DNA from: Rhodospirillales bacterium
GTDB lineage: Bacteria; Pseudomonadota; Alphaproteobacteria; Rhodospirillales; Defluviicoccaceae
Assembly (NCBI GenBank): GCA_016712375.1
Contig: JADJRE010000014.1
Span: forward strand, 17,768-81,767
Length of the DNA: 64,000 nucleotides
Direction of reading: 5' to 3'
In this document: one piece after another, positions 1 through 64,000 of the stretch
Position numbering within the stretch: the first letter of the stretch is position 1
Layout of the letters: the number at the start of each line of letters is the position of its first letter
Notes under the pieces: generated by a model
Database searches by the model: none
What the model was told of the DNA's origin: nothing
The model's input: the letters and a program-made list of their open reading frames with translations, nothing else
Made by a program: the position numbers and the translations under genes

Positions 1-291
1 GCGGGAGACGGCAAACCAATCGGCACCCTGCAGCGCCACATCGCGCTCAAGATTGCCGGTCTCCGCACTCGCCATCTCAATCACGATGACGGCGCGGCTG
101 GATGAAAGGTCCGCCGCGTCGAAGCGGATGTCAGCGGTGAACCGTTTGAAGCGTCCCTCGAAGGGACTGCCCGCCTGGGTGGAAGCAAAGCCGAGTTGGC
201 TTCGTTCAGGATCGATCCGCCAGGTCGCGGCGAGTGCAACGCCGGCCAGCAGGATCGCGATAGCGGTGGCGGCAATGAGAAGGCGCTTCAC
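1..291 (-). CDS. YceI family protein, N-terminal part only (gene runs off the left edge)
   Basis: Not in the ORF track because there is no stop in the window. Reverse translation from GTG 291..289 gives VKRLLIAATAIAILLAGVALAATWRIDPERSQLGFASTQAGSPFEGRFKRFTADIRFDAADLSS. That is a signal peptide followed by a YceI-type N-terminus. The GTG overlaps the TGA of the upstream cytochrome b561 gene (GTGA). Confidence 0.6.
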   Translation of the reverse strand, partial: MKRLLIAATAIAILLAGVALAATWRIDPERSQLGFASTQAGSPFEGRFKRFTADIRFDAADLSSSRAVIVIEMASAETGNLERDVALQGADWFAVSR

Positions 292-911
292 AATCCTTGC
301 TCCTTTCGATCAGCGCCCGTTGCGGCGGCCCTACGCCAGGGCAGCATCCGGCCGATCGTATCATCCTTCAGCACGAACTGGTGCTTCAACGCGCCTGCGA
401 GGTGCAGCAGGAACAGCGTGAACATGGCGATCGCCAGCCACTCGTGAACCTCCTTCAGCGCGTCTTCGACCGGCTTCTTATCGCTGAGCGTGCTCAGGAG
501 CGGCAAGTGCGGCAGAGTGAAGGTGCCGAAGATCACCGTCGGGAAATTCCAGACCGAGGCCGAAACCATCATCCAGCCGGAGAAGGGCAGGACGAGCATG
601 AGCACATAGAAGCCGACGTGGGTGATCCGCGCCAGCGCCGCCTCCCACGCTTTGAGTGTCGGCAGAAGCGCCGGCGCGGGGTGCGTCAGCCGCCACAGCA
701 CGCGAAGGATGCTCAGGACCAGCACAACGATGCCGACCGACTTGTGCAACTGATAGAGCTCGAACTGCAGGCTGCTGCCGGGCGTCACTCGCACCATAAC
801 CGTGCCGAGAACCAGCATCCCGAGAATGGCAAGCGCAATCGTCCAGTGAAAGAATATCGCCACTGGGCCGTAGCGTTCTCCGGTCTGCCTCGGTGGTCGT
901 GGTGAATGCAT
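288..911 (-). CDS. cytochrome b561 family protein (CybB-like)
   Basis: ORF 288..995, started here at the internal ATG 911 (MHSPRPP...). Multi-pass membrane protein with histidines in predicted helices (FFHWTIA, LHKSVG, THVGFY, HEWLA), typical of cytochrome b561. Pairing with YceI is the usual arrangement. Confidence 0.8.
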   Translation of the reverse strand: MHSPRPPRQTGERYGPVAIFFHWTIALAILGMLVLGTVMVRVTPGSSLQFELYQLHKSVGIVVLVLSILRVLWRLTHPAPALLPTLKAWEAALARITHVGFYVLMLVLPFSGWMMVSASVWNFPTVIFGTFTLPHLPLLSTLSDKKPVEDALKEVHEWLAIAMFTLFLLHLAGALKHQFVLKDDTIGRMLPWRRAAATGADRKEQGL

Positions 912-1151
912 CTTCGGGTGCTCCCCGGCTTTCCAGCGCTTGAAGTCAGGACATAGAGCGCTTGTGCCTGATTTGCCGGAGCCAGTTGCCGGCATACAGT
1001 GTTACCAGAAGCATGAACGGTGTAGATCGGCTGCGCGCTCGGTCTCGTATACGTCCGACATGTGGTCTGGGATCGACGCGGCGACAGATCCGTCGTATGC
1101 GGCGGGGCCTTGGACTTAACTCAGCAAACCGAAGAGAGAGAGCGTCGCCGC

Positions 1152-3023
1152 ATGGAAAATCCGCCACCCGGCATCCGGATCGGCGCCCGCCGAGCTGTTT
1201 TCTTCGCCCTCGTCACGGCAACGATCATCCTTGCGGTTGCCGCCTTCGTCATCGCCTTCCTGCCGGGCGGCCTCACGGCGGTCGAAATTGCGATGCTGGG
1301 GCTGTTCACCTTGAACCTGCCTTGGCTGGCCATCGGCCTATGGAATGCAGTTGTTGGCTGGGCGCTGCTGCGGCGGCCGCATGTCGATCTGTCGCGGATC
1401 CTGCCATTGGCTGGTTTGCATGGGCCGCTGCCGCCTGGGGGCCGAATTGCTCTTGTCATGCCGGTACACGACGAGGATCCGAGCACCGTTCTCATCATGC
1501 TGCGGACAACCCTTGCAAGCCTGGATGCGACCGGACGGAGCGCGCCTTTCGATGTTTTCGTGTTGAGCGATACGCGTGACGACCGAATTGCTGCGCGAGA
1601 GGAGGCGATGTTCAACGCCTGGAGGCGGGTGGACGCGCGGCCGGAGCGGCTGCACTATCGAAGGCGGCCTGACAACGCCGGCTTTAAAGCCGGCAACATT
1701 CGCGAGTTCTGCGATCGCTGGGGAGCTCATTACGATCACATGATCGTGCTGGATGCAGACAGCGTGATGACCGGCCCGCTAATCCTGCGGCTGGTGGGAC
1801 TGATGCAGGCAAATCCTCGCGTGGGAATTCTGCAAACCCTCATCGTGGGTCTGCCGTCGACGGGCGGGTTCGCGCGCATGTTCCAGTTTGGCATGCGCCA
1901 CGGTATGCGTGCCTACAGCACGGGCAGTGCCTGGTGGCAAGGCGACGCCGGCCCCTACTGGGGGCACAACGCTATTGTTCGGCTTCGTCCTTTTATCGAG
2001 CACTGCCGGTTGCCGCGCGTCCCCGGCCGGCCGCCGCTGGGCGGGGTCGTCCTCAGCCACGACCAGCTCGAGGCGGTGCTGATGCGGCGGGCTGGGTGGG
2101 AAGTCCGAGTGCTGCCGGTCGAGGACGGCAGTTTCGAGGCCAATCCGCCGACGCTGCTTGATTTCAGCAAGCGCGATTTGCGCTGGTGCCACGGCAACAT
2201 GCAATACACCCGACTGCTGGGGTTGGCGGCGTCCTACCGTCTCGGCCGGCTACAGATGATCCTCGCAATACTCATGTATACCGGTGCTCCGTGTTGGCTT
2301 GCATTCTGCTTGCTCGGCTTGGCGCAGCCGGCGATGAGCGCGATGGGGCTGCCGCCAGTGGTGATGATCGGAGAGCCGGCATGGCTGCCGGAGGGCGGCC
2401 TGCCGGCGGTCGGCATCATGCTGTTCTTCGGCATCGTCGGCATGAGCTGGGCGCCTAAGCTGTTTGGTGTTGTGCACGCGCTGGGCGACCCTTTGGTTCG
2501 CCGCAGTTATGGCGGCGGCGGCCGGCTCCTGGCCGGCGCGGGCGTGGAGTTGCTGTTCTCGACATTGCTCGCTCCGGTCGTCGCCACCGCGCAGACGATC
2601 TTCATGGGCGGCCTGCTGATCGGCCGACGGCTGAAGTGGAGGGCACAGAAGCGGGCGGACCGCAGCGTTGCGTGGGGGGAGGCGGCGCGGCGGCTCTGGC
2701 CACAGACCGTGCTGGGGCTGATCTTCCTGTTCGCTCTGGCGCTGCTGTTGCCAGCAGCACTCCCTTGGGCCTCGCCAATGTTCGCAGGCCTGCTGCTCGC
2801 CGTGCCCTTCGCCGTTCTGACCGCCAGCCCTGGATTTGGAACATGGCTGGAGCGCGTCGGGCTATGCGCCACACCCGAAGAGCTGCAACCTTCCCCCGAG
2901 GCAAGGGCAGTCTGCCCGTGGCTGCCCGCCGCGTCGCCGCTTTCGCTGGCGCCCTGCGGTGCCGAAGGACGTGGCGGCGACCCGACGGCCGCAGCCCAAC
3001 CGGAGGCGTCGGCGGCATCCTGA
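1152..3023 (+). CDS. opgH: glucans biosynthesis glucosyltransferase OpgH/MdoH
   Basis: ORF 1062..3023. Likely start is ATG 1152 (MENPPPG). GT2 core motifs VLDADSVM, QGDAGPYWGHNAIVR and LSHDQLEAVLMRRAGWEVR, flanked by TM segments, match OpgH. Confidence 0.85.
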   Translation: MENPPPGIRIGARRAVFFALVTATIILAVAAFVIAFLPGGLTAVEIAMLGLFTLNLPWLAIGLWNAVVGWALLRRPHVDLSRILPLAGLHGPLPPGGRIALVMPVHDEDPSTVLIMLRTTLASLDATGRSAPFDVFVLSDTRDDRIAAREEAMFNAWRRVDARPERLHYRRRPDNAGFKAGNIREFCDRWGAHYDHMIVLDADSVMTGPLILRLVGLMQANPRVGILQTLIVGLPSTGGFARMFQFGMRHGMRAYSTGSAWWQGDAGPYWGHNAIVRLRPFIEHCRLPRVPGRPPLGGVVLSHDQLEAVLMRRAGWEVRVLPVEDGSFEANPPTLLDFSKRDLRWCHGNMQYTRLLGLAASYRLGRLQMILAILMYTGAPCWLAFCLLGLAQPAMSAMGLPPVVMIGEPAWLPEGGLPAVGIMLFFGIVGMSWAPKLFGVVHALGDPLVRRSYGGGGRLLAGAGVELLFSTLLAPVVATAQTIFMGGLLIGRRLKWRAQKRADRSVAWGEAARRLWPQTVLGLIFLFALALLLPAALPWASPMFAGLLLAVPFAVLTASPGFGTWLERVGLCATPEELQPSPEARAVCPWLPAASPLSLAPCGAEGRGGDPTAAAQPEASAAS

Positions 3024-3064
3024 GAGTTCGTCATGGACGCCGGACTGGATAAGGGATCCGACCA

Positions 3065-3871
3065 ATGCCGCTATGGGAGGACATGGTCACTACCGACTTC
3101 GCCGCACTCGATCCGGCGCGTGCTGTGGCCTTACTGCCAGTGGCGGCGATTGAGCAGCACGGCCCTCACCTGCCACTTGGGACCGATGCGATCCTGTGTG
3201 ATGCGATCCTCGATCGCACGCAGAACATCGTCGCGGATCCGGCGTCACTCCTGCGGCTGCCGACGCAGCGTGTGGGGCTGAGCCCCGAGCACGCCGGCTT
3301 CCCCGGCACGCTGGTCTTGCGCGCCGAGTCGCTGCTCACGGCGTGGACCGAGATTGGCCTGTCAGTGGCCGCTGCTGGCGTGCGCAAGTTGGTGCTCTTT
3401 AACACCCACGGCGGCCAGGGCGGCCTTGTCGATATTGTGGCGCAGCAGCTGCGTTGCCGGGCGGGCATGCTGGTCGTGCGCTGCAGTTCCTATCGCTTCG
3501 CTCTGCCAGAAGGTTGGGTCCCACCGGACGAGCTCCGTTTCGGCTTACATGGCGGGCTAATCGAAACCTCGATGATGCTGGCCGCGGCACCAAGTCTCGT
3601 CAGGCGTGGATTCATGCACTCGTTCCACTCGCCTGCGGCAGACTGGGAGGCTGCCCATCCGGGTCTGGAGGTGGAGGGGGAGAGCGGCATAGCCTGGTGT
3701 GCCCAGGATCTCGGGATCGATGGCGTTACCGGAGATGCTTCAGCAGCGACGGCGGAACTGGGTCAGCGGTTGCTGGACCATTATGCATCGCGCCTGGCAA
3801 AGACAATCGCCGCAGCCCGCTCACTGGTGTTTCCGCCGCAATCTCAACCGGACGCGCCGTCGAGCAGGTGA
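3065..3871 (+). CDS. creatininase-family amidohydrolase
   Basis: LPVAAIEQHGPHLPLGTD and NTHGGQ motifs are characteristic of the creatinine amidohydrolase / formamide hydrolase family. Confidence 0.8.
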   Translation: MPLWEDMVTTDFAALDPARAVALLPVAAIEQHGPHLPLGTDAILCDAILDRTQNIVADPASLLRLPTQRVGLSPEHAGFPGTLVLRAESLLTAWTEIGLSVAAAGVRKLVLFNTHGGQGGLVDIVAQQLRCRAGMLVVRCSSYRFALPEGWVPPDELRFGLHGGLIETSMMLAAAPSLVRRGFMHSFHSPAADWEAAHPGLEVEGESGIAWCAQDLGIDGVTGDASAATAELGQRLLDHYASRLAKTIAAARSLVFPPQSQPDAPSSR

Positions 3872-4970
3872 TGGGCGCGTGTCCGCTTCGCAGTCATGTA
3901 ACGCTGGTTCTCGGGGGTTATGCAGCCGAGCAGCGGCAGCCGGTCGACAATAGTGATACCGGCTGCAGCGAGCGCTTTGATTTTGTCCGGGTTGTTTGTC
4001 AGTAGTCAGATCCGGTCATAGCCAAGCGATCGAAGCATTGTAGCGGCGATGCCGTACTGCCGCTCGTCCGGGCTGAATCCGAGTTGCAGGTCGGCGTCGA
4101 TGGTATCCCGCCCTCGGTCCTGCAAAGAATAGGCGCGCAACTTGTTGGCCATGCCGATCCCTCGTCCCTCCTGGGCCAGATACAGCAGCACGCCGCCGCC
4201 AAGCGCTTGCAGCGAGGCGATTGATTGCCGTAGCTGATCTCCGCAGTCGCACCGGAGGCTGCCAAAAACATCCCCGGTGAGGCAGGCAGAATGTAAACGC
4301 ACCGGTACGCCAGCCGAGCAATCAGGCGTGCCGATCAGGATTGCCAGATGTTCGCGGCAGGCGACGGCCGTTCGAAAACAAACGAAGCGAGCGTCGGGTG
4401 CGTCGGCGAGCGGAATATGAGCCTCGCTGATCTTAACCACGCTCTCGTCCAGGCTCTCGAACAGCCGGGTCAGGCCTTTACGGGTGACGGCATGCAGCGC
4501 TCTGCAGGCGACCAACGTCTCGAACTCCCCGCTTGCATCGGGACAACGGGGATCTTCAGGGCAACGGGCAACAGCAAAGCGGTTTTCAACAGCCGGACGA
4601 TCAGCGAATCACCCACGCTTCCTGGGAAACCCGGCACTGCAACAACCAGATCGTCGCCATCCGATCTTTGCGGATCGGACGTCGCCATCTTCATCATATC
4701 GAGCAGCGCCATGTCGGCCGATAGCGGCAGCGCGAAGACACCGGACACCGCTGCCTTATCAACGCCCAGCGCGATTGCCCGCTCTCCTGAGACCAGCAGC
4801 CACGACTCGCCAGCTCCAAACTGGCGAAGATGCAAACAAAGTGCCGGAGTAATGGTTTCCAGCGGTGCGTAAATCATCGCGGCCGCCTCGTCGACCATCA
4901 CGACCGGGCGGCCGCAGCGGATTTCGTCGATGCCGCGTTCCGCCGCCAACAACTCGGGATCGAACTTCAT
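3844..4970 (-). pseudogene. ribA: GTP cyclohydrolase II-like gene (degenerate RibB-like N-domain plus RibA domain), disrupted by one frameshift and one in-frame TGA
   Basis: ORFs 4470..4970 and 4006..4515 are consecutive parts in different frames. The RibA core reads VRLHSACLTGDVFGSLRCDCGDQL...YLAQEGRGIGMANKLRAY. After ...LRSLGYDRI there is a TGA at 4006..4008. The same frame then continues LLTNNPDKIKALAAAGITIVDRLPLL...HHLLDGASG to a stop at 3844. Confidence 0.75.
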
Positions 4971-5093
4971 GAACTCTTCAACGCTTTCAGGATCGGGTCG
5001 TTTCCCGATGGCTGCACTTTTCTACGATGAAAGGTTGATCGCGGGCTATCCTCTTCGAGCGATTGGAGTGATAAACGAGCAAAAGGACGAGAA

Positions 5094-5942
5094 TTGGACC
5101 TTCCCGAAGCAGAGTGGCGATTGCTGCTGAAGCTGGCTGCCGAGGCACGGGCGGCCCGGGACTTGTCGCCGCGCGGCGCCCTGTACCCCGAGCGCGCTGG
5201 CGACGCGCTGGCAACGCTATCGCATCCGCTTTCACAGCACATTTACGCGCCACTGATCGCACGCATCGCCGCGGGCCCGCTGGTCATCGCTCAGGTTGGA
5301 CAAAGTCTCGACGGCCGGATTGCCACAGCCGGGGGTCACTCCCACTACGTCAACGGCATTGCCGCGCTTACTCACCTTCACCGCCTACGGGCACTGGTGG
5401 ATGCCGTGGTGATTGGCGCAAGCACAGCGGTGCTTGACGACCCACAGCTTACCACGCGCCTGGTGGAAGGTCCCAATCCCGTGCGTGTCGTCCTCGATCC
5501 GCATCGTCGCGTGCCGCGAACGGCCCGGATGTTCGACGAAGCCGCCCCTGCGATTGCCGTTCGTGCCGCCGCATCGGATGCGATGGAAGGCGATGGCGTG
5601 CTCCTGCTGCCGGCTGAGCATGGCATCTTCGGGCCGGCCACCGTGCTCGATGGGCTGGCTGAACGCGGCTTACGCACCGTGCTCATCGAAGGCGGCGGCG
5701 AGACGATCTCGGCGTTTCTACGAGCGGAGCGGGTGGATCGCCTGCATGTACTGCTTGCACCATTGCTGATCGGTCCCGGCCGGGAGGCATTCAAACTTCC
5801 GCCACTCGAGCGGCTGGATGCGGCACGGCGTTTCCGGATGACCGCGCAATTTCTTGGCGACGATGTGCTGCTCGACTGCGATCTTCGAGCGGCCAATGAA
5901 AGTGCAGCCGATGCTTACCAACACGCCAGCACGTCCCGATGA
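5094..5942 (+). CDS. RibD C-terminal-domain reductase (pyrimidine reductase / DHFR-like fold), no deaminase domain
   Basis: VIAQVGQSLDGRIAT, VDAVVIGASTAVLDDPQLTTRL and VLIEGGGETISAFL...VDRLHVLLAPLLIG match the RibD_C reductase family. Divergent from the ribA-like gene. Confidence 0.75.
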   Translation: MDLPEAEWRLLLKLAAEARAARDLSPRGALYPERAGDALATLSHPLSQHIYAPLIARIAAGPLVIAQVGQSLDGRIATAGGHSHYVNGIAALTHLHRLRALVDAVVIGASTAVLDDPQLTTRLVEGPNPVRVVLDPHRRVPRTARMFDEAAPAIAVRAAASDAMEGDGVLLLPAEHGIFGPATVLDGLAERGLRTVLIEGGGETISAFLRAERVDRLHVLLAPLLIGPGREAFKLPPLERLDAARRFRMTAQFLGDDVLLDCDLRAANESAADAYQHASTSR

Positions 5943-6730
5943 CCGACGCGCGCCCGCAAGCAGCGCGCCTTGATTGCTTCGAACCGGCGCGCCATCCAGG
6001 AGTTGATCGCCTCCGTAGCTTCCGGCTCTATCTCGCGCGCGGCCTCCGCCCAGCCGCTCACCAGCAGCTGCAGGAGGTGCGCATCGCCCGGCGTGAGCCG
6101 CCAATCGCTTCGTGCTGTCCGCACGACCGCGCCAGACGCCGCGGCAATCCGCACCAGGGCTGCCCGCGCGCCCGGTCCGAGGGCGTGTCCGAAGCCCTTG
6201 TCGGCGTGCTGGTGCTGGTCGAAAAGCGCGAGTGCGACGGCGTCGAAAGGATCAGGCGGGTGCAGTACCACCCGGCCATCATAGGTGAGCGCCGCATAAA
6301 AAGTGACACCGGGACACGCGGCGGCTCCCAGCAATTGCCGGCACCAATCTTCGGAAACGAGATCAAATAGCGCCGAGGCGGTGATCAAATCGCCGCCGCG
6401 CAGCAATTCGGGCAGGCGCCGTGTGTCGGCTAAATCCGCACAGAGCCGCCGGACGACGATCTGTTTCCCCCTCCGGGGCAGGCGCGTTGCTGACGCGAGC
6501 AGTGTCGCATCGTTGTCAATCAACCTCCAGCTTTGCGGAGACGGAAGTAGAGGTGCCAGAAGGCGTAGGGTGCCGCCGGTTCCTGCGCCGAGATCGACGA
6601 TGTGGAGCGGCTTCCCGTACGCTTGCCGGCCCGCCAGTCGATGTCGAACCGCACGTAACAGCAATGGAGCTCGAGCCTGCCGGTCGGCGCCCGCACGCAG
6701 CGCCAGCCACTCCGCCGAGAAGCCGCTCAC
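5915..6730 (-). CDS. class I SAM-dependent methyltransferase
   Basis: C-terminal 272 codons of ORF 5915..7237. SAM motif I is IVDLGAGTGGTLRLL. The proposed GTG start at 6730 overlaps the TGA of the upstream glycosyltransferase (GTGA). The Arg/Pro-rich N-terminal 169 codons of the track ORF are out-of-frame overlap with that gene. Confidence 0.7.
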   Translation of the reverse strand: MSGFSAEWLALRAGADRQARAPLLLRAVRHRLAGRQAYGKPLHIVDLGAGTGGTLRLLAPLLPSPQSWRLIDNDATLLASATRLPRRGKQIVVRRLCADLADTRRLPELLRGGDLITASALFDLVSEDWCRQLLGAAACPGVTFYAALTYDGRVVLHPPDPFDAVALALFDQHQHADKGFGHALGPGARAALVRIAAASGAVVRTARSDWRLTPGDAHLLQLLVSGWAEAAREIEPEATEAINSWMARRFEAIKARCLRARVGHRDVLACW

Positions 6731-7776
6731 CGGAGGCAAAGGTCGTCGATCGCGGAAAGCAGATCCCGGCCGACGTCGTTCCAGGAGCGCCCTTGCGTCG
6801 GTCGGTGGCTGCGGGGCCGCCGACTGACGAGGTGGGGGCGGAGCGCCCGGGCGAGGCTGCGCGGGTTGCCCGGAGGTACCAGCGAGTGCCGTGATCCGGT
6901 AGCGGCCTCGGCAATGGCGCCGGCGTCGCTCGCGACGATGGGCAAACCGTAAGCCGCAGCCTCGGCCACGACGATCCCGTATCCTTCGTAATGGGATGGC
7001 AACACAAACAGGTCGGCGTTGCGGTACTCCGACGGAAGCTGCGTCGGCGTCACGGGACCGACCAGGGCGACCCGGCGTTGTAATCCAAGAGCCCGCGCCA
7101 GCCGACGCAGGCGCCCGGCAAACGCTCGGTCTCGCGGTGGTCCGACCAGCCGCAGTTGCCATCGCAGGCAGCGGAGTTCTCCCAGTGCCCGCAGCAGCAC
7201 GTCTTGGCCCTTGCGCGGCGTCAAAGCGGCAACGCAAAGCAATGTAGGCACCTCTGCGGGTCGCCGGCGGGTGCCGAGCCCGCCCATTCGACTCAAATCT
7301 ACACCCGGTCGGACGACGCGAACGCGCTCCGACGGAACCGCGAAGTCGCTGAGGCGGTGTGCAGTCGTCGCACTGGTCACGATAACGCCCTGAATCAGCG
7401 CCAGCGCCAGGGCACGTCGCTCGCGCTCGAATAGCCGATCACGAGCGTCCTTGGTGAGTCCGGTCTCGTCCGCGAGCGGATGATGCACGAGAACAACAAG
7501 GCTGAGCCGCCGGCTGGCAGCCTCGAACACCTCGAGCAAAGGCGAGAACGCCAGGCCGTCGATCAGCAGCGCGGCGCCTTCGGGCAACGAGGCAACGGCC
7601 CGCTCCGCTGCGGACACGGTCGGCACGCTCGGTTCTGGCCAAGCGCCGGGCACAACGATCAGGCTTGCGAGGCGGCCGGCGCGGCGCAAAGCGTGCAGCA
7701 CCCACCGGTCGTAGACAAAGCCGCCGGTCGGCGTGTCGGGCGGGCCTGGCAACAAGACGTGAAGGCAGACGTTCAC
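6727..7776 (-). CDS. glycosyltransferase family 4 (GT-B, Glycos_transf_1 type)
   Basis: C-terminal signature LFVLPSHYEGYGIVVAEAAAYGLPIVASDAGAIAE. About 349 aa. Confidence 0.8.
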   Translation of the reverse strand: MNVCLHVLLPGPPDTPTGGFVYDRWVLHALRRAGRLASLIVVPGAWPEPSVPTVSAAERAVASLPEGAALLIDGLAFSPLLEVFEAASRRLSLVVLVHHPLADETGLTKDARDRLFERERRALALALIQGVIVTSATTAHRLSDFAVPSERVRVVRPGVDLSRMGGLGTRRRPAEVPTLLCVAALTPRKGQDVLLRALGELRCLRWQLRLVGPPRDRAFAGRLRRLARALGLQRRVALVGPVTPTQLPSEYRNADLFVLPSHYEGYGIVVAEAAAYGLPIVASDAGAIAEAATGSRHSLVPPGNPRSLARALRPHLVSRRPRSHRPTQGRSWNDVGRDLLSAIDDLCLR

Positions 7777-7783
7777 CCGCTTC

Positions 7784-8185
7784 TTACCTCAGCGCCCCCT
7801 CGTAAGCAGCCCAAGCAATGTGCGATTCGTGTAGCGTTACCCGGAGCGCGTCGGCTCCCGTCGCTTGCTCGCCAAGCTTGCCCCCATCGATCGCAGCGCG
7901 CATTCGCAGAAATACCCAATGGGCGAGACGTTCGGTGGTAGTGACGACATTGGCAAATTCGGGCAATTCATCGAGGTTGCGATACTCGACGCTGGCGAGG
8001 ATCGTCCGTAGCGCTGATGATGCCGCGCCGATATCGACGACGATGCCGTCGGCATCGAGCTCGCTCCTGCGGAACTCGACATCGACGACATAAGTCGCAC
8101 CGTGAAGCCGTTGCGCGGGCCCGAACACCTCGCCGCGCAGGCTGTGAGCGATCATCATGTGGTCGCGGACACACACCGTGAACAC
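7784..8185 (-). CDS. 6-pyruvoyl-tetrahydropterin synthase (PTPS/QueD) fold protein, atypical active site
   Basis: MMIAHSL...RLHGATYVVDVEF...DIGA...NLDELPEF follows the PTPS/QueD layout (AAH ... LHGH), but reads HGAT where QueD has HGH. 133 aa. Confidence 0.7.
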   Translation of the reverse strand: MFTVCVRDHMMIAHSLRGEVFGPAQRLHGATYVVDVEFRRSELDADGIVVDIGAASSALRTILASVEYRNLDELPEFANVVTTTERLAHWVFLRMRAAIDGGKLGEQATGADALRVTLHESHIAWAAYEGALR

Positions 8186-8200
8186 TTAGATACCTCCGAT

Positions 8201-9173
8201 TCAATAACGAATGCGATGACACAGAGCCGGCAAAGCTCCCGAGGAGAGGTTATTCATCACTTCAGGCAGCGTTTCGAAGGGGCTCTCACCCGAGATCAGA
8301 CGATCGAGGGCATCGTCACAGAGCAGATGCAACGCTAGTTCGAGCCGGCTGCGGCGAGTATGACGGCCGCGGCGTGACGGGGCGACGGCACCGACCTGCG
8401 AAGAGCGTAGCACGAGGCGGCGCGAGTGAAATGCTTCACCCAACGGCAATGTGACTTCCCGGTCGCCGAACCAGCTCATCTCCAGGATCAGCGCTCGAAA
8501 CCGGCAATCTTGAGTGCCGTGAGCAGACCGCGCGGATTGCCGCTGGCGTGGATGACGACATTAAACGGGCTTAGGTCTTCAACCTTGGTTGTGAATGCCA
8601 GGCCGAGGTCCGCTGTCACCTCCGCCTTGTTGTCGTCGGTGTCGTGGACGACGAGCGACACGCCGGGGATGCGCGAGGCCAGGCGCGCCACAAGCAGGCC
8701 GATAACGCCCGCGCCAATGACGCACACCCGATCGCCGGACAAGATTTCGGCGTCCCAGAGGCCATTTAGTGCCGTTTCCATATTCGCTGCCAGGATGGCC
8801 CGCTCAGGCGCCAGACCTTCGGGCAACGGTATCGCTGCCGCCGCCGGGACGACGAATCGAGTCTGGTGCGGATGAAGCACGAACACGGTGCGGCCGGCCA
8901 TTTCCGTCGGTCCTCGATAATTCGGCCGACAGCGGAGTAGCCGTACTTTACTGGTCCCGGAAAATCTCCTTCTTGAAAGGGCGAGCGCATCGTCTGGTAC
9001 TGGCTGGCCGGCACCCTGCCATGAAACACAATACTCTCTGTACCGCGGCTTATGCCGGTGAAAACGGTCTCGACCAGAACCTCCCCCGGGCTTGGTGCTG
9101 CAAGAGCCATAGTGCGAACTGCACCGCGTGACGGCTCTTCCACCCAGAATGCCCTCGCGTGACCGGCTGCCAT
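8201..9173 (-). pseudogene. medium-chain dehydrogenase/reductase (zinc-ADH fold), frame broken twice as sequenced
   Basis: Three consecutive pieces. ORF 8766..9173 gives the N-terminus (...[17 protein letters not shown]...[12 protein letters not shown]). The frame of ORF 8488..9450 gives the middle ([17 protein letters not shown]...VCVIGAGVIGLLVARLA...). ORF 8201..8479 gives the C-terminus. Breaks are near 8910 and 8490. Confidence 0.7.
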
Positions 9174-9329
9174 TGAGTTGTCTACCCCTGTCGCGGTCCG
9201 AGAAGCAGCGACCTGGGTTGCACCGGCCGCCTTCTTGCCAATCTAATGTGGAAATGTCAGCGTTCCAGAGGCTCACCCATGATCGCTCCATCTGCCATTG
9301 ACCACGCATTGCTCGTCTGCCGCCAAGGT

Positions 9330-9938
9330 GTGGCGCGCGGCTGGATGTTCGTGGCGGTAGCAGTTGCCGTCGTTCTTGCCGGAGCGCTGCAGCCGCTGCC
9401 GGCGCGCGCGGCAGCGCAGCGATACGTGATCGACCCCAATCATATGGCAATTGCCTTTTTTATCTCACACGTCGGCTATGCAAGAACGATGGGTCAATTC
9501 ACCAGAGCAGAGGGATCGTTCGTCTTTGATGACGAAGAGCCCTCGGTTCGTGACATCGACGTGCGGATCGACGCGGCGAGCGTTAACACGCAGCACCAGG
9601 CTCGCGACGGTCATCTGCGCAAAGAAGATTTTTTGTGGGTTGAGAAGTATCCCGATATCACTTTTCGCGGCACCAGCGCGAAACAGACGGGGCCAAGGAC
9701 CGGCGAAATCACGGGAGACCTGACTCTTCGCGGCGTGACCAGGCCGGTCACGCTCGATGTCACCTGGAACAAGAGCGGCGAGTATCCGTTCGGCGACAAG
9801 CATTGGGCGGCGGGATTTTCAGGGCGGACGACGATAAAGCGAAGCGATTACGGGATGACCTACGCGCTGGTCGGCGGGTTGGTGGGCGATGAGGTTGAGA
9901 TCATCCTGGAATTCGAGGCGATACGTCAGCCGACATGA
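9330..9938 (+). CDS. YceI family periplasmic protein
   Basis: ORF 9246..9938. A signal peptide from GTG 9330 or ATG 9345 (MFVAVAVAVVLAGAL..ARAAAQ) is followed by YVIDPNHMAIAFFISHVGYARTMGQF...GDLTLRGVTRPVTLDV, typical of YceI. Confidence 0.8.
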   Translation: MARGWMFVAVAVAVVLAGALQPLPARAAAQRYVIDPNHMAIAFFISHVGYARTMGQFTRAEGSFVFDDEEPSVRDIDVRIDAASVNTQHQARDGHLRKEDFLWVEKYPDITFRGTSAKQTGPRTGEITGDLTLRGVTRPVTLDVTWNKSGEYPFGDKHWAAGFSGRTTIKRSDYGMTYALVGGLVGDEVEIILEFEAIRQPT

Positions 9939-9960
9939 AATTTTTGTACGTACCGATGAT

Positions 9961-10725
9961 GTGAGCGTGAACCTGCAGACCGCTTGGGGCGTCAGCCGGT
10001 CGCTGGCCATCTACTACGGGCGGCCGTGGCGCTTTCGCCGCATGGACGAGTTCTACAGCCGCTTCCTGCGCCCTGGCGACCTTGCCTTCGACATCGGTGC
10101 CCACCTCGGCAACCGGATCCGCTCATGGCGCAAGCTGGGAGCACGCGTTGTGGCTGTTGAGCCGCAGCCGGCCCTGGTTCGTATGCTTCGGCTGCTGTAC
10201 AGCCGCGATGCGGGAGTGCAGATTGTTGCCGCAGCGGTCGCCTCGGCGGAAGGCCGAGTGCCGCTCCATCTCAATCTTTCCAACCCGACCATTTCGACCA
10301 CCTCGGTGGATTTTATCGCGCATGCCGCCGAGGCACCGAGCTTCCACGGGCAGCGTTGGCAAAAGATAATTGAAGTCCGGGCAACAACGCTTGACGGTCT
10401 GATCGCTGGCTACGGCTCCCCACCCTTCGTCAAGATCGACATAGAAGGTTTCGAAGCGGAGGCGTTGCACGGACTGTCTCAACCCCCGCCGGCGCTCAGC
10501 GTCGAGTTCGTCCCGATGCACCGCAAGGTAATTGAAGCTGCCCTCGACCGGTTAGCTGAGCTAGGCGATTACCGTTTCAACGCGACGTACGGCGACGAAA
10601 TGCGGTTGTTGCATCCGCACCCTCTCTCCCTTGATGACATTCGACACTGGCTGCGCGATCAAGGCAGCGACGGCCCCGCCGGCGACCTTTATGCCGGGCT
10701 CGATCCGATACCGCTCTTTCGTTAA
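9961..10725 (+). CDS. FkbM family methyltransferase
   Basis: ORF 9889..10725. FDIGAHLGNRI...VVAVEPQP...LHLNLSNPTISTTS...VKIDIEGFE matches FkbM-type methyltransferases. The start is uncertain (in-frame GTG at 9961 or 9967). Confidence 0.7.
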   Translation: MSVNLQTAWGVSRSLAIYYGRPWRFRRMDEFYSRFLRPGDLAFDIGAHLGNRIRSWRKLGARVVAVEPQPALVRMLRLLYSRDAGVQIVAAAVASAEGRVPLHLNLSNPTISTTSVDFIAHAAEAPSFHGQRWQKIIEVRATTLDGLIAGYGSPPFVKIDIEGFEAEALHGLSQPPPALSVEFVPMHRKVIEAALDRLAELGDYRFNATYGDEMRLLHPHPLSLDDIRHWLRDQGSDGPAGDLYAGLDPIPLFR

Positions 10726-10793
10726 TTGCCGATCCGTCATTGGTGCAAGCAGTAGAGACACTCTACCCAGCTATCCGACGTGATGGCACATGC

Positions 10794-12150
10794 TTACGTG
10801 CTCGAATCGATGAGGTGGATAAACGAGCCGATGGTGCGGCCTGCCGCGAGACCCGTGGTCCCCAGCGCCCGGCCGGCCGCGTCAGCGCAGGCGAACAGCG
10901 GCACGCCTGGGCCTTCGCGCACGGTGCGGGCGAAATGGAACTCGTGGCCGCCGAAGGATGCGCCAGCCAGACCCAACGGGCCGTCACCGCACAGCGTGGC
11001 GCGACGGTACCCCAGGTGGAGGCGGCGTTCCGCGAATGTCGTTTCCAGAGGCAGCAGCCCTGCCATTGCGTGCCGGTGCCCCTCAGCGTCGATCAGGCCA
11101 TCACCCATACCATGTAGCCGCCGCATTCACCGAAGACGACGGCACCGCGCGTCGCCGCCTGCCTGAGGCCACCCAGGAAACGGGCGTTGCTGGCGATAAT
11201 GCCGGCGTGCAGTTCAGGATAGCCGCCGGGGAGATAGACGGCATCCGCGTCGTCAGGCGGTGCTTCGTTGGCCAGCGGTGAAAACACCTCGATATCGGCA
11301 CCCGCGGCCCGCCAGCCGTCGATCACCAAGGGATAGCGGAAGGCGAAGGCGGCATCGGCGGCGCACGCTATTCGCTGACCCAGGGGCCGCACAGGTATCG
11401 CGGCGGTGTTCGTCGCAGCTCCGGCCTTCATCCTTCCAGGCTTCATCAATGTCCGCAACCGCTCGGTGTCAACGTGCTCCGCGACGACGTTTGCGGCACG
11501 CTGCAAAAAAACGGGAAGGTCGGGAAGCTCGATCGCCTGTACGAGGCCGAGATGGCGTTCCTGCAAGGCAAGTCCCTCGACGCGGGGGATGCAGCCGAGT
11601 ACCGGAATCAGTGGCAGGGTTTTCTCGCAAGCCTCCCGCAGTAATGCCGCATGCCGATCGCCGGCGACACGGTTGAACACAACCGCCGCTATCTCGAGTC
11701 CCGGCCGGTGCGTGGCGAATCCTCGAACGACCGCTGCTGCGCTTGCTGCCTGGGCCCGCACATCGACCACCAGCAGCACTGGCCATCCGGAAGCGGCGGC
11801 GATATCAGCGGTGGAGCCGCGGTCAACGGTAGCCCCGTCGAACAGCCCCATCACCCCTCGCAAATAACAATGTCGCCGGCCTCCTCCAGCCGTGCCGCGG
11901 CCGCACTGAGTGTCTCGGCTCGCATCGCCCAGGGATCGAGGTTAAGGCAGTGCTGCCCAGAGGCGGCGGTGTGGAACGCTGGATCGATGTAGTCCGGGCC
12001 CACCTTTGCCGAAGCGACGCGTAGCCCGGATCGAGCCCAGTGTCGGATCAGCCCCAGCGTGAAGACGGTCTTACCGCTGCCGGAAGCGGGCGCCGCGACG
12101 ATCAAGCCTGGTGCGCAACTTCGAGGCGCGCCGGGGGAAGCGTGGCTCAC
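10794..12150 (-). pseudogene. cobB: cobyrinate a,c-diamide synthase CobB/CbiA, frame broken twice as sequenced
   Basis: Pieces are 11851..12150 (APASGSGKTVFTLGL...VGPDYIDPAFH...VICEG), 11093..11863 (VMGLFDG...GECGGYMV) and 10794..11126 (GDGLIDAEGHRHAMAGLLPLETTF...GHEFHF). Breaks are near 11855 and 11105. The GTG start at 12150 overlaps the SCO gene stop (GTGA). Confidence 0.85.
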
Positions 12151-12809
12151 AGACGCTGTTTCAGCCGGTTTGCCACCTCCTCGGCGCTCAGGCCATGGCT
12201 GAAGAATTCGACAAACTTGCCGTCCGGCCCGATCAGATACGTTAGCGACGAATGATCGACAAGGTAGGTTTCGGGGGTGTCGCCCGGCGACTTGACGTAG
12301 AACACCCGGTATTCCTTGGCTACCGACGCGATCTGCTGCGGCGTGCCGGTAAGTCCGACCAGGCGCGGATGGAAGAAGCGCACGTAGTCCTTGAGCTTTT
12401 CCGGCGAGTCGCGCTGGGGATCGACGCTGATCAGCACCGGCGTGATCTTCTCGGCCTGCTCGCCCAGCAGGTCAATGGCGCTGATGTTGCGTGTCAGCGC
12501 AGTCGGGCACACGTCCGGACAGAACGTGAAGCCGAAGTAGACGAGCAGCCAGCGGCCTTCGAAAGTCGCTTCGGTAACCGCTTGGCCATCCTGGTCGACG
12601 AGAGTAAAGGGCCCGCCGATTTTCATCGTACTCTCGCGTCCGGCGGTTTCAGCGGCAATCCCCGTAGACATGCCGCCGTACTGGCGGACGGCGAGGACGC
12701 CGACGGCGATCAGGACGACCAGCGCCAGAGAGATCGCTGCGCCGGGGAGACGATGTGGCCGGCGCGTGACCTCGGCTTTTTTTGGTCGATCAGGGGACTT
12801 GCTGCTCAC
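12147..12809 (-). CDS. SCO family protein (Sco1/SenC copper chaperone, thioredoxin fold)
   Basis: N-terminal TM anchor and the FGFTFCPDVCPT copper-binding CxxxC motif, followed by VDPQRD...H. Confidence 0.85.
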   Translation of the reverse strand: MSSKSPDRPKKAEVTRRPHRLPGAAISLALVVLIAVGVLAVRQYGGMSTGIAAETAGRESTMKIGGPFTLVDQDGQAVTEATFEGRWLLVYFGFTFCPDVCPTALTRNISAIDLLGEQAEKITPVLISVDPQRDSPEKLKDYVRFFHPRLVGLTGTPQQIASVAKEYRVFYVKSPGDTPETYLVDHSSLTYLIGPDGKFVEFFSHGLSAEEVANRLKQRL

Positions 12810-12840
12810 CCGTCACCTCATGTGCTGGAGGATTGGTAGA

Positions 12841-13629
12841 TCAGATGATGGTTCGCCAAGCGAGGTAGGAAAGCGCTGCGGCGTTGATCAGCATCAAGGC
12901 TGGCATCAGCCGCAATGCTGCGCCCCGGAACTGCCGGCCGGCAACATGACCGGCAAAACCAACGGCGACGAGCGATGGCACGGTACCGAACGTGAAAGCC
13001 AGCATCGCCAGCGCACCTGCCAACGGCCGGCCACTCGCCGCGGCGGCAGCCAGCGCACCATACAGCAGGCCGCAGGGAAGAAACCCGAGCGCAACTCCGA
13101 TCAAGTAGCCGCGCCAGCCGATCGGACGGGCGAAGAGGGGACGGACCAGGCTGCGAACTCGGTTCGACCATCCGCTGTCTCCAGTGTCGCCGGGAAGACG
13201 GACAGGCAGTCGAACCGCCCAACGTCCACTCACTTGACGCACCGCATAGCCAAAAAAGAACGACGCTGCCAGGACCAACAACGCGGCGGACAGCCAACGC
13301 AGTCCGGTGACGTGGATCATGCCGGCAGCGAGAGCTGCCGCCGCCGCGCCGAGTGCCGCATAAGTGGTGGCGCGACCGAGATGGTACGGGACCAGCGCCG
13401 CGCCGGCCAGCCGGTGCCACTCGTGCATCTGTGCCGCCGGCCGGTCTTCCAGGCGCGAGACCGTCTGCGCCAGGACGAACGGCCCGCACATACCGACACA
13501 GTGCGTAATGCTGCCGAGCAGCCCGGCCATGAACAAGCTGGCAAGCAAACCTTCGTGTTCACCAACCGCGGCGCGGCAGTGCGCGATGCCGGTACTGAGG
13601 AGCTGCAGAAGGAGCGGGTCCGTTTCCAT
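12841..13629 (-). CDS. COG2836/DsbD_2-type integral membrane protein (HCxGMCGP motif)
   Basis: Six or more hydrophobic segments. The GSITHCVGMCGPF motif is typical of this TauE/DsbD-like family. Confidence 0.6.
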   Translation of the reverse strand: METDPLLLQLLSTGIAHCRAAVGEHEGLLASLFMAGLLGSITHCVGMCGPFVLAQTVSRLEDRPAAQMHEWHRLAGAALVPYHLGRATTYAALGAAAAALAAGMIHVTGLRWLSAALLVLAASFFFGYAVRQVSGRWAVRLPVRLPGDTGDSGWSNRVRSLVRPLFARPIGWRGYLIGVALGFLPCGLLYGALAAAAASGRPLAGALAMLAFTFGTVPSLVAVGFAGHVAGRQFRGAALRLMPALMLINAAALSYLAWRTII

Positions 13630-13711
13630 GGCGCAGCTTCAGATTCGGGCGAAATCATCCCGATGTCAAAGGCCGTGCGCGCCGAACACCAACTTCGGCT
13701 ACAATCGCCCC

Positions 13712-14806
13712 ATGCGGGAAACAGAAGCGCCGGCGCCGCTGCGCAAAGGCTGGACGACCGGCACATGTGCTACCGCCGCTGCAGCCGCGGCTTGGCAGGC
13801 GCTGCTGACCGGTGCTTTCCCAGATCCGGTAACGATTTCCTTGCCGCGCGGTGGCACCGTGGCGTTATCGCTCGCCCGCGCCGAGTTACGGAAGGGGGAA
13901 GCCACAGCCGGCATCGTCAAGGACGCCGGCGATGATCCAGACGTCACTCACGGTGCCCTGATCACGTCCACCGTCGTCCCCGGTCCGCCGGGCAGCGGCG
14001 TTGTCTTCCGCGCCGGCGAGGGCGTCGGCATCGTCACGCTGCCCGGCCTGCCGCTGCCGCCGGGCGAGCCGGCGATCAATCCAGGCCCGCGGTCGATGAT
14101 CGTCCGCAGCTTGACCGAGATCGCCGCAGAGCATGGGGTGGCTGCCGATGTCATCGTCACCATCGCCGTCGAAGGCGGCGCGGCGCTTGCGGGGAAGACG
14201 CTGAACGGCCGGCTCGGCATCGTCGGCGGTCTGTCGATCCTGGGGACCACCGGCATCGTCGTGCCGTTCTCGTGTGCTGCGTGGATCCACTCGATCCACC
14301 GTGGCATCGACGTTGCTCGCGCCGCCGGACTGACGCACCTAGCCGCCGCTACCGGCAGCACCTCGGAAGCGGCGGTGCGTGCCCTCTACGGGTTGTCCGA
14401 TCAATCGCTGATCGACATGGGCGATTTCGCCGGCGGCACGCTGAAGTATCTGCGCAGTCATCCGGTGCCGCGGCTGACGCTGGCGGGCGGTTTTGCCAAG
14501 CTGGCGAAGCTTGCGCAAGGTCATCTGTTTCTTCACTCGTCGAAATCCCGCGTCGACATTGCGGCGTTGGTGGCGACACTGGCCAGCTTGGGAGCGCCGA
14601 CCTCGGCGCTGGCGGAGGCGGCGGCCGGAGGTTCGGCGGCTCACGTGCTTGCCATCGCTCAGTTACAGGGCCTGCCCCTCGCCGACAAGCTCGCGGCGGA
14701 CGCTCGCACCGTGGCGTTAGCGACCCTCGGCGGTGGGACGGCGGTCGAGGTGATCGTCTTCGATCGCGCTGGCACGCTGATCGGCCGCGCCGGTTTCGAT
14801 GCCTGA
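13712..14806 (+). CDS. cbiD: cobalt-precorrin-5B (C1)-methyltransferase CbiD
   Basis: From ATG 13712 within ORF 13364..14806. LRKGWTTGTCATAAAAAA, IVKDAGDDPDVTHG, GEPAINPGPRSMI and GLSILGTTGIVVPFSCAAW are CbiD hallmarks. Confidence 0.85.
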   Translation: MRETEAPAPLRKGWTTGTCATAAAAAAWQALLTGAFPDPVTISLPRGGTVALSLARAELRKGEATAGIVKDAGDDPDVTHGALITSTVVPGPPGSGVVFRAGEGVGIVTLPGLPLPPGEPAINPGPRSMIVRSLTEIAAEHGVAADVIVTIAVEGGAALAGKTLNGRLGIVGGLSILGTTGIVVPFSCAAWIHSIHRGIDVARAAGLTHLAAATGSTSEAAVRALYGLSDQSLIDMGDFAGGTLKYLRSHPVPRLTLAGGFAKLAKLAQGHLFLHSSKSRVDIAALVATLASLGAPTSALAEAAAGGSAAHVLAIAQLQGLPLADKLAADARTVALATLGGGTAVEVIVFDRAGTLIGRAGFDA

Positions 14807-15554
14807 GCCGCGGGTGCGCCTGCTGATCCTGGGCGGAACCGGCGAAGCGTCGGCGCTGGCGCGGCGCATCGTCGCCGAGATGGGCAGCCGTGTCGTCCCG
14901 ATCAGCTCGCTTGCCGGCCGCCTGCCGGATCGTCCCGACCTTCCTGGGGAAGTGCGGGTCGGCGGATTCGGCGGCGCAGAAGGGCTGGCCGCTTATCTAC
15001 GGGACGAGCGCATCGAGGTTGCCATCGACGCGACGCATCCTTTTGCCACCGCCATCTCGGCCGCGGCGGCGGACGCCTGCGCTGCTTGTGGCGTGCCGCG
15101 GCTGATGCTGGTGCGCCCGGCGTGGGTGGCGCAAGCCGGGGACCGCTGGCTGGACGTGGGAAGCTTCCAAGAGGCGGCGGCCATGCTGCCGGGCCTCGCA
15201 CGCCGGGTGTTTCTCGCGACCGGTCCCGGCGGCAGCGCCGCCTTCGCCGGCCTCACCGACATCTGGTTCCTGCTGCGGCTGTTTGCACCGTCTGCGGCGC
15301 CGCTAAGCCTCGATCACTGCACCACGATCGTCGCCCGGCCGCCCTTCACTCCGGAAAGCGAGCGCGCGCTGCTCGCGGAGCATCGCATCGAGGCACTGGT
15401 TTGTAAGAACTCCGGCGGACCGACGGCAGCAAAGCTGGTCGCCGCCCGCGCCGCCGCTATCCCGGTCGTTATGCTGCGTCGGCCGTTGTTGCCCGCTGGC
15501 GAGATTGTCACCGACGTCGATGCGACCCTCCGCTGGCTGCGACGGCGGTGCTAA
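14799..15554 (+). CDS. cobK: precorrin-6A / cobalt-precorrin-6A reductase CobK/CbiJ
   Basis: LLILGGTGEASALA...IDATHPFA...LVCKNSGG pattern of CobK. The start overlaps the cbiD stop by 8 nt. Confidence 0.85.
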   Translation: MPEPRVRLLILGGTGEASALARRIVAEMGSRVVPISSLAGRLPDRPDLPGEVRVGGFGGAEGLAAYLRDERIEVAIDATHPFATAISAAAADACAACGVPRLMLVRPAWVAQAGDRWLDVGSFQEAAAMLPGLARRVFLATGPGGSAAFAGLTDIWFLLRLFAPSAAPLSLDHCTTIVARPPFTPESERALLAEHRIEALVCKNSGGPTAAKLVAARAAAIPVVMLRRPLLPAGEIVTDVDATLRWLRRRC

Positions 15555-15657
15555 CAACCGCTGCGCGAGTGCACAGCGCTTGCTTTCGTGTTCTCACTCG
15601 CTCACATCGTGCGCTGCCGCTGCGTGGAGAGCGCACGAACGGAGGGAGAGTGTGGTG

Positions 15658-16065
15658 ATGCGACCGGAACAGGGAGAAATGTGCGTACGGGTGCTGAGCG
15701 CGGTCGCCTGGTCGGACGGCCAGGTGACGGACGACGAGATGGAAAAGGTGGTACATCTGGTCTGCCAGCTTGATTACATCGATCGGTCGCAGGTGCAGGA
15801 AATCCTCCACATGCCGACGAGCTTTGTTCAGATCGAGGACGTGCGCGCGCTCGGACGCGACGGCCGGATCCGGCTGCTGCACGACGCCTACATGGTGGCG
15901 GTGCAGGACGGTCCGGTCGATGAGCATCAGCAAGCTATTCTGGCACAGATCGCCGAGACCGTGGTCCCCGGCGCATCCTGGGAGAAGGTCGACACCTGCC
16001 TCGCCACCTACGTCGATTACGAGACCAAGTGCCGGGGCTTGTGGGGGATCACGCATCTGGCTTGA
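15658..16065 (+). CDS. TerB-like domain protein (hypothetical)
   Basis: ATG 15658 is preceded by ggaggga. VLSAVAWSDGQVTDDEMEKVVHL...LLHDAYMVAVQDGPVDEHQQAIL resembles TerB/DjlA-N repeats. Family assignment is from memory only. Confidence 0.5.
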   Translation: MRPEQGEMCVRVLSAVAWSDGQVTDDEMEKVVHLVCQLDYIDRSQVQEILHMPTSFVQIEDVRALGRDGRIRLLHDAYMVAVQDGPVDEHQQAILAQIAETVVPGASWEKVDTCLATYVDYETKCRGLWGITHLA

Positions 16066-16930
16066 CGCGCCTGACTCCATGCTCGTCATCCCCAAGATTG
16101 TCCCGCGGATCCGTGGATTGCCGGGACGAGCCCGGCAATGACGACAGAGGGGGAGTGGCTCCAGGAGCGCAAGCTGCTTTCGGCCGCAGCACGTGGTGGT
16201 GGTCGGCAGCGTAGAGGCGGCTGTCAGTGAAGTGGGCGGCGCCGAATACCCGACCTACTAAAATCAGCGCGGTGCGGGTGAATCCTGCCGCTTTTACCTT
16301 GCCGCGGATGTCGACAAGCGTGCCGCGAATGAACGCTTGATCGGGCCAGCCAACCCGGTAAGCGGCGACCACCGGACAGTCAACGCCATACAGCGGCGTG
16401 AGCTCACGGACGACGTTGGCGAGGTTGGTCACCGAGAGGTGGATGGCGAGCGTGGCACCGCTGCGCCCCAGCGTCGCCAAATCCTCGCCGGGCGGCATCG
16501 ACGACGAGCGAGTGGCGGTGCGGGTGAGGATCACTGTCTGGCTGACGTCGGGCAGTGTCAGCTCGCAGGCGAGCGCCGCCGCCGCCGCCGCGTAGGCCTG
16601 GGACCCCGGCGTCACGTCATAGGCGATGCCGAGCGCATCAAGTCGGCGCATCTGCTCGGCGGTGGCGCCATACAGTGACGGATCTCCGGAGTGCACCCGC
16701 GCCACGTCGTAACCGAGGGTTTCGGCGGCCGACATCTCGGCGATGATCGCGTCCAGGTGGAGCGGGGCGGTGTCGATCACCCGCGCTCCGGCGGGCGCCT
16801 CCGCCACCACCTCAGTCGGCACCAGCGAGCCGGCGTAAAGGCATACGGGGCAGCGGCGGATCAGGTTGAGCCCGCGCACGGTGATCAGATCGGGCGCGCC
16901 GGGTCCGGCGCCGATGAAGTGCACGGTCAT
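16049..16930 (-). CDS. cobM: precorrin-4 / cobalt-precorrin-4 C11-methyltransferase CobM/CbiF
   Basis: VHFIGAGPGAPDLITVRG...LYAGSLVP...VHSGDPSLYGA...TPG. ATG 16930 overlaps the upstream stop (ATGA). The C-terminal roughly 35 codons are longer than I expect for CobM. Confidence 0.85.
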   Translation of the reverse strand: MTVHFIGAGPGAPDLITVRGLNLIRRCPVCLYAGSLVPTEVVAEAPAGARVIDTAPLHLDAIIAEMSAAETLGYDVARVHSGDPSLYGATAEQMRRLDALGIAYDVTPGSQAYAAAAAALACELTLPDVSQTVILTRTATRSSSMPPGEDLATLGRSGATLAIHLSVTNLANVVRELTPLYGVDCPVVAAYRVGWPDQAFIRGTLVDIRGKVKAAGFTRTALILVGRVFGAAHFTDSRLYAADHHHVLRPKAACAPGATPPLSSLPGSSRQSTDPRDNLGDDEHGVRRVKPDA

Positions 16931-19466
16931 TCGGCGGCACGCTCCTGGCGTTTAGCCGCGTAGCCCCGCGGCGTGTAGACGAAGCGACGGGAACCCCGTT
17001 CGATCAGCCGGGTGCGGCTCGACCCGATCAACACCACCGTCAGCATGTCGACGTCGTCGGGCCGCAGCGCCTGCAGCTCGATGAAGCGGATGGTCTCACC
17101 GGTCCGACCCAGGTTGCGGGCCAGCACGACCGGCGTTTCCGGAGGGCGGGCGGCGCGCAGGATGTCGCAGGCGGCCGGAAGCTGGGTGCGTCTCCGCTCC
17201 GACACCGGATTATAAAGGGCGATAACAAAATCGGCCTGGGCGGCAGCCTCTAGCCGGCGCTCGATGTCCATCCACGGCGTCAGCAGGTCGGAGAGCGAGA
17301 TGGCGCAGAAGTCGTGGCCGACGACGGCGCCCGCGCGCGCCGCCGCCTGAAGCGCGGTTATCCCCGGCACCACCTCGATCGCCAGCCGGTTCCACGCCGG
17401 CCGGTCCTCGCGGTCGAGCAGCTCGAAGACCAACGCCGCCAGCGCATAGATGCCGGCGTCGCCGGAGCTGACCAGCGCCACGGTGCGGCCTTCGGCGGCG
17501 AGATCGAGAGCTATGCGGACGCGTCCCTCTTCCTCCGATAGCGGCGTCGAATGCTGTCGCTTGCCGCCGATCAGGTCGGCGACGAGATCAAGATAGAGGC
17601 CATAGCCGACCACATCGGTAGCCCGGCCCAGCGCCCGCGTCAGTTCGGAGGTGCGCCAATCGGCCCAGCCGGGGCCGATGCCGACGACACTGAGCCGGCC
17701 GCGCCCCCGCCCCACGCTTCCGGAATCGATGTTGCCGGCGGCGCGGGCGACGGCGCAGGTGGCGCGGCGTGAGCGGGTCTTCTCCATCACGAGCGTCCCG
17801 TCGGCTCCAGCGGCGGCGAGCGCCGCGCCTTCGGCGACACCATGGCAGCCCACTTCGCGGAACACCACGTCCGAGGGATTGGCCAAGCGCGGCGCCTCGG
17901 CTTCCAGCTCGGCGGCGGGGAAGAAGCGCGCCGGCACGCCCAGCGCGTCGGCCAGAGCGTGCACCGCCGCCTCGTCGGCCTTGAGATCAAGCGATACGAC
18001 GCAAGCAACCGCCGCCTCGGCCAAGCCCTGCGCGGCGAGGGTGTCGCGGGCTAAGCTGATCAGTTCGTCCGGTGGGCACCCGCGCTCGCAGCCGACGCCC
18101 AGCGCCAGGACGGGCGGGTGCAGGACCAAGGTGGAGCCGTGCGAGCCCCCGGCGTCGCTGCGGTCGGTGACCAGCACCCGCGTTTCCGCCTGTTCGACGA
18201 AGCGGTTGGCGGTGGATTGCAGCCACGACGCCTCGCCCGCCTCTACCCGCAGTTCAACCGGCGCGCCGGCCAGCATGGTCGCCGTAACCGCCTTTGCCAA
18301 CGAGGGGTCGGCGACGCGCCAGCCGGCAGGCGGATCGTCGAGCCCAAATCCGAGACGGAGGTCGCCCGCCGTGGTAATCGCGGCCACGCCCTCGGTCGCC
18401 GCTGCGATCACCCTGGCGATCCGGTTAGCTCCGTGATGTCCCCCCAGCAATGGCACCGCGACGCTCCCGTCCTCGGCGACGACGACAACCGGCGGCTCGG
18501 CATGCTTGTCGGCGAGAAGCGGGGCGATAGCACGCATCAGGATGCCGGCAGCGCAGATGCCGACGATCGGCTTCCCCGCCGCGAACAGCGCGCGCAGGTG
18601 CGCCATTGTCTCGGCGAAAATCTGGTCGGCGGCGTCGGCGCGGCCAGCCAGTCCGTGAACTGTGCTTCCCGGCAGCAGGGGCTGCAACCGGCGCGCCAGC
18701 GTCATCCCGCCTGCCCCGAGCACGATCAGTGCCGCTCCTTGCGGCAGCGCCCGATCGGGGACAGCCAGGGCGGAGGCCTGCGCCGGCCGGCGGACCAGGA
18801 TCATCGAGAAATAAGGCGCGTTATCGTCGGCATCGGCGAGCGGCAAAATCCGCTGCGTCGACATCGATGCCCGTTCGACGTAGACAGCGCATTGCTCCAA
18901 GTTCAGTCGGCGCAGCACGGCGCGCACTTTCGTAACGTGGCGGCCGACCTTGATGATCGCCGCCGCTTCGACGCGTGCCAGCCGCGCCTCCAGCTCCGCT
19001 TCCGGCAGCGGCGCCGGCAGCACGCTGAGGGTCTCGTTGCGCGAGACCAGCGGCACACCGGCCGCCGCCGCCACCGCCGCCAGCGACGAGACCCCGGGAA
19101 CCACGACCGTCGGATGCGCTTTCGCCAAGCGCTCGAACAGGTACATGAAAGAGCCATAGAAGAACGGATCGCCTTCACACATCACGGCGACGTCGCGGCC
19201 CGCGGCGAGATGGCCGCCAAGAATTTCGGCGTAACGGTCATAGACCTCGCGTGCCGGAAAGCGGTCGATCGCCATCGGCGTGGCGATGGCGATTTCGATG
19301 CAGTTGGACGGCACGTGCGGGGCGGCGATGGCACGCACCAGACTGTCGCCGCCTTCCGGCGCCGGATAGGCAACCACCGGCACCCGCGCCAGGATGTTCC
19401 TCGCCTTCACCGTAATCAGGTCGGATCGCCAGGGCCGATGCCGAGGCCGTATAGAGTGCCGGTCAC
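16927..19466 (-). pseudogene. cobI-cbiG-cobJ: single reading frame encoding CobI (precorrin-2 C20-MT), CbiG and CobJ/CbiH (precorrin-3B C17-MT); N-terminus frame-broken as sequenced
   Basis: ORF 16927..19602 contains three consecutive domains. CobI: DLITVKARNILA...CEGDPFFYGSFMY...YFSMILV. CbiG: IVLGAGGMTLARRL...GICAAGILMRAIAPLL...LALGVGCERG...VCVVSLDLKADE. CobJ: LSVVGIGPGW...SSGDAGIYALA...PGITALQAAA...YNP. The true start is probably GTG 19466 (VTGTLYGLGIGPGDP), which is out of frame by one base near 19421. Confidence 0.8.
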
Positions 19467-20717
19467 GGCTTTGCTCCTGCGTACTGGGTGACTTCCATGA
19501 GCGCGCGCAGTCCGGTGAGCCGGCCGACGGGGCCGGCGCGGGCGACTGCGATGCGCACAAGCTCGCCATCGTGCCGCTGCCGAAAATCAAGCAGCCGGGC
19601 ACCCGCTTCCAGGCTGACGGCGTTGGCCACTAACCGGCCGCCAGACGGCAGCCTGTCCCAACAACGCTCCAGCAGGCCGGTGCGTGCCGCTCCGCCGCCG
19701 ACGAAGATCGCATCCGGTGCTGCATCGATGCTTGCGAAAACCTCGGGTGCGGCACCCTGGACGACGCGGATCTGCGGCACTCCCAGCGCCGTCGCATTGC
19801 GGGCGATGGTGGCACAGCGGCCGGCATCTCGCTCGATCGCCACTGCACCGGCCTCGCCGCCCCCCGCTCGCCGCCAGCAGGGGACCGCGCGCAGCCACTC
19901 GATGGCGATGGAGCCGGAGCCGGCGCCGACGTCCCACAGCGTCTCGCCCGGCTGCGGCGCCAGTGCGGCGATCGTCGCTGCGCGAACCTCGCGCTTGGTG
20001 AGCTGACCGTCGTTCTCGAACAGGGCGTCCGGCAGGCCCGGCACGCGCGGCAGAAGCCGGGGGCGGGGGCCGGCGCGGCATTCGATGGCTAGTGTGTTGA
20101 GATTTGCCGCGCGCGGATGATCCCAAGTCTCTGCCAGGCCTTCCAGCCGCCGCTCCTCGGTGCTGCCGAGGTGTTCAAGTACGGTAATGGCGCTCGGCCC
20201 GAAACCGCGCGCGATCAACAGTGCTGCGGCGCGTGCCGGCGTGTCGCCGTCGCGGCTGAGCACAAGCAGTCGGGCGCCGGGCTGGATATGCAGGTTCAGC
20301 GTCTCCAGCGCGGCCGTGCACGCTGACGCATTCCACATCCGCGAGTGGCCACAGCATGCGCGCGGCGGCGAGGCTGAAGGCGCCGGGATGCGGGATCACC
20401 GCCATCTCGTCTGGCCCGAACGTGCGGGCGAGGTTGGCGCCGCCGACGAACCACATGGGATCACCGGTCGCCAACACAACCCCCCGTCTGCCGCGCCAGC
20501 GGGCGATCTCGTCTGCCGCCCGGTGCACGCCGCCCTCCCAGGTCAGCCGCTCCGCTGGCGTCGTCGCGACCATCGCCTGGTGACGCTCGCCGCCGACCAG
20601 CAGTTCGGCTCCGTCGATCAGCGCTCGAACGGACGGCGCCAGCCCCTCGAGGCCGTCATCGCCGACGCCGACAACATTGATCCAAGGGCCGGTGCTTTCG
20701 CTTGTAGTCCCGCTCAT
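19463..20717 (-). pseudogene. cobL: precorrin-6Y C5,15-methyltransferase (decarboxylating) CobL (CbiE+CbiT), frame broken once as sequenced
   Basis: ORF 20175..20717 (INVVGVGDDG...ATGDPMWFVGG...CVSVHGRA) continues in ORF 19463..20338 (LETLNLHIQPGARLLVLS...WDVGAGSGSIAIEW...). The break is near 20310. ATG 20717 overlaps the cobH stop (ATGA). Confidence 0.85.
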
Positions 20718-22288
20718 GCTGGCGCTCCCGCGAGCGCGTTGATCGCCGCTGCGGCGAAGGCGCTGCCACCACGCCTCCCGCGCAGCGTCACGTACGGCAC
20801 CCCGCCTGAATGCGCGATCAGCGCCTCCTTCGACTCCGCCGCGCCGACAAAGCCAACCGGGAAGCCCAGAATAACCGCCGGTCTCGGCGCACCTGAATCA
20901 AGCAGCTCCAGCAGGCGAAACAGTGCGGTGGGTGCGTTGCCGATGGCGACGACGGCGCCTTCCAGCCGATCGCGCCAGCGCTCAACCGCGGCGGCGGAAC
21001 GCGTGGTGCCGGCCGCCTGGGCTGCCTCGGCGATGCCCGGCTCGCGCAGCGTACACAGCACGGCGTTGGCAGCCGGCAGGTGGGCACGGATGACTCCCGC
21101 AGCCACCATCTCGGCGTCGACGAGGATGATGCTTCCCCTGGCCAACGCCCGACGCCCGGCCTCGACCGCGTCCGCGGTCCAGGCGAGGTCGGCGACGATG
21201 CCGGGATCACCCGCGGCGTGGATCATCCGCACCAGCAGCGGCTCGATATCCGCAGGCACCGTGGACAGGTCCGCCTCGGCGCGGATCGTCGCGAACGAGC
21301 GACGGTAGATTTCCTGCGGATCACGCAGATAGTCATCGGCGGTCGTGGCGGCGGTGACCGTCCTAGCGCGAGAGGCGTTCTCGATCCCTAGAATCCACGC
21401 CTCCTCCGTCTCCACCACGTGCCGCTGTTCGGCGCTCAGGGACGCCGGTCCAGCGAACAGCGACGCCAGCCGGCCATCCTCGTCAAGGCGGGCGAGTTGC
21501 TCGACCACCGCGTGAACCTGGCGAGCATCCTTGACCGGGTGGGCGACGGCGGCCGACTGGAAGATCGACGGATAGATCTCGGCGAGCAGCACCCGCCAGC
21601 CCGCGTCCGCCGGACGGTTGAGCTGGCGCAGGCCAGTTTCGAACGGCCACACGCGCACCCGATCGTCCAGCCAGGGGTGCCGGCGCAGTTGGTGGAGATG
21701 GGCAATGCCCATCAGCGTTTGACTGCCGACGCAGCCGGGATAGGCGAGCTTCCACACTGGGTGCGGGCCGCCTGCGGCAAGGTCGCACAGTCGCAGTTCA
21801 GCGAGGCCGTTCCCATCGGCGTCGGCAAAGCCGTCCGGCTTTCGGCCCGAGAGCATTGCGCCGGCCGACTGCGGCGGGCAGCCCCAGAACGGAAAGGCGG
21901 TCCCGGAGAGCCGCTCATTCAGCGCTGCTGCGACCTCAAAACGGTTGTTGGCATTGTCGTCCCCGTCGCGAATGCGGCCGGCCAGCTCGGACCATACCGC
22001 CCGCCAGTCGCCCCCCTCGCCGTACAGCATCCGCGCGAAGCCTGCGGGATAGCCGAAGGCGAAGTCGAACCCTGCGAGCACCGTCCTGTCGCGGGCGACC
22101 AGGTCGGCCAAATAATCGGCGAGGAACGCCATCGCCTGTCGGCGCGTCGGGGGATTGATAAGGCGCGCCGGTGGCAACGCACTGTCGCCGCGTTCGGCGG
22201 TGGCGATCCAGATGCTGTCGGCGCCGGTGGTTGGCACCGCGGCGGCGCTCCAATCGACCATCACGTAGGAATCGAAAACGGCGGGCAT
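20714..22288 (-). CDS. cobH: precorrin-8X methylmutase CobH/CbiC fused to a roughly 310-aa uncharacterised N-terminal domain
   Basis: The C-terminal roughly 210 aa (IYRRSFATIRAEADLS...MIHAAGDP...ILVDAEMV...VAIGNAPTAL...VILGFPVGFVGAAESK) are canonical CobH. The N-terminal part (VMVDWSAAAVP...GFDFAFGYPAGF...FPFWGCP...LAEIYPS) is not a cob domain that I recognise. There is no in-frame stop or plausible internal start at the junction. Confidence 0.8.
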   Translation of the reverse strand: MPAVFDSYVMVDWSAAAVPTTGADSIWIATAERGDSALPPARLINPPTRRQAMAFLADYLADLVARDRTVLAGFDFAFGYPAGFARMLYGEGGDWRAVWSELAGRIRDGDDNANNRFEVAAALNERLSGTAFPFWGCPPQSAGAMLSGRKPDGFADADGNGLAELRLCDLAAGGPHPVWKLAYPGCVGSQTLMGIAHLHQLRRHPWLDDRVRVWPFETGLRQLNRPADAGWRVLLAEIYPSIFQSAAVAHPVKDARQVHAVVEQLARLDEDGRLASLFAGPASLSAEQRHVVETEEAWILGIENASRARTVTAATTADDYLRDPQEIYRRSFATIRAEADLSTVPADIEPLLVRMIHAAGDPGIVADLAWTADAVEAGRRALARGSIILVDAEMVAAGVIRAHLPAANAVLCTLREPGIAEAAQAAGTTRSAAAVERWRDRLEGAVVAIGNAPTALFRLLELLDSGAPRPAVILGFPVGFVGAAESKEALIAHSGGVPYVTLRGRRGGSAFAAAAINALAGAPA

Positions 22289-22321
22289 CGGCTGCGTGTC
22301 CAGCGGACTCGGTTACTCTGC

Positions 22322-23507
22322 CTAGCCCGACCCCTCACCCTTCCGCTCCGCGGGTCCCTCCCTCTCCCGCGAGGGGGAAAGGGCCGGAGCGAGAGCATCG
22401 GGGAGACGAGAATCCGCCTCGCGCTGGTCATGGTGATGGCCGTGTCCCTGGTGATGGTGCCCGTGGCCGTGGCTGTGCCCATGCTGGTGGGTTTGGCTAT
22501 GCCCGTGCCCATCGTCGTGCCCATGCTCGTGCAGTTGGCCATGCCCGTGCCCATGGTCGTGCTCGTGCCCATGGTCGTGCCCGTGCCCATGGTCGTGCCC
22601 GTGCCCGTTGTCGCCATCGGTGCCGATGCCGCGGACATGGAAGTGATGGCCAACCTGCGGTGCGCCCTGGTCGGCTTCGTAGCCCAGCACCTGCTCGCGA
22701 TACTTGCACAGCAGGCAGTTCATCAGGTTGGCGCCATTCAGCGCCTCGCCGAGCCGCTCGACGAAAGTGTCGATAACCAGAGGATGATCGTTAAGGTAGT
22801 CGGCTTTGACGATCTCGATCTCGGGATGCGCCGCCGCGCAGGCGTCGGCATGCGCGTAGATGCGGTCGACCAGGATGCCGGTGAACAGGAAGTACGGAAG
22901 ACGATGATCCGCCGGTAACCGAGCCGCACCGCGTGCCGCAAGCCCTCGTCGACCAGCGGATAGGCGACGCCGGAATAGCAGACCTCGGTCCAGCCGAAGC
23001 CCATGCCCTCCCACAGCATACGCGCCACTTTGGAGATATTGGCGTTGGCGTCAGGATCGTTGGTGCCGCGGCCGACTACCATCAGCAACGTTTCCTTGCG
23101 GGGACTTGGCGTTCGCAGGCCGCCTCGGCGGCAGCGATCCGCGCGGATGCGGCGCGCAGCAGCTTGGTGTCGATCGCCAGTTCGCGCCCGAAGCTTACCG
23201 CTATCTGCGGGTTCTCCGCCGCGAAGGCGTTGATCTCGGACGGCAGGTCGTTCTTGACGTGGCCGGCGGCGAATAGCATCCCGGGCAGGCAGACGATGCG
23301 CTTCGCACCGCGGGCCTTCAGCGCCTCCAGGCCGGTGCGGATGACAGGCCGGGCAAACTCCAGAAAGCCGCTCTCGACGTCGCACTCCGGCAGCCGCTTG
23401 CGTAGGTGCCGGGAGACGGCGTGGAATTCCTCGACCGCCGCCACCGAACGGCTGCCGTGGCCACAGATCATCACGCCTAGGGAATCGGTCGGAACGGAAT
23501 CGGCCAT
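22322..23507 (-). pseudogene. cbiX: sirohydrochlorin cobaltochelatase CbiX, long form with His-rich tail, frame broken twice as sequenced
   Basis: Pieces are 23082..23507 (VMICGHGSR...FLEFARP...LPGMLFAAGHVKND), a middle part in the frame of ORF 22738..23580 (ETLLMVVGRGTNDPDAN...GVAYPLV) and 22322..23014 (PYFLFTGILVDRI...NCLLCKY...HGHDHGHGHDHGHEHDHGHGHG...). Breaks are near 23110 and 22910. Confidence 0.8.
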
Positions 23508-23748
23508 CGCTTGGTCCCTTGCCTTCGAGCGTCGTTGCCGTGAGCGGCGGTCTCGTGCCACCGCTTCCCCGGCTGGTCATCGCCTCCGGCCGGGCTCGGG
23601 TGCGGGACTATAGGGACCGGGCGGGCCTCTGTCACCAGCCGGTCATGGGGAGCGGCGTTGCTGCTCTGCAACTCGCGCCCGGTTGTCGATGGTGAACTGG
23701 ATCAGTTGATCTGGTTCGAACGCCAGGAAAATTATTCGCACCGCGATA

Positions 23749-23799
23749 CAAAGAGAAAAAGATGAAGCATGGCCGCGCACCTGGGAGGTGCGGCTTCAT
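23749..23799 (-). terminator. intrinsic-terminator-like hairpin plus U-tract on the minus strand, no obvious upstream gene
   Basis: The minus strand reads atgaagc-cgcacct-ccc-aggtgcg-cggccat-gcttcat followed by ctttttctcttt. That is a 7-bp inner stem and a 7-bp outer stem, then a T-rich run. Confidence 0.35.
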
Positions 23800-23883
23800 T
23801 ATGATCCGAGCCCGTATTAGAGTCGGGAGACGCTATGACCAAGCTTCGCAGCGTGGGACGGCCTAGGGACAGGATGATCAACC

Positions 23884-24322
23884 GTGAAAATCACGCATTT
23901 TGATCATGTAACCGTCTGTGTGAGCGATCTTGCGGCCGCCAAGCGCTTTTTCGGGCTGCTGGGTTTTGCTGAGGACAAGTCCGTCGTCATCTCTGGCGAG
24001 CGCTTCGCGACATACATGGGGCTCGCCGAGATTGAGGCCGACCATGTCACCCTGGTACTGCCCGGTGCCTCGCCCGGAGTTGAGGTGCAACTCTTGCACT
24101 ATCGGCACCCCGAGGCGGCGCGATACCCCGAACATGGCGAGGCTCGACCGGCTTGGCTTCAACCATATTTGCTTCGCGGTCGATGATATCGAAGCTTTGG
24201 TTGCAAGACTTAGGTCAAACGGGGTCGAGGTGCGGGGCGAACTCACGGGATTCCACGATCGCCAGCTATGCTTTTTGACAGGCCCCGACGGGATTACCGT
24301 CGAGCTGGCGCAGTGGGGTTGA
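23884..24322 (+). pseudogene. VOC family protein (glyoxalase/bleomycin-resistance fold), frame broken once as sequenced
   Basis: ORF 23884..24186 (KITHFDHVTVCVSDLAAAKRFFGLLGF...) continues in the frame of ORF 23930..24322 (LDRLGFNHICFAVDDIEALVARL...GPDGITVELAQ). The break is near 24120. Confidence 0.7.
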
Positions 24323-24353
24323 GCCTCAGAACCCCATAGCGTTCAACGCATCC

Positions 24354-24438
24354 CGTAGGGCGGAACGCGCAAAGCCCTTTCCGCCAGCTTTCGGCGCTGG
24401 TGGGATGGTGCATGTCGCTTCGCTCGATGCACCCTACG
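24354..24438. repeat. REP-like composite palindromic element immediately downstream of typA
   Basis: Three consecutive hairpins: ggcggaa/ttccgcc (24359..24385), ccagc/gctgg (24384..24400) and ggtgcat/atgcacc (24407..24433). They are bracketed by cgtaggg (24354) and ccctacg (24432). The loop contains gtcgcttcgctcg. Confidence 0.4.
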
Positions 24439-26257
24439 CCGCGCGGCTGGCCTTCTTGCGTTCGTGTTCCTTGAGGAAGCGCTTGCGGATGCGAATTGAT
24501 TTTGGCGTCACTTCGACCAGTTCGTCGTCGTTGATGAATTCGAGGCTGTATTCCAGCGTCGTCGCGATCGGCGGCACCAGGATGATGTTCTCGTCCGAAC
24601 CGGCGGCGCGAATGTTGGTGAGCTGCTTGGTCTTCAGCGGGTTGACACAGAGGTCGTTGCCGCGGGCGTGGATGCCGATGACCATGCCCTCGTAGACGTC
24701 GGTGTTGTGGCCGACGAACAGCCGGCCGCGCTCCTGCAGGCTGAACAGCGCGTAGGCCACCGCCTTGCCGGAGGCCATCGAGACCAAGGCGCCGTTAGTT
24801 CGGCGGCCGAGATCTCCCGCGACGCGCGGGCCATAGCGTTCGAACGCGTGGTAAATCAGCCCAGTGCCGGACGTGATGGTGAGAAATTCCGAGCGGAAGC
24901 CAATCAGCCCGCGCGTCGGGATGGTGTAGTCGAGGCGGACCCGGCCGCGCCCGTCCGGCACCATGTCTTTCAGTTCGCCGCGCCGCTCGCCCAGCTTCTC
25001 CATCACCGATCCCTGGTGCTGCTCCTCGACATCGACGGTCAGCGTCTCCCAGGGCTCCATCGGCTCGCCGTCGATCGTCTTGACGATCACCTCCGGCCGC
25101 GAAATGGCGAGCTCGTAGCCCTCGCGGCGCATGTTCTCGATCAGCACCGCCAGGTGCAGCTCGCCCCGGCCCGAGACCTTGAACTTGTCCGGGTTCTCCG
25201 CCGGCTCGACGCGCAATGCGACGTTGTGGATCAGCTCCTCGTCGAGCCGTTCGCGCAGGTTCCGGCTGGTGACGTACTTGCCCTCGCGCCCGCCCAGCGG
25301 CGAGTCGTTGACCTGGAAGGTCATGCTGATGGTGGGCTCGTCGACCAGCAGTGCCGGCAACGGCTCAACCGCGTCCGGATCGCAGATGGTATCGGAGATC
25401 TTCAGCCCATCGATGCCGGTGAAGGAAATAATGTCGCCGGCTTTCGCCACGTCCAGTTCGATTCGCTCGAGCCCGTGGAAGGCGAGAATTTGCAGCACGC
25501 GGCCGCGCCGCAGCGTGCCATCGGCGCCGGCAATCGCCACCTGCGAGTTGCGCAGCAGGCGGCCGCGGCGGATCCGCGCGATGCCGATGACGCCGACGTA
25601 GCTCGAATAGTCGAGCGCGCTGACCTGCATCTGCAGCGGGCCATCGGGATCGACCTCGGGGGCCGGTACGTTGCGCACGATGGTATCGAACAGCGCCGTC
25701 ATGCCACCGTCGCGAACGCTCGAGTCCTCGGACGCCCAGCCCTGGATGGCCGATGCATAGAGATGCGGAAAGTCCATCTGCTCGTGCGTCGCCCCAAGCC
25801 GGTCGAACAAGTCGAAAGTCTGGTCGATCACCCAGTCGGGCCGGGCCGACGGCCGGTCGACCTTGTTGACGACGACGATCGGCTTCAGGCCGCGCGCCAG
25901 CGCCTTGCGGGTGACAAAGGTGGTTTGCGGCATGGGCCCTTCGACCGCGTCGACCAGCAGCAGGACCGAGTCCACCATCGACAGCGCGCGTTCTACCTCG
26001 CCGCCGAAATCTGCGTGTCCGGGGGTATCGACGATGTTGATCCGCCAGCCTTCCCAGTCGATCGCCGTGTTCTTGGCGAGGATGGTGATGCCGCGCTCGC
26101 GCTCCAGGTCGTTGGAGTCCATCATCCGCTCCTGCACGTCGCCGTGCGCCCGCAGGCTGCCGGACTGGCGCAGCATCTGGTCGACCAGCGTCGTCTTGCC
26201 GTGATCAACATGCGCAACGATGGCGACATTGCGTATGCGATCGGCCGCTCCGGCCAT
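24434..26257 (-). CDS. typA: translational GTPase TypA/BipA
   Basis: [36 protein letters not shown] and VVNKVDR GTPase motifs, full-length 607 aa with EF-G-like domains. Confidence 0.95.
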
Positions 26258-26509
26258 AGGGTCGCTCCTGACTATCTATGTGGTGTTCGATGATGAACGG
26301 GCGCGCCGCGCGACGGCGCCAGCCCTGACATGGGTTCGCATGGCCGCAGCGTGCAAAGTCACACGTCGCCAGCCTGTTCGCAGATGCAGTATAACAGAAG
26401 CCGGGGCGGCGTCGATCGTCAACAGGCGCAACGCCACCGATCAGGCAGCTTGGCGAGTTACGACCGCATGCCGCTTGACACTAGTTCGCAACATGCGCAA
26501 GTGTGGCTT

Positions 26510-28491
<1,982 letters not shown>

Positions 28492-28532
28492 ACTTCAGGA
28501 ACCTCGACAGACTCGTCATCACGCGCGAAAGC

Positions 28533-28578
28533 GAAGCGATCCACCGCCCGCAGCACTTGGCAAACCGTGGATCGCTTC
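28533..28578. repeat. 12-bp perfect inverted repeat (REP-like) downstream of thiC
   Basis: gaagcgatccac (28533..28544) and gtggatcgcttc (28567..28578) are separated by 22 nt. Imperfect outer arms are cgtcat (about 28514) and atgacg (about 28600). Confidence 0.35.
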
Positions 28579-28624
28579 ACCAGCGGAGCGCGTTCCCAAT
28601 GACGCCAATGCGCATGCAGGCGTT

Positions 28625-29002
28625 TCAACGCGCATTGGTTTTCGCCTGAACGTATGCCTTCAGCACCGCGTTGATGCGGGTCTGATATTGGGGGCCGCGG
28701 GAACGGAAGTAATCCAGAACGTCCTTGTCGAGGCGGATGCTGATAACTCGCTTACGCTCCGGCATAACGACTTCTGCCGAGCGGAACCAAGCATCGTCCA
28801 GCAGGGGAGCCGCATCGGGATCATCCGCGACCGCTCGTTTGATGTCGGCCTCGGTGAGGCTGTCCGCCCTTCTCCAATCGGCTTCAGTCACCAGTCCCCG
28901 AACCGACTTTCCGGTAATATTGCCCATTCGAATGGATCCATTTACCAGACCTTTATGCAAAGCGGCCCTTTGCGAGGCGACCGCTTTCGTGCTTCCAGAC
29001 AT
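28625..29002 (-). CDS. BrnA-like antitoxin / DUF4415-type small protein
   Basis: C-terminal 125 codons of track ORF 28625..30103, from ATG 29002 preceded by gggagga. ...EADIKRAVADDPDAAPLLDDAWFRSAEVVMPERKRVISIRLDKDVLDYFRSRGPQYQTRINAVLKAYV matches the BrnA/DUF4415 pattern. Confidence 0.6.
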   Translation of the reverse strand: MSGSTKAVASQRAALHKGLVNGSIRMGNITGKSVRGLVTEADWRRADSLTEADIKRAVADDPDAAPLLDDAWFRSAEVVMPERKRVISIRLDKDVLDYFRSRGPQYQTRINAVLKAYVQAKTNAR

Positions 29003-29281
29003 TTCTTTGTTCCTCCCGACTGGTATATTTATGTTTTGTATATACATCATGCGCAGGTTATTCGCAAGCTTGCAACCGGCTTTTTTTGCCGTCCAGAAGC
29101 GGCGTGCCGGAACGAGCGAAGTTCGCCTACTTCTGGTCCATGTGCGGCTCACGTTCTCTTGATGAACCCACGTTCTGCTTGATGAAGCCCAGGGGTCTGG
29201 CACGTGGCGCAGATGGTGGTGGCGGCGGAGAGGCGTGCTCCCAATCTGCACGGCAGATGAAGCGACTAGAGGAGTGCGGCC

Positions 29282-30445
29282 TTGCCGGACGGCGAAGAGA
29301 GGCTGACGGTCGAAGTGCTGAGCGGTGTCGCCGACGTTCCGGCGGGGGAGTGGGATGCGTGTGCCGGGACGGCTGATCCCTTTGTCCGACATGCCTTCTT
29401 CGCTGCACTTGAGGCGTCCGGTTCGGCGTCCCCGGAGCGCGGATGGCTTCCAAGGCATCTGGCGGCGTACGGCCCGCGTCGCCTGCTCGAAGGCATCTTG
29501 CCGCTTTACCTGAAGAGCCATTCCTACGGGGAGTACGTCTTCGACTGGGCTTGGGCGGAAGCGTTCGAGCGGGCTGGCGGCCGTTATTATCCCAAGCTGC
29601 AGGCCGCGATCCCCTTTACTCCCGTTACCGGACGGCGGGTGCTGATCCGTGAGGGCGCTCCCCCCGCTACCTTTGGCGCGTTGATCGATGCCGCGCTGCG
29701 GCTGGTCGGCAAGCTTGGCGTCTCCTCGCTGCATGTCACCTTCCCCACTGAAGCCGAGGCACGGGCGCTGCAAGGCCGCGGCTTCCTGGTGCGCCTCGGC
29801 CATCAGTTCCACTGGTGCAACCGCGGTTACGGCACTTTCAACGATTTTCTCGCCGATCTCGCGGCGCGCAAGCGCAAGGCGATCCGCAAGGAGCGCCAAA
29901 AGGCCCTGACTGACGTGGTGCTGCGCACGCTGACCGGTCCCGATATCGAGGAGCGGCACTGGCAGGCGTTCTGGCGCTTCTACCTGGACACGACGCAACG
30001 CAAATGGGCGCACGCCTATCTCACGCGCGACTTCTTCTTCAGGCTTGGGGAGACGATGGCTGACCGCGTGGTGCTGGTGATTGCCGAAAACATGGCTGGC
30101 CACCCGATCGGCGGCGCGCTCAATCTGCTGGGTGCCGATGCCCTCTATGGCCGCTACTGGGGAGCCAGCGAGGACCGGCCGTTTCTACACTTCGAGGCGT
30201 GCTACTACCGTGCCATCGACTTCGCCATCGACCGCGGTCTCGCACGCGTTGAAGCCGGCGCACAAGGGGAGCACAAGGTTCGGCGTGGCTATCTGCCAAC
30301 ACGGACCTGGAGTGCGCACTGGATCGCTCACGATGGCCTCCGCCGTGCCATCGGCCGATTCCTCGATGCGGAACGGCCGACGGTTGAGGCGGAAATGGCC
30401 GCACTGGCTCTGGAGTCGCCGTATCGGGACGACGCTGGCGGCTGA
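29282..30445 (+). CDS. GNAT-fold FemAB-like protein (DUF482/COG3146 family)
   Basis: WDACAG..DPFVRHAFFAALEASGSA...YLKSHSYGEYVFDWAWA...YYPKLQAAIPFTP...GRYWG...FEACYYRAIDFAI...EAGAQGEHK is the conserved pattern of this family. TTG start. Confidence 0.75.
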   Translation: MPDGEERLTVEVLSGVADVPAGEWDACAGTADPFVRHAFFAALEASGSASPERGWLPRHLAAYGPRRLLEGILPLYLKSHSYGEYVFDWAWAEAFERAGGRYYPKLQAAIPFTPVTGRRVLIREGAPPATFGALIDAALRLVGKLGVSSLHVTFPTEAEARALQGRGFLVRLGHQFHWCNRGYGTFNDFLADLAARKRKAIRKERQKALTDVVLRTLTGPDIEERHWQAFWRFYLDTTQRKWAHAYLTRDFFFRLGETMADRVVLVIAENMAGHPIGGALNLLGADALYGRYWGASEDRPFLHFEACYYRAIDFAIDRGLARVEAGAQGEHKVRRGYLPTRTWSAHWIAHDGLRRAIGRFLDAERPTVEAEMAALALESPYRDDAGG

Positions 30446-30535
30446 ACAGAGCCGTTCCCGTCCCCCATTTTGTCCTGCCATTTCCTCCCGTCGCGCTCAC
30501 CAATTATTAATGAGCGGCGTGGCAAGATTGTTGGC

Positions 30536-30886
30536 ATGAGAACCATCGCCCTTGTCTCTCTCGCCGTTCTCGCCGCGGTCGCCCCGGGCGGCGAACTCAC
30601 CTCCTCCGCCATCGCCGCGCCCGCAGCCGGAGCCGAGCTCTCCTGCGTGATGCTACTGCCCGACGACGGAGGTACGCTGATCAACCGCTGCGAAAGCTGT
30701 CGCGAAGTGACGCTCGAGCGAATGCGCTTGGGCGAGAGCATTCCCAACATCCGGGCGATGATGCTGCCGGGCGACGCTTCCACCGTCATGCCGTTCCGCG
30801 GCCCCGGGCGCACTCGGATAATCGGCGAGCGCGCCTGCCCACCACCCCCCGGCCGGGCCATGCAGCAGGCGGTACTCAGCCGCTAG
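30536..30886 (+). CDS. hypothetical secreted Cys-containing protein
   Basis: ATG 30536 within ORF 30470..30886. Signal-like MRTIALVSLAVLAAVA. No family recognised. Confidence 0.4.
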   Translation: MRTIALVSLAVLAAVAPGGELTSSAIAAPAAGAELSCVMLLPDDGGTLINRCESCREVTLERMRLGESIPNIRAMMLPGDASTVMPFRGPGRTRIIGERACPPPPGRAMQQAVLSR

Positions 30887-30928
30887 TTGCTTCCGCTGCG
30901 AGTTGACGCCCACCATCCAAGGCCTCGC

Positions 30929-31648
30929 TCAACGGAGTAATGGCGAAGCGGGCGCGTAGACGCGCGCCTTTGCCGATTTCCAGGCAAGTTCGCCTGCAAA
31001 GATCTGCTTGCTGGCCTCGCACAGTACCACGCCCGCGAAGCTGGTGAACCAGCGCTGGCCGATTTCCTCCATGGCAACAGCGGAGGACAACAGCATGCGG
31101 GAATGTACCGGCGGAACATAGAGCGCCGTCGCCGAGCGATAAGGTGTAAACATCGCGTCGCGCAGAGTTCGCGACAACTGCGCCGTGGTGTATGGATGGC
31201 CGTGGCCGAACGGCGTACGCTCCAACTGCGCCCATAACCCCCGGCGGTTCGGCGCAATAACGATCAGCCGGCCGCCATCTGCCAGCACCCGCCAGATCTC
31301 GCGCATCATCGATCTTGTGTGTCCGGCGCATTCCAGCGCATGCACCAGCAGGATGCGGTCAACGCTTCGGTCAGCAAGGGGTAGCGTCGTCTCCTCGGCG
31401 AGCAACGCGAGGTTGGGCGAGTCGTTTGGCCAGTGCAGCACGCCCTGCGCCGCCGGCATCAGCGCCAACACGCGCTGCGCTTCAGCACGGAAGACACCGA
31501 GAAAGGGTGCTGCGTAGCCGAGGCCAACAATATTCGAGCCGCGCACGTCCGGCCAAAAGGCGCGGATACGGCGACCGATCATCCGCCGGGCGACCCTCCC
31601 GAGGCCGGACGCGTAAAAATCGCGCAAATCTACGGCGTCCATCCACAT
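30929..31648 (-). CDS. class I SAM-dependent methyltransferase (type 11)
   Basis: IVGLGYAAPFL...DRILLVHALE...GGRLIVIAPNRRG. Divergent from gloB, which is a common alphaproteobacterial arrangement. Confidence 0.75.
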   Translation of the reverse strand: MWMDAVDLRDFYASGLGRVARRMIGRRIRAFWPDVRGSNIVGLGYAAPFLGVFRAEAQRVLALMPAAQGVLHWPNDSPNLALLAEETTLPLADRSVDRILLVHALECAGHTRSMMREIWRVLADGGRLIVIAPNRRGLWAQLERTPFGHGHPYTTAQLSRTLRDAMFTPYRSATALYVPPVHSRMLLSSAVAMEEIGQRWFTSFAGVVLCEASKQIFAGELAWKSAKARVYAPASPLLR

Positions 31649-31740
31649 TGCTCGGCAATCTAGCGCAGCGCAGCGCCGCGATGATAGTCTCGCATCTGTA
31701 GACGGCGCGGCGGGCGCGCCGGCAGCGACCCGGGATCGCC

Positions 31741-32511
31741 ATGGCCGGTTTACGCATCGAGCAGATCCAGGTGCTCCGGGATAACTATGTCTACCTGTTA
31801 CGCGACGAAGATACGGCGGCCTGCGCCGCGGTCGATCCGTCGGTGGCGGCGCCAGTGCTGATTGCGCTTGACCGGCTAGGCTGGACCCTGACGCATATCT
31901 TCAACACCCACCATCACCACGACCATACCGGCGGCAATCTCGAGCTAAAGCAGGCTTGCGGTTGCACCGTCGTTGGCCACGCCCGCGATGCCCAGCGCAT
32001 TCCCGGCATTGATCTGGCGGTCAAAGACGGCGACGACGTAGCACTGGGTTCGGCGCGAGCGCGCGTGTTCGACGTTTCCGGCCATACGATGGGTCATATC
32101 GCTTACTGGTTCGAAAACGAGAGCGCCCTGTTCTGCGGAGATACGCTGTTCTCGCTTGGTTGTGGCAGGCTATTCGAAGGCACCCCGGCGAGGATGTGGG
32201 CGAGTCTCGTGAGATTGCGGGAACTGCCGGGCAACACCCGCGTCTATTGTGGGCACGAGTACACCGAGAGCAATGCCCGGTTCGCACTTAGCTTGGATGC
32301 GAACAATCTGGCGCTGCGCCGGCGCGCCGACGAGGTGCGAAGGTTGCGGGCGCAGGGGTTGCCAACGATTCCATCGCTGCTCGCCGAGGAGTGCGTTGCA
32401 AATCCGTTCTTGCGTGCCGACGATGCTCAACTACAAGCTGCCATCGGACACGCCGGCAGCGAACCCGTCGAGACCTTCGCCGAGATACGCCGGCGAAAGG
32501 ACGCCTTCTAA
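31741..32511 (+). CDS. gloB: hydroxyacylglutathione hydrolase (glyoxalase II)
   Basis: NTHHHHDHTGGN metallo-beta-lactamase motif, GHTMGHIAYW, CGHEYT and the C-terminal NPFLR motif. Confidence 0.9.
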   Translation: MAGLRIEQIQVLRDNYVYLLRDEDTAACAAVDPSVAAPVLIALDRLGWTLTHIFNTHHHHDHTGGNLELKQACGCTVVGHARDAQRIPGIDLAVKDGDDVALGSARARVFDVSGHTMGHIAYWFENESALFCGDTLFSLGCGRLFEGTPARMWASLVRLRELPGNTRVYCGHEYTESNARFALSLDANNLALRRRADEVRRLRAQGLPTIPSLLAEECVANPFLRADDAQLQAAIGHAGSEPVETFAEIRRRKDAF

Positions 32512-32560
32512 AACGCAGTCGCCTTGCCGGCCTGTTCCCCACAAGCGACGGAGATCCTGA

Positions 32561-33172
32561 ATGAAGCTCCGCTACTCGCCAACCTCGCCCTATGTCCGCA
32601 AGGTTACCGTTACCGCGCATGAGTGCGGCTTGCACGGTCGTATAGAACGGGTGCCGACCGACATCCGGGAGCCGCAAGCCGATTTTCTCAGTGACAATCC
32701 GCTCGGCAAGGTGCCGGCGCTGATAACGGACGACGGCCTGCAACTGTTTGACTCGCGCGTCATCTGCGAATACCTGGACAGCCTGCACGATGGACACAAG
32801 TTGTTTCCGGTCACCGTTCCCGCACGCTGGCGGACGCTCCGGCTGATGGCGTTGGCGGACGGCATTCTCGACGCCGCGGTGCTGCGTCGGTGGGAGACGA
32901 TGCGGCCCGAGCGAGAGCGGTCGCCGTCCTGGATCGCCCGGCAGAAGGGCAAGGAAACCCGCGGCCTCGACATGCTGGAACGGGAGGTACCGCGATTCCA
33001 TCCGCAGGTCACCATCGGCCAGATTAGCGTTGGCTGTTGCCTAGGATGGCTCGACTTCCGCTGGGGCACCGCCGACGACTGGCGTATCGGCCGCTCCCTG
33101 CTCGCCGACTGGTACAGCATGTTCATGATCCGGCCTTCGATGACCGCGACGGTTCCGCATGAGGAGGCGTAA
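32561..33172 (+). CDS. glutathione S-transferase
   Basis: YSPTSPYVRKV...NPLGKVPAL...LFDSRVICEYLD, with thioredoxin-like N and helical C domains. Confidence 0.85.
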   Translation: MKLRYSPTSPYVRKVTVTAHECGLHGRIERVPTDIREPQADFLSDNPLGKVPALITDDGLQLFDSRVICEYLDSLHDGHKLFPVTVPARWRTLRLMALADGILDAAVLRRWETMRPERERSPSWIARQKGKETRGLDMLEREVPRFHPQVTIGQISVGCCLGWLDFRWGTADDWRIGRSLLADWYSMFMIRPSMTATVPHEEA

Positions 33173-33703
33173 TCAGCAGGCGCGTTTGTGGCGGCGCGGT
33201 TTTCGGCGGGACGTCAGAGGCAGCGGCGACTTCAGGTCATCGGGGCGGCCAGCGGCTGTAAGGCTTGCTCCGTCACGCAGCGCCGCCAGTGTGCGTGCCC
33301 AGGCCTTAGCAAACTGTAGCCGCGTCTCGACCACCATGGCGACATTAAAGCCGCAGTTCAGATCCTCGACCGCGGCGGCATAAGCGGCAGCGTACAGTTC
33401 GGCGCGCGGCTGCGTTGAGATAACAAACAGCCGGTTTGCCGCCCGAACGTCCCTTGTGAGCGCGGCTAAATCGAATATGAGCGGGCCGCCGCGATCAGGG
33501 TCGCCCAGGTCATCGGCGATCAGAACGAAACGCCGTGACGCCCGTCGTGCCGCCGGAGGACTGGCACCGGCACATAGCATCTCCACTTCGAAGCCGCCGC
33601 GTCGGGCTGCGAGGAATAGTTGCCTTACGTGCTCTGGCATGTCGTCGAGGATGTCATCCGGTAGGTCTCGGAAACGCACCCAGCTCTTCGTCAGATCAGA
33701 CAT
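33173..33703 (-). CDS. hypothetical protein
   Basis: 176-codon ORF with an AT-richer promoter-like region upstream. No family recognised. Confidence 0.4.
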   Translation of the reverse strand: MSDLTKSWVRFRDLPDDILDDMPEHVRQLFLAARRGGFEVEMLCAGASPPAARRASRRFVLIADDLGDPDRGGPLIFDLAALTRDVRAANRLFVISTQPRAELYAAAYAAAVEDLNCGFNVAMVVETRLQFAKAWARTLAALRDGASLTAAGRPDDLKSPLPLTSRRKPRRHKRAC

Positions 33704-33894
33704 CGCAGCATCCTTGCATGCGATTTGTTCCTGTTATGTATCCACAGACTATCATCCTCTGGTGGCGGTGCATAGGATAATTATCTTATAAGAGGCGCTG
33801 ACCGCTGGGAGCCGCGTGTAGCGCCGCATGCAAGACTCGCGTCGCTCGTGGCAGTTTCGCGGGTAGGCTTCACTCCACGGGCCTTCCGGTTGCC

Positions 33895-35082
33895 TCAGCG
33901 TGCGGGCTTGCCGCCATTGCCGGCGGGAGCGCAGCTTCTGGCGAAGCGCTGAGCAATAGCCGTCAGCTCGGGTGCCAAAAATGTGTGTGGCAAGGTGCCG
34001 GCAGCCTTGGCGAGGATGTCGTCGAAGCACGCCTGTGCCGGCTCGCCTTCGTCCCCGCCGATCTCGCGACTGAGCAGCCGGTCAACAGTGGCCGACACCG
34101 TGGTCTCGTTCTTCGTCGCAAATGTCAGCCGCCGCCGAACGGTTCCGGTGCAGCAGGCGGCGCACAACGCGAGGCTGTCCATGGTGGCGTCAGCGAGTTC
34201 CTCGTTCGCCTCTGACAACAGGTCAAGCGGAGTCACCGCATAGTCGATTTCCGCTGATGCGGAATCGATCAGCCGCGCTTCCTCAATGCCGCCGTTGCAT
34301 CGGTCGCCGCCGCCGGCTATCAGATCCCCCGACAGCAGCACATCGGAACGATCCGCCGCCGGCGTCCGACTCAACAAGTAGAGCTCAGAGAATTGGCCGC
34401 TGCCCCCAGCGTTATACCAAACGATCGCAACATCGCGGCCGTCCGGCAGGGTGCCGACGACGCGATAGGACAGCCAGGTACCATAACCGTCGGAAGCGCC
34501 CTTCGCAGATAGCGCCCCTTGAGCCTCCTGGCTGAACGGGATGTGTCGATTTCCCCGCGCGCAAGCGGCAAGCGGAATGCGGACGCGCTGGTCGTTCGTC
34601 GTATCGGCCGGCGACTCGACATCTTGCTCGATGATGCTCCATAGGCAAGCAGGGTGGATGAAGCCCGGCTGTGCCGCGACGACCGGCGCAGCCGGCGGCG
34701 CCGAATGCGGCGCACCCAACGCGGAAAGCCGACTACGGTACATCTCGTCGAGGCAAGGCGCAGCACGCCAGCGCACTTCATCGGCCATATCGCTGCCCTT
34801 GGCCGGTACACCACAGTGCGAAAGCCGTTCCGCCAGCCACGCGCGCTGCTCTTCCAGCGCCGACTCGCGCTGCTTCGGAGGCAGGTGTTGCCGATAGGCG
34901 AGGAAGGCTGCGCCTAGCGCTCCGTCGAGCTCGATGAGCTGTGGGTCGGACCAAATCAGTGTCTCGATGGGTTGCTGTGACTGCAGGCAGTCGAAGCTCG
35001 CCTGCTGCGCCGGAACCGGTGTCGGCATGGCGGTAAGCACCACCGCTGCCGCCGTCAGCGCCCACAACCAGGATCGATCCAT
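33895..35082 (-). CDS. secreted protein with LprI/DUF1311-like N-terminal domain
   Basis: ORF 33895..35133, with the likely start at ATG 35082 (MDRSWLWALTAAAVVLTAMPTPVPAQQ). FDC...DPQLIELDGALGAAFLAY...QRAWLAERLSHC resembles DUF1311. Confidence 0.55.
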   Translation of the reverse strand: MDRSWLWALTAAAVVLTAMPTPVPAQQASFDCLQSQQPIETLIWSDPQLIELDGALGAAFLAYRQHLPPKQRESALEEQRAWLAERLSHCGVPAKGSDMADEVRWRAAPCLDEMYRSRLSALGAPHSAPPAAPVVAAQPGFIHPACLWSIIEQDVESPADTTNDQRVRIPLAACARGNRHIPFSQEAQGALSAKGASDGYGTWLSYRVVGTLPDGRDVAIVWYNAGGSGQFSELYLLSRTPAADRSDVLLSGDLIAGGGDRCNGGIEEARLIDSASAEIDYAVTPLDLLSEANEELADATMDSLALCAACCTGTVRRRLTFATKNETTVSATVDRLLSREIGGDEGEPAQACFDDILAKAAGTLPHTFLAPELTAIAQRFARSCAPAGNGGKPAR

Positions 35083-35547
35083 GCGCCATCTCCCAGCGGC
35101 GAGATCAGCCCACCCCTGTTTCACTTTCTGCACTACCGTCTCGCCGGCGTCGCAGCAAGCGCCTTAAGCCGGGAAGTTGGCCGGTGGCGGTTCGCCGGGG
35201 GCGTCGCGGCGCACTTCGCGGTTTCGATTATCGGCGCGCATCCGATTGGAAGTTCTGCTAACGAGCGATTCGCAACTGCAAGAAATCTTTAACGGGAACA
35301 GTGTTCAATGCCGCTGTAGTCTCTGGACCGATGAGTTGAGCAGAGAAGATGTACTGGAAGAATGAGGAAGGATATTGGCAATGGCCAGTCAGACGATATT
35401 ATCATTGAAGTTGGTACGGCCGGGCGGCCGGCCGATTGTCATGCGCGGCGGCCGCCGACGCTGATCGATCTAGACCACCGATTGGTGCATCGTTATCTCC
35501 ACGCAATCTACTTGATCAAAGACGCCAATGGATCACCGACAGTTGTG

Positions 35548-37464
35548 TTAACCGGTCTGCCGGATTGGTCGCGTCGCCGCCAGCAGCCAAGCGCGGGTGG
35601 CTGAATCGACAAGCGGCGCAAGCTCGCTTGCGACCCGCGCGTGGTACGAATCAAGCCATGCCGCTTCGTCATCATCGAGCATTTGATGCACAACAAGGCG
35701 CCGATCGATCGGCGCCAAGGTCAGTGTCTCGAAGCCCATCATCGCATGTTCACCACTCGATGAAGTAATCGGCGATGTGACCGCTACAAGATTCTCGATT
35801 CGAATGCCATAGGCGTCGGCCTTGTAATAACCCGGCTCGTTCGAGACCACCATCCCCGGCTGGAGCGGCTCCCGGCTCGGTAACTTGGAGATCCGTTGCG
35901 GTCCTTCGTGAACGCCGAGATAAAAGCCAACGCCGTGACCCGTGCCGTGGTCGTAGTCCAAGCCCGCCCTCCAGAGGGCGATGCGCGCCAGTGCATCCAG
36001 CTGGGAACCAGTGGTACCGCGGGGAAAGCGAGCAGTGGCAAGGGCGATGTGCCCCTTCAAGACTAACGTGAACCGCTCTCGCATCTCTTCTGTCGGCCTT
36101 CCAATGCAAACCGTTCTGGTAACATCGGTGGTGCCGTCGAGATACTGCGCTCCGGAATCGACGAGGTATAAGCTGTCCGGCTCTAGGACGGCGTCGGTCG
36201 CGCGGGAAACCCGGTAGTGCACGATCGCCCCATGCGCACCAGCTGCCGAAATCGTTGGGAAGCTTGGCCCGCGATAATGCTCGCCCGCAGCCCGGAAACT
36301 CGCCAGCCGCTCTGCTGCTGCTGACTCGCTCAGTTGTCCCGACGCGGCGGCGGTATCCAACCAGCATAGGAAGCGGCTGAGAGCGGCGCCGTCGCGCACA
36401 TGCGCTGCGCGAATGCCGGCGAGTTCCGTCGGCGTCTTCGTTGCCTTCGGAAGGGCACAAGGATCGGCAGCCGCGGCGACCACCGCACCCGCGGCGCGTA
36501 ACCGACGTGCAACCCACTCCGGCGCCGCATCCGGATCGACCCGTACCGACTTGCCCGCGCTGCCCAACATATCTAGAGCGGCGGCCAGACTGGCTGGCGA
36601 TGACGCCATGACCGCGCTGCCAAGATGCGCGTGAGCCACTTCATCGAGCTTCCGCGGGTCCACGAAAAGATGCACCCGCGCATCTCGATGCAAAAGTGCA
36701 AAACTCAACGGCAGCGGACTAAAGGGAATGTCATTGCCGCGCACATTGAGCAACCAGGCAATGCTGTCCGGCTGCGCCAAGAACGCCGCGTCTTGCTTGT
36801 CGGATCGAAGAATTTCAGCGATGCGTGACCGTTTCTCGGCCGAGGACGCGCCAGCAAAGGCGATGTCGTGCGGCACGATCGGCGTGACTGGTGGCAGCGG
36901 CTGATCGTGCCAAACGGCATCTATCGGATTACTATCGATGGCGACGGCCCGAGCCCCCGCTTTGCCACAGGCTAGGCGTAGCGCCGCTGCCTGGTTTGGC
37001 GTGTGCAGCCATGGATCGTAACCAAGCCGCCCTTTGGCTGCAGCGTCGCAGACAGCCATTCGCCCATCGGCTGGTGCGTCGCATGACGAATTTCGAACAA
37101 CCCGCAGTGTACCTCCGTCGCTGCTTGTGTCGTATAGCGGCCGTCAACGAAGAGCACGGCGCGATCACGCAACACGACCGCGGTGCCGGCCGAACCCGTG
37201 AAGCCCGAAAGCCAGGCCAGTCGTTCCGACCGGGCAGCAACATATTCGCCCTGGTGTTCGTCGCCCCCGTGGGATAACGAACCCAGCCAACCGTCGCCGC
37301 CGCAATTCGGAGCGTAGCGCCGCCAGCCGCACAGCAGTTTCGGAAGAGGTGGCTGCACCGGCCGCGTTCAACGCCGGCCGCGACAGCCGTGCCCGCTCTT
37401 CGACCATCAGCGTCGTCAGGGCCTTCCGCAGCGCATCTGTTGGTTCCTCTGCAAAGAGCGACAT
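35548..37464 (-). pseudogene. pepP: Xaa-Pro aminopeptidase (M24B, PepP family), frame broken twice as sequenced
   Basis: N-terminus in ORF 37165..37464 (...LAGFVIPRG). Middle in ORF 36972..37358 (DEHQGEYVAARSERLAWLSGFTGSAGTAVV...FVDGRYT). Remainder in ORF 35548..37059 (RLGYDPWLHT...DSGAQYLDGTTDVTRT...HGTGHGVG..HE...SNEPGYY). Breaks are near 37260 and 37035. Confidence 0.85.
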
Positions 37465-37627
37465 CCACGAATCCGGATGAGGCTCGGAGGGTTCGCGGCA
37501 ACACCGCGAATTAACTCAAGCACTTCCTCCGTATGCAGTCGAGCGCCGCTGACCGTCAGCAAGGAACGCGAGACCGTTTTGATCGAGCCGCTGTTGGTTC
37601 ATGCGCTGGTTGTTGTCGAAGCGGCGT

Positions 37628-38023
37628 TCATTTCGGGGCGCTGGAGGCCGGCGCCGCCCCGGGCGCCCCTGCCTCCGCGTCGGTAGATTCAGACGCTGGC
37701 ACCTGCTTGTAGCCACGACCGCGCATGCAGCTCGCGAACAGCTGGCTTTGCCGCTGCTGCGCCGAGCCGCGATCCATTTTCCCGGTCCCTTGGCTGCTTG
37801 GATTGTTATTCATCGTGCGCGCCGACTGTTGGTCCAGTGTATAGTCGCGATCCGCTTGTACCCGCGCCTGTTGCTGACACTGGGCCCGGTCGGAGTCCCA
37901 CTGCTCGCGCGGAACGTCGGCATTTTCCCAGACCGTCGGGGACGCGCACGCCGTCGCAAGTGACGACAGCAGTATAGCTTGCAGCCACGACTTCCTTGCC
38001 GATTCCAATCCTCTGCGACGCAT
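37628..38023 (-). CDS. small lipoprotein (hypothetical), paralogous to 42020..42406
   Basis: Lipobox LSSLATAC. The mature part starts SPTVWENAD and ends LFASCMRGRGYKQVP. Confidence 0.5.
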   Translation of the reverse strand: MRRRGLESARKSWLQAILLSSLATACASPTVWENADVPREQWDSDRAQCQQQARVQADRDYTLDQQSARTMNNNPSSQGTGKMDRGSAQQRQSQLFASCMRGRGYKQVPASESTDAEAGAPGAAPASSAPK

Positions 38024-38121
38024 CCCGCTATCCTAACCGATTGATTGGCGCCTGCTGACCCTACCTTCTTGCGCCGGGCGCGGCAACGCCGGACGGCGGT
38101 GAGCCGGTAACGGTCGCCCGT

Positions 38122-39138
38122 TCAGGTCGCCACAAATTTGGCAACGACCGGAGCGTGGAAGGACTCAGGGCTGCCGCGAACGGCATGCGCGGTGACCAAT
38201 TCATCGCCGAGTGCTTCGTTGTGGATCTCGACGCTGCGATACCATCCCAGCAGCGACCGCGAAACAAGCAGATGGTCGAGCATCTGCGGCCGGCCGTGAT
38301 GGAGAACAGAAAATCGCCGGGATTGCGCAACAGAGCGCTCTACCGGAACCAGAGTACGCGCTGCCAGATGCGGGTTGCCGGCATCTTCCTCGTCACCACG
38401 TATCGTACGCACCGGCGTCTGGTGGATGTCGGCGTTGAAGTCGCCGCAAACGCAGACGAGCGCATCTGGATCGTCATCGAAGATGGCATCGACCAGCAGT
38501 CGCGCCTCTAATGCCTGGCCGGCGCGCTTCATCGACGCCAGAAAGAAACCCTCTGCCCATCCCCGCATGCTGCGCCACGTCTGCGAGTCCGCCTTCTGTC
38601 CCTCGACGAAGGCGGCGCGCGAAGCACGAAGATGGACCGCCACGATGTGCAGTGGCCTGTCGCCGCCGATGTCGAGGATGATGTGCAAAATAGGCCGATC
38701 CCATTCGATGGCTTGGCTTTGCTTCATACGGGGTGCATCGGCGGTTGGGTCGGCGGCTGCCTCCTCTCTTGCCTCGAGTGGTTGATAGGATGGTGGTGCC
38801 ACCAGATCGTGCAAAATCTGCCGCTGGCCGATGATCGGATAGCGGCTGAGAACGACTAGATTGTGTTTATCGCGGACCTCGCCGCTGCTGCGGCTGAGCG
38901 TGCTTGCTCGGCCGAAATCCTGGTAGGGCGTGCCTTCGAGCAGTGCGTCGAGCGCATAAAGTCGGCGGTGGCCGCCTTCCGGCCGTTGACCGTCGATCTC
39001 TTGCAGGCAAAGCACATCGGCTCGTAGTCGTAGCAGTTGCGGTCGCAGCACCCTGATGCGCTCCTGCAGGTCCGCACCCGAGGCAACGGGCTTTCCGAGA
39101 TTTTCGAGGTTAAAGGTCGCAATCCGGAAGCCGGCCAT
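38122..39138 (-). CDS. endonuclease/exonuclease/phosphatase (EEP) family protein
   Basis: IATFNLENL...LCLQE...GDFN...DHLLVS pattern of the EEP fold. Confidence 0.8.
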   Translation of the reverse strand: MAGFRIATFNLENLGKPVASGADLQERIRVLRPQLLRLRADVLCLQEIDGQRPEGGHRRLYALDALLEGTPYQDFGRASTLSRSSGEVRDKHNLVVLSRYPIIGQRQILHDLVAPPSYQPLEAREEAAADPTADAPRMKQSQAIEWDRPILHIILDIGGDRPLHIVAVHLRASRAAFVEGQKADSQTWRSMRGWAEGFFLASMKRAGQALEARLLVDAIFDDDPDALVCVCGDFNADIHQTPVRTIRGDEEDAGNPHLAARTLVPVERSVAQSRRFSVLHHGRPQMLDHLLVSRSLLGWYRSVEIHNEALGDELVTAHAVRGSPESFHAPVVAKFVAT

Positions 39139-39168
39139 CGTCGGCGTGCCTCTCCTCCGCGCCTTCTC

Positions 39169-39750
39169 TCAGCTGCGCCCAGCGAGGCAAGTGCTGAGGA
39201 ATGTTACCACCTCGGGCGCGTCCCACTTTGCGACGCCGGTAACGCGTCCGACCTCGGTGCCATCGGCAGCATAGAGGAGCGTCGTAGGCAGCCCGCCGAT
39301 GCCGGTGGCACGGGCCACTCGCGCGGTCTTGTCGACAGCAACCGGGAGGTTGCGCACGCCGTTGACCTCGTAGAAGCGGCGCACAACGGCAGCGCCTTCG
39401 CGATCGGCGGACAACGCGACAACGCGGATGCCAGTCTGCTTTGTTTGTGCCGCGAGCCGGTCAAGCGCCGGCATCTCCTCCACGCAAGGGGCGCACCAGG
39501 TTGCCCAGACGTTGACGAGGAGAGGCTCGCCACGGAGCCCGTCGAGCGGCCGGTCGGTGCCGTCGGCATCGACAAACGGAACGGCAGGCAATAGGCTTCC
39601 AGGTTTAGCCGGCTGATACTTTCCAAGCGCCGCAGGCGGCGCACTGCAGGCGGTAAGCAAGTCGGCAGCAGCGCTTGCGCGCGTAGCACCCATCGGCAGA
39701 ATAGCCAGCAGAAGCTCGAACCACAGGACACCCCAGCGCATGCCCACCAT
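39169..39750 (-). CDS. tlpA: thiol:disulfide interchange protein TlpA (periplasmic thioredoxin)
   Basis: C-terminal 193 codons of track ORF 39169..40971, from ATG 39750. TM anchor, then [20 protein letters not shown] (WCxxC). Divergent from argH as in Bradyrhizobium. Confidence 0.85.
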
Positions 39751-39777
39751 CAAATCTACCTCCACCCGGAGTGTCCG

Positions 39778-41193
39778 GTGAGCAAGGATCACCGTGTACC
39801 GCCAGCCGATGTCAGCCGCATTTGGGGTGGTCGCTTTGATGCGGGCCCGGCGGCAATCATGGAATCCATCAACGTCTCGATCGATTTCGATGCGCGCTTG
39901 ATCGAACAGGACATTGCCGCCTCGCAGGCGCACGCGGCGATGCTGGCGCAGCAGGGGATTATATCGCAAGCGGACGCTCAAGCCATCCTTGGCGGACTCG
40001 AACACGTGCTCGAAGAGGTAAAAGGGGGTCGGCTCTCGTTCTCCCGGACGCTCGAGGACGTCCACATGAATGTCGAGGGACGGCTGGCCGAGCTGATCGG
40101 AGAAGCCGCGGGCAGGCTTCATACGGCGCGATCGCGCAACGATCAGGTGGCGACTGATTTCCGGCTTTGGGTGCGTGACGCCATCGACGCTCTGGATCGG
40201 GCAGCGCGCGACCTGCAGGCGGCGCTGATTGGCCGTGCGGAGGAACATGCGTCGACGGTCATGCCGGGCTTCACCCACCTGCAAGCGGCGCAGCCAGTAA
40301 CCTTGGGCCATCACCTGCTGGCCTACGTTGAGATGCTGGGACGCGACCGCGGGCGGCTGTCCGATTGCCGCGCTCGATTGAACGAGAGCCCTCTGGGCGC
40401 GGCGGCGCTGGCCGGTACCTCGTTCCCGATCGACCGGCGCGCGACGGCCGCAGCGCTGGGATTCGATCGTCCGTGCGCGAACTCCCTGGATGCCGTCTCC
40501 GATCGCGATTTTGCGCTGGAGTTCCTGTCGGCCGGCGCGATCATGGCTATCCACCTGTCGCGGTTGGGCGAAGAGATCGTCATCTGGACCTGCGAGCGCT
40601 TCGGGTTTTTGCGCCTGGCAGACGCCTTCTCGACCGGCAGCTCGATCATGCCGCAAAAGCGCAATCCCGACGCCGCGGAATTGACCCGTGCCAAAGCCGG
40701 CAGGGTAGTTGGCGCGCTCGTAGGCCTGTTGACCGTGATGAAGGGGCTGCCGCTGGCCTATGCCAAGGACATGCAGGAAGACAAGGAACCGGTGTTCGAG
40801 GCATTCGACACGCTCTCGCTCTGCCTTGCGGCGATGCAGGGGATGATAGCGACAGCCACCGCCGATCCCGGGCGGATGCGGGCGGCGGCAGAAGAGGGAT
40901 TCGCCGATGCCACCGATCTCGCCGATTGGCTCGTGCGCATCAAGGGACTGCCTTTTCGCCGTGCCCATCACGTAACTGGCGCCCTCGTCAAGGCTGCCGA
41001 GGCAAGCGGCTGCTCGCTGGCGGCACTGCCGCTAGATTCGATGCAGGCGATCGAGCCCGCCATTGATGAGGGTGTATTCGCCGTCCTGGGCTGCGATGCG
41101 TCGGTGGCCAGCCGCACCTCCGAAGGCGGCACCGCGCCCGCTAGGGTACGGCTGGCGGCGGCGGAAGCACGGCGGCGGTTTCTCGCGCCCTGA
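39778..41193 (+). CDS. argH: argininosuccinate lyase
   Basis: WGGRF..., [22 protein letters not shown] and [12 protein letters not shown] signatures. GTG start. Confidence 0.95.
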
Positions 41194-41334
41194 GACCCGC
41201 TGTCACCGCCCGGGTGCGGAACGCATGTTTGGCAGCCGGCTGCACGGGGGGCGTCCGCTCGCAATTCTGCTGGCACGGAAGCCTGCCGCACCTATATTGA
41301 ACGGTTCACGTCTCAGGCGCTTTGGGAGAAGCGG

Positions 41335-41598
41335 ATGATCGGCGGCTTGATATCCTTTCTGGTGGTGGGCCTTCTTGCGGGCTGGATCGCCGGCATGGTC
41401 ACGAAGGGCAGCGGCTTTGGGTTGGTCGGCAATCTGCTGTGGGGCGTGGTCGGCGCGATGGTCGGTGGCATTCTGTTCTGGCTTCTTGGACTGACGGCGC
41501 AGAACCTGATTGGTCAGATCGTGACCGCCGTAATCGGCGCGGTGATCGCCCTGTTCATTGCCGCCAAGCTGAAGAACAAGAGCAGCCCCGGCGCCTGA
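41335..41598 (+). CDS. GlsB/YeaQ/YmgE family (transglycosylase-associated) membrane protein
   Basis: 87 aa, with the Gly-rich TM pattern GLLAGWIAG...GLVGNLLWGVVGAMVGG. Confidence 0.8.
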   Translation: MIGGLISFLVVGLLAGWIAGMVTKGSGFGLVGNLLWGVVGAMVGGILFWLLGLTAQNLIGQIVTAVIGAVIALFIAAKLKNKSSPGA

Positions 41599-41724
41599 TC
41601 TGCGCCAACTGGAACATTAATCGCTTGGTCGCGTTGGGACCGCGCCCGCACCTGCTGTCCGTGCGGGACGCAGATGGTCCGCTTGGGGTCATCGGCAATA
41701 GGCGTTTTAATCGGGAGAAGGCCG

Positions 41725-41916
41725 ATGTCCCTCGTCACTGTCGTTATCGTGCTGATCATCGTTGGGGTGCTGTTGTGGCTTGCCAATACTTACATTCCAA
41801 TGGACAACAAGATCAAAACAATCCTTAATATTGTCGTTGTTATTGCAGTCGTGCTCTGGCTTTTGCAGGCATTTGGGATTTTTGGGGGTGTTCATACTCC
41901 GGCTGTAACTGGCTGA
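41725..41916 (+). CDS. small two-TM membrane protein (hypothetical)
   Basis: ATG 41725 after gggagaagg, within ORF 41674..41916. MSLVTVVIVLIIVGVLLWLANTYIPMDNKIKTILNIVVVIAVVLWLLQAFGIF. Confidence 0.5.
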   Translation: MSLVTVVIVLIIVGVLLWLANTYIPMDNKIKTILNIVVVIAVVLWLLQAFGIFGGVHTPAVTG

Positions 41917-42019
41917 GGCGGTTAGCGGGGAGGGCGCAGGGGAGTGACTCGGCGGCGGCCTGCTTAGGATGACGCTGGGACGATCGGCACCGTTACCTTC
42001 CCGCTTCCGGCCCCGGGCG

Positions 42020-42406
42020 ATGCGATCAGGCTCGCCGCTGATGGGTTGCTTGTTGCTTAGCGCTTTGGCAACCCTGGCCGCCTGTAGTCCGGTTCGTTGG
42101 GAGCGTGCCGACACCGACCCAGCCACACAGGAAGCCGACATCCGCGTCTGTCGCGGCTCCGCTCATCGCGCTTACAACGCGATGAGCGAACGACTCCTTT
42201 ATCCGCCTGATGTCATGATCGTTGAGGACAACAAGGGCCGCCTCCGTGAGGTGCCGGTGGCGCCCTCGCGACACTTCGGCCCCACAGTATGGTCGCCATA
42301 TACATCCCGTTCAGCTCTTGACCACCTATCGCTGCGGCAGGACCTGTTCGAGCATTGCCTGCAGCAGAAGGGCTACCGACTGGTTCCCGATCAGGAAGGA
42401 AGCTGA
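42020..42406 (+). CDS. small lipoprotein (hypothetical), paralogous to 37628..38023
   Basis: ATG 42020 within ORF 41969..42406. Lipobox LSALATLAAC. The mature part starts SPVRWERAD and ends LFEHCLQQKGYRLVP. Confidence 0.5.
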   Translation: MRSGSPLMGCLLLSALATLAACSPVRWERADTDPATQEADIRVCRGSAHRAYNAMSERLLYPPDVMIVEDNKGRLREVPVAPSRHFGPTVWSPYTSRSALDHLSLRQDLFEHCLQQKGYRLVPDQEGS

Positions 42407-42923
42407 TCGCAAGTTCATTTTATCCCGGACCGGCCATCACGTTGCACCTGGTTGAAAGAATTTCTTAGCCGTCAGCGGTCATTCAACGAAACAAGCCTAC
42501 CTCAGGGACGCCGAGATGGCGCCCATCTTTGCCTCACTTGAGGCAACACGGAACTGGATTAACGCAGGAAGACGCGCGTCTTGTCGCATTGTCGCCACTA
42601 TTGACGACGCCGGCCACTTGTGCGAGATTGCTTTGCATATCGGGGAGATTGGGGCGATATACGTGTTGCCGGGGGGGAACATGCCACAACAATGATACAA
42701 GGCTATGCCTCCGCTTGTGGATAACCGCAGGCGAGAAATTAGCTGCGCTTGAGCTCATCCTGAGTTGCATTGGCTAACTGCCGTTGTACTCGACGCTATT
42801 ACTATGTCCACGAGCTAGGAGAGTATAAAGTTACTTAAGTCGCGTTTGGCCTGTCTGATCCTGCACAAGCTGAAAGAGTATCGATCCCGATCTCCGTATT
42901 TGCTCAGCTAGAGGAGAAGAACA

Positions 42924-44860
42924 ATGCCGCGGGACGATGAAGAGATGGGCGGCCACAGTCGCCGTTTCTTTTTGAAAACGATGGGAGTTACGGCCGGACT
43001 TTACTGGTTCGGCCCGCGCCTGATGCTAAATGGGGAGGTGCTGGCCGCGTTGCCGGGAGGCACGCTTGATCCGAACTCACCATCGAGGCGCACAAAGGGC
43101 GGCCGGTCGTCGTCAAATGGATCAACGATCTTGTCGACGCTCAGGGTCGCTTCCTGCCTCACCTTCTGCCCGTCGATCCGACGCTGCACTGGGCCAATCC
43201 GCCGGGTGGGACGCAGCATCGCGACACTCGACCGGACTTTACCGGGCAGCCGACGCCGGGGCGGTATACTGGGCCGGTGCCGATCGTCACCCACGTGCAC
43301 GGCATGCGGGGGGTCGGCGACGAGAGCGACGGCTACCCCGAGGCCTGGTTCCTGCCGAACGCCATCGACATTCCGGCGGAGTACGCAGCGGAAGGAACTT
43401 GGTACAATTTCTTCCGCAGCAAGGCGCAGGCCAAGGGCGTCACCTGGTCTAAAGGTTCGGCGACGTTCATTTACCCCAACCAGCAGCGCGCTTCGACTGT
43501 GTGGTATCATGACCACGCGCTCGGCATGACCCGTCTCAACGTATATGCCGGGCCGGCAGGCTTCTACCTCATCCGCGGCGGACCGGACGACATTGTTTAC
43601 GACCGCGGCTTCGGCCGTCGCGCGGTATTGCCGGGACCGGCGCCGCAACGTGGAGATCCCCCCGGGCTCGCTTACAGCGAGATTCCGATCGCAATTCAGG
43701 ACCGGTCATTCAATCGGGACGGCTCACTGTTCTATCCGGACAGCCGAAAATTCTTCGACGGAATCGTCAAGCATTATATTCCAGATGGACCGTTTCCGCC
43801 GATCTGGAACCCCGAGTTCTTCGGTGACGTCATCGTCGTCAACGGCCGCACCTGGCCGTACCTGAACGTCGAACCGCGACGCTACCGGCTGCGCCTGTTG
43901 AACGGCTGTCAATCCAGGTTCCTGATCCTGCGCTTTGACAACTCTCGTGTGAAGATTTGGAAGATCGGCAACGAGGGCGGCTTCCTAAAGCAACAGGTCA
44001 ACGTCAGCAATCTCACCATGTCGCCTGCCGAACGAGCCGACCTAATCGTTGACTTTTCGGAAGTCATTGGCGAGACCGTTCGTCTGCTCAACACCGGCCC
44101 CGATGCCCCATTTGGTGGCCCCATAGGGGGGCCAGTGCCAGCTAATATCAAGGCTGACCCTATGACGACTGGCCAAGTGATGCAGTTCCGGGTGAGCGCC
44201 CAGCCAGTTGCCGATCCGACGACACCGCCCGTGCGTCTTGTTTTGCCGACCATTCGTCCGTTGCCGCGGCCGGTTCGAACCCGACAACTGGCCTTACTCG
44301 AAAGCGTTGCGCCTGGCTTCACCGAGACGGACTCAGGAGAGGCACCCGTTGAAGCGCTGCTCGGCACCGTCGAGCCCGGCACGCTGCGGCCGATGGAGTT
44401 GATGTGGGGCGATCCGGTCACCGAGAACCCCAAACCCGGCGACACCGAAATCTGGGAATTTTACAACTTCACCGGTGATGCGCATCCGATGCACGTGCAC
44501 GAGGTGCTCTTCCAGGTGATCAATCGCGAAGGCTTGATCATCGAAGAAGACGACTCCGGCATGCCGACAGGCGCAAAGTTGGCGGGCAAGCCGCGGCCGC
44601 CGGAGCGGACAGAACTCGGCTTCAAGGACACGGTAATCGCGCTGCCGGGAGAGGTCACCCGCATCGTCGCGAAGTTTGATAACTCCGGGCAGTTCGTCTG
44701 GCACTGCCACATCGTTGAGCATGAAGACAACGAGATGATGCGGCCCTACCGAATCGGCCCGGTCCAGCCCGGGCAGCCGATGCCGAATCATATGGCGACG
44801 GTAGCCTCTCCCACCGTGGCAGCGCGGCGTCTGGCGATACGACGCCCCAACCGCAGATAG
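42924..44860 (+). pseudogene. Tat-exported three-domain multicopper oxidase (bilirubin oxidase/CotA-like), N-terminal segment deleted and out of frame
   Basis: ORF 42924..43529 gives the Tat signal (SRRFFLKTMGV) and LPGGTLDP. ORF 43277..44860, whose frame is open from about 43072, starts at ELTIEAHKGRPVVVKWINDL. It carries all the copper motifs: THVHGM, WYHDHA, HPMHVHE and HCHIVEHEDNEMM. Confidence 0.8.
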
Positions 44861-44972
44861 CAAAACCTCCGAAGGGGACATCAGCGTTCCTTCGGATACT
44901 GCCGGCTGCGGAACGCCGGCCGCGTCGCCGCTCACGTTGATCTGGGCGCGTCGCTCCCTTACCCTGTCGCCG

Positions 44973-46076
44973 ATGAACGAGCGTCCGTCCCTGTCCGACG
45001 CCGAACGGCTCGACCGGCTGCGTCTGATTCGCAGCGAGAACGTCGGCCCGGTGACGTTTCGCCGGCTTCTCGACCGGTTCGGCACCGCTTCGGCGGCGCT
45101 GCGCGCCCTTCCTGATCTGGCGCGCCACGGCGGACGCAGATCCGTACACGTCTGCTCGATTGCCGAGGCGGAAGCGGAACTGGAGGCTATCGACCGTTGC
45201 GGCGCGCGGCTGATCATCTTCGGCGACGATGCCTATCCGGCCCTACTGGCCGAGATCGAGGATGCGCCCGCCAGCCTCACCGTGATCGGCGACGTCGGGC
45301 TGCTCCGCCGCGCCAGCATCGCCGTCGTCGGCAGCCGTAATGCCTCACTGAACGGCCGGCGACTGGCCTACGACATTGCTCGCGACATCGGCATCGGCGG
45401 CTTGGTGGTCGTGTCCGGTATGGCGCGAGGAATCGACGCTGAAGCGCATCGCGGGGAGCTTCCGAATGGCACGGTGGCTGTCCTCGCCGGCGGTGTTGAT
45501 GTCTGTTACCCGCTGGAAAACGCACAGCTTTACGCCCGCGTCCGTGAACAGGGGACTTTGTTGTCGGAAGTGCCACCCGCAACCGCGCCGCAGGCCCGTC
45601 ACTTCCCTCGTCGCAACCGCCTCATTTCGGGACTTGCGCAGGGCGTCGTCGTGGTCGAAGCCAACCTGCGTTCAGGCTCGCTGATCACCGCGCGAATGGC
45701 GGCCGAACAGGGGCGCGAGGTGTTCGCCGTTCCGGGGTCGCCGCTCGATCCCCGTGCCCGCGGCTGCAACGACCTGCTTCGGCAAGGGGCGATACTGACC
45801 GAGAGTGCGGCCGATGTACTTGGCCAACTACGGGCTCCGATTGCGGCCAGCCGACCGCTGGCTCAGCCAGCACCGCTGCCCGGCATCGACGATGCGGAAA
45901 CCGATGAAGCACGACGGGTGGTAGCGGAAACGCTATCGCCCACACCGGTCGCGGTTGACGAAATCATTCGCACCTGCCAATTGTCCCCGGCCCAGGTCTC
46001 AACCATTTTGCTGGAATGGGAGCTGGCTGGCCGTCTTGAGCGGCATGCGGGCAATAAAGTTTCCTTGATCGGGTGA
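44973..46076 (+). CDS. dprA: DNA-processing protein DprA (Smf)
   Basis: ATG 44973 within ORF 44937..46076. VGSRNAS...VVSGMARGIDAEAH...GGVDVCYPLEN...FPRRNRLISGL...VVEANLRSGSLITA, with a C-terminal winged-helix domain. Confidence 0.9.
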   Translation: MNERPSLSDAERLDRLRLIRSENVGPVTFRRLLDRFGTASAALRALPDLARHGGRRSVHVCSIAEAEAELEAIDRCGARLIIFGDDAYPALLAEIEDAPASLTVIGDVGLLRRASIAVVGSRNASLNGRRLAYDIARDIGIGGLVVVSGMARGIDAEAHRGELPNGTVAVLAGGVDVCYPLENAQLYARVREQGTLLSEVPPATAPQARHFPRRNRLISGLAQGVVVVEANLRSGSLITARMAAEQGREVFAVPGSPLDPRARGCNDLLRQGAILTESAADVLGQLRAPIAASRPLAQPAPLPGIDDAETDEARRVVAETLSPTPVAVDEIIRTCQLSPAQVSTILLEWELAGRLERHAGNKVSLIG

Positions 46077-46113
46077 GCAGGCGGGTGCAGCGAGGAACCG
46101 CAAAGGCGTGCCG

Positions 46114-48959
46114 ATGGATGTGGTGATCGTCGAATCGCCAGCCAAGGCGAAGACGATCAACAAGTACCTTGGCGAGGGCTACACGGTGCTCGCCTCCTAT
46201 GGCCATGTCCGCGACCTACCGGCAAAGGACGGATCGGTGCGTCCCGACGGCGACTTCGCCATGGATTGGGAAATCGACACTCGTGCCGGTAAACACCTCA
46301 AAGCGATCGCGGACGCCCTGCGCGGCGCGGAGCGGTTGTGGCTGGCAACCGACCCCGACCGCGAGGGCGAGGCCATCTCCTGGCACGTCTGCGAAGTGCT
46401 GAGCCAGCGCAAGGCGCTGCACGGCGTCGGCATCAAGCGGGTGGTGTTCAACGAGATCACCCGCAACGCCATCCTGGACGCCTTCGCCCGGCCGCGTGAG
46501 CTCGACCGGGAATTGATCGACGCCTATTTGGCGCGGCGGGCGCTCGATTACCTTGTCGGATTTACCCTTTCGCCGGTGCTGTGGCGCAAGCTGCCCGGCA
46601 GCCGCTCGGCTGGTCGTGTGCAGTCGGTGGCGCTGCGGCTGATCTGCGAGCGCGAGTCGGAGATCGAGAACTTCCGCTCGCGCGAGTACTGGACGATCGA
46701 GGGAGTTTTCGGCAAGGCGACAGGCGAAACGCTGACGGCCGCGCTGACCCATCTCGAGGGACGCAAGCTCGAGAAATTCGATCTTCAGGACGAAGCAGCG
46801 GCGCGGGAGGCGGTCAGACTAGCCGAGGGGCGCACCTACAGCGTCGCTCAAGTCGAACGCAAGCAGGTGCGCCGGCATCCATCGCCGCCGTTCGTCACCT
46901 CGACCCTGCAGCAAGAGGCCTCGCGCAAACTGGGGTTCACCGCCAGTCACACCATGCGGGTCGCCCAGAAGCTCTACGAAGGCGTGGGGATTGGCGGCGA
47001 GACAGTCGGGCTCATCACCTACATGCGCACTGACGGCGTACAGATGTCCGGCGAAGCGATAGCTGCCTGCCGTCGGGTGATTGATGGCGAATACGGCGCC
47101 CGCTACGTGCCGGACAAGCCACGGCTCTACAAAACGAAGGCGAAAAACGCCCAGGAAGCTCACGAGGCAATTCGCCCCACTGACCTTGCGCGCAAACCGG
47201 CAGACGTGGCCGCGCATCTCGACAATGATCAACGCCGCCTCTACGCATTGATCTGGAAGCGCACGCTGGCCAGCCAGATGGAGTCCGCCGTCCTTGATCA
47301 GGTGGCGGTCGACATCGCCTCCGAGGACCGGCAGGTCATGTTCCGTGCCACCGGCTCCGTCGTGGCGTTCGATGGCTTCCTGCGCGTCTACCGGGAAGGC
47401 CGTGATGATCCGGAGGCTGATAAGGCGAATGCGTCGGCGGCTCCCAGTGCCGACGACAGTGAACGGATGCTGCCGGACGTGACAAGCGGCGAATCGCTCA
47501 ACCGGCTGAGCATCACCCCTGAGCAACATTTCACCCAACCGCCACCGCGTTTTACCGAAGCCAGCCTGGTCAAGCGGCTGGAGGAACTGGGCATCGGCCG
47601 GCCCTCCACCTACGCCAGCATCATCTCGGTGCTGCAGGACCGCAAGTATGTGAGGCTCGAAAGCAAACGCTTCGTACCGGAAGATCGCGGCCGGCTGGTG
47701 ACCGCCTTTCTGGAAAGCTTTTTCGAGCGGTATGTCGCTTATGGCTTCACGGCTGCAATGGAGGAGCGGCTTGATGACGTTTCCGGAGGCCGTCTCGACT
47801 GGAAGACGGTGCTGCGCGAATTTTGGCAAGATTTTTCCGGCGCTGTCGACGAAACCAAAGAGCTCCGTGTCAAGGAGGTCCTGGAGGCGCTCGATCGGCT
47901 CCTCGGCCCGCATTTCTTCCGCGATAGCGCGAGCGGCCGCGACGCACGCGCCTGTCCGTCATGCACGGACGGCCGGTTGGGCCTGAAGCTGGGTAAGTTC
48001 GGCGCCTTCATCGGCTGCTCGAACTATCCGACCTGCCGCTACACCCGGCCGCTGGTGCCGGCGAGCGTCGACGAGGCGCAGCCGGCGACCAACGGCAACA
48101 ACGGCGCTCGCGTGCTCGGCGAGGACCCGGCAACGGGTTTGCCGGTCAGTCTGCGTAAGGGACCTTATGGTCCGTACGTGCAGCTCGGCGAGGCCGCCGG
48201 CAACGGAGCGCAGCCGGCCGGCGAAGCGGCGGTGAAGGCGGCGGAAAGCGTTCCGGCTGCGCCGGAGACGGGAAGTGCCCCCGCGCCGGCGAGGGGAAAG
48301 CGCAAGGCGAAGGGAAAGGCAAAAGCCGAAGCGTTGCCGAAGCCGAAGCGGATCTCCCTTCCTCGCGGCCTCGAGCCGGAGATGCTCGATCTCGACAAGG
48401 CCCTGGCGCTGTTGGCATTGCCCCGTTCGCTGGGCCCGCATCCCGAGACCGGGCAGGAGATCAGCGCTGGGCTCGGTCGCTTCGGTCCCTACCTGCGGAT
48501 GGGGGACGTGTATGTGTCGCTGAAGGGCGACGACGACGTGCTGGTAATCGGGTTGAACCGGGCGGTGGACCTGCTTGCGCAAGCGCGGCCGGCCAAGGCG
48601 AAGGGCAAGACGCTTGGTGCCCATCCGACAGACGACAAGCCGGTGTTGCTGATGGCCGGCCGCTACGGACCTTATGTGGAGCACGGCAAGCTTCGCGCCA
48701 CCTTACCGGCCGACGTTGACTCCGAAAGCCTGTCGCTGGATGGTGCCATGGCGCTGCTCGCAGCCAAACGCACGGCTCCGCCAGCACGAAATCAGCCAAG
48801 GCTTCCGCGAAAGCGGCGACTAAGACCAAAGCGACAAGATCGGCGGCGAAGCAGCCGGCAACGTTGCCAGGGGAGGCGGAAGCGGCAAAGACAAGGCGGC
48901 GCAAGAAGGCTGGGGCTCGGCATGATGTTCCAGCCCGTCCAGCGCCGGCTTTGCGGTGA
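46114..48959 (+). pseudogene. topA: DNA topoisomerase I, extreme C-terminus frame-broken as sequenced
   Basis: MDVVIVESPAKAKTI (Toprim), ATDPDREGEAISWH, the catalytic region LITYMRTDG and zinc-ribbon/C-terminal repeats. After ...MALLAAK (about 48765) the Lys/Ala-rich tail continues in the -1 frame to TGA 48957..48959. The track ORF instead runs on into rnr. Confidence 0.95.
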
Positions 48960-51175
48960 AGCCCCAAAGGCACACATCGCGCCGTTCCCGACACGGGAGC
49001 AGATCACTGCCTTTATCCGCGAAAATGGTCCACGCGTCGGCAAACGAGAGATCGCCGGGCCTTCCGGCTGGACGCCGAGCAAAAGGTGGAGCTGCGCCGG
49101 GTGCTGAAGGAGATGGAAAGCGACGGCACGCTTGATCGCGACCGCGGCAGACGGTTCCGCCAATCTGGGACGCTGCCGAGCGTCGGTGTAATCGAAATCA
49201 TTGGCGTCGACACGGACGGCGAGACCACCGCCCGCCCCTTCGGCTGGACGGATGGCGCCGCCGCTCGTTTATGTTGCCCCAAAAGCGCAGCCGCGCCGCC
49301 TACGCCGCAGGCGAGAAAGTGCTGGCGCGACTGCGTCCGACCGACGGCGGCGGATACGAGGCACGCGTGATCCGCAGGCTGGCCGCCGCAGCCGACCGGG
49401 TCTTGGGCGTCGTTACTACCGTTGGTGAAACCACTCGCATCGTGCCAGTCGACAAACGGGCACGCGTCGAGTTTCTGCTTGCGCCGGAAGCTTCGATGGG
49501 GGCGGCGCCAGGCGAACTGGTGTGGGCGGAGGTTCAACCGGGCCGGCCGCTCGGGCTGAAGCAGGCTCGTGTTGCCGAGCGTCTTGGTCCAACGATGGGC
49601 CCGCGCTCGATCTCACTGATAACCATTCACGACCACGACATTCCTTTCGAGTTCCCAGCGGAAGCACTGTCACAGGCGGAAACCGCCGGCTCGGCGCCAC
49701 TCGCCGGCCGCGTTGATTTACGTTCGATCCCCCTCGTAACCATCGACGGCGAAGACGCTCGCGACTTCGACGATGCGGTGTGGGCAGAGCCGGACGGTGA
49801 TGCCGGCAATGTTGGTGGCTGGCACCTCCTGGTAGCCATCGCTGACGTTGCCCACTACGTCCGGCCGGGCAGCCCGCTCGATCGGGAGGCACTAAAGCGG
49901 GGTAACTCGGTCTACTTTCCTGATCGGGTCGTGCCGATGCTGCCGCATGCCCTGTCCAACGGTTGGTGTTCGCTGGTACCGGGTGAAGACCGTCCTTGCC
50001 TCGCGGCGCACCTGTGGATCGACGCTGACGGCGGACTCCTCCGTCATCGCTTCGAGCGGGCGGCGATCCGCTCGGCTGCCCGCCTCACCTACCGTCAGGT
50101 GCAAGCGGCGCGGGATGGCCGGTTCGACGACGCCACTGCTCCGCTCGCGGAGGCGGTAATCGCACCGCTGTATGAAGTGTTCGCGGCGCTTGCCCGGGCG
50201 CGTGCCAACCGCGGTGTGCTCGAGTTGGAAGTCCCGGAACGGCGCGTGCTTATCGGTGCCGATGGCGGCGTGGCCGGCATCGAGCTGCGCGAGCGGCTCG
50301 ACAGCCACAAGCTGATCGAGGAGTTCATGATCGCCGCCAACGTCGCCGCTGCCGAGGCGCTGGAGGAGCGCAAGGCGCCAGCGATGTACCGGGTGCACGA
50401 TCAGCCGAGCCGCGAGAAGCTGGAGTCGTTGCGCGAGTTCCTGGAGACCATCGATCTGCGACTGCCTCGCGGCCAAGGGGTCATGCGGCCGCGCGACTTC
50501 AACCGTATCCTGGCTCGCGTCGAAGGTCGTCCTGAGGCGCGAATGGTCAACGAGGTGGTACTGCGCAGCCAGGCGCAGGCGGCCTACGATCCAACCAATA
50601 TTGGCCACTTCGGCCTCGCTTTGCGGCGGTACTGTCACTTCACCTCACCGATTCGGCGCTACGCCGACCTGTTGGTGCACCGGGCGCTGATCCGTGCCTT
50701 TCGCTTTGGCGACGATGGCCTGCCTGCTGATGGCGAAGACTTCGGCCGGATCGCCGAGCATATCTCGGTCACCGAACGTCGCGCCGCCTCGGCCGAGCGC
50801 GACGCCGTGGATCGATATACGGCGGTGTTCCTCTCGGAACAGGTTGGCTGCGTGTTGCCGGGACGGATCGGCGGCGTTACCCGCTTCGGCCTTTTCGTGA
50901 CACTGGAAGGATCGGGCGCTGACGGCCTTGTTCCGATCTCCAGCCTTCCCGATGATTACTACGTCCACGACGAAAAGGCGCACTGCCTCATCGGCCGCAA
51001 CCACGGCCTGACCTTCCGTCTCGGTGATACGGTTGATGCCCGACTGGTTGAGGCCAACCCTCTCACCGGCGGCGTCATCCTCGAGCTGATGGGAGCCGGC
51101 GGCGAACGGCGGGGACGCCCACGACGCGGTTCCCCTTTACCGCGCGGCCGGGCGCCTGCCCGTCGACGACGATAG
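48922..51175 (+). pseudogene. rnr: ribonuclease R, N-terminal region frame-broken three times as sequenced
   Basis: N-terminal pieces: PFPTREQITAFIRENGPRVGKREIA (frame of the topA ORF), FRLDAEQKVELRRVLKEMESDG...GWTD (ORF 49086..), APPLVYVAPK (ORF 49201..), then RSRAAYAAGEKVLARL... in ORF 49271..51175. That ORF carries the RNB domain (TIDGEDARDFDDAV...YFPDRVVPMLP...HFGLA...YCHFTSPIRRYADL) and an S1 domain. Confidence 0.9.
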
Positions 51176-51180
51176 GATTG

Positions 51181-52179
51181 ATGCGGGTGTGGTCGGGATC
51201 GCCACTATTGCATGTCGAGGACGTTTTTGAGCACGCGCCATTTCCAGCGGCGCACGCCTCGACAATGGCCGAAACGGAAGCGGGCCTCGTCGCCGCCTGG
51301 TTCGCCGGCACCCGCGAGGGCCATGGCGATGTCGGAATTTGGGTCGCCCGCCGGGAGCACGGCCGATGGCTGTATCCGGTCGAGGTGGCCAACGGACGGC
51401 TTGCTCTGCGCCGGCGCTTGCCGTGCTGGAACCCGGTGCTGTTCCAGCGGAAGAAGGGCGAGCCGCTTTTGCTGTTCTACAAGGTCGGCCCCAGCCCTAG
51501 CCGCTGGTGGGGCATGTTGCTGACTTCGGAAGACGCCGGCTGTTCGTGGTCTGAACCGCGCCGATTGCCAAAGGGCATTCTGGGTCCGATCAAGAACAAG
51601 CCGATCCAATGGGCGGACGGCCGTTTACTCTGCCCATCGTCGGACGAGGAGGGGCGCTGGCGGTTGCATTTGGAGTGGACAGACGCGACGGCGACAACCT
51701 GGCGACGCGGACCGTCGCTGAACGACGGACCCGTCTTTGCGGCGATCCAGCCAACGCTGCTTACCCATGGAAGCCGGTTGCAGATGCTCTGCCGTACCCG
51801 CCAAGGCACGATCGGCCAATGCTGGTCGGAGGATGGTGGCGAAACCTGGACAACTCTGGCGCCGACCGATCTCCCTAATCCGGACAGCGGGATCGACGCG
51901 GTGGCGCTGGCAGACGGACGTGCGCTTCTCGTCTACAACCACAACCAGACAGGCCGGACGCCACTGAACCTCGCGATCAGCGATGACGGCGAAGCTTGGT
52001 CGGCTGTTGCAATTCTGGAGGATCAGCCGGGGGAATACTCCTACCCGGCGATCATTCAGAGCGCCGACGGTATCGTGCACGTCACCTATACCTGGAACCG
52101 TCGCCGCATCCGCCATGTAACGCTGTCGCCCACGGATTTTTGTTTGCGGCCTATCGTAGGCGGCCTCTGGCCGGAGTAA
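51181..52179 (+). CDS. BNR/Asp-box repeat sialidase-family (exo-alpha-sialidase-like) protein
   Basis: Asp-box repeats SEDAGCSW, SEDGGETW and SDDGEAW. The overall pattern is typical of the small bacterial sialidase-like beta-propeller family. Confidence 0.75.
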   Translation: MRVWSGSPLLHVEDVFEHAPFPAAHASTMAETEAGLVAAWFAGTREGHGDVGIWVARREHGRWLYPVEVANGRLALRRRLPCWNPVLFQRKKGEPLLLFYKVGPSPSRWWGMLLTSEDAGCSWSEPRRLPKGILGPIKNKPIQWADGRLLCPSSDEEGRWRLHLEWTDATATTWRRGPSLNDGPVFAAIQPTLLTHGSRLQMLCRTRQGTIGQCWSEDGGETWTTLAPTDLPNPDSGIDAVALADGRALLVYNHNQTGRTPLNLAISDDGEAWSAVAILEDQPGEYSYPAIIQSADGIVHVTYTWNRRRIRHVTLSPTDFCLRPIVGGLWPE

Positions 52180-52194
52180 CGCAAGTCGTTGCTA

Positions 52195-52338
52195 CGCTAT
52201 AGATGTGCCGCTCATAAACCAGACATAAATAACGGCGAGCAATATGGCCGCTCCGCCAAGTGAGGCCAGCAGTATCCAGCGAACAACGCCGGGCTTTTGT
52301 CCCTGCCTTGCCTCTGTCGGACTGCGTTCGGTATGCAT
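52195..52338 (-). CDS. possible 47-aa single-TM protein (below the ORF-track size cutoff)
   Basis: My own translation: MHTERSPTEARQGQKPGVVRWILLASLGGAAILLAVIYVWFMSGTSI. A charged N-terminus is followed by one hydrophobic helix. No other support. Confidence 0.25.
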
Positions 52339-52533
52339 GGGTTGGGCTCCTGCCGCATCCTTCGGTTTCTGCCTTAATCCGCTGTGATGCGATCTGTTCC
52401 CCCAGTGCAGGAGGAAAATGCGGTTTACCTAAGTTTCGATCGGGAATTATCGAAAAAAATGGAACCCTGGCAACAGCGTCTCGTTGCTTTGCAGCACTGA
52501 CTTCCCCTCTGCATTCCGGTCAGTGGCAAAACT

Positions 52534-52560
52534 CTGGGCGGCCTTCGGAAGGCCGCCCAG
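52534..52560 (-). terminator. rho-independent terminator downstream of the 52589..53329 lipoprotein gene
   Basis: Perfect 12-bp GC-rich stem ctgggcggcctt / aaggccgcccag with a 3-nt loop. On the minus strand it is followed by aguuuug. Confidence 0.5.
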
Positions 52561-52588
52561 CTTGTTTAGCCGAAGCCAAAGCCAAAAC

Positions 52589-53329
52589 CTAAAACAGTGT
52601 ACCGACGCCGCGAAAGCCGTTTTCGCCGACGGTCATCGTGAACTGGGGGTATTTCCCGTCCGGGTTGCTCTGACCGTAGATGTCAAACGGAGCCAAGTTG
52701 CGCGGCGGATTGATCGGGATGCCGCTCTGATCCCACGACAGCAGCAATCGCGGAAAGGTCAATGCCTCGAAGCGCTGCGACGGCCATCGCCGTGCGTTGA
52801 ACGTCATCCTGCCATTGATGCAAGCAACGCCCACCCAGAAGAAATCTTCGGACCGAAGGTAGAGGCCGCTCGGCGCGGGTTGAAAGAAGCCGCTCTGCAC
52901 AAGGCTGCCTACCAGCGCATCGATGTCGCGGCCGCCGAGGGTAAGGCTGCTCTTGCGGCCGGCGAACGGCGCCAGCAGGTCAAGCGGGTCGTTGATGATC
53001 GTTGCAGGATCTATCTGGACGTTGCTCAGGTCGGAAGGTCCGAGAACACGCGCGCGTAACAAATATCCCTCGCCGCTGGGGTGCGGCGAAAGGTCATAAG
53101 TGCGCGCCTGCTGAATGTAGACGCCGTTGTAGACAAAGCGGAAGCGGTCAACGGCGCCGGGAACGCAGGCGGCGCGAATGTCATCACCGTTCATGTAACT
53201 AAACCAGGTGAAGCGTTGGGAGATCGCATCATCCCGTCCTCGATAGGAGCAACTCGATGCCACAGCGGCGAGAAGTGTCACGGCTAACGTGACGAGGCGG
53301 GCGGGGCGGGGAGCGAAAGCAGCGAACAT
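52589..53329 (-). CDS. hypothetical lipoprotein
   Basis: Lipobox LLAAVASSC. 246 aa. No family recognised. Confidence 0.5.
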   Translation of the reverse strand: MFAAFAPRPARLVTLAVTLLAAVASSCSYRGRDDAISQRFTWFSYMNGDDIRAACVPGAVDRFRFVYNGVYIQQARTYDLSPHPSGEGYLLRARVLGPSDLSNVQIDPATIINDPLDLLAPFAGRKSSLTLGGRDIDALVGSLVQSGFFQPAPSGLYLRSEDFFWVGVACINGRMTFNARRWPSQRFEALTFPRLLLSWDQSGIPINPPRNLAPFDIYGQSNPDGKYPQFTMTVGENGFRGVGTLF

Positions 53330-53533
53330 CCCGTCACCCAGCGGGCGGTGACGACGAACGGCTGTATGACGCCCAACCGTCGGGTGGGAAAGCGTTCTTA
53401 AAGAGGTTGGCCGCTATAATCCTCATTGGTGTCGTCTGCAGACGCTCAGAGGAAACATGAAGACCTACGCCCGCAAAGGTTGTGATGACAGTCACAGTCA
53501 CACTACCCGTGACGTCGTAACATCCGCTGAGAA

Positions 53534-54685
53534 ATGCAAGGGTTTTACAGACACAATGGCGATAACCCCCTGTCAAGTCATTGCCGATTTTATGACGCTA
53601 GCCTCGATCCAGCACGCTGGCCTCATGCTCTCTTGTCCTTAGGGGAGTGGATCAAGGCAGAAGCTGTCGGTCTTCTGGTTCACGACTTCGATGATGGCTC
53701 GGGGCGGTTTGAGCGCGCCGTCGGGATTAGCGCCGAGGCACAAGCCAACTACCGACGCACTTATGCGCGGGGTAATCCCTGGTTCCAGTCAGATGTTCCC
53801 TTTCGTTGTCCGTCGGGAGTGGCGCGGGGAAGTGATATTGGTAGCTCGGAGGTGCTAAAGGCGTCCCCTTTCCATCGTAACTGGCTCCGGCCGACGGGTC
53901 TTCATCATCACCTTTTCGGCGTGATCGAGCGCCACGGGAGCGTCGTCACCTTTCTGATGCTGGCAAGACGCGACGGTAAGGCGGACTTTGGCGATGACGC
54001 CAAGCGCGACTTGCAAATGTTGCTGCCGACCTTGGCGCGCGGGCTTGGTGCGGGTGCCGGCATCCGTCAGCTGCGGGCGCTAGAGCGAGCTGTCCTGCAT
54101 GCGATTGACGCCCTGCCCATGGGCGTGGTCGTCCTTGACCGAAATGGCGGCGTAATTGAGGCGAATCCCTTTGCACGCAAGTTGATCGAAGTTGGGGAAG
54201 GTCTTGCCGTCATTGACGGCGGCCTGGGAACGGAGGTCGGCAACCGCAAGGTAAAGCTGCGCGATCTGATCGTCCGCTCTGGCGACCGAGCGGGCCAGAC
54301 GATCAGCGATGATCTGGCGCTGCTGCCTGTACAACGGACGTCGTCGCAACGACCGCTGACGTTGCTGCTGGCACCGCTGGAAGAGGAGTCATCAGGCGGC
54401 AACGGCCGTGCCCCCGCAGCGCTACTGTTTATCGGCGATCCGGAGCGACCGACTAAGTTCGATCAAACACGCATTGCGCGTCTTTATGGGCTGAGTCGCG
54501 CTGAATCCCGCGTCGCCGCCTTGCTTGCTGGTGGTTATCGCCTGGAGCAGGTGGCGGAAACGCTCGACATTGCTTACGAGACAGTGCGCAAGCACCTGAA
54601 ACAGATATTCGGCAAGACCGGTACCTATCGGCAAGCGGAGTTGGTGCGCATGCTGGTCACTGGACCAGCGGGCCTGTCGATCTGA
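53534..54685 (+). CDS. LuxR-family transcriptional regulator (N-terminal sensory domains plus C-terminal HTH)
   Basis: C-terminal LSRAESRVAALLAGGYRLEQVAETLDIAYETVRKHLKQIFGKTG is a LuxR/FixJ-type HTH. The N-terminal FYDASLDPARWPHALLSL is typical of this Rhizobiales regulator class. Confidence 0.8.
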   Translation: MQGFYRHNGDNPLSSHCRFYDASLDPARWPHALLSLGEWIKAEAVGLLVHDFDDGSGRFERAVGISAEAQANYRRTYARGNPWFQSDVPFRCPSGVARGSDIGSSEVLKASPFHRNWLRPTGLHHHLFGVIERHGSVVTFLMLARRDGKADFGDDAKRDLQMLLPTLARGLGAGAGIRQLRALERAVLHAIDALPMGVVVLDRNGGVIEANPFARKLIEVGEGLAVIDGGLGTEVGNRKVKLRDLIVRSGDRAGQTISDDLALLPVQRTSSQRPLTLLLAPLEEESSGGNGRAPAALLFIGDPERPTKFDQTRIARLYGLSRAESRVAALLAGGYRLEQVAETLDIAYETVRKHLKQIFGKTGTYRQAELVRMLVTGPAGLSI

Positions 54686-54876
54686 TGTTTCCAACCAAGG
54701 GCCGGCAGATCGGGAGACGGCCTCACCTCTAAGCGGCCGCGGAAAACGAACGCGGAAGCTGCGTCCGGTGCCATAAGGGTGGCCGCGCCCCTATCCCCTC
54801 CGTCAATCGAGCGGCGGGAACAATGTCACGATCGAGGCCCTCGCGACAGCCAGCGGCGACTGCCCGACACTGCGGC

Positions 54877-55977
54877 ATGATTCGCGCCGCAACAGCCGAG
54901 GACATACCCGCCCTCGTCGAGATCGAGAATCGCGCCTTCTCGACCGACCGCATCTCGCGGCGTTCCTTTCGCTACCTGCTGTCGAAGGCTAAGGCGGCAG
55001 TGCTGGTCGAGACTGACGCATCTGGCTTCGTTCGTGGCTACGCGCTGCTGCTGTTCAACCGGGGCACTTCGTTATCGCGTCTCTACTCGATCGCCGTTGA
55101 TCCCTCACGGCAGCGCGAAGGTGTTGGCAGGACCTTGCTGGCAGCAGCGGAGGCGGCTGCCCGCGACCGCGGCACGGCCTGGATGAGGCTCGAGGTTCGT
55201 GCCAACTCGCTGGACGTGCAAGCCTTTTACAAGGCACATGGCTTCCACAAATTTGCTCTCCAACCACACTACTACGAAGACGACGTGGCGGCCGTGCGGA
55301 TGGAGAAATCACTGGCGCCGCGCCGTGATCCGAGCCTGATGCGCGTGCCCTATTACGCGCAGACGCTCGACTTTACCTGCGGGCCGGCGGCGGTACTGAT
55401 GGCCATGCGGGCTCTCGATTCCGGCACGCGGGTCGATCAGACTGCGGAGATCCGGATGTGGCGCGAATCGACGACGGTATTCATGACCTCCGGCCTCGGA
55501 GGCTGTAGCCCGGAGGGTCTGGCGCTGGCGGCGCAGCGCCGCGGCTTCACAGTCGAATTGTTCCTCAGCGAAGGCGGCGTGCTGTTTGTTGATTCCGTTC
55601 GCAGTCCTCTGAAACGGGAGGTAATCCGCCTGGTGCAGGAGGATTTTCGGGAACAGTTGGCGATCTGTGGCGTCAAGATGACATTCCGGCCGTTGACGTT
55701 AGAGGCAATGCGCCGCTATTGCGAAGAAGGCAGCGTGCCGGTGGTATTGATCAGTTCCTGGCGGTTCGATCGCGAAAAGCAGCCGCATTGGGTGGTGGTG
55801 ACCGGGTTCGATTCGAACTACGTCTACCTCCACGATCCGAACGTCGACGAAGAACTCGACAAAACTCCGACCGATTGCATGCAGATCCCGGTGCTGCAAG
55901 GAGAATTCGTTAAGATGGCGCGCTACGGCAAGACGCAACAGCAGGCAGCGTTGGTGATCGGCAGGGTTCGCGACTGA
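54877..55977 (+). CDS. bifunctional GNAT N-acetyltransferase / C39-like cysteine peptidase domain protein
   Basis: ATG 54877 within ORF 54823..55977. GNAT domain: IRAATAEDIPALVEIENRAF...RQREGVGRTLL...AFYKAHGF. Papain-like domain: YYAQTLDFTCGPAAVLMAM...HWVVVTGFDSNYVYLHDP, with a Cys and a His in the C39-type context. Confidence 0.75.
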   Translation: MIRAATAEDIPALVEIENRAFSTDRISRRSFRYLLSKAKAAVLVETDASGFVRGYALLLFNRGTSLSRLYSIAVDPSRQREGVGRTLLAAAEAAARDRGTAWMRLEVRANSLDVQAFYKAHGFHKFALQPHYYEDDVAAVRMEKSLAPRRDPSLMRVPYYAQTLDFTCGPAAVLMAMRALDSGTRVDQTAEIRMWRESTTVFMTSGLGGCSPEGLALAAQRRGFTVELFLSEGGVLFVDSVRSPLKREVIRLVQEDFREQLAICGVKMTFRPLTLEAMRRYCEEGSVPVVLISSWRFDREKQPHWVVVTGFDSNYVYLHDPNVDEELDKTPTDCMQIPVLQGEFVKMARYGKTQQQAALVIGRVRD

Positions 55978-57583
55978 TGCCGTCGCATGTCGTCGTCGTC
56001 GATCGCCGCTCAGACTTTCCTTGGGCCGCTCCGGATCGGCTGGTTATGCCGGCGAAGGAATTTGTGGGTGAAGCGGCGCGTCGTCTTCCTGCCTCGGCGC
56101 GGGTCATCAACCTCTGCCGCGACATGAGCTACCTCAGCCTCGGATACTACTGCTCGCTGCTGGCTGAAGCGCGGGGGCAAAAGGCGATCCCGTCGGTCGA
56201 GGTCATGCTCGACCTGCATTGGAAGCGGCTGTTACGCATCGCTCTACCGGAAGTGAATGAGCTGGTGCGTAGGACTTTCCGCGTGCCGCCGGAGATGCAG
56301 CCACCGTTTACCGTTACGATCTTTTTCGGCGAGCCGGATGACCCTCGCCTGACGGTGGCAGCGCGGCGCATATTCGAGCTGTTCCGCTGCCCGCTCCTGG
56401 CTGTTGAGCTGCGCCACAAGAACGGCTGGGCGATCGAGTCTATCGAGCCGATCTCAATCCGCGAAGTGCACACGGACCAGCGGCAGCTGTTCATTGAGGC
56501 GCTCGATCGGTACACCCGCGCTGCTTGGCGACGCCAACGAACGACGACGCCGGCCCGCTGGTGCATCGCCATGCTGCAAGATCCTAAAGAGAAGCTGCCT
56601 CCGTCAAACGGCAAGGCGCTGGAGCGGTTCGTACGCGCCGGCGCACAGCTGGGCTGCGACGTGGAGTTGATCACCCGCGCCGATTACGGGCGTCTTGCCG
56701 AATTCGATGCCCTGTTCATCCGGGAGACCACGGCGCTCGATCACCACACCTATCGCTTCGCCAAGAAGGCAGAATCCGAGGGGTTGCCGGTGATCGACGA
56801 CACGCGCTCGATCCTCAAGTGCACCAACAAAATCTATCTTGCCGAACTTCTGCAGGCGAACGGAGTCCCGTGCCCGCGGACGCTCATTCTCGATCGTCGT
56901 GGAATCGGCAGGATCGAGCGCGAGTTGGGCTTTCCGGCAGTGATCAAGATACCCGACGGCTCGTTCTCGCGCGGCGTCTACAAGGCGATGAGTGCGGCCG
57001 AGCTGGAGGACATTGCCGAGCGCATCTTCAAGGAGACGGACCTGATCATAGCCCAGGAGTACATGGCGACAGCATTCGACTGGCGAGTAGGCGTGCTCGA
57101 CCGTAATCCGCTGTTCGTCTGCCAGTACTTTATGGCACGCGACCACTGGCAGATCGTCAAGCACGGCAATTCCGGCGAGGCCGAAGAGGGTGGGGCGCGA
57201 ACCTTTGCACTCGCCGACGCGCCTGCGAAGGTCGTCGAGATAGCAACAAAGCGGCCAGCCTGATCGGCTCCGGTCTTTATGGCGTCGATTTGAAGCAGAA
57301 CGAGCGCGGCGTCTTTGTTGTCGAGGTCAATGACAACCCTAATATCGACGCCGGGGTTGAGGATGCGGTGCTGAAAGACGAACTCTACCGCGCCGTCATC
57401 GGTTCGCTGGTCCGGCGGTTGGAGAAGCGCATGCAGCCGGGCCGCGGTCGCAATGGCAATGCGCTGACGCTCGGGCAGCCGCAATCGCTTGATCGGCTAT
57501 TGAATCCCTCTCGCGACGGTTCCATCCGCTCGGCAGCGGAAGTGATCCCTGTCGACGAAGGCAGGACCACCGTCACCGGCTGA
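55977..57583 (+). pseudogene. RimK-family ATP-grasp ligase with RLAN-type N-terminal domain, frame broken once as sequenced
   Basis: ORF 55977..57263 (N-domain ...SYLSLGYYCSLLAEARGQKAIPS...; ATP-grasp LPVIDD...NKIYL...FPAVIKIPDGSFSRGV...IAQEYM...DWRVGVL) continues in ORF 57290..57583 (GLYGVDLKQNERGVFVVEVNDNPNID). The break is near 57250. The ATG overlaps the upstream TGA. Confidence 0.8.
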
Positions 57584-57841
57584 GGCCTCCCCGCCCCAAG
57601 CGCAATGACGCGAACAGGTGCCGCTTGGTCTTGCATCGGCTGATGCATTTGCGTATGATCTTCACCTGCTGAGGTAACGAAACACCTTCGCGTGTTCAGT
57701 CCAAGTCTACGGTGCGAAGTCGGGTAGTAGCTCACTAGAAGCTGCGCCCTCGAACAGGGTCTGCTAGTGTAATCCTTACCATCTTGATCGGTCGAAGTTG
57801 TTCGGCTCAAAATTGTGTGCAATGGGGAGGGAGGGATATCT

Positions 57842-59893
57842 ATGTCCCTGCGCAGTTTTAATCAGACTTTGACAATCGCCGGCACCGTCGTCGGCATAGA
57901 TCTCGCCGTTCCTTCATTTACAGTGGAAGCTCGCAGCGGCGACAAATTCGAGGCCGTCGTCGGCCGAGAGACATATTACTCGGTGCTGTCTAATCTGGAC
58001 GGCCTCGATCGGAACCGCGTTCCTCCGCCGGAAGGCGTCTCTGGTGACGACAGCGTGATCTACAACCTGCAGAAGTATGCCGTGGCTGGCCGGCCGCTGT
58101 CGGTCAGGGGCATTTATCAGCAAAATGACGGCCGCGAGCGATTCGAGGCACGCGACGTATACCTGCTGCACTCCGATCCACAGCGCTACCTGTTCGAGGA
58201 AACGCACTGGTGGCCGACCCAGGTGACGCAGATGGCCGATCGAATCCTCGACCATCTGTTCGATGCCAAGCGCAGTTACTCGATCGACGATTTCTCTGAA
58301 TTCTACCGGACGAACCTGAATATCCTTGGCCAGGCGACGGACGAGACGGTGCAGGAATGTGCCGTGCTGTCGCGGCTTCTCTACGACTTGGCGTCCGCTT
58401 ATATGATGACTGGCGCCGAACGTTACCTGATGGCGGCGCGCGCGGCGGCGAACTACCTGCGCGAGGCGTTCCGCAGCCTCAGTCACGACGGGCGCTATTG
58501 CTTCTGGGCTTACGGCCGGCGGCGCAACATACAGGGCGAGCGCGGCGAGTATCTGCTGTTCGCCTCGCAAGGCCCGGACGACCACGGGACAATCCCGCTT
58601 TACGAGCAAATTTACGCGCTCGCCGGTCTGACGCAGTTTTACCGTATCACCCTGGACTGGGAGGTCCTGGAGGACATCCGACGCACCATCAACAGCTTCC
58701 AGGATTTCTTCTGGGACCCGCCGTCGGCCAAGGAGAAGGGCTTCGCCGGCGCCGGCGGCTATTATTCGCACCTCGATCCGGCGACAATGCGCCCCGATAC
58801 GGTGACGCCTGAAGAAAACCGTTCGCGCAAGAACTGGAATTCCGTGGGCGACCACATCCCGGCGTACCTGGTCAACCTCATCCTGTCGATCGAGCCGCTG
58901 CCCCAGGGTACCGTTCGGCAAATGTTCGCGCCGCTGCTCGAACGCTGCCACGGCATTCTGGAGGAGACCTCGTCGCTGATCTGCGAGAAGTTCCCGGACC
59001 CGAATTCGGATTTTGTCATCGAACGGTTTCATGCCGACTGGACGCCCGACCTGTCCTACCGCTGGCAGCAGAACCGGGCGGTGGTCGGCCACGACCTGAA
59101 GATCGCCTGGAACCTGACGCGCTGTGCCTATTACTTCCAGACACGTGCCAAGCGACTGCGCGATGCCGGCAAACCGCAGGACGCCGCTGGCTACGATCAA
59201 CGCTCCGACCGCTGCCTGGAGGTCGCGAAACGACTGGCTGATCGCATGGGCGAGGTCGGGCTGGACAAGATTCGCGGCGGCATCTTCGACTGCGTCGAAC
59301 GCAATCCGAGCGGCGGAATGCCAACCCAGTTTGCCTGGGGCGCCACCAAAGACTTCTGGCAGCAGGAGCAGGGCATACTCGCCTACCTTATCCTTTACGG
59401 CGCGACCAACGACGCCAAGTACCTGCGGATGGCGCGCGAGTCGTCGGCCTTCTGGAACCTGTTCTTCCTCGACCGCGAACGGCAGGGATACTTCTTCCGC
59501 ACCACCGAAAACGGCCTGCCGATCCTGGAAGGCCAGTATGCGATGAAGAGCAGCCACGCCATCGGCTACCATGCCTTCGAGTTGGCCTATCTTGCCCACC
59601 TGTACACTCGCGCGCATGTGGCTGCGGGCGGTGGCAGCGACAACAGCTTCTGTCTTTATTTCAAGATCTGCAGCATCAAGCAGCAGCAGTCGATCAACGT
59701 GCTGCCCGACTTTATGCCCCCCGGCCGGGTGCGCATTGCTTCGGTACGCGCTAACGGTGTGGACGTGACGGAGGATCTCGATCCGGCAAATCTCGCCGAA
59801 TACCAGATACCGACTGATGCAATGACGCCAGATCCGGTGAGCGGCGCTGTCGAACTCGTCGTCGAGTTCCACGCAAGTCCTGCTCATTCGTAG
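57842..59893 (+). CDS. N-acylglucosamine 2-epimerase (AGE) superfamily (alpha/alpha)6-barrel protein with extra N- and C-terminal domains
   Basis: ATG 57842 after gggagggaggga, within ORF 57815..59893. VVGHDLKIAWNL and FWQQEQGILAYL match the GH-x-E...W and W-x-Q-x-E motifs of AGE / cellobiose-2-epimerase-type barrels. Function unknown. Confidence 0.65.
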   Translation: MSLRSFNQTLTIAGTVVGIDLAVPSFTVEARSGDKFEAVVGRETYYSVLSNLDGLDRNRVPPPEGVSGDDSVIYNLQKYAVAGRPLSVRGIYQQNDGRERFEARDVYLLHSDPQRYLFEETHWWPTQVTQMADRILDHLFDAKRSYSIDDFSEFYRTNLNILGQATDETVQECAVLSRLLYDLASAYMMTGAERYLMAARAAANYLREAFRSLSHDGRYCFWAYGRRRNIQGERGEYLLFASQGPDDHGTIPLYEQIYALAGLTQFYRITLDWEVLEDIRRTINSFQDFFWDPPSAKEKGFAGAGGYYSHLDPATMRPDTVTPEENRSRKNWNSVGDHIPAYLVNLILSIEPLPQGTVRQMFAPLLERCHGILEETSSLICEKFPDPNSDFVIERFHADWTPDLSYRWQQNRAVVGHDLKIAWNLTRCAYYFQTRAKRLRDAGKPQDAAGYDQRSDRCLEVAKRLADRMGEVGLDKIRGGIFDCVERNPSGGMPTQFAWGATKDFWQQEQGILAYLILYGATNDAKYLRMARESSAFWNLFFLDRERQGYFFRTTENGLPILEGQYAMKSSHAIGYHAFELAYLAHLYTRAHVAAGGGSDNSFCLYFKICSIKQQQSINVLPDFMPPGRVRIASVRANGVDVTEDLDPANLAEYQIPTDAMTPDPVSGAVELVVEFHASPAHS

Positions 59894-59917
59894 CAGTCTT
59901 GAGGTCAAGAGGCTCAG

Positions 59918-61470
59918 ATGCCCGACAAGTCGCTCGCCGGCAAGAAGATCGCCGTACTGGTCGAAAGTCAGTACATCCCCGGAGAAATCAGGGCATATCA
60001 GGAGCGCTTCGCCTCTTATGGTGCTGAAGTGCATCTGATGTCTCGGCTGTGGGGAAACCCCAGCGGACGCTTCTATTCAACCGTTGAGCCGGACGACAAG
60101 GGCAACGTCCCGCCGATCGAATGGCTCGATGTATCAATCGATTTCGACCACGTGAACCTGAACGACTACGCCGCGGTGGTCGCGGCAGCCAACTATACAA
60201 CCGTCCGCCTGCGCTATTCCGAGCGGGAGATCACCACCGGCAACGCTGCCGAGGTGGCGCGCAATGCGCCCGCGGCGCGTTTCTTCCGCCGGGCGATGGA
60301 GAACCCGAAGATCATCAAGGGGGCGCCGTGCCATGCGCTGTGGCTGCTGACGCCCTCGCCCGACCTGCTGGCCGGTCGCAAGGTGATCTGCAATCCCGTG
60401 GTGCTGGCCGACCTCATTAACGCCGGCGCCATCTACACGCCCTGTCCCGCCGGCACGCCGCCCGAGCAGCAGGTAGTGGTCGATCGCGATCTCGTCACGA
60501 ATCCGGGATGGCACGCCAGCAACGCCCTCGTTGATGCGATGCGCGAGCAGATCCTTAATCCGCCGCTAGCGTTACAGACCGACCCGCCGCCGGCGGTCCC
60601 GGTCACGCCGGCCAAGCGCCGCATCCTGATTGTGCTCTCGGAGTGGGGATACTGGGGTGAGGAGCTGGTCGGACCGCTGGGCGAGTTCGATCGGGCAGGC
60701 TATCAGATCGACTTCTGCACCCCGAACGGCCGTCGGCCGAACGCCATTCCCGTCAGTTGGGATCCCAGCTTCTTCGATCCGCCGCTGCAACGGCCGGTGA
60801 CCTCCGACAGCATGGCCGCGCGTGTCATCGAGATGGATGATCCCTCGACGCAGCAGGGAAAGCGCCTCGACAATCCGATCAGCCTCGCGGACTGGTTCCC
60901 GCAGCGGCCCTACTTCGCGGCGCCCACGTTCGTGCGTGGCCTGGAAGCTTACAACCGCCAGCTGGTCGATGCGCAGCGCGGGATCGAGAAGTACGACGCG
61001 GTGCTTATCGTCGGCGGCTCGGGGCCGATCGTCGATCTCGTCAACAACCAGCGGGTTCACGATCTGATCTTGGCCTTCCTCGCCGCCGGCAAGCCGATCG
61101 GCGCGGAATGCTATGGTGTTGCCTGCCTCGCCTTCGCCCGCGACATGAACATGCGAGAGAGCATTATCCGCGGCAAGCACGTCACCGGGCACTGCCTGGA
61201 GTACGACTACCAGGACGGCACCGCGTTTGTCGAATCGCGCGGGCAATTCCTGAACTTCAACATGGGCCCGCCGCCTTACGCGCTGGAGTTCATCCTGCGG
61301 GACGCCACGGCGCCGGGCGGTGCCTACCATGGCAATTTCGGCCACCCGACCAGTGTCATCGTTGATTATCCGTTTATCACCGGCCGGTCGACGCCGGACA
61401 GCATCCTCACCGGTCAAAAAATGATCAAGTGCTCGACGGCAACCCGCCGCTGCGCCGGTGGGGTTGGTAA
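59918..61470 (+). pseudogene. tandem DJ-1/PfpI (class I glutamine-amidotransferase-like) domain protein, C-terminus frame-broken as sequenced
   Basis: Two repeats: KKIAVLVESQY...IKGAPCHALWLL...VVVDRDLVT and RRILIVLSEWGY...DAVLIVGGSG...PIGAECYGVACLA...VIVDYPFITGRS. After ...GQKMIK (about 61425) the -1 frame gives VLDGNPPLRRWGW and TAA 61468..61470. The track ORF runs on out of frame to 61864. Confidence 0.75.
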
Positions 61471-61538
61471 AGCGCATATCCCGCCGTCGCGCCTGGCCGG
61501 CGGCAGGCAGTTACATGCACGGATAAGGAGCAGGCGTC

Positions 61539-63218
61539 ATGCCCACAGCATCGGGGCATCGCAAGCTGCTGGAGCAGTTGGAAGCCGATGGCATCACCAC
61601 GATGTTCGGCAATCCCGGCAGCAGCGAAGAGGGGTTGCTCGACGAGATCAGCCGCTTTCCCGGAATCCGCTACATCCTGGGCCTGCAGGAGGCGACGGTC
61701 GTGCAGATCGCTGCCGGTTTCGCGCAGGCGACGCAGCGCCCGACCGCCGTTCAGCTGCACTGCAGCGTCGGCACCGGCAACGCCCTAGGCAGCCTGTACC
61801 ATGTGTTTCGCAAGCAGCGGACGCCGCTGGTGGTGATCGCGGGCGAAGCGGGTATGTCATATGACGCGCTCGACGCGCACATGGCGCTTGATCTCGTCAC
61901 CTTCGCCCGGCCGGTGACCAAGTACGCGGCGCGGGCCATCCATCCGGGCAGCCTTCTGCGGCTGCTGCGTCGCTGCATCAAGACAGCGATGACGCCCCCC
62001 TTCGGTCCCACCTACCTTGCCGTGCCACAGGACGTGCTCGACATGCCGAATGACGAGCCGGTGCTGCCGACGTCGATCCCGGACACGCGCGTGGCGCCGT
62101 CGCCCGAGGCCATCGCCCATGCAGCGGAGCTGCTGGCTGGTGCTGAAAATCCGGTGATCATCATCGGCGACGGCGTTTCGCACGCCCAGGCACACGGCGA
62201 ACTGGCGACGGTGGCGGAGCGGCTTGGTGCCGGCGTCTGGGGGGCCATGGTCTCCGAGCTGAACATCCCGTGGTCGCACCCGCTCTACCGCGGGCTGACA
62301 GGGCACATGTTTGGGTCCACCAGCCGACGCATCGTTGAGGACGCCGACGCCGTGCTGATCTGCGGCACCTATGTTTTCCCGGACGTTTTCCCGCTGGTGG
62401 AAAATCCGTTTCGCCCGGACGCCAAGATCGTGCACATCGATCTGGACACCTATGCCCTCGCCAAGAACCACGCAGTGACCCTTGCTCTGGCCAGCGATCC
62501 GAAACCGACGCTGGCGCTGCTGGCCGATGCTCTGGCGGCACGCATGACACCCGCGCAAAAACAGGCGGCGGCGGCCCGCGCTGAACAACTTCGTGCGGAC
62601 AAGGCGGCAGCGCGCCTGCGCGATCTGGCGGCGGATGCCGAGCGGCGCGAGGCGGTACCGCTTTACATGTCGGCGTTTGCTGAAGAGCTGGCGAAGCATC
62701 TGCCACCTGACGCCATCGTCTATGACGAAGCGCTCACGTCGTCAGGTCTCACGCGCTATTTCGTGCCCGAGCGTCCTGGCAGCTTCTTTCAAACGCCGGG
62801 AGGTACGCTTGGCGTCGCCTTTCCCGGCGCCATCGGTGTGAAGATTGCGCATCCCGACCGCACGGTGATCGGCTTTGGTGGCGACGGTGGCGCTCTTTAT
62901 ACCTTTCAGTCGCTGTGGACCGCGGCGCATTACCGCGTGGCTGCCAAGTTTGTCGTCTGCAACAATCGAAGCTACCGGCTGCTGAAAGACAATCTCGTCG
63001 TCTACTGGCGCGACATGAATATCCAGCAGACGAATTTCCCGCCGTCGTTCGACATCCATGATCCGGAGATTGATTACGTGGCGCTCGCGAAGGGACTGGG
63101 CGTGCCTGGCCTGCGGGTGACCAAACCTGGCGAAATGGCTGGGGCCATCTCCGCAATGTTGTCGCACGACGGTCCATTCCTGATCGACCTGATCATGGAA
63201 GACAGCGTGCACCGCTAG
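61539..63218 (+). CDS. thiamine-diphosphate-dependent enzyme (acetolactate synthase / benzoylformate decarboxylase family)
   Basis: aaggag RBS. N-terminal GITTMFGNPGSSEEGLLD, and the ThDP-binding motif GFGGDGGALYTFQSLWTAAHY...VVCNNRSY. Confidence 0.85.
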   Translation: MPTASGHRKLLEQLEADGITTMFGNPGSSEEGLLDEISRFPGIRYILGLQEATVVQIAAGFAQATQRPTAVQLHCSVGTGNALGSLYHVFRKQRTPLVVIAGEAGMSYDALDAHMALDLVTFARPVTKYAARAIHPGSLLRLLRRCIKTAMTPPFGPTYLAVPQDVLDMPNDEPVLPTSIPDTRVAPSPEAIAHAAELLAGAENPVIIIGDGVSHAQAHGELATVAERLGAGVWGAMVSELNIPWSHPLYRGLTGHMFGSTSRRIVEDADAVLICGTYVFPDVFPLVENPFRPDAKIVHIDLDTYALAKNHAVTLALASDPKPTLALLADALAARMTPAQKQAAAARAEQLRADKAAARLRDLAADAERREAVPLYMSAFAEELAKHLPPDAIVYDEALTSSGLTRYFVPERPGSFFQTPGGTLGVAFPGAIGVKIAHPDRTVIGFGGDGGALYTFQSLWTAAHYRVAAKFVVCNNRSYRLLKDNLVVYWRDMNIQQTNFPPSFDIHDPEIDYVALAKGLGVPGLRVTKPGEMAGAISAMLSHDGPFLIDLIMEDSVHR

Positions 63219-63247
63219 CGCCGACACCGCGCCGGGAGAGACAGCCG

Positions 63248-64000
63248 ATGCCTGAACACGCCGTTTATCTGGGTCGGGAATGGAACATCGAGCACGACCA
63301 GCGCGCCAAGGTCAGCAATGCTGAGCTGCGCTACGCTGTGGTCGGTGAAGGCGAGCCGGTGCTGTTCATCCATGGCACCAGCATCGCCGACAGCCTGATC
63401 ACGCCCATGCGTTTCTTCCCGGCGCTTTTCGAGGATTACAAGCTTATCAGTTACTACCGCGCCGGTTACAACGGGAGCGCGCTGGAAAAAAGCAGCCTCA
63501 GCATCGAGGAGGGGGCCGAGCACGCGCGACAGTTGCTGGACCATCTCGGCATCGACAAGGCCCACATCGTCGCCTTTTCGTTCGGCGGCGTTATTGCTTT
63601 TCAGTTCCTGCTGTCCTTCCCGGAACGGGCGCACTCGGCAGTGTTGTTGAGCCCTATTTGCCGCGTGAAGAACCAGCGGCTGTGCACGCCAATCTCGATG
63701 CGTTTGTCCGTGCCAACGAGCTTTACCAGCAGGGAGACAAGCTGGGCGCGGCGCAGCTTTACATGGAGCTGGTGTGCGGGCCGTCTTTTCTAGGCTCGGT
63801 GGAGATGACCAACCCGCTCGACGTCTGGCGGCGGGTGGAAGAGTGCGTCGACACGACATTTACAGTAGATTTCGCGGCGATTACCGCCTGGGCTTTCCGC
63901 ATGTCGCAAGCTGACCAGATGGTGGCGCGCAAGCCCGCGATGCCGATCCTTGCGGTGATGGGGATGGACAGCGAATCCGCCATGCCGGGTTTCCGCGAAA
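63248..64000 (+). pseudogene. alpha/beta hydrolase, frame broken once as sequenced and truncated by the window edge
   Basis: ORF 63248..63793: PVLFIHGTS...HIVAFSFGGVIAFQ (nucleophile elbow). After ...HSAVLL (about 63649) the homology-like sequence continues in the -1 frame (EPYLPREEPAAVHANLDAFVRANELYQQGDKLGAAQLYMELVCGPSF...) to the window end. Confidence 0.7.

Follow-up and report, generated by a model that had tools for sequence, protein, structure and literature searches.

What do seven adjacent genes, running from position 3065 to 9173 of a 64,000-nucleotide stretch of DNA (the window), make, and where does the product go? The original prediction saw in them a conserved cluster for a methylated and/or glycosylated pteridine-like compound that matched no characterised pathway, and set it among the Rhizobiales; the source is in fact a Rhodospirillales MAG. 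Placement of each protein with the HMMs of Pfam and NCBIfam bore out all seven genes, their positions and their families (Table 1).

Table 1. Features of the cluster and its flanks in the window
Feature	Position	Strand	Length	Evidence
MdoH/OpgH-like family-2 membrane glucosyltransferase	1062..3023	+		NCBIfam MdoH models; Pfam Glyco_trans_2_3
Creatininase-family metal-dependent amidohydrolase	3065..3871	+	268 aa	Pfam PF02633, E 6e-63, full length
GTP cyclohydrolase II with extra N-terminal domain	3844..4970	-		Pfam PF00925
Stand-alone RibD C-terminal (pyrimidine-nucleotide reductase) domain protein	5094..5942	+	282 aa	Pfam PF01872, E 3e-36
Class I SAM-dependent methyltransferase, cluster-specific family	5915..6730	-	271 aa	Weak Methyltransf_25/12 matches
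GT4 (retaining, GT-B) glycosyltransferase	6727..7776	-	349 aa	Pfam Glycos_transf_1 and Glyco_trans_1_4
PTPS-IV subfamily tunnel-fold protein, SCO6650 orthologue	7784..8185	-	133 aa	Pfam PF01242
MDR-like NAD-binding oxidoreductase	8201..9173	-	324 aa when intact	Weak PDB/NCBIfam matches
YceI-like protein, N-terminal hydrophobic stretch resembling a signal peptide	9246..9938	+		Pfam PF04264, E 1.5e-47
FkbM-family methyltransferase	9889..10725	+		Pfam PF05050 and TIGR01444

A known orphan cluster

The FGPAQ signature is present in the PTPS-fold protein, which shares 57% identity with SCO6650 (2e-45 to PDB 3D7J, the SCO6650 structure); by homology, therefore, the cluster is not new but is the orphan PTPS-IV neighbourhood of the SCO6650/SCO6655 type in Streptomyces coelicolor. 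This neighbourhood has been described (PMC5445326; PMC5041015), the first of these papers naming the FGPAQ signature for PTPS-IV and reporting its association with PF00925 and PF01872, the second stating a role for PTPS-IV in F420 synthesis on unpublished data. Clusters of this type, first seen in Streptomyces, are widespread and strongly conserved and have no characterised product; in the searchable literature the Streptomyces GTP cyclohydrolase II is the only cluster step with a biochemical test. The claim that the genes match no characterised pathway thus stands in that no member falls into one, but the cluster itself had already been described. Its gene combination is unlike both the toxoflavin gene set and those of the cyanobacterial pterin glycosides. 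What is new here is that the operon almost always lies beside a membrane enzyme.

Conservation and gene order

An operon of the MDR-like oxidoreductase, PTPS-fold protein, GT4, methyltransferase and deaminase-less RibD_C protein recurs in at least 574 species, a relative of the methyltransferase being encoded in at least 574 GTDB species, and ranges over Alpha-, Beta- and Gammaproteobacteria, Acidobacteriota and Streptomyces, with GTP cyclohydrolase II and creatininase as frequent extras. Among the best 80 loci the GT4 is found in 78/80, PTPS in 74/80, the oxidoreductase in 73/80 and RibD_C in 72/80, the cyclohydrolase in 48/80 and creatininase in 37/80. A PTPS-IV-anchored sample of 27 metagenome loci, each of at least 9 kb, contains the oxidoreductase in 25, GT4 in 23, methyltransferase in 22 and RibD_C in 18. 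The association is far beyond chance: the predicted conservation holds well outside this genome, and the unit is kept in hundreds of species.

The oxidoreductase gene adjoins that of PTPS-IV in 73/80 genome loci and 46/51 metagenome loci. The methyltransferase start GTG overlaps the GT4 stop as GTGA, the coupling that had been predicted, and this 4-nt overlap is also what related loci most often show (41 loci), the remainder being mostly over-extended ORF calls. Streptomyces loci have identical gene order and the identical GT4/methyltransferase overlap. Their clusters are without RibD_C, and Myxococcota-type loci have no GTP cyclohydrolase II, RibD_C, GT4 or methyltransferase nearby, so that, by neighbourhood, a pyrimidine origin of the substrate is not universal.

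Membrane enzymes beside the cluster

The MdoH-like protein scores above the NCBIfam cutoffs (NF003958, 556 bits against 419; NF003962, 504 bits against 328), and its gene precedes the creatininase gene by 41 nt in the same orientation, an adjacency shared by the window and loci L009–L011. It adjoins the cluster in 56/80 genome loci and lies directly upstream of the oxidoreductase gene, in divergent orientation, in 45/70. The partner varies with lineage: a CDP-alcohol phosphatidyltransferase in most, the MdoH/OpgH-like GT2 in the window and most Alphaproteobacteria. Shared ancestry within the Alphaproteobacteria could account for part of the MdoH association. One or the other partner is present in 62/70 loci, in many cases occupying the same divergent position upstream of the oxidoreductase gene, and the two occur together in none of the 70; among the 27 metagenome loci the CDP-alcohol transferase is found in 22/27 and MdoH in 0/27. 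Also recurrent near the cluster are a flippase-like protein (UPF0104) and YceI, the YceI gene adjoining it in the window, in L009, L015, L048, L052, L061 and L094, and in 5/27 metagenome loci, while an FkbM gene, as a rule placed directly after the MdoH-like gene, is present in 41/80 loci. This tight link to an MdoH-like GT2, a CDP-alcohol phosphatidyltransferase, a flippase-like protein and YceI points towards a product destined for the envelope, not a soluble cofactor. The link was missing from the original prediction.

A soluble pterin glycoside, or a ribityl-pyrimidine cofactor or pigment, would stay in the cytoplasm like cyanopterin or tepidopterin, its membrane neighbours being unrelated or only regulatory. 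Such a product would call on the same enzyme families, cyanobacteria do contain pterin glycosides whose sugars are methylated, and 8/70 loci have no membrane partner within reach; we nevertheless consider it unlikely, given that a membrane transferase adjoins those 62 genome and 22 metagenome loci across phyla and rearrangements of gene order, often diverging from the operon or sharing one with a cluster gene, and that flippase-like and lipid-binding YceI proteins recur.

Decoration or priming of osmoregulated periplasmic glucans is, we believe, rather improbable. On this reading the cluster would make a small substituent or aglycone that would receive glucose from the GT4 and then be extended and exported by the MdoH-like synthase, with the glucan methylated by FkbM. 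The MdoH scores, the placing of the gene beside the cluster in two different arrangements and the FkbM gene that follows it in 41 loci are all consistent with this, and the derivation of periplasmic-glucan substituents in E. coli and Bradyrhizobium from phospholipid head groups would connect the MdoH and CDP-alcohol transferase variants of the cluster. Over the wider diversity of the metagenome loci, however, the partner is the CDP-alcohol transferase and never MdoH, and glucan synthesis by the MdoH-like protein is itself a prediction. The scanned ORFs of the window include no MdoG family member, and the locus is therefore not a classical opgGH.

GTP cyclohydrolase II, RibD_C and creatininase

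The extra N-terminal domain predicted for the cyclohydrolase is present: in the intact 375-aa protein of locus L001 PF00925 covers residues 183–346, the same match being split over ORFs 4006–4515 and 4470–4970 in the window, and is preceded by a part of ~170 aa with NCBIfam NF006456 (PRK08815) as its sole match and, in L001, no match in a Pfam search. The 3′ end of the gene overlaps the creatininase gene by 28 nt. In comparison with E. coli RibA (2BZ0, 2e-49), the zinc Cys residues and the equivalent of Tyr105 are kept, and this Tyr switch residue is found in 49/49 proteobacterial cluster copies, Met taking its place in Streptomyces only. Spoonamore et al. are said to have reported in 2006 that a Met-switch cyclohydrolase variant gives a formylated product.

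The RibD reductase has, as predicted, no deaminase half. Its best PDB relatives are 2,5-diamino-6-ribosylamino-pyrimidinone 5′-phosphate reductases (6P8C and 2AZN), its hallmark motifs are kept across 73 sequences, and it is about equally close to archaeal reductases and bacterial RibD. The creatininase-family protein is ~31–33% identical to copies in Streptomyces clusters and scores below the cutoffs of the NCBIfam MftE and creatininase equivalogs. It had been likened to ArfB; a role as an ArfB-type formamide hydrolase is unlikely, because the Tyr associated with a deformylated product is retained in all of the proteobacterial cyclohydrolases. With deformylation already performed by the cyclohydrolase, the proposed pathway leaves creatininase without an assigned step.

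An alternative is an archaeal-type route to a riboflavin or F420 precursor, in which cyclohydrolase, creatininase (ArfB) and RibD_C (ArfC) would yield 5-amino-6-ribitylaminouracil and PTPS-IV would fill a missing step, e.g. a deamination. The Streptomyces Met switch, with its reportedly formylated product, would fit an ArfB-like partner, and RibD_C is as near to the archaeal enzymes as to the bacterial ones. PTPS-IV has also been tied to F420 synthesis (PMC5041015, unpublished data). We regard this route as very unlikely: the Tyr switch in all 49 proteobacterial copies makes a formamide hydrolase unnecessary, the GT4, methyltransferase and CDP-alcohol transferase would have no place in it although they are commoner than cyclohydrolase or creatininase, and CofD/FbiA, CofE and CofG/H are absent from the Pfam families assigned to gene calls in the 16 annotated loci and from the window ORFs scanned. 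The sole F420-named match is a weak F420_oxidored hit on an unrelated NAD-binding protein in L096.

Frame disruptions

Two members are disrupted in the window sequence, as originally observed: the ribA-like gene has lost one base near 4526, where a run of C5 is C4, and has an in-frame stop codon, TGA, at 4006–4008; the oxidoreductase gene lacks one base in each of two homopolymers, near 8494 and 8911. The disruptions are probably sequencing errors in the MAG, because in each of the six indels that separate the window from a 99.5% identical contig over 11.5 kb a homopolymer is one base shorter in the window, and because both genes are intact (375 aa and 324 aa) in six independent, 99.5% identical assemblies of two sequencing projects, with CGA in place of the TGA. 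Near-identical strains thus carry the cluster intact. Two frameshifted genes, one also with a nonsense codon, might suggest a decaying remnant that the organism is losing and that has no current function, yet this is highly improbable, since the genes are intact elsewhere and three of the six contractions fall beyond the cluster, two of them in the neighbouring region of cobyrinate a,c-diamide synthase and one shortly after the FkbM gene.

A putative pathway from GTP to the envelope

The enzyme families suggest the following sequence of steps. GTP cyclohydrolase II would convert GTP to 2,5-diamino-6-ribosylamino-4(3H)-pyrimidinone 5′-phosphate, an assignment based on its intact catalytic motifs, the Tyr switch residue included. 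The deaminase-less RibD_C protein, by its family membership, would then turn ribosyl into ribityl with retention of the 2-amino group, diverting the intermediate away from bacterial riboflavin synthesis.

The oxidoreductase and PTPS-IV, as a pair, may turn this intermediate into a pterin-like polyol phosphate, the likeliest chemistry being re-oxidation of the side chain to a keto form (Amadori equivalent) followed by ring closure. Such a reduce-then-oxidise route is chemically plausible, yet redundant with a direct Amadori rearrangement. The PTPS-IV protein shares His14, His28, the TTTE motif and Glu120 with rat PTPS, but has Ala24 for Cys, Ala30 for His and Glu67-Tyr68 for Asp-His, and so is without the catalytic Cys and the Asp-His pair of PTPS/QueD and without one of their zinc His residues; across 87 PTPS-IV sequences these catalytic residues are replaced, while TTTE and Glu120, which bind the ring, hardly vary. 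Judged by its residues, PTPS-IV has lost the PTPS catalytic machinery and kept the means of holding a 2-amino-4-oxopyrimidine ring. Its partner, predicted as an MDR dehydrogenase, is better described as MDR-like: a PDB search matches it to dehydrogenases of alcohols and polyols at E 9e-9 at best, the NCBIfam models tdh and BchC match weakly, Pfam scores are under the gathering thresholds, and none of the three canonical catalytic zinc ligands is present. The SxGxE, KYGY, PHQ and GxGxxG motifs and Asp178 are at least 97% identical (K76 slightly less), and the invariant Asp after GxGxxG marks it as NAD type.

A sugar would then be added by the GT4, whose closest solved relatives are MshA (inositol-3-phosphate GlcNAc transferase), sucrose-phosphate synthase, PimB and PimA, with polyol phosphates or phosphatidylinositol as substrates among the nearest, and the translationally coupled methyltransferase (AlphaFold model pLDDT 93; nearest folds small-molecule methyltransferases, TM-score ≤0.64) would methylate the glycosylated product.

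The most economical reading of these families is a glycosylated and methylated, pterin- or ribitylpyrimidine-like product that keeps the 2-amino group. To this extent the predicted pteridine-like compound survives; its chemical identity we infer from enzyme families, and its route to the envelope is an addition to the original view. The gene neighbourhood suggests that a membrane enzyme receives the decorated molecule, which would be displayed in the periplasm or envelope; this enzyme would be a CDP-alcohol phosphatidyltransferase in most lineages, turning the molecule into a phosphatidyl-linked head group, and the MdoH/OpgH-like glucan synthase in the window and most Alphaproteobacteria. We hold it an even chance that the cluster makes, from GTP, a pterin-like polyol phosphate, which then receives a sugar and a methyl group and is delivered to the cell envelope.

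Layout of the cluster

The original prediction had placed a run of seven neighboring genes at 3065–9173, and an ORF listing with Pfam and NCBIfam profile searches finds all seven there, in the families it had named: a creatininase, a GTP cyclohydrolase II, a RibD_C reductase, a methyltransferase, a GT4 glycosyltransferase, a PTPS-fold protein and an MDR-like oxidoreductase. Four of them form a close-packed minus-strand block (9173 to 5915), with gaps of 15 and 7 nt followed by the predicted GTGA, in which the GT4 stop and the methyltransferase start overlap; such a 4-nt overlap is the modal arrangement in related loci. The creatininase and cyclohydrolase genes are convergent, their 3′ ends overlapping by 28 nt (3844–3871), as are the RibD_C and methyltransferase genes, also by 28 nt (5915–5942), and both overlaps recur in the gene calls of near-identical contigs.

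The cytochrome b561 and YceI-like genes, homologues of which form one operon in E. coli, flank the block of MdoH-like gene plus cluster on opposite sides, as if the block had been placed between them. No riboswitch or leader RNA hinting at a ligand was found in window positions 1–14000, nor any riboswitch near the cluster in seven related loci, with the exception of one in locus L094, of the c-di-GMP-I class (62 bits against a gathering score of 35). Downstream of it comes a He_PIG/RibLong adhesin-like gene, and the next gene on the same strand is the cluster RibD_C gene; a link of the cluster with c-di-GMP or surface behavior is possible in this one locus only.

Features of the cluster, its surroundings and related loci
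Feature	Sequence	Position	Strand	Basis or remark
Cytochrome b561 (YceJ-like)	window	288–995	−	
MdoH/OpgH-like family-2 membrane glucosyltransferase (GT2)	window	1062–3023	+	same strand as creatininase gene, 41 nt upstream
Creatininase	window	3065–3871	+	profile search, PF02633
GTP cyclohydrolase II	window	~3844–4970	−	profile search, PF00925
RibD_C-only reductase	window	5094–5942	+	PF01872
Class I SAM methyltransferase	window	5915–6730	−	profile search
GT4 glycosyltransferase	window	6727–7776	−	profile search
PTPS-fold protein	window	7784–8185	−	profile search
MDR-like oxidoreductase	window	8201–9173	−	profile search
YceI-like protein	window	9246–9938	+	flank opposite MdoH-like gene
FkbM methyltransferase	window	9889–10725		flank opposite MdoH-like gene
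CbiA/CobB-like cobyrinate a,c-diamide synthase	window	~11093–12450	−	
Cobalamin biosynthesis set	window	11093–23580		CbiA/CobB, CbiD, CobK/CbiJ, several tetrapyrrole methylases, CbiG, CbiC/CobH, CbiX
Overlapping ORF pair	window	22322–23014 / 22738–23580		
Overlapping ORF pair	window	26220–27095 / 26699–28381		
492-aa ORF	window	28625–30103	−	sole domain BrnA antitoxin, residues 430–485
Polytopic membrane protein	L028	13540–15066	+	~9–10 predicted helices
Polytopic membrane protein	L082	14278–15657	−	~9–10 predicted helices
Cluster variant with sulfotransferase	L093	13596–17191		
c-di-GMP-I riboswitch	L094	14232–14327	−	
Methyltransferase orthologue	L096 (Streptomyces)	9616–11055	+	

Frame disruptions and sequence quality

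Two members, the cyclohydrolase and the oxidoreductase, are indeed frame-disrupted in the window as first described, but the disruption is probably an artefact. The exact sequence of the PTPS-fold protein occurs in 12 public contigs, the longest of which (L001) matches the window at 99.46% identity across 11.5 kb, with 56 substitutions and six single-base gaps, the missing base always being on the window side. Each of the gaps, at 4526, 8494, 8911, 10756, 11107 and 11853, shortens a homopolymer by one base (C5 to C4, TT to T, CCC to CC, GG to G, TT to T and C5 to C4). Half of them lie beyond the cluster: one follows shortly after the FkbM gene, and the other two are within the region of the cobyrinate a,c-diamide synthase. 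The intact 375-aa cyclohydrolase is present in six assemblies from two sequencing projects, and five of the six also carry the full-length 324-aa oxidoreductase. Because every gap is a homopolymer contraction and the genes are intact elsewhere, the disruptions are most probably consensus errors of the metagenome-assembled genome. Less typical of such errors than the homopolymer gaps is the nonsense codon at 4006–4008 (ATC-TGA in the window against ATT-CGA in all six assemblies).

The indels in and beyond the cluster suggest a general consensus-quality problem in the source genome. The cobyrinate a,c-diamide synthase, part of a cobalamin biosynthesis set directly beside the cluster, is broken up by two of the contractions, and the overlapping ORF pairs further along may be further frameshift cases. 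The cobalamin set also includes fusion-like ORFs of 891 aa (two methylase domains and CbiG) and 524 aa (CbiC at the C-terminus only). The ORF with the BrnA domain is probably over-extended, or else a small antitoxin gene sits inside a larger spurious frame.

Conservation across genomes

Twenty-two methyltransferase homologues were aligned and one genome per GTDB species was scanned, which gave at least 574 stretches with relatives, and the best 80 of these were searched by tblastn with the intact cluster proteins. The GT4 glycosyltransferase was found in 78 of the 80, the PTPS-fold protein in 74, the oxidoreductase in 73 and the RibD_C reductase in 72, followed by the MdoH-like GT2 (56/80), GTP cyclohydrolase II (48/80), the FkbM methyltransferase (41/80) and the creatininase (37/80). 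The genes follow one order throughout these best 80 loci: oxidoreductase, PTPS, GT4, methyltransferase. Examples of hosts are Bradyrhizobium, Xanthobacteraceae, Pseudolabrys, Rhizobiaceae, Methylobacterium, Defluviicoccus, Geminicoccaceae, Nisaea, Xanthomonas, Steroidobacter, Burkholderiaceae and Vicinamibacterales. A second sample, of metagenome contigs chosen by their PTPS-fold protein (27 loci, each 9 kb or longer), contained the oxidoreductase in 25 loci, the GT4 in 23, the methyltransferase in 22, RibD_C in 18, the cyclohydrolase in 7 and the creatininase in 3. The co-occurrence in both samples clearly answers the concern that the grouping might be peculiar to one genome, and the predicted conservation holds. 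The PTPS-fold protein itself retains 57–70% identity from Streptomyces to Myxococcota to Alphaproteobacteria and falls into at least 8000 protein clusters at 90% identity.

All-against-all ORF clustering for extra conserved neighbors returned mostly antisense shadows of known genes. Two uncharacterized polytopic membrane proteins, without a Pfam or NCBIfam family, accompany the cluster in about 26–33 Xanthobacteraceae-type loci only, in varying position, and are absent from the window.

A membrane transferase as partner

The main addition made here, and a new one, is the near-universal coupling of the cluster to a membrane transferase. Of 70 loci whose sequence extends 3 kb or more upstream of the oxidoreductase gene, 50 have an MdoH-like GT2, in 45 of them directly upstream and divergent from the oxidoreductase gene, and 12 have a CDP-alcohol phosphatidyltransferase, in five of them in that same slot; eight have neither, and the two are never found together (0/70). 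In Myxococcota-type and other loci, the oxidoreductase/PTPS pair (sharing 50% and 69% identity, respectively, with its window counterparts) adjoins the phosphatidyltransferase and a UPF0104 flippase-like protein. Since the phosphatidyltransferase occurs in 22 of the 27 PTPS-anchored metagenome loci and MdoH in none, the former is the general partner and the MdoH-like protein its alphaproteobacterial replacement. The window protein matches OpgH-type GT2 families well (NF003958, 556 bits, cutoff 419; NF003962, 504 bits, cutoff 328), and its gene still adjoins the cluster in spite of the rearranged gene order. YceI is likewise a repeated neighbor, in at least seven loci from genomes or contigs and in 5/27 of those from metagenomes.

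The best family matches of the phosphatidyltransferase, all weak, are archaetidylinositol-phosphate and PIP synthases, while the closest solved relatives of the GT4 are MshA, sucrose-phosphate synthase, PimB and PimA, whose substrates are polyol or sugar phosphates and phosphatidylinositol. A CDP-alcohol phosphatidyltransferase beside a GT4 is also the head-group logic of phosphatidylinositol and PIM synthesis (PIP synthase with PimA), with MshA of mycothiol as a further parallel. This PIP-synthase-like enzyme next to an MshA/PimB/PimA-like GT4 suggests a lipid-linked, glycosylated polyol-phosphate acceptor. Unlike the PI/PIM systems, the cluster is without an inositol-phosphate synthase, the polyol would be GTP-derived, and in the window the MdoH-like GT2 stands in the place of the phosphatidyltransferase.

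In locus L093, the oxidoreductase, PTPS, CDP-alcohol transferase, flippase-like and RibD_C genes are followed by genes for a sulfotransferase, a sulfatase-like protein and a GT4, which hints at a sulfated version of the cluster product.

PTPS-IV and the Streptomyces cluster

The PTPS-fold protein belongs to the PTPS-IV subfamily of COG0720 (PF01242), which Phillips and co-workers reportedly treated in 2012. It contains FGPAQ (…EVFGPAQRLHGAT…) in place of the CxxxHGH, CxxxxxHGH or ExxHGH motifs, and across 87 sequences F21, G22, A24 and Q25 are conserved to at least 98% and P23 to at least 90%. FGPAQ is the signature of PTPS-IV, whose neighborhoods contain PF00925 and PF01872 (AGeNNT 2017, PMC5445326, and its supplement); both families are present in the window. 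Compared with rat and nematode PTPS and E. coli QueD (1B66, 2G64, 4NTK), the catalytic Cys is replaced by Ala24, the last zinc His (the second of HGH) by Ala30 and Asp-His by Glu67-Tyr68, and the protein thus lacks the full set of three zinc His and a Cys (in PTPS-II also Asp-His) of the catalytic PTPS-I, -II and -III types. It does retain His14 and His28 as well as Glu120 and the ring-binding TTTE motif, all near-invariant in the 87 sequences. The nearest solved structure is 3D7J, SCO6650 of Streptomyces coelicolor (E 2.3e-45, residues 1–132), which according to work of Spoonamore and co-workers from 2008 is said to be free of zinc and of PTPS activity while keeping its pterin-binding residues.

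We infer that the Streptomyces loci correspond to the cluster SCO6648–SCO6655, of which only SCO6650 was matched directly. SCO6655, a cyclohydrolase II homologue, reportedly (Spoonamore and co-workers, 2006) stops at the formylated intermediate, with Met replacing Tyr. In Streptomyces a divergent CDP-alcohol phosphatidyltransferase gene is followed by oxidoreductase, PTPS-IV, GT4, methyltransferase and UPF0104 flippase-like genes, together with a creatininase and a GTP cyclohydrolase II. The operon order, the 4-nt GT4/methyltransferase overlap and these last two families are shared with the window, at identities of 57% (oxidoreductase), 57% (PTPS-IV), 39% (GT4), 37% (methyltransferase), ~31–33% (creatininase) and ~47–49% (cyclohydrolase). 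In contrast to the window, Streptomyces has the phosphatidyltransferase and flippase-like protein instead of the MdoH-like GT2, no RibD_C, and a short cyclohydrolase (221–229 aa) without the N-terminal domain. The Streptomyces methyltransferase of L096 carries a low-complexity N-terminal extension of ~200 residues with a high content of Ser, Ala, Gly and Glu, absent from the proteobacterial proteins.

The cluster family is therefore documented, through SCO6650/SCO6655 and PTPS-IV, yet uncharacterized: the core of the original pathway proposal, a methylated and/or glycosylated pteridine-like product, stands, but this is no first sighting. PTPS-IV has been linked to F420 from unpublished data (Zallot et al. 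2016, PMC5041015), no product is given there or in PMC5445326, and neither paper mentions an association with GT4, methyltransferase, CDP-alcohol transferase or MdoH-like genes. Full-text literature searches found no paper characterizing the cluster. The window variant is distinguished by its MdoH-like partner, RibD_C, the long Tyr-type cyclohydrolase and the rearranged gene order.

The individual enzymes

The cyclohydrolase is a GTP cyclohydrolase II, with the zinc Cys and the Tyr105 equivalent of E. coli RibA (2BZ0) intact (HSACLTGD...LRCDCG, NKLRAYSLQD). This Tyr, which is said to direct formate release (Spoonamore and co-workers, 2006), is present in 49/49 proteobacterial cluster copies, and Met is found in Streptomyces only. 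A deformylated product is thus expected in the window and the other proteobacterial loci, and the creatininase there cannot simply be an ArfB-type deformylase, whose partner would release formylated FAPy; we reject this role for Proteobacteria. The N-terminal extension of the cyclohydrolase (~170 residues) has NCBIfam NF006456 as its sole profile match. Its reading as a degenerate DHBP synthase (RibB) is unsupported: Pfam gives nothing at a cutoff as loose as E 10, and in the PDB the match to RibBA is confined to the cyclohydrolase part.

The RibD_C protein has all hallmark motifs of ribosylamino-pyrimidine reductases, and its best solved relatives are diaminopyrimidinone-phosphate reductases. 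PF01872 (residues 62–240) is its sole domain, the 60-aa N-terminal extension being unmatched in Pfam and NCBIfam, so the missing deaminase half noted earlier is real. Without it, the enzyme would yield a 2-amino ribityl compound, outside bacterial riboflavin synthesis. The toxoflavin cluster (ToxA–E) likewise combines GTP cyclohydrolase II, a RibD homologue and a methyltransferase, but ToxE has the deaminase half; ToxC/ToxD-like genes were not seen, as judged from neighborhood clustering, which gave no further conserved soluble genes.

The oxidoreductase has Ser, Tyr and Ser where the MDR zinc ligands are Cys, His and Glu, reading GISRGTE and KYGYS instead of the GxCGxD and GHE of zinc-dependent alcohol/polyol dehydrogenases, which are its weak solved neighbors. 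It scores 12.7 bits against ADH_zinc_N (cutoff 31.8) and conserves SxGxE, KYGY, PHQ, a Rossmann GxGxxG and Asp178, an acidic residue typical of NAD preference. The predicted methyltransferase structure, although of high confidence, is uninformative on substrate class, as its neighbors are generic small-molecule methyltransferases (TM-score at most 0.64).

A possible pathway and its alternatives

The analysis shows directly which families the proteins belong to, which motifs they keep or lack, and how their genes are ordered and co-occur; every step of the following scheme is inferred. The cluster cyclohydrolase, or a housekeeping copy, would convert GTP to the diaminopyrimidinone ribosyl phosphate, which RibD_C would reduce to the ribityl form; the NAD-type oxidoreductase would re-oxidize the side chain, an aldose–alditol–ketose equivalent of the Amadori step. 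PTPS-IV may then bind the 2-amino-4-oxopyrimidine and close or process the ring to give a pterin-like polyol phosphate, to be decorated by the GT4 and its coupled methyltransferase. The membrane enzyme would attach or export the product, by phosphatidyl linkage in most lineages and by a glucan-synthase-dependent route in the window. That a GTP-derived, pterin-like polyol phosphate is glycosylated, methylated and handed to a membrane enzyme has, in our estimate, about an even chance of being right.

The fullest form of this scheme, a novel envelope molecule with a lipid- or glucan-linked pterin-like head group made independently of GTP cyclohydrolase I, is quite unlikely to hold in its entirety. 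In it, reduction by RibD_C and re-oxidation by the zinc-less MDR enzyme would together take the place of the Amadori step, with ring closure by PTPS-IV, after which the dedicated CDP-alcohol phosphatidyltransferase would join the decorated head group to diacylglycerol phosphate for flipping outward or, in the window, export would proceed on or through the OpgH-like glucan synthase.

A soluble pterin glycoside is unlikely. Cyanobacterial pterin glycosides are made with PTPS-II and a group-1 glycosyltransferase, so that a PTPS-fold protein and a GT-B glycosyltransferase are common to both, but the window protein is without the catalytic residues needed for 6-pyruvoyl-tetrahydropterin, and GTP cyclohydrolase I and sepiapterin reductase are absent from the cluster. 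The decoration or priming of a periplasmic glucan, which overlaps with the membrane-linked scheme, appears rather more doubtful. The partner is an OpgH-type synthase, as in the classical OPG system (OpgG plus OpgH), and among the ~45 larger window ORFs scanned with Pfam no MdoG family, the adjacent periplasmic partner in that system, was seen. We consider an archaeal-type flavin/F420 precursor route very unlikely. The early steps by ArfA, ArfB and ArfC resemble the cluster in having an enzyme that opens the GTP ring, a hydrolase of the creatininase family and a reduction ahead of deamination, so that the 2-amino group is retained; the window cyclohydrolase is nevertheless of the GTP cyclohydrolase II type with the formate-removing Tyr, and the window adds oxidoreductase, PTPS-IV, GT4, methyltransferase and membrane-enzyme genes. 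Finally, a decaying remnant, to which the broken frames and the stop codon would point, is extremely improbable beside the intact copies in other assemblies.

Significance

Few “known unknown” small-molecule clusters are as widespread and as strongly conserved as this one, whose function has been a question ever since work on the Streptomyces enzymes began in 2006–2008. Solving it would give a function to several families mis-annotated under the labels “6-carboxytetrahydropterin synthase”, “zinc-binding dehydrogenase” and “creatininase”, and would possibly reveal a new GTP-to-pterin route and a new lipid or glucan head group of the bacterial envelope. The link to a membrane transferase points experimenters to lipid and periplasmic fractions and makes this long-open function experimentally approachable. 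If the fullest form of the scheme were true, many soil bacteria and Streptomyces would bear a pterin-type redox or signaling group at their periplasmic face.

Follow-up and report, generated by a model that had tools for sequence, protein, structure and literature searches.

A system of an RLAN-RimK-like ATP-grasp protein and a GNAT/papain-like peptidase was reportedly predicted by genome comparison by Iyer, Abhiman, Burroughs & Aravind in 2009 (Mol Biosyst 5:1636), and the Pfam RLAN entry PF14401 records it. Ngg is a fusion of a GNAT and an ATP-grasp enzyme, and the mammalian pathway of NAT8L and RIMKLA is said to have been described by Collard et al. in 2010 as making NAAG. According to PMC8070244, which summarises Sagot et al. 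2010, the Ngg/AsnO pathway makes the osmoprotectant NAGGN, with the peptidase PA3461 encoded in the operon. RimK and RimB (in part with RimA) form the system for poly-glutamylation of ribosomal protein S6 in Pseudomonas and E. coli (PMC7343187, PMC10092738, PMC11957791), whereby enzymes of the RimK clade add Glu and RimK is paired, sometimes fused, with a dedicated trimming protease (PMC11957791, PMC10092738). The sole mention of DUF3335 found in the searched literature, in PMC10318531, points back to the 2009 comparative-genomics paper. No experimental study of the gene pair and no experimentally assigned pathway was found in the literature that could be searched, in agreement with an earlier note on the same DNA, which had regarded the pair as not yet assigned.

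The gene pair and its enzyme domains

The locus lies within a stretch of 64,000 nucleotides from a Rhodospirillales bacterium, referred to as the window, and comprises the following features:

52589..53329, - strand: 246-aa divergent hypothetical protein with a lipoprotein-like signal sequence (…LLAAVASSC…); tblastn conservation
53534..54685, + strand: LuxR-family regulator (PAS_8 + GerE HTH), 191 nt upstream of the pair; Pfam GerE E=2.7e-7, PAS_8 E=1.2e-4
54877..55977, + strand: GNAT (RimI/Ard1-like N-acetyltransferase, aa ~1-150) and DUF3335/C39-like papain-fold cysteine peptidase (aa ~157-361); Pfam, homologs, AlphaFold
55360..55380, + strand: oxyanion-hole Gln162 (55360-55362) and nucleophile Cys168 (55378-55380) in YYAQTLDFTCGPAA; invariant in the family alignment, aligned to Q...C of 6mpz
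55786..55836, + strand: His304 (55786-55788) in PHWVVVTGFD, and His319/Asp320 (55831-55836) in LHDP as third catalytic residue; invariant in the family alignment
55975..55979, + strand: TGATG stop/start overlap (1 nt) of peptidase and ligase genes; read directly
55977..57263, + strand: 5' part of the RLAN + ATP-grasp ligase, a 428-aa ORF up to a premature TGA; Pfam, family alignment
57248..57250, + strand: frameshift site, AAA vs AAAA in the intact ortholog (1-nt deletion); DNA alignment to locus L081, frame-repair scan
57251..57583, + strand: 3' part of the ligase in the -1 frame (...ASLIGSGLYGVDLK...VEVNDNPNIDAGVED...), with Mg/ATP-binding D438, E450 and N452 and a variable low-complexity tail; three-frame translation

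The two-gene module, i.e., a GNAT-cysteine peptidase gene followed by a gene for an RLAN + RimK-like ligase, is real and widely conserved in bacteria. All sequence features which the earlier note had described were found where it had placed them, and its domain assignments (RLAN, ATP-grasp, Acetyltransf, C39-like) hold when checked with HMMs. The first gene encodes 366 aa, with an alternative in-frame ATG upstream at 54823; its more than 3,400 homologs mostly have 366 aa and start at the MIR... methionine. The fusion of an acetyltransferase to a papain-like domain is borne out by Pfam, as the DUF3335 profile ('Peptidase_C39 like') is covered end to end (E=1.1e-82), Peptidase_C39_2 matches with E=3.7e-9 and three GNAT models (Acetyltransf_10/1/7) match with E of about 1e-11 to 1e-12. 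The peptidase scores below threshold for PF03412 (C39; 17.1 vs 22), the nearest Pfam family being DUF3335. With the AlphaFold model (pLDDT 88), the best PDB folds were RimI (5isv, 2cnm) and archaeal Ard1 (4pv6), which are also the nearest by sequence, and the GNAT domain matches the RimI model TIGR01575 with E=2.3e-19 and a score below the curated RimI cut-off. The N-terminus of the protein is the GNAT domain itself (MIRAATAEDIPALVEIENRAF...), without an extension able to serve as signal peptide.

Within the peptidase domain, Q162, C168, H304, H319 and D320 do not vary in an alignment of 19 family members, where identity falls as low as 56%. Its Q...C motif aligns with the C39 double-glycine protease 6mpz and its H...D segment with the catalytic segment of 6mpz, 3erv and BtrH-N-domain proteins. 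The earlier note had located the catalytic Cys in DFTCGPAA (Cys168) and the His in HWVVVTGFD (His304), and had named their absence from a proper alignment as grounds for rejection; both stand there, so this objection falls away.

The TGA of the peptidase gene (55975-55977) overlaps the ligase ATG (55977-55979) by one nucleotide, as previously noted. The RLAN-type N-terminal extension was likewise confirmed (PF14401, E=5.6e-44; aa 33-174, nt ~56073-56498), followed in 55977..57263 by a pre-ATP-grasp domain and a central domain with the K324/GSFSRG loop and E361. ATP-grasp matches are weak on the truncated ORF, and the frame-repaired ligase matches RimK with E=5.5e-9 as well as Dala_Dala_lig_C and ATP-grasp_3 (Pfam). 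By sequence and fold the nearest relatives of the ATP-grasp part are LysX, ArgX and RimK (TMt about 0.8; 24% identity to RimK 7qys), and the equivalents of RimK R64, R189 and N262 are invariant in the ligase family alignment; the N-terminal poly-Glu contacts S7, R8 and S14 of RimK could not be aligned with the family. The label 'RimK' used previously stands as resemblance but not as membership, as the intact ortholog stays below the cut-offs of the curated RimK models, rimK_fam among them (82 vs 143.4; 28.8 vs 331), and of the NCBIfam LysX model (83.7 bits vs 275.6). Across the family, catalytic residues are invariant in all three enzyme domains.

The two genes lie side by side in 75 of the 80 genome loci, which spread over Alpha- and Gammaproteobacteria, Planctomycetota, Leptospiraceae and Syntrophales, and their junctions overlap or are at most 30 nt apart in 65 of 77 loci, with A. 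brasilense Sp7 having the same stop/start geometry as the window. The pair is hence in tight operonic linkage. A conserved precursor or small ORF beside the pair was found in none of 76 loci, as the earlier note had observed for the flanks, and neither another gene conserved beside the pair across clades nor an Rfam element, a PADLOC defence-model match or a viral copy of the pair was found. A divergent M14 carboxypeptidase directly adjoins the pair in a minority of loci (12, from four clades). ArgA as neighbour reflects inherited synteny inside one clade. Four independent representatives of 641-665 aa are single GNAT-RLAN-ATP-grasp polypeptides devoid of the peptidase, which identifies acetyltransferase and ligase as the functional core; as the genes of these fusions sit amid unrelated housekeeping genes, this core needs no dedicated partner gene. 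The 'peptidase trimming' proposed earlier is accordingly not essential to the system. Stand-alone DUF3335-like peptidases occur as last gene of a peptide-type ABC importer operon in S. meliloti and next to a siderophore importer in Streptomyces; these distant observations represent cytoplasmic small-peptide contexts.

Of 81 loci, only 8, all from the Rhodospirillales clade to which the window belongs, have the LuxR-family gene next to the pair; in this clade, loci L001-L003, L007, L008, L010 and L012 also co-conserve the 52589..53329 gene (tblastn), whose product has no match in Pfam, NCBIfam or PADLOC. LuxR accompanies the pair in this clade and is no part of the core. Control of the pair by LuxR, suggested earlier for a same-strand gene upstream, is a guess based on adjacency, given a clade-limited link and an unconserved intergenic region in which no operator was found.

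The ligase gene of the window, interrupted as sequenced

A working ligase is not encoded in the window as sequenced, the gene being split by a 1-nt deletion, at which the earlier note only hinted with its mention of 'a strain with an intact copy'. The C-terminal 97+ aa run on in the -1 frame to 57583, of which ORF calling gives only 57290..57583, and D438, E450 and N452 are out of frame. One base added anywhere in about 57245-57259 yields a 535-aa ligase in the frame-repair scan, and DNA alignment to the intact 535-aa ortholog, 96% identical at the protein level, puts the lesion in an A4 run that has lost one A. Orthologs cross this point as a single HSP, and neither a slippery site nor a long homopolymer backing programmed frameshifting is present at the lesion. 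As sequenced, the system is non-functional unless the deletion is an assembly error.

A second 1-nt deletion relative to the ortholog, 4.2 kb downstream at about 61427 in a DJ-1-like gene, suggests either assembly indel errors or gene decay. A genuine mutation, with the module decaying to a pseudogene in this bacterium, may be at work and is rated somewhat below even chances: it is consistent with Mg/ATP-site motifs thrown out of frame and with the likewise affected DJ-1-like gene, but two deletions per 4.2 kb are many for true mutations in otherwise well-conserved genes, which favours an artefact. An assembly or consensus indel error, leaving the ligase gene really intact, is accordingly held to be the probable cause; each lesion lacks just one base, in one case within a homopolymer, the high identity to the ortholog continues beyond the lesion without further stops in either segment, and all 72 complete orthologous ligase ORFs elsewhere are uninterrupted. 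That the module is what its architecture indicates, and that the window copy is disrupted as sequenced, can jointly be stated with high confidence.

Candidate functions of the module

It is tentatively proposed, by analogy to NAGGN and NAAG synthesis, that the module is a self-contained cytoplasmic amide-bond system for making, capping and trimming short N-acetylated acidic peptides. The RLAN-ATP-grasp protein would use ATP to convert a terminal carboxylate into an acyl-phosphate and then add an amino acid, with L-Glu, or else a kindred acidic or amide residue, as the likeliest choice judging from RimK, MptN, CofF and RIMKLA; the RimI-like GNAT would cap the free alpha-amino end of substrate or product with acetyl-CoA, and the Cys-His peptidase would hydrolyse these bonds in turn and so limit the length of the product or recycle it, in the way RimB serves RimK. 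As the likeliest product, the module would assemble free amino acids into a short di- or oligopeptide with an N-acetyl cap, which would serve as a metabolite or compatible solute instead of a RiPP and be a bacterial counterpart of NAGGN (Ngg, a GNAT with a peptide-bond-forming enzyme) or NAAG (NAT8L and RIMKLA). Free amino acids as substrates fit with the lack of both a precursor ORF and another conserved gene. This proposal draws further on domain identities with invariant catalytic residues, the tight pairing across distant clades, the partnerless fusions without peptidase, the Glu-adding RimK clade with its dedicated protease, the importer and M14 associations and the lack of a possible signal peptide. 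However, the GNAT is by sequence and fold nearest to the protein N-alpha-acetyltransferases RimI and Ard1, not to amino-acid acetyltransferases, LysX, ArgX and RimK all act on protein C-termini, similarity to Ngg is negligible (TIGR03103, 19.7 bits vs a cut-off of 569, GNAT part only), no AsnO-like gene lies beside the pair, RLAN could be a protein-recognition module, and the associations with M14 and importers come from a minority of loci or from distant cases.

The same kinships argue for modification of protein ends, in which a housekeeping protein with its gene elsewhere would receive Glu or another residue at its C-terminus from the ligase, as S6 does from RimK and LysW from LysX/ArgX, the GNAT would acetylate a protein N-terminus and the peptidase would trim the tail like RimB. 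Ribosomal proteins S6 and S18 form a heterodimer, and its modification at both ends by one module is an attractive specific version. The invariant RimK-equivalent residues, the RimK/RimB precedent including natural hybrids, an RLAN that could dock a protein target and M14 neighbours suited to removing C-terminal residues point the same way; yet none of the clades has a candidate target gene linked to the pair, scores lie under the curated RimK and RimI cut-offs, the poly-Glu contacts are not alignable, and, whereas N-acetyl-dipeptide synthesis has two precedents, joint action of a GNAT and a RimK-type ligase on a single protein has none that is known to us. As the main alternative, this reading is rated somewhat less likely than the small-peptide proposal. 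More doubtful still is a transpeptidase or acyltransferase role of the papain-fold domain (as in BtrH or phytochelatin synthase), by which an aminoacyl or peptidyl unit, made by the ATP-grasp enzyme and protected by acetylation, would pass to an amine, cofactor or envelope acceptor. BtrH works in butirosin synthesis with the ATP-grasp enzyme BtrJ and a protecting-group logic, and BtrH-N-domain proteins appear beside C39 proteases among weak PDB matches aligned on the catalytic His region, but these are non-significant (E=0.05-0.8), no carrier-protein, acceptor-pathway or other biosynthetic gene is conserved nearby, and the fusions dispense with the peptidase. It is very improbable that the ligase lengthens the glutamyl tail on a cofactor resembling folate, F420 or methanopterin, in the way of MptN and CofF, with accessory roles for the other domains: Pfam describes RLAN from euryarchaea as well as bacteria and NCBIfam gives sub-threshold matches to MptN (55 bits) and CofF (27.6 bits), but the cut-offs (350 and 300) are far higher, a conserved cofactor-biosynthesis gene is missing from the surroundings, and acetyltransferase and cysteine peptidase would be left without a role.

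Taken together, the earlier interpretation is partly supported: it stands for the domains, the pair linkage, the missing precursor and the lack of an assigned pathway, whereas the state of the ligase, RimK membership, LuxR control and the place of trimming are unsupported or call for qualification.

Comparison with known systems

With RimK, the ligase shares the ATP-grasp clade (TMt about 0.77, up to 24% identity) and the equivalents of R64, R189 and N262, and like RimK/RimB the module encodes a ligase with a dedicated protease; gene fusions of ligase and protease are known from RimK/RimB. Unlike RimK/RimB, it uses a papain-fold Cys peptidase and not a retropepsin, possesses an extra RLAN of ~190 aa and an added GNAT and scores under the curated RimK cut-offs, and it shows no link to rpsF. 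For the ATP-grasp part, LysX/ArgX amino-group carrier-protein ligases give the top sequence matches in NCBIfam and the PDB and rank among the closest folds (3vpd, 3vpb, 5k2m), but beyond the sub-cut-off score neither a LysW-like carrier gene nor lysine or arginine pathway genes are linked to the pair.

Ngg/AsnO and NAT8L + RIMKLA have in common with the proposed activity of the module an N-acetyltransferase and peptide-bond formation, giving N-acetyl dipeptides from free amino acids, and the GNAT-RLAN-ATP-grasp fusions, like Ngg, unite both activities in a single polypeptide. In contrast, a specific sequence relationship to Ngg/AsnO and the AsnO amidotransferase are missing, Ngg is devoid of RLAN, and the peptidase is C39-like as opposed to M42 in the NAGGN operon. 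Pfam C39-like matches indicate a papain-like fold in common with C39 double-glycine bacteriocin-processing peptidases and BtrH-type papain-fold acyltransferases, and the aligned motifs a Gln/Cys/His/Asp arrangement shared with 6mpz, 3erv and BtrH-N proteins; unlike the bacteriocin peptidases, the DUF3335 peptidase is cytoplasmic, not ABC-transporter-fused and without leader-peptide substrates. The locus belongs to the family predicted in silico by Iyer et al. 2009 and recorded in Pfam RLAN: both genes, their domain order and their adjacency are the same, leaving the architecture without difference, and the window copy is set apart by the 1-nt deletion in its ligase and its clade-specific LuxR and lipoprotein-like neighbours.

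Architecture and conservation of the gene pair

Between 53534 and 57583 three genes lie on the same strand (+), the second and third of which form the GNAT-DUF3335/ligase pair.

Features of the locus
53534..54685, + strand: LuxR-family regulator (GerE HTH E=2.7e-7, PAS_8 E=1.2e-4)
54877..55977, + strand: GNAT-DUF3335 gene, 366 aa, alternative ATG at 54823 (PF11814 E=1.1e-82, Peptidase_C39_2 E=3.7e-9, three GNAT models)
TGA 55975-55977 and ATG 55977-55979, + strand: stop/start overlap of 1 nt, read from the sequence
from 55977, + strand: gene of the ligase, RLAN plus RimK-type ATP-grasp (PF14401 E=5.6e-44, aa 33-174)

The DUF3335 'Peptidase_C39 like' profile of Pfam is matched over its full length by the product of 54877..55977, and together with the GNAT models this bears out the fusion of an acetyltransferase to a papain-like domain that was described in the earlier note. 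Likewise, the position of RLAN N-terminal to a RimK-like ATP-grasp and the overlap of TGA and ATG were read correctly there, whereby the frame-repaired ligase matches the RimK, Dala_Dala_lig_C and ATP-grasp_3 models of Pfam C-terminal to RLAN. On proper alignment the catalytic dyad of the peptidase is kept: Q162, C168 (DFTCGPAA), H304 (HWVVVTGFD), H319 and D320 are invariant across 19 sequences (identity down to 56%), and the window's own copy retains Q162, C168, H304 and D320.

More than 3,400 GNAT-DUF3335 homologs were identified among 8,000 candidates scored, the ligase query yielded more than 7,800 homologs, and RLAN is represented by 694 clusters at 50% identity (E<=1e-3). A scan of reference genomes confirmed at least 544 loci, and context was analysed for the best 80, which derive from Alpha- and Gammaproteobacteria, Planctomycetota, Leptospiraceae and Syntrophales, those closest to the window being Rhodospirillales MAGs and Defluviicoccus vanus. 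The pair is conserved as such, with the RLAN ligase located immediately 3' on the same strand in 75 of these 80 loci; where the junction was measured (n=77), the genes overlap in 35 cases and are separated by a gap of at most 30 nt in another 30.

In 2009 Iyer et al. reportedly predicted, by comparing genomes, a system of RLAN-ATP-grasp and GNAT-papain-like peptidase, and we take the pair of the window to be this system, which is presumably the one summarised in the Pfam RLAN entry (PF14401) as well. In NCBI the names 'GNAT family N-acetyltransferase/peptidase C39 family protein' and 'RimK family protein' are already in use. The earlier wording 'predicted but uncharacterised' agrees with the literature, in which no experimental study of DUF3335, of RLAN, of RimK with C39 or GNAT, or of the Azospirillum RimK was found. 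The sole full-text mention of DUF3335 found cites Iyer et al. 2009 (PMC10318531), and in a paper on salinity the RimK reference supports a generic remark at the KEGG-orthology (KO) level only (PMC10219603). The window locus is thus one more representative, and a damaged one, of a family already known but still uncharacterised, which is large, extends across Proteobacteria and several other phyla, and was found to be without experimental work; to a specialist the presence of the pair is unsurprising, while the function of the family is a genuine question. The account of the earlier note was largely right, the feature is real and its interpretation is borne out in part, with four points to be corrected, namely the intactness of the ligase gene, its membership in RimK, the role of LuxR and that of the peptidase.

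The frameshift in the ligase gene

A first correction to the earlier note concerns the ligase gene, whose ORF in the window (55977..57263) ends prematurely at 428 aa, while the remainder (...ASLIGSGLYGVDLK...VEVNDNPNIDAGVED...) lies in frame -1 as far as 57583. A frame-repair scan revealed that one base added at any point in ~57245-57259 yields a ligase of 535 aa, exactly the length of the metagenomic ortholog P0121 (96% identical), and DNA alignment of the window (CAACAAAGCGG) with the ortholog (CAACAAAAGCGG) identified one A to be gone from an A4 run at 57248-57250. The invariant ATP-grasp residues D438, E450 and N452 sit 3' of this lesion and so fall outside the reading frame of the present sequence. 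The window copy therefore lacks a full catalytic set across its three enzymatic domains, a set that would be complete if the deletion were an assembly error. In other loci all 72 complete orthologous ligase ORFs (486-535 aa) are uninterrupted. Programmed frameshifting at the break was rejected, as only an A3 run and no slippery heptamer is present and all orthologs are contiguous.

A second deletion of 1 nt is located 4.2 kb downstream, in the gene given below.

59918..61864: double-domain DJ-1/PfpI-like gene, lesion at ~61427, identified by comparison with the ortholog of locus L003

Here the window reads ATC-AAGTG, the L003 ortholog ATCGAGGT, and the native end (...EVLDGNPPLRRWGW, stop) is replaced by an Arg-rich run-on into the next gene. 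The true end (...GQKMIEVLDGNPPLRRWGW, stop) would fall just 5' of the ATG of this next gene at 61539; the run-on adds ~145 Arg-rich residues, so that the ORF shares 326 nt with the TPP-enzyme gene (61539..63218). Two single-base deletions within 4.2 kb, both in genes that are well conserved apart from the lesion, are probably consensus indel errors, and ongoing gene decay behind both of them is a conceivable, if somewhat doubtful, explanation. Because its ligase is frameshifted, the window copy is a poor experimental subject and can probably not be used in its present state. The pair is found intact, with an identical overlap of 1 nt, in Tistrella mobilis and on chromids of several Azospirillum strains, among them A. 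argentinense and A. brasilense Sp7 (chromid NZ_CP012915.1; L082, genes at 7908-9134 and 9134-10615), whereby the two named Azospirillum species and T. mobilis provide tractable hosts.

Neighbouring genes and variants of the module

Unbiased clustering of the neighbouring ORFs of the fetched loci identified no gene besides the pair that is conserved across clades. The LuxR gene and a divergent gene on the - strand (52589..53329; 246 aa, lipoprotein-like signal …LLAAVASSC…, no family match) are kept only in the window's own Rhodospirillales clade. LuxR was therefore rejected as core regulator, the more so as the intergenic distance towards the GNAT gene varies from 190 to ~850 nt and neither a conserved operator nor any other conserved motif was found in this LuxR-GNAT interval; of the control by LuxR that had been considered earlier, the adjacent same-strand gene stands, yet as a clade-specific neighbour and at most a putative regulator. 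ArgA (N-acetylglutamate synthase) was rejected as functional partner likewise, since it is found together with Dam, IlvD and PstS-OmpA in a single gammaproteobacterial clade, a case of inherited synteny. LuxR, ArgA and the other neighbours are lineage noise.

Two further genes recur. A divergent M14 carboxypeptidase (carboxypeptidase T/A-like) directly adjoins the pair in 12 loci of four clades (L015, L016, L023, L031, L033-L035, L040, L045, L048, L052, L078); it comprises ~566 aa with a catalytic domain and a C-terminal extension and is encoded directly upstream of GNAT-C39. A DUF155 membrane protein is encoded downstream in seven loci, three of them without ligase, and may be a variant or accessory component of the module. 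In L023 and L067 (and in L079, at a contig end) this DUF155/RMND1-family protein is found 120-250 nt 3' of GNAT-C39, in the ligase's place, while in L024, L035, L056 and L071 it is located 3' of the ligase.

The absence of a precursor-peptide ORF observed in the earlier note holds true on a larger scale: upon clustering of the 1,549 small ORFs that flank the pair in 76 loci none was found to be conserved, only shadow frames of neighbouring genes recurred, and hence a RiPP-type system was rejected. An anti-phage defence or mobile module was dismissed as well, with zero families of PADLOC-DB v2 matched by the GNAT-C39 protein and zero by the intact ligase, and with no relatives of the pair on viral contigs, where the phage matches are generic RimK-like ATP-grasps without RLAN. 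Neither a riboswitch or leader RNA (Rfam models gave nothing at E<=1 for 52500-58000) nor a convincing promoter or terminator at the pair was identified. The flanks (49271..52179 and 57815..59893) encode RNase R, a BNR-repeat sialidase-like protein and a 692-aa GlcNAc-2-epimerase-like protein, whereby, among the fetched loci, synteny of the epimerase-like and DJ-1-like genes with the pair is seen in L003 only. Farther away, at ~13300..23600, a cobalamin-biosynthesis cluster is located (CbiD, CbiJ, tetrapyrrole methylases, CbiG, CbiC, CbiX), in which the CbiC domain is confined to the C-terminal 195 aa of an ORF of 524 aa, CbiX is matched in part only (profile 1-57 of 106) and one 891-aa ORF reads methylase-CbiG-methylase; these odd architectures could be natural fusions or more frameshifts.

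Variants of the domain arrangement were found in the following forms.

L008 (NZ_CP053923.1) 9767..12724: single ORF of 985 aa, GNAT-C39 plus ligase, a fusion that may be an artefact
L087 (S. meliloti AK83 pSINME02) 5004..5672: stand-alone DUF3335-like gene, at the end of an operon for a peptide-type ABC importer
L088 (Streptomyces NBC_00184) 4545..5663: stand-alone DUF3335-like gene, adjoining an iron-siderophore importer

Four independent representatives (P0294, P0338, P0357 and P0358; loci L083-L086) combine GNAT, RLAN and ATP-grasp in one chain of 641-665 aa without the peptidase domain. Following the Rosetta-stone principle, these fusions tie the acetyltransferase directly to the ligase, and since they lack the peptidase, the latter is to be seen as accessory, with no dedicated partner gene needed; they show the minimal unit to be acetyltransferase plus ligase. 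The peptidase, whose trimming was counted earlier among the combined activities of the system, is thus placed outside this unit. The three proteins whose contigs were fetched (P0294, P0357, P0358) are encoded among unrelated housekeeping genes (ETF, aldo-keto reductase, FtsZ), one of these contigs showing FtsZ_C and weak DUF5805 neighbours. The L008 ORF from Defluviicoccus vanus Ben 114 was rejected as a natural fusion, with a masked 'NN' in its linker and three more ambiguous codons rendering it unreliable. The two stand-alone 'peptidase C39 family' genes reside on annotated plasmids in importer-linked contexts, both of them cytoplasmic and concerned with small peptides, and may thus act in the cytoplasm on peptidic compounds after their import. 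Protein P0313 (727 aa) possesses RLAN, and its other ~550 aa, without Pfam match at E<=1e-3, might represent either an ATP-grasp that has diverged or another partner domain.

Putative activity and resemblance to known systems

The GNAT half is closest to protein N-alpha-acetyltransferases, i.e., RimI (PDB 5isv, 2cnm) and archaeal Ard1; with 69.9 bits it remains below the cut-off of RimI (S18-alanine N-acetyltransferase; TIGR01575; 86.4), which still is the best match by sequence and fold. Foldseek was run on whole models only, its output being dominated by the GNAT and ATP-grasp halves and not by peptidase or RLAN: the AlphaFold model of the GNAT-peptidase (pLDDT 88) recovered RimI/Ard1 folds at E ~1e-12 to 1e-13, and in the model of the intact ligase ortholog (pLDDT 75) the ATP-grasp half reaches a TMt of up to 0.82 when superposed on RimK, LysX, ArgX and Ddl, with the RimK/LysX-type folds 7qys, 5zct, 3vpd and 3vpb found at E ~1e-16 to 1e-17 (TMt 0.75-0.82; 24% identity to RimK 7qys). 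K324, E361, D438, E450 and N452 of the ligase are invariant across the family. P0121, however, scores 82.0 bits against a cut-off of 143.4 for rimK_fam (ribosomal protein S6--L-glutamate ligase; TIGR00768) and 28.8 against 331 for PRK10446 (NF007764), the ATP-grasp half reaches 83.7 of 275.6 bits for LysX, and MptN and CofF are matched under their curated cut-offs as well; the ligase is therefore placed on a separate branch of the RimK/LysX clade. Of the name RimK given in the earlier note, the RimK/LysX-type fold and the ATP/Mg motifs remain, which is resemblance and not membership.

For RLAN, no significant PDB sequence match was found, and its model is an alpha/beta domain. Kinship to the caspase p10 subunit was rejected (E=0.3-1.2, not significant). 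Comparison of RLAN with the protein's own ATP-grasp scored 21.7, where block-shuffled controls gave 15.1±2.5 and one of 60 shuffles was as good (P ~0.03), which hints at a degenerate duplicate of this ATP-grasp; as hhalign assigned a probability of 1.9% to the 163 collinear columns, the duplication was not accepted and serves as a lead only.

The comparisons show three enzymatic domains with active sites intact family-wide, operonic coupling and GNAT-ligase fusions. In a conceivable mechanism, the ligase would use ATP to activate a terminal carboxylate and add an amino acid, probably a Glu-like one, the GNAT domain would cap the alpha-amino end from acetyl-CoA, and the thiol peptidase would hydrolyse the product, so limiting its length or recycling it. 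By analogy with characterised systems, the system may start from free amino acids and yield a short N-acetylated peptide, acidic or amide in nature, a reading that we favour tentatively. The chief alternative, held to be less likely, is that protein ends are modified as by RimK/RimI/RimB (PMC11957791); the nearest homologs of both catalytic domains (RimI/Ard1 and RimK/LysX/ArgX) speak in its favour, as does the RLAN domain, itself unexplained. Crystallography of RimK-PA identified S7, R8, S14, R64, S68, R189 and N262 as contacts to poly-Glu and the S6 C-terminus (PMC10092738); the equivalents of R64, R189 and N262 (R249, R370 and N452) are invariant, and the S7/R8/S14 region was left unaligned by HMMER. 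Against protein-end modification stands the lack of a linked target gene, and linkage to rpsF was found in none of the fetched loci. In a domain-only profile the peptidase motifs align to the catalytic Q...C and H...D segments of 6mpz (a C39 double-glycine protease), of 3erv (C39-like) and of BtrH-N-domain proteins, all E-values being weak, and a BtrH-like transferase role of the papain-fold domain is deemed improbable. Glutamylation of a cofactor tail is a most improbable activity of the ligase, whose scores remain below MptN and CofF.

As a speculation that we consider unlikely in its entirety, the pair can be imagined as a stand-alone, non-ribosomal 'write-cap-erase' machine. It would make a new class of bacterial N-acetyl-oligo-acidic peptides (a prokaryotic NAAG-like metabolite or osmolyte) or, alternatively, place tags at either end of a pair of housekeeping proteins, for instance S6:S18, and in both cases RLAN would be what is left, without catalytic activity, of a duplicated ATP-grasp, docking the substrate or setting the chain length.

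Among known systems, NAAG synthesis by NAT8L and RIMKLA parallels the acetyl-peptide reading, and so does NAGGN synthesis. In NAGGN synthesis, Ngg (N-acetylglutaminylglutamine synthetase) combines N-acetylation and peptide-bond formation, with a peptidase encoded in the same operon (PMC8070244); the GNAT-peptidase scores 19.7 against 569 bits for Ngg (TIGR03103), in its GNAT part only, and neither the amidotransferase AsnO nor an M42 peptidase cluster was found among the recurrent neighbours of the pair. Compared with the bacteriocin-processing C39 peptidases (PF03412), the peptidase remains below the cut-off (17.1 vs 22 bits) and nevertheless keeps the Gln/Cys/His/Asp set, and no ABC exporter or precursor ORFs were found in the neighbourhoods examined. 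The pair joins three chemistries, i.e., ATP-dependent amide ligation, N-acetylation and thiol peptidase activity, which in characterised systems make N-acetyl peptides for signalling or osmoprotection (NAAG, NAGGN) or bring about ribosome reprogramming (RimK/RimB), and in the light of these precedents discovery of the product would therefore add a new small-molecule class or a new route of protein modification.

Follow-up and report, generated by a model that had tools for sequence, protein, structure and literature searches.

The last part of the analysed window, the whole stretch of 64,000 nucleotides, carries four forward-strand genes separated by gaps of 24, 68 and 29 nt and preceded by a spacer of 258 nt (57584-57841), a layout in which a preliminary description of this DNA and the open reading frame list of the window agree (Table 1). 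The gene types named in that description, AGE-like, tandem DJ-1, BFD/ALS-like ThDP and alpha/beta-hydrolase, were borne out by domain matches. Gene 1 begins at ATG 57842 behind the Shine-Dalgarno sequence GGAGGGAGGG, and the same start Met is used in relatives. Upstream, a CTTGCA-N17/18-TATAAT-like pair occurs at equal distance from the AGE-like gene in 8 Defluviicoccus relatives; the corresponding pair in the window was not flagged by a strict consensus scan and is likely a sigma-70-type promoter as judged from conservation only. The 5' leader is of similar length in relatives. Since an Rfam search of the leader returned no match at E<=1 and RNAalifold gave no conserved fold (-0.88 kcal/mol), a riboswitch has no support.

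Table 1 Features at the 3' end of the window, in window coordinates
Feature	Position	Strand	Remarks
Likely sigma-70-type promoter	57631..57659	+	TTGCAT 57631-57636, 17-nt spacer, TATGAT 57654-57659; by eye from sequence
5' leader	57666..57841	+	about 175-180 nt; GGAGG ribosome-binding site at its 3' end
Gene 1, AGE-superfamily protein	57842-59893	+	683 aa; OB-fold N-domain, (alpha/alpha)6 barrel, C-terminal beta domain
Gene 2, tandem DJ-1	59918-61470	+	PfpI-like half Cys-His, ThiJ_like half Cys-Tyr; one-base frame change
Gene 3, ThDP-dependent enzyme, benzoylformate-decarboxylase-like	61539-63218	+	559 aa
Gene 4, alpha/beta hydrolase	63248-64000 in window, ends at window-equivalent 64140	+	about 297 aa; frame change

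Two of the four genes contain frame changes. Gene 2 had been described as a double DJ-1/PfpI gene, and both halves match this assignment; its bounds, however, span 1553 nt, which is no multiple of three, and enclose a frame switch at about 61428-61433. Alignment with its homologues (515-518 aa) stays in a single frame up to 61432, and their 13 C-terminal residues, with the ending ...MIECLDGDPPLRRWGW of intact proteins, are read from the next frame of the window. Gene 4, whose end lies 140 nt outside the window, switches frame at about 63649/63650; relatives have it as a single ORF, and an intact homologue aligns across two window frames. Because both canonical glgX copies of this genome and canonical treZ are likewise split into adjacent frames, the changes in genes 2 and 4 are probably sequencing or assembly errors, not gene decay.

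The Pfam model PF07221 (GlcNAc_2-epim) matches gene 1 with 45.4 bits (cut-off 23.4) over residues 385-582 only. In an AlphaFold (AF2) model (pLDDT 84, pTM 0.89), residues 1 to about 115 form an N-terminal beta domain, 123-592 an (alpha/alpha)6 barrel and 602-683 a C-terminal beta domain, in agreement with the earlier proposal of extra domains on both sides of the barrel; the N-domain of the predicted model is an OB fold (Z about 8). The best Foldseek match was cellobiose 2-epimerase (3wkf; E 2.5e-14, TM 0.78 on the target), and ranks 1-35 were all AGE-family structures; matches to enzymes of the superfamily had E values of 1e-10 to 2.5e-14 and TM scores of 0.68-0.80 on the targets. The barrel is therefore that of the AGE epimerases and isomerases (cellobiose 2-epimerase, glucose 2-epimerase, mannose isomerase, YihS sulfoquinovose isomerase and N-acylglucosamine 2-epimerase), whereas identity to characterised AGE epimerases is only 13-17% and the two added beta domains set gene 1 apart from these enzymes. 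All 28 residues checked, including R178, H310, H338, H417, K420, W423, W506, E509, H577 and E580, are invariant in 74 homologues from both branches of the family. R178, H310, H338, H417, W423, W506, E509 and H577 lie in motifs resembling those of the AGE family, and their residue-by-residue equivalence is presumed at motif level; GHxLKxxW, WQQEQ and YHxFE would correspond to the AGE His/Trp/Glu/His motifs. We take K420, after the second His, to stand where sugar epimerases have Glu, and E580, after the third His, presumably stands where they have Arg; the substrate may therefore be anionic or other than a plain aldose. Searched against 1.84 billion proteins, a profile of the gene 1 family recovered no more than 695 cluster representatives, a count which suggests that it misses canonical AGE proteins.

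The product of gene 2 matches PF01965 (DJ-1_PfpI, 58.6 bits) and PF17124 (ThiJ_like, 66.4 bits), and reaches 72 bits against the PfpI subfamily model TIGR01382, under its cut-off of 139. A Cys stands at the nucleophile elbow of each half, and all 16 full-length homologues compared share the Cys-His and Cys-Tyr pairs. Gene 3 contains all three TPP_enzyme domains in Pfam, an architecture shared with the BFD (MdlC) family, together with a conserved GDG...NN cofactor motif; its motifs GNPGS, LQE and LH presumably correspond to Ser26, Glu47 and His70 of BFD. Among solved structures, benzoylformate decarboxylases come closest (about 230 bits), with ALS and glyoxylate carboligase next at about 130 bits. 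The best NCBIfam model was likewise benzoylformate decarboxylase (NF005485), with 316.4 bits; as this misses the equivalog cut-off of 493, gene 3 is not a BFD orthologue but a BFD-like ThDP enzyme. Unlike BFD (MdlC), it has no mandelate operon around it and is accompanied by a ThiJ_like DJ-1 partner. The hydrolase assignment of gene 4 stood (Abhydrolase_1, 49.9 bits), with the nearest NCBIfam models, PcaD, HsaD and BphD-type, all far under their cut-offs; apart from its frame change, it proved to belong to a replaceable cassette outside the conserved core described below.

The preliminary description had proposed a four-gene operon and an extension past the window. The four genes are real, but they form only the 5' end of an operon of 11 genes and roughly 16 kb, which extends beyond the window by about 10 kb and has two GH13 alpha-glucan enzymes as its last genes. 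In order, it comprises the AGE-like barrel, the tandem DJ-1 protein, the BFD-like ThDP enzyme, the hydrolase, a GMC oxidase, a tandem EthD protein, a small ORF, a second GMC oxidase, a MetX-like hydrolase, a divergent CBM48-GH13 enzyme and an AmyA-type alpha-amylase. The small ORF is weakly Nif11-like. The CBM48-GH13 enzyme retains regions I-IV (DVVYNH, GFRVD, AED, HESHD) and the catalytic Asp/Glu/Asp in 28 homologues, and lies under the cut-off of every named model (TreZ 173, GlgB 169, GlgX 90 bits). The last gene exceeds that of the NCBIfam alpha-amylase model NF006969 (577 bits, cut-off 382). No signal-peptide-like N-terminus was found among the 11 operon proteins. The host genome belongs to Defluviicoccus, a known glycogen accumulator (PMC9041414), and D. 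vanus Ben 114 is among the relatives compared. The same genome has three canonical glgB, two glgX and two treZ genes, so the GH13 set of the operon is additional. The two terminal GH13 enzymes tie the operon to glycogen or maltodextrin.

The gene order is identical in 10 other Defluviicoccus or Rhodospirillales genomes. We then find, within 10 kb of the AGE-like gene, GH13 genes at 67, DJ-1 genes at 66 and ThDP genes at 36 of 80 genome loci, which were drawn from Pseudomonadota, Cyanobacteria, Actinomycetota, Myxococcota, Planctomycetota, Spirochaetota, Nitrospirota, Bacillota, Chlorobiota, Chloroflexota, Acidobacteriota, Verrucomicrobiota, Armatimonadota and Desulfobacterota. Unbiased clustering of all neighbour ORFs gave the same GH13/DJ-1/ThDP ranking, and no transporter or kinase partner appeared in these clusters. 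The ThDP gene occurs with the C-half DJ-1 domain in 33 of its 36 loci, while separately encoded N-half DJ-1 genes adjoin the AGE gene (28 cases) or the GH13 gene (21 cases). Fusions were also found: a 1256-aa protein combines PF07221 with PF01965, and an AGE-STAS fusion adjoins an isoamylase gene in Desmonostoc. The conserved core is the 683-aa AGE-like barrel, the PfpI-like DJ-1 domain and the CBM48-GH13 enzyme, with the ThiJ_like DJ-1 domain and the BFD-like ThDP enzyme as a frequent add-on; the minimal form consists of AGE, DJ-1, EthD and GH13. Between them lies a replaceable middle cassette of enzymes of enol, carbonyl or redox chemistry, here hydrolase, GMC, tandem EthD, GMC and MetX-like hydrolase, and in other genomes a 145-aa protein, three SnoaL proteins, a 4-OT tautomerase, a GMC protein and a VOC protein. 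The preliminary description would have lost its ground had co-localisation not been conserved; AGE-like, GH13 and DJ-1 genes co-localise across more than 12 phyla, and this objection therefore falls away.

The closest published counterpart is the icfG cluster of Synechocystis PCC 6803 (slr1852-slr1862; Shi et al. 1999, cited in PMC8670252 and PMC12329169). PMC8670252 lists in this operon, which is linked to carbon metabolism, the AGE-family Slr1855, the GH13 debranching enzyme Slr1857 (GlgX) and the small genes slr1853 (CMD), slr1852 and slr1854, the latter two without an assigned role there. The enzymes of the cluster are uncharacterised. The operon studied here resembles it in co-locating an AGE-family gene, a GH13 alpha-glucan enzyme and small carbonyl-type enzymes. 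The link between gene 1 and Slr1855 was made via cyanobacterial homologues and the published gene list: the cyanobacterial branch is 37-39% identical to gene 1, has all 28 checked invariant residues, adjoins isoamylase/GlgX and can have a fused STAS domain, so that the layout of this distant branch (AGE, GlgX, STAS) equals that published for the icfG cluster. On the other hand, the GH13 enzyme is GlgX in icfG and a divergent TreZ/GlgB-like CBM48 enzyme here, and the ThDP enzyme, the second DJ-1 domain and the hydrolase/GMC/EthD cassette distinguish our operon. STAS, PP2C phosphatase and RsbW-type kinase genes, which belong to the icfG-type cluster, accompany the distant branch of the AGE-like family, and none was found in the 11 operon genes or their flanks. 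The TreY/TreZ route, which forms trehalose from glycogen or maltodextrin, offers the same logic by analogy only, in that the reducing-end glucose is remodelled and a CBM48-GH13 enzyme cuts beside it. The best model for the operon's GH13 enzyme is indeed TreZ, but its 173 bits are far under the TreZ cut-off of 538.8; moreover, the operon is without TreY, the genome has its own TreZ, and remodelling would here fall to an AGE-type isomerase in place of a GH13 mutase.

Our leading reading, to which we give about an even chance, is that the four genes stand at the 5' end of a cytoplasmic operon representing one variant of a widely conserved carbonyl-chemistry module linked to glycogen or alpha-glucan. 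The CBM48-type and AmyA-type GH13 enzymes would cut stored alpha-glucan, exposing reducing-end glucose units or releasing malto-oligosaccharides. The AGE-like barrel, which presumably retains the Arg/His/His/Trp/Glu set of sugar C2-epimerases and aldose-ketose isomerases, would act on C1/C2 of that sugar via an ene-diol. The 2-oxo or dicarbonyl derivative formed in this way would then be a substrate for the DJ-1 cysteine enzymes, ThDP decarboxylase/lyase and FAD oxidases. The chemistry of an unusual sugar-derived or 2-oxo compound suggested in the preliminary description is consistent with the extended operon and its synteny; its authors could name no pathway, and our literature search likewise gave no established pathway and no paper assigning the module a function. 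The GH13 adjacency is a functional link without direction, and glucan building or modification could equally be its purpose.

The module is present in 11 of 18 Defluviicoccus genomes, in Ca. Competibacter and in only 3 of 400 sampled Pseudomonadota genomes, the last of which is unusual for core glycogen metabolism. This patchy spread would also suit a biosynthetic cluster, a possible though rather unlikely alternative in which glucan-derived glucose is turned into a specialised small molecule (pyranone-like, cyclitol-like or an acylated sugar; a protectant or signal), AGE, DJ-1 and ThDP enzymes building the scaffold and the variable cassette tailoring it. The middle cassette resembles the tailoring enzymes of secondary-metabolite clusters, with swappable SnoaL, EthD, 4-OT, VOC, GMC and MetX-like acyltransferase-type hydrolase folds; cassette A, which reappears in a Chloroflexia MAG with 69-79% identity next to a distant-type core, looks like horizontal module transfer, and the weak Nif11 likeness of the small ORF would also suit a biosynthetic cluster. 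However, the neighbourhood clusters contain no recurrent exporter, regulator, glycosyltransferase, PKS/NRPS or other scaffold-forming enzyme, the minimal form is reduced to four components, and the cyanobacterial core is coupled to regulators of carbon metabolism.

The folds classically associated with the handling of dicarbonyls are those of DJ-1/PfpI and VOC (glyoxalase-fold) proteins. Their presence, the invariance of both DJ-1 Cys nucleophiles, the cytoplasmic, transporter-free character of the module and its occurrence in hosts with large glycogen pools (glycogen-accumulating organisms and cyanobacteria) could be explained by damage control, in which reactive dicarbonyl sugars of glucosone/deoxyglucosone type, or oxidised or glycated glucose of glycogen, are removed, GH13 excising the damaged end and AGE, DJ-1, VOC and ThDP enzymes detoxifying it. 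We regard this as quite unlikely: repair systems are usually small and evenly spread, whereas this module has a variable cassette and went undetected in most of the glycogen-storing bacteria sampled, and a BFD-like decarboxylase with two FAD oxidases better suits a flux-carrying pathway. That the four window genes instead degrade an exogenous aromatic or 2-oxo-acid compound along a mandelate-like route, by a BFD-type decarboxylase and a C-C hydrolase beside incidental GH13 genes, is already disfavoured and highly improbable, since the proximity of the ThDP enzyme to benzoylformate decarboxylases and of the hydrolase to PcaD, HsaD and BphD is outweighed by the missed BFD equivalog cut-off (316 versus 493 bits), by the AGE/DJ-1/GH13 adjacency in more than 12 phyla with fusion proteins, and by an operon without dehydrogenase, ring-cleavage dioxygenase or transporter.

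Returning to the glucan-linked carbonyl-chemistry module, we consider it the probable sign of a so far unstudied route by which stored glucose polymer is processed. A specific form of such a route, speculative and in our judgement improbable, is non-phosphorolytic consumption of alpha-glucan from the reducing end, an enzymatic counterpart of chemical 'peeling'. The AGE-like barrel would isomerise the reducing-end glucose to a ketose via an ene-diol; beta-elimination or GMC oxidation would free the remaining chain and leave a deoxy-dicarbonyl hexose, which the DJ-1 proteins, the BFD-like ThDP enzyme and the tautomerase/SnoaL/VOC/EthD/hydrolase cassette would rearrange, cleave or decarboxylate. 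If true, this would represent a new storage-carbon branch in glycogen-accumulating organisms and cyanobacteria.

Four plus-strand genes had been placed at the 3' end of the window by the preliminary description, with gaps of 24, 68, and 29 nt between them and a 258-nt spacer upstream of the first. ORF listing and translation confirmed these genes, gaps, and spacer. The rest of the operon appeared, as anticipated, when the next 10 kb 3' of the window was taken from the genome contig: seven further same-strand genes are followed by a convergent gene. The alpha-amylase encoded last is of the cytoplasmic type and scored 577 bits against NF006969 (cut-off, 382). The CBM48-GH13 enzyme retains GH13 regions I–IV and the catalytic Asp/Glu/Asp, and in the named-model test it reached no cut-off (TreZ, 173 bits; GlgB, 169 bits). 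Two further CBM48-GH13 paralogues of the host genome adjoin transposase genes and lie apart from any AGE or DJ-1 gene; they were dropped as functional context since their partners are not informative. The small ORF between the EthD and second GMC genes gave 21.6 bits for a Nif11 domain (cut-off, 23.8) and is kept in some relatives. No signal peptide was found in any operon protein, and the operon proteins are located in the cytoplasm.

Features of the operon, its surroundings, and related loci. Bare coordinates are window positions; L numbers denote loci, and C numbers denote contigs of the host genome, in which the window occupies C14:17768-81767.
Feature	Location	Strand	Size	Remarks
Gene 1, AGE-like	57842-59893	+	683 aa	
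Gene 2, tandem DJ-1	from 59918	+		
Gene 3, ThDP enzyme	61539-63218	+	559 aa	
Gene 4, hydrolase	from 63248, ends 140 nt beyond window	+		
Gene 5, GMC oxidoreductase	downstream of hydrolase	same		
Gene 6, tandem-EthD protein		same		4-nt overlap with preceding GMC gene
Gene 7, ORF	L002:9480-9815 (window-equivalent 66713-67048)	same	111 aa	weak Nif11-like
Gene 8, second GMC oxidoreductase		same		
Gene 9, MetX-like alpha/beta hydrolase		same		
Gene 10, CBM48-GH13 enzyme		same	809 aa	
Gene 11, alpha-amylase, cytoplasmic AmyA type		same	478 aa	NF006969
BNR_2 (sialidase-like beta-propeller) gene	51178-52179			
RLAN/RimK-type ATP-grasp gene	55977-57583			two frames: 55977-57263, 57290-57583
Promoter-like pair TTGCAT-17-TATGAT	57631-57659			
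Antisense ORF opposite gene 1	57914-60034	-	706 aa	
CBM48-GH13 paralogue	C43:98096-100559			61% identity; frame-shifted
CBM48-GH13 paralogue	C22:1041-3449			48% identity
glgX, split	C10:81085-83182			outside window
glgX, split	C10:17628-19623			outside window
treZ, split	C6:122236-123899			outside window
Cassette A, Chloroflexia MAG	L091, 1-6629			
Nostoc-lineage loci	L086/L088 (Nostocaceae), ~4360-7136			

Across the 258-nt spacer, the immediate upstream neighbour of gene 1 is an RLAN/RimK-type ATP-grasp gene, itself preceded by a GNAT-DUF3335 peptidase-like gene; the BNR_2 gene lies ~6 kb upstream and has no evident tie to the operon. The spacer holds a promoter-like hexamer pair whose position is kept in eight relatives, followed by a leader of ~180 nt. 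A riboswitch or leader RNA was rejected, because an Rfam search of the 258-nt region gave no match at E<=1, no conserved fold was found in the leader across the eight relatives, and the hexamer pair alone is conserved. GTG 57815 was rejected as the start of gene 1, with ATG 57842 preferred. Internal terminators were likewise dismissed: 9 terminator-like sites were found against 10.9 expected by chance, and the larger intergenic gaps have none. The long minus-strand ORF opposite gene 1 matched no family, and its sole cluster mates are antisense frames of the AGE-like gene elsewhere; this ORF is an artefact on the antisense strand, produced by high G+C.

Three operon genes carry frame changes. 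Gene 2 spans 1553 nt in its first delimitation and, when read in frame, continues as an Arg-rich tail overlapping gene 3. Its homologues of 515–518 aa terminate in ...MIECLDGDPPLRRWGW; since this ending lies in the adjacent frame of the window, to a stop at 61470, one base is missing near 61428-61433. In gene 4 the frame shifts near 63649/63650, and the MetX-like hydrolase gene has a defect of the same kind, at window-equivalent position ~69596. Each of the three is a single ORF in relatives. Both canonical glgX copies and one treZ of the host genome are also split across two adjacent frames, a sign that single-base indels are frequent in the assembly. We therefore read the operon frame changes as assembly indels rather than as pseudogenes.

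Domain searches upheld the family assignments of the preliminary description. GlcNAc_2-epim was found in gene 1, DJ-1_PfpI together with ThiJ_like in gene 2, and Abhydrolase_1 in gene 4. Gene 3, described as resembling benzoylformate-decarboxylase/acetolactate-synthase enzymes, has three ThDP domains, and benzoylformate decarboxylase was its best model, below the cut-off (316 bits; cut-off, 493). In the AlphaFold model of gene 1 (pLDDT 84), the (alpha/alpha)6 barrel spans residues 123–592, and the additional N- and C-terminal domains predicted earlier are both seen as beta domains. Foldseek matched this model to cellobiose 2-epimerase, glucose 2-epimerase, mannose isomerase, YihS, and N-acylglucosamine 2-epimerase at the top, with E values down to 2.5e-14; by sequence, the protein or its profile reached only N-acylglucosamine 2-epimerase among solved structures (E 1e-4). 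Folded alone, the N-terminal domain gave a generic OB fold whose best match was SSB-like (Z 8.2), so the fold does not indicate a ligand, and a specific role for this domain was rejected. All 28 residues checked, including R178, H310, H338, H417, K420, W423, W506, E509, H577, and E580, are invariant across 74 homologues from both the host-type branch and the distant one. Because of this invariance, both AGE branches should, as judged from their sequences, share one common reaction. Apparent charge swaps at Lys420 and Glu580 suggest a substrate unlike plain neutral disaccharides. Searched against 1.84 billion proteins, a profile of the AGE-like family reached no more than 695 cluster representatives; the data suggest that the AGE-like family is a compact clade apart from canonical AGE enzymes.

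Homologues of the AGE-like protein number at least about 3,350; the best 120 listed are 60–88% identical and mostly full-length. Among 40 relatives of the host, whose genus is Defluviicoccus, the gene was found in 11 of 18 congeneric genomes (which include G012, D. vanus Ben 114), in one of six from the family's other genera, and in no genome among the 16 from other families of the order; an even sample of the phylum has it in 3 of 400 genomes. Gene order was compared in fourteen related loci. The host has version A (AGE, two DJ-1, ThDP, hydrolase, GMC, two EthD, GMC, hydrolase, GH13, GH13). Version B runs AGE, DJ-1, ThDP, 145-aa protein, SnoaL, SnoaL, 4-OT, SnoaL, GMC, VOC, GH13, sometimes with a second GH13, and a minimal form in Rhodoplanes consists of AGE, two DJ-1, EthD, and GH13. 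The neighbourhood check of co-localisation that had been proposed was made with one genome per species and covered 80 loci in more than 12 phyla. A GH13 gene lay no more than 10 kb from the AGE gene in 67 of the 80 loci, a DJ-1 gene in 66, and a ThDP gene in 36; these are minimum counts, since contig edges cut many loci short. When all neighbouring ORFs were clustered de novo, the partners ranked in the same order, and outside the Nostoc lineage neither a transporter nor a kinase recurred in these clusters. Eight loci of the Nostoc lineage have an 886-aa GH63/MGH1-like hydrolase gene ahead of an isoamylase and AGE-STAS pair; after this pair come a response-regulator/pyridine-nucleotide-oxidoreductase fusion and a cNMP-binding kinase.

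Where the DJ-1 halves are separate, the PfpI-like half adjoins AGE (28 cases) or GH13 (21 cases) and the ThiJ_like half adjoins ThDP (16 cases). Of all 36 loci with ThDP, 33 also have the ThiJ_like half. PF07221 and PF01965 occur together in one 1256-aa protein, and the protein atlas offers as leads a cluster of ~800-aa AGE-DJ-1 fusions and AGE-STAS forms. A Desmonostoc AGE homologue, 38% identical, has a C-terminal STAS domain, and its gene overlaps the end of an isoamylase-type gene. The existence of fusion proteins confirms the coupling of AGE and DJ-1. Cassette A, the hydrolase/GMC/EthD/hydrolase/GMC block of the host operon, recurs with 69–79% protein identity in an uncultured Chloroflexia MAG from another phylum, where it adjoins a core of distant-type DJ-1, GlgX, and AGE. 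This recurrence suggests that the cassette moves horizontally as a block. These results demonstrate a conserved core, physical coupling of AGE and DJ-1, and a constant neighbourhood of alpha-glucan-active GH13 enzymes.

A related gene set is known from the icfG cluster (slr1852-1862) of Synechocystis, which has been linked to carbon and glucose metabolism (PMC8670252, PMC12329169). In this cluster Slr1855 is annotated as N-acetylglucosamine 2-epimerase, Slr1856 and Slr1859 are STAS proteins, Slr1857 is a debranching enzyme, and the phosphatase IcfG and the kinase Slr1861 are also encoded (PMC8670252, PMC12329169). In the Synechocystis literature, slr1853 is annotated as carboxymuconolactone decarboxylase and slr1852 and slr1854 as unknown. 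Unlike this cluster, the host operon is without regulatory genes and has another GH13 partner and a new cassette; it is a new variant of the same gene set. Our literature search on slr1852-slr1859 returned work on the regulators and omics mentions and no enzymology. Searches on the gene combination and on Defluviicoccus glycogen genes likewise gave only omics mentions or regulator work, and nothing on how the AGE-like, DJ-1, or ThDP proteins act as enzymes. A comparative genomics study of glycogen and trehalose metabolism in Defluviicoccus makes no reference to this operon (PMC9041414). The operon is real, conserved, and uncharacterised.

We are highly confident that the operon is part of a conserved module, and this module is probably tied to alpha-glucan; the host also holds a full canonical set of three glgB, two glgX, and two treZ. 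As one possible, tentative mechanism, stored glucan would yield reducing-end sugars through the GH13 enzymes, the AGE-like barrel would perform C1/C2 chemistry through an ene-diol, and the Cys enzymes, the BFD-like ThDP enzyme, and the FAD oxidases would process a 2-oxo or dicarbonyl product. A biosynthetic role, in which glucose units of alpha-glucan are converted into a specialised small molecule, seems unlikely, and damage control, in which reactive dicarbonyl or damaged glucose units of glycogen are removed, is quite improbable. The synteny and the fusions speak against the GH13 genes being unrelated neighbours of the window genes.

The conserved module is present in Defluviicoccus, Ca. 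Competibacter, and cyanobacteria; in the last of these, the icfG cluster connects a related gene set with the regulation of carbon metabolism. Defluviicoccus and Ca. Competibacter are the main two groups of glycogen-accumulating organisms in wastewater plants, and their phenotype is defined by glycogen cycling. Glycogen metabolism is generally regarded as well mapped. Here, a three-to-four-enzyme core with an invariant active site, fused in some cases, adjoins GH13 genes of the glycogen type across more than a dozen phyla, and our literature search found no paper assigning a reaction to this core. The window contributes a clean version from a proteobacterium, lacking the regulatory genes, together with a second kind of middle cassette and evidence of cassette movement between phyla. 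Once assigned, the AGE-like reaction would provide at least about 3,350 proteins with a function and might uncover a new fate for stored glucan, and the operon makes this unassigned glycogen-linked metabolism directly testable.
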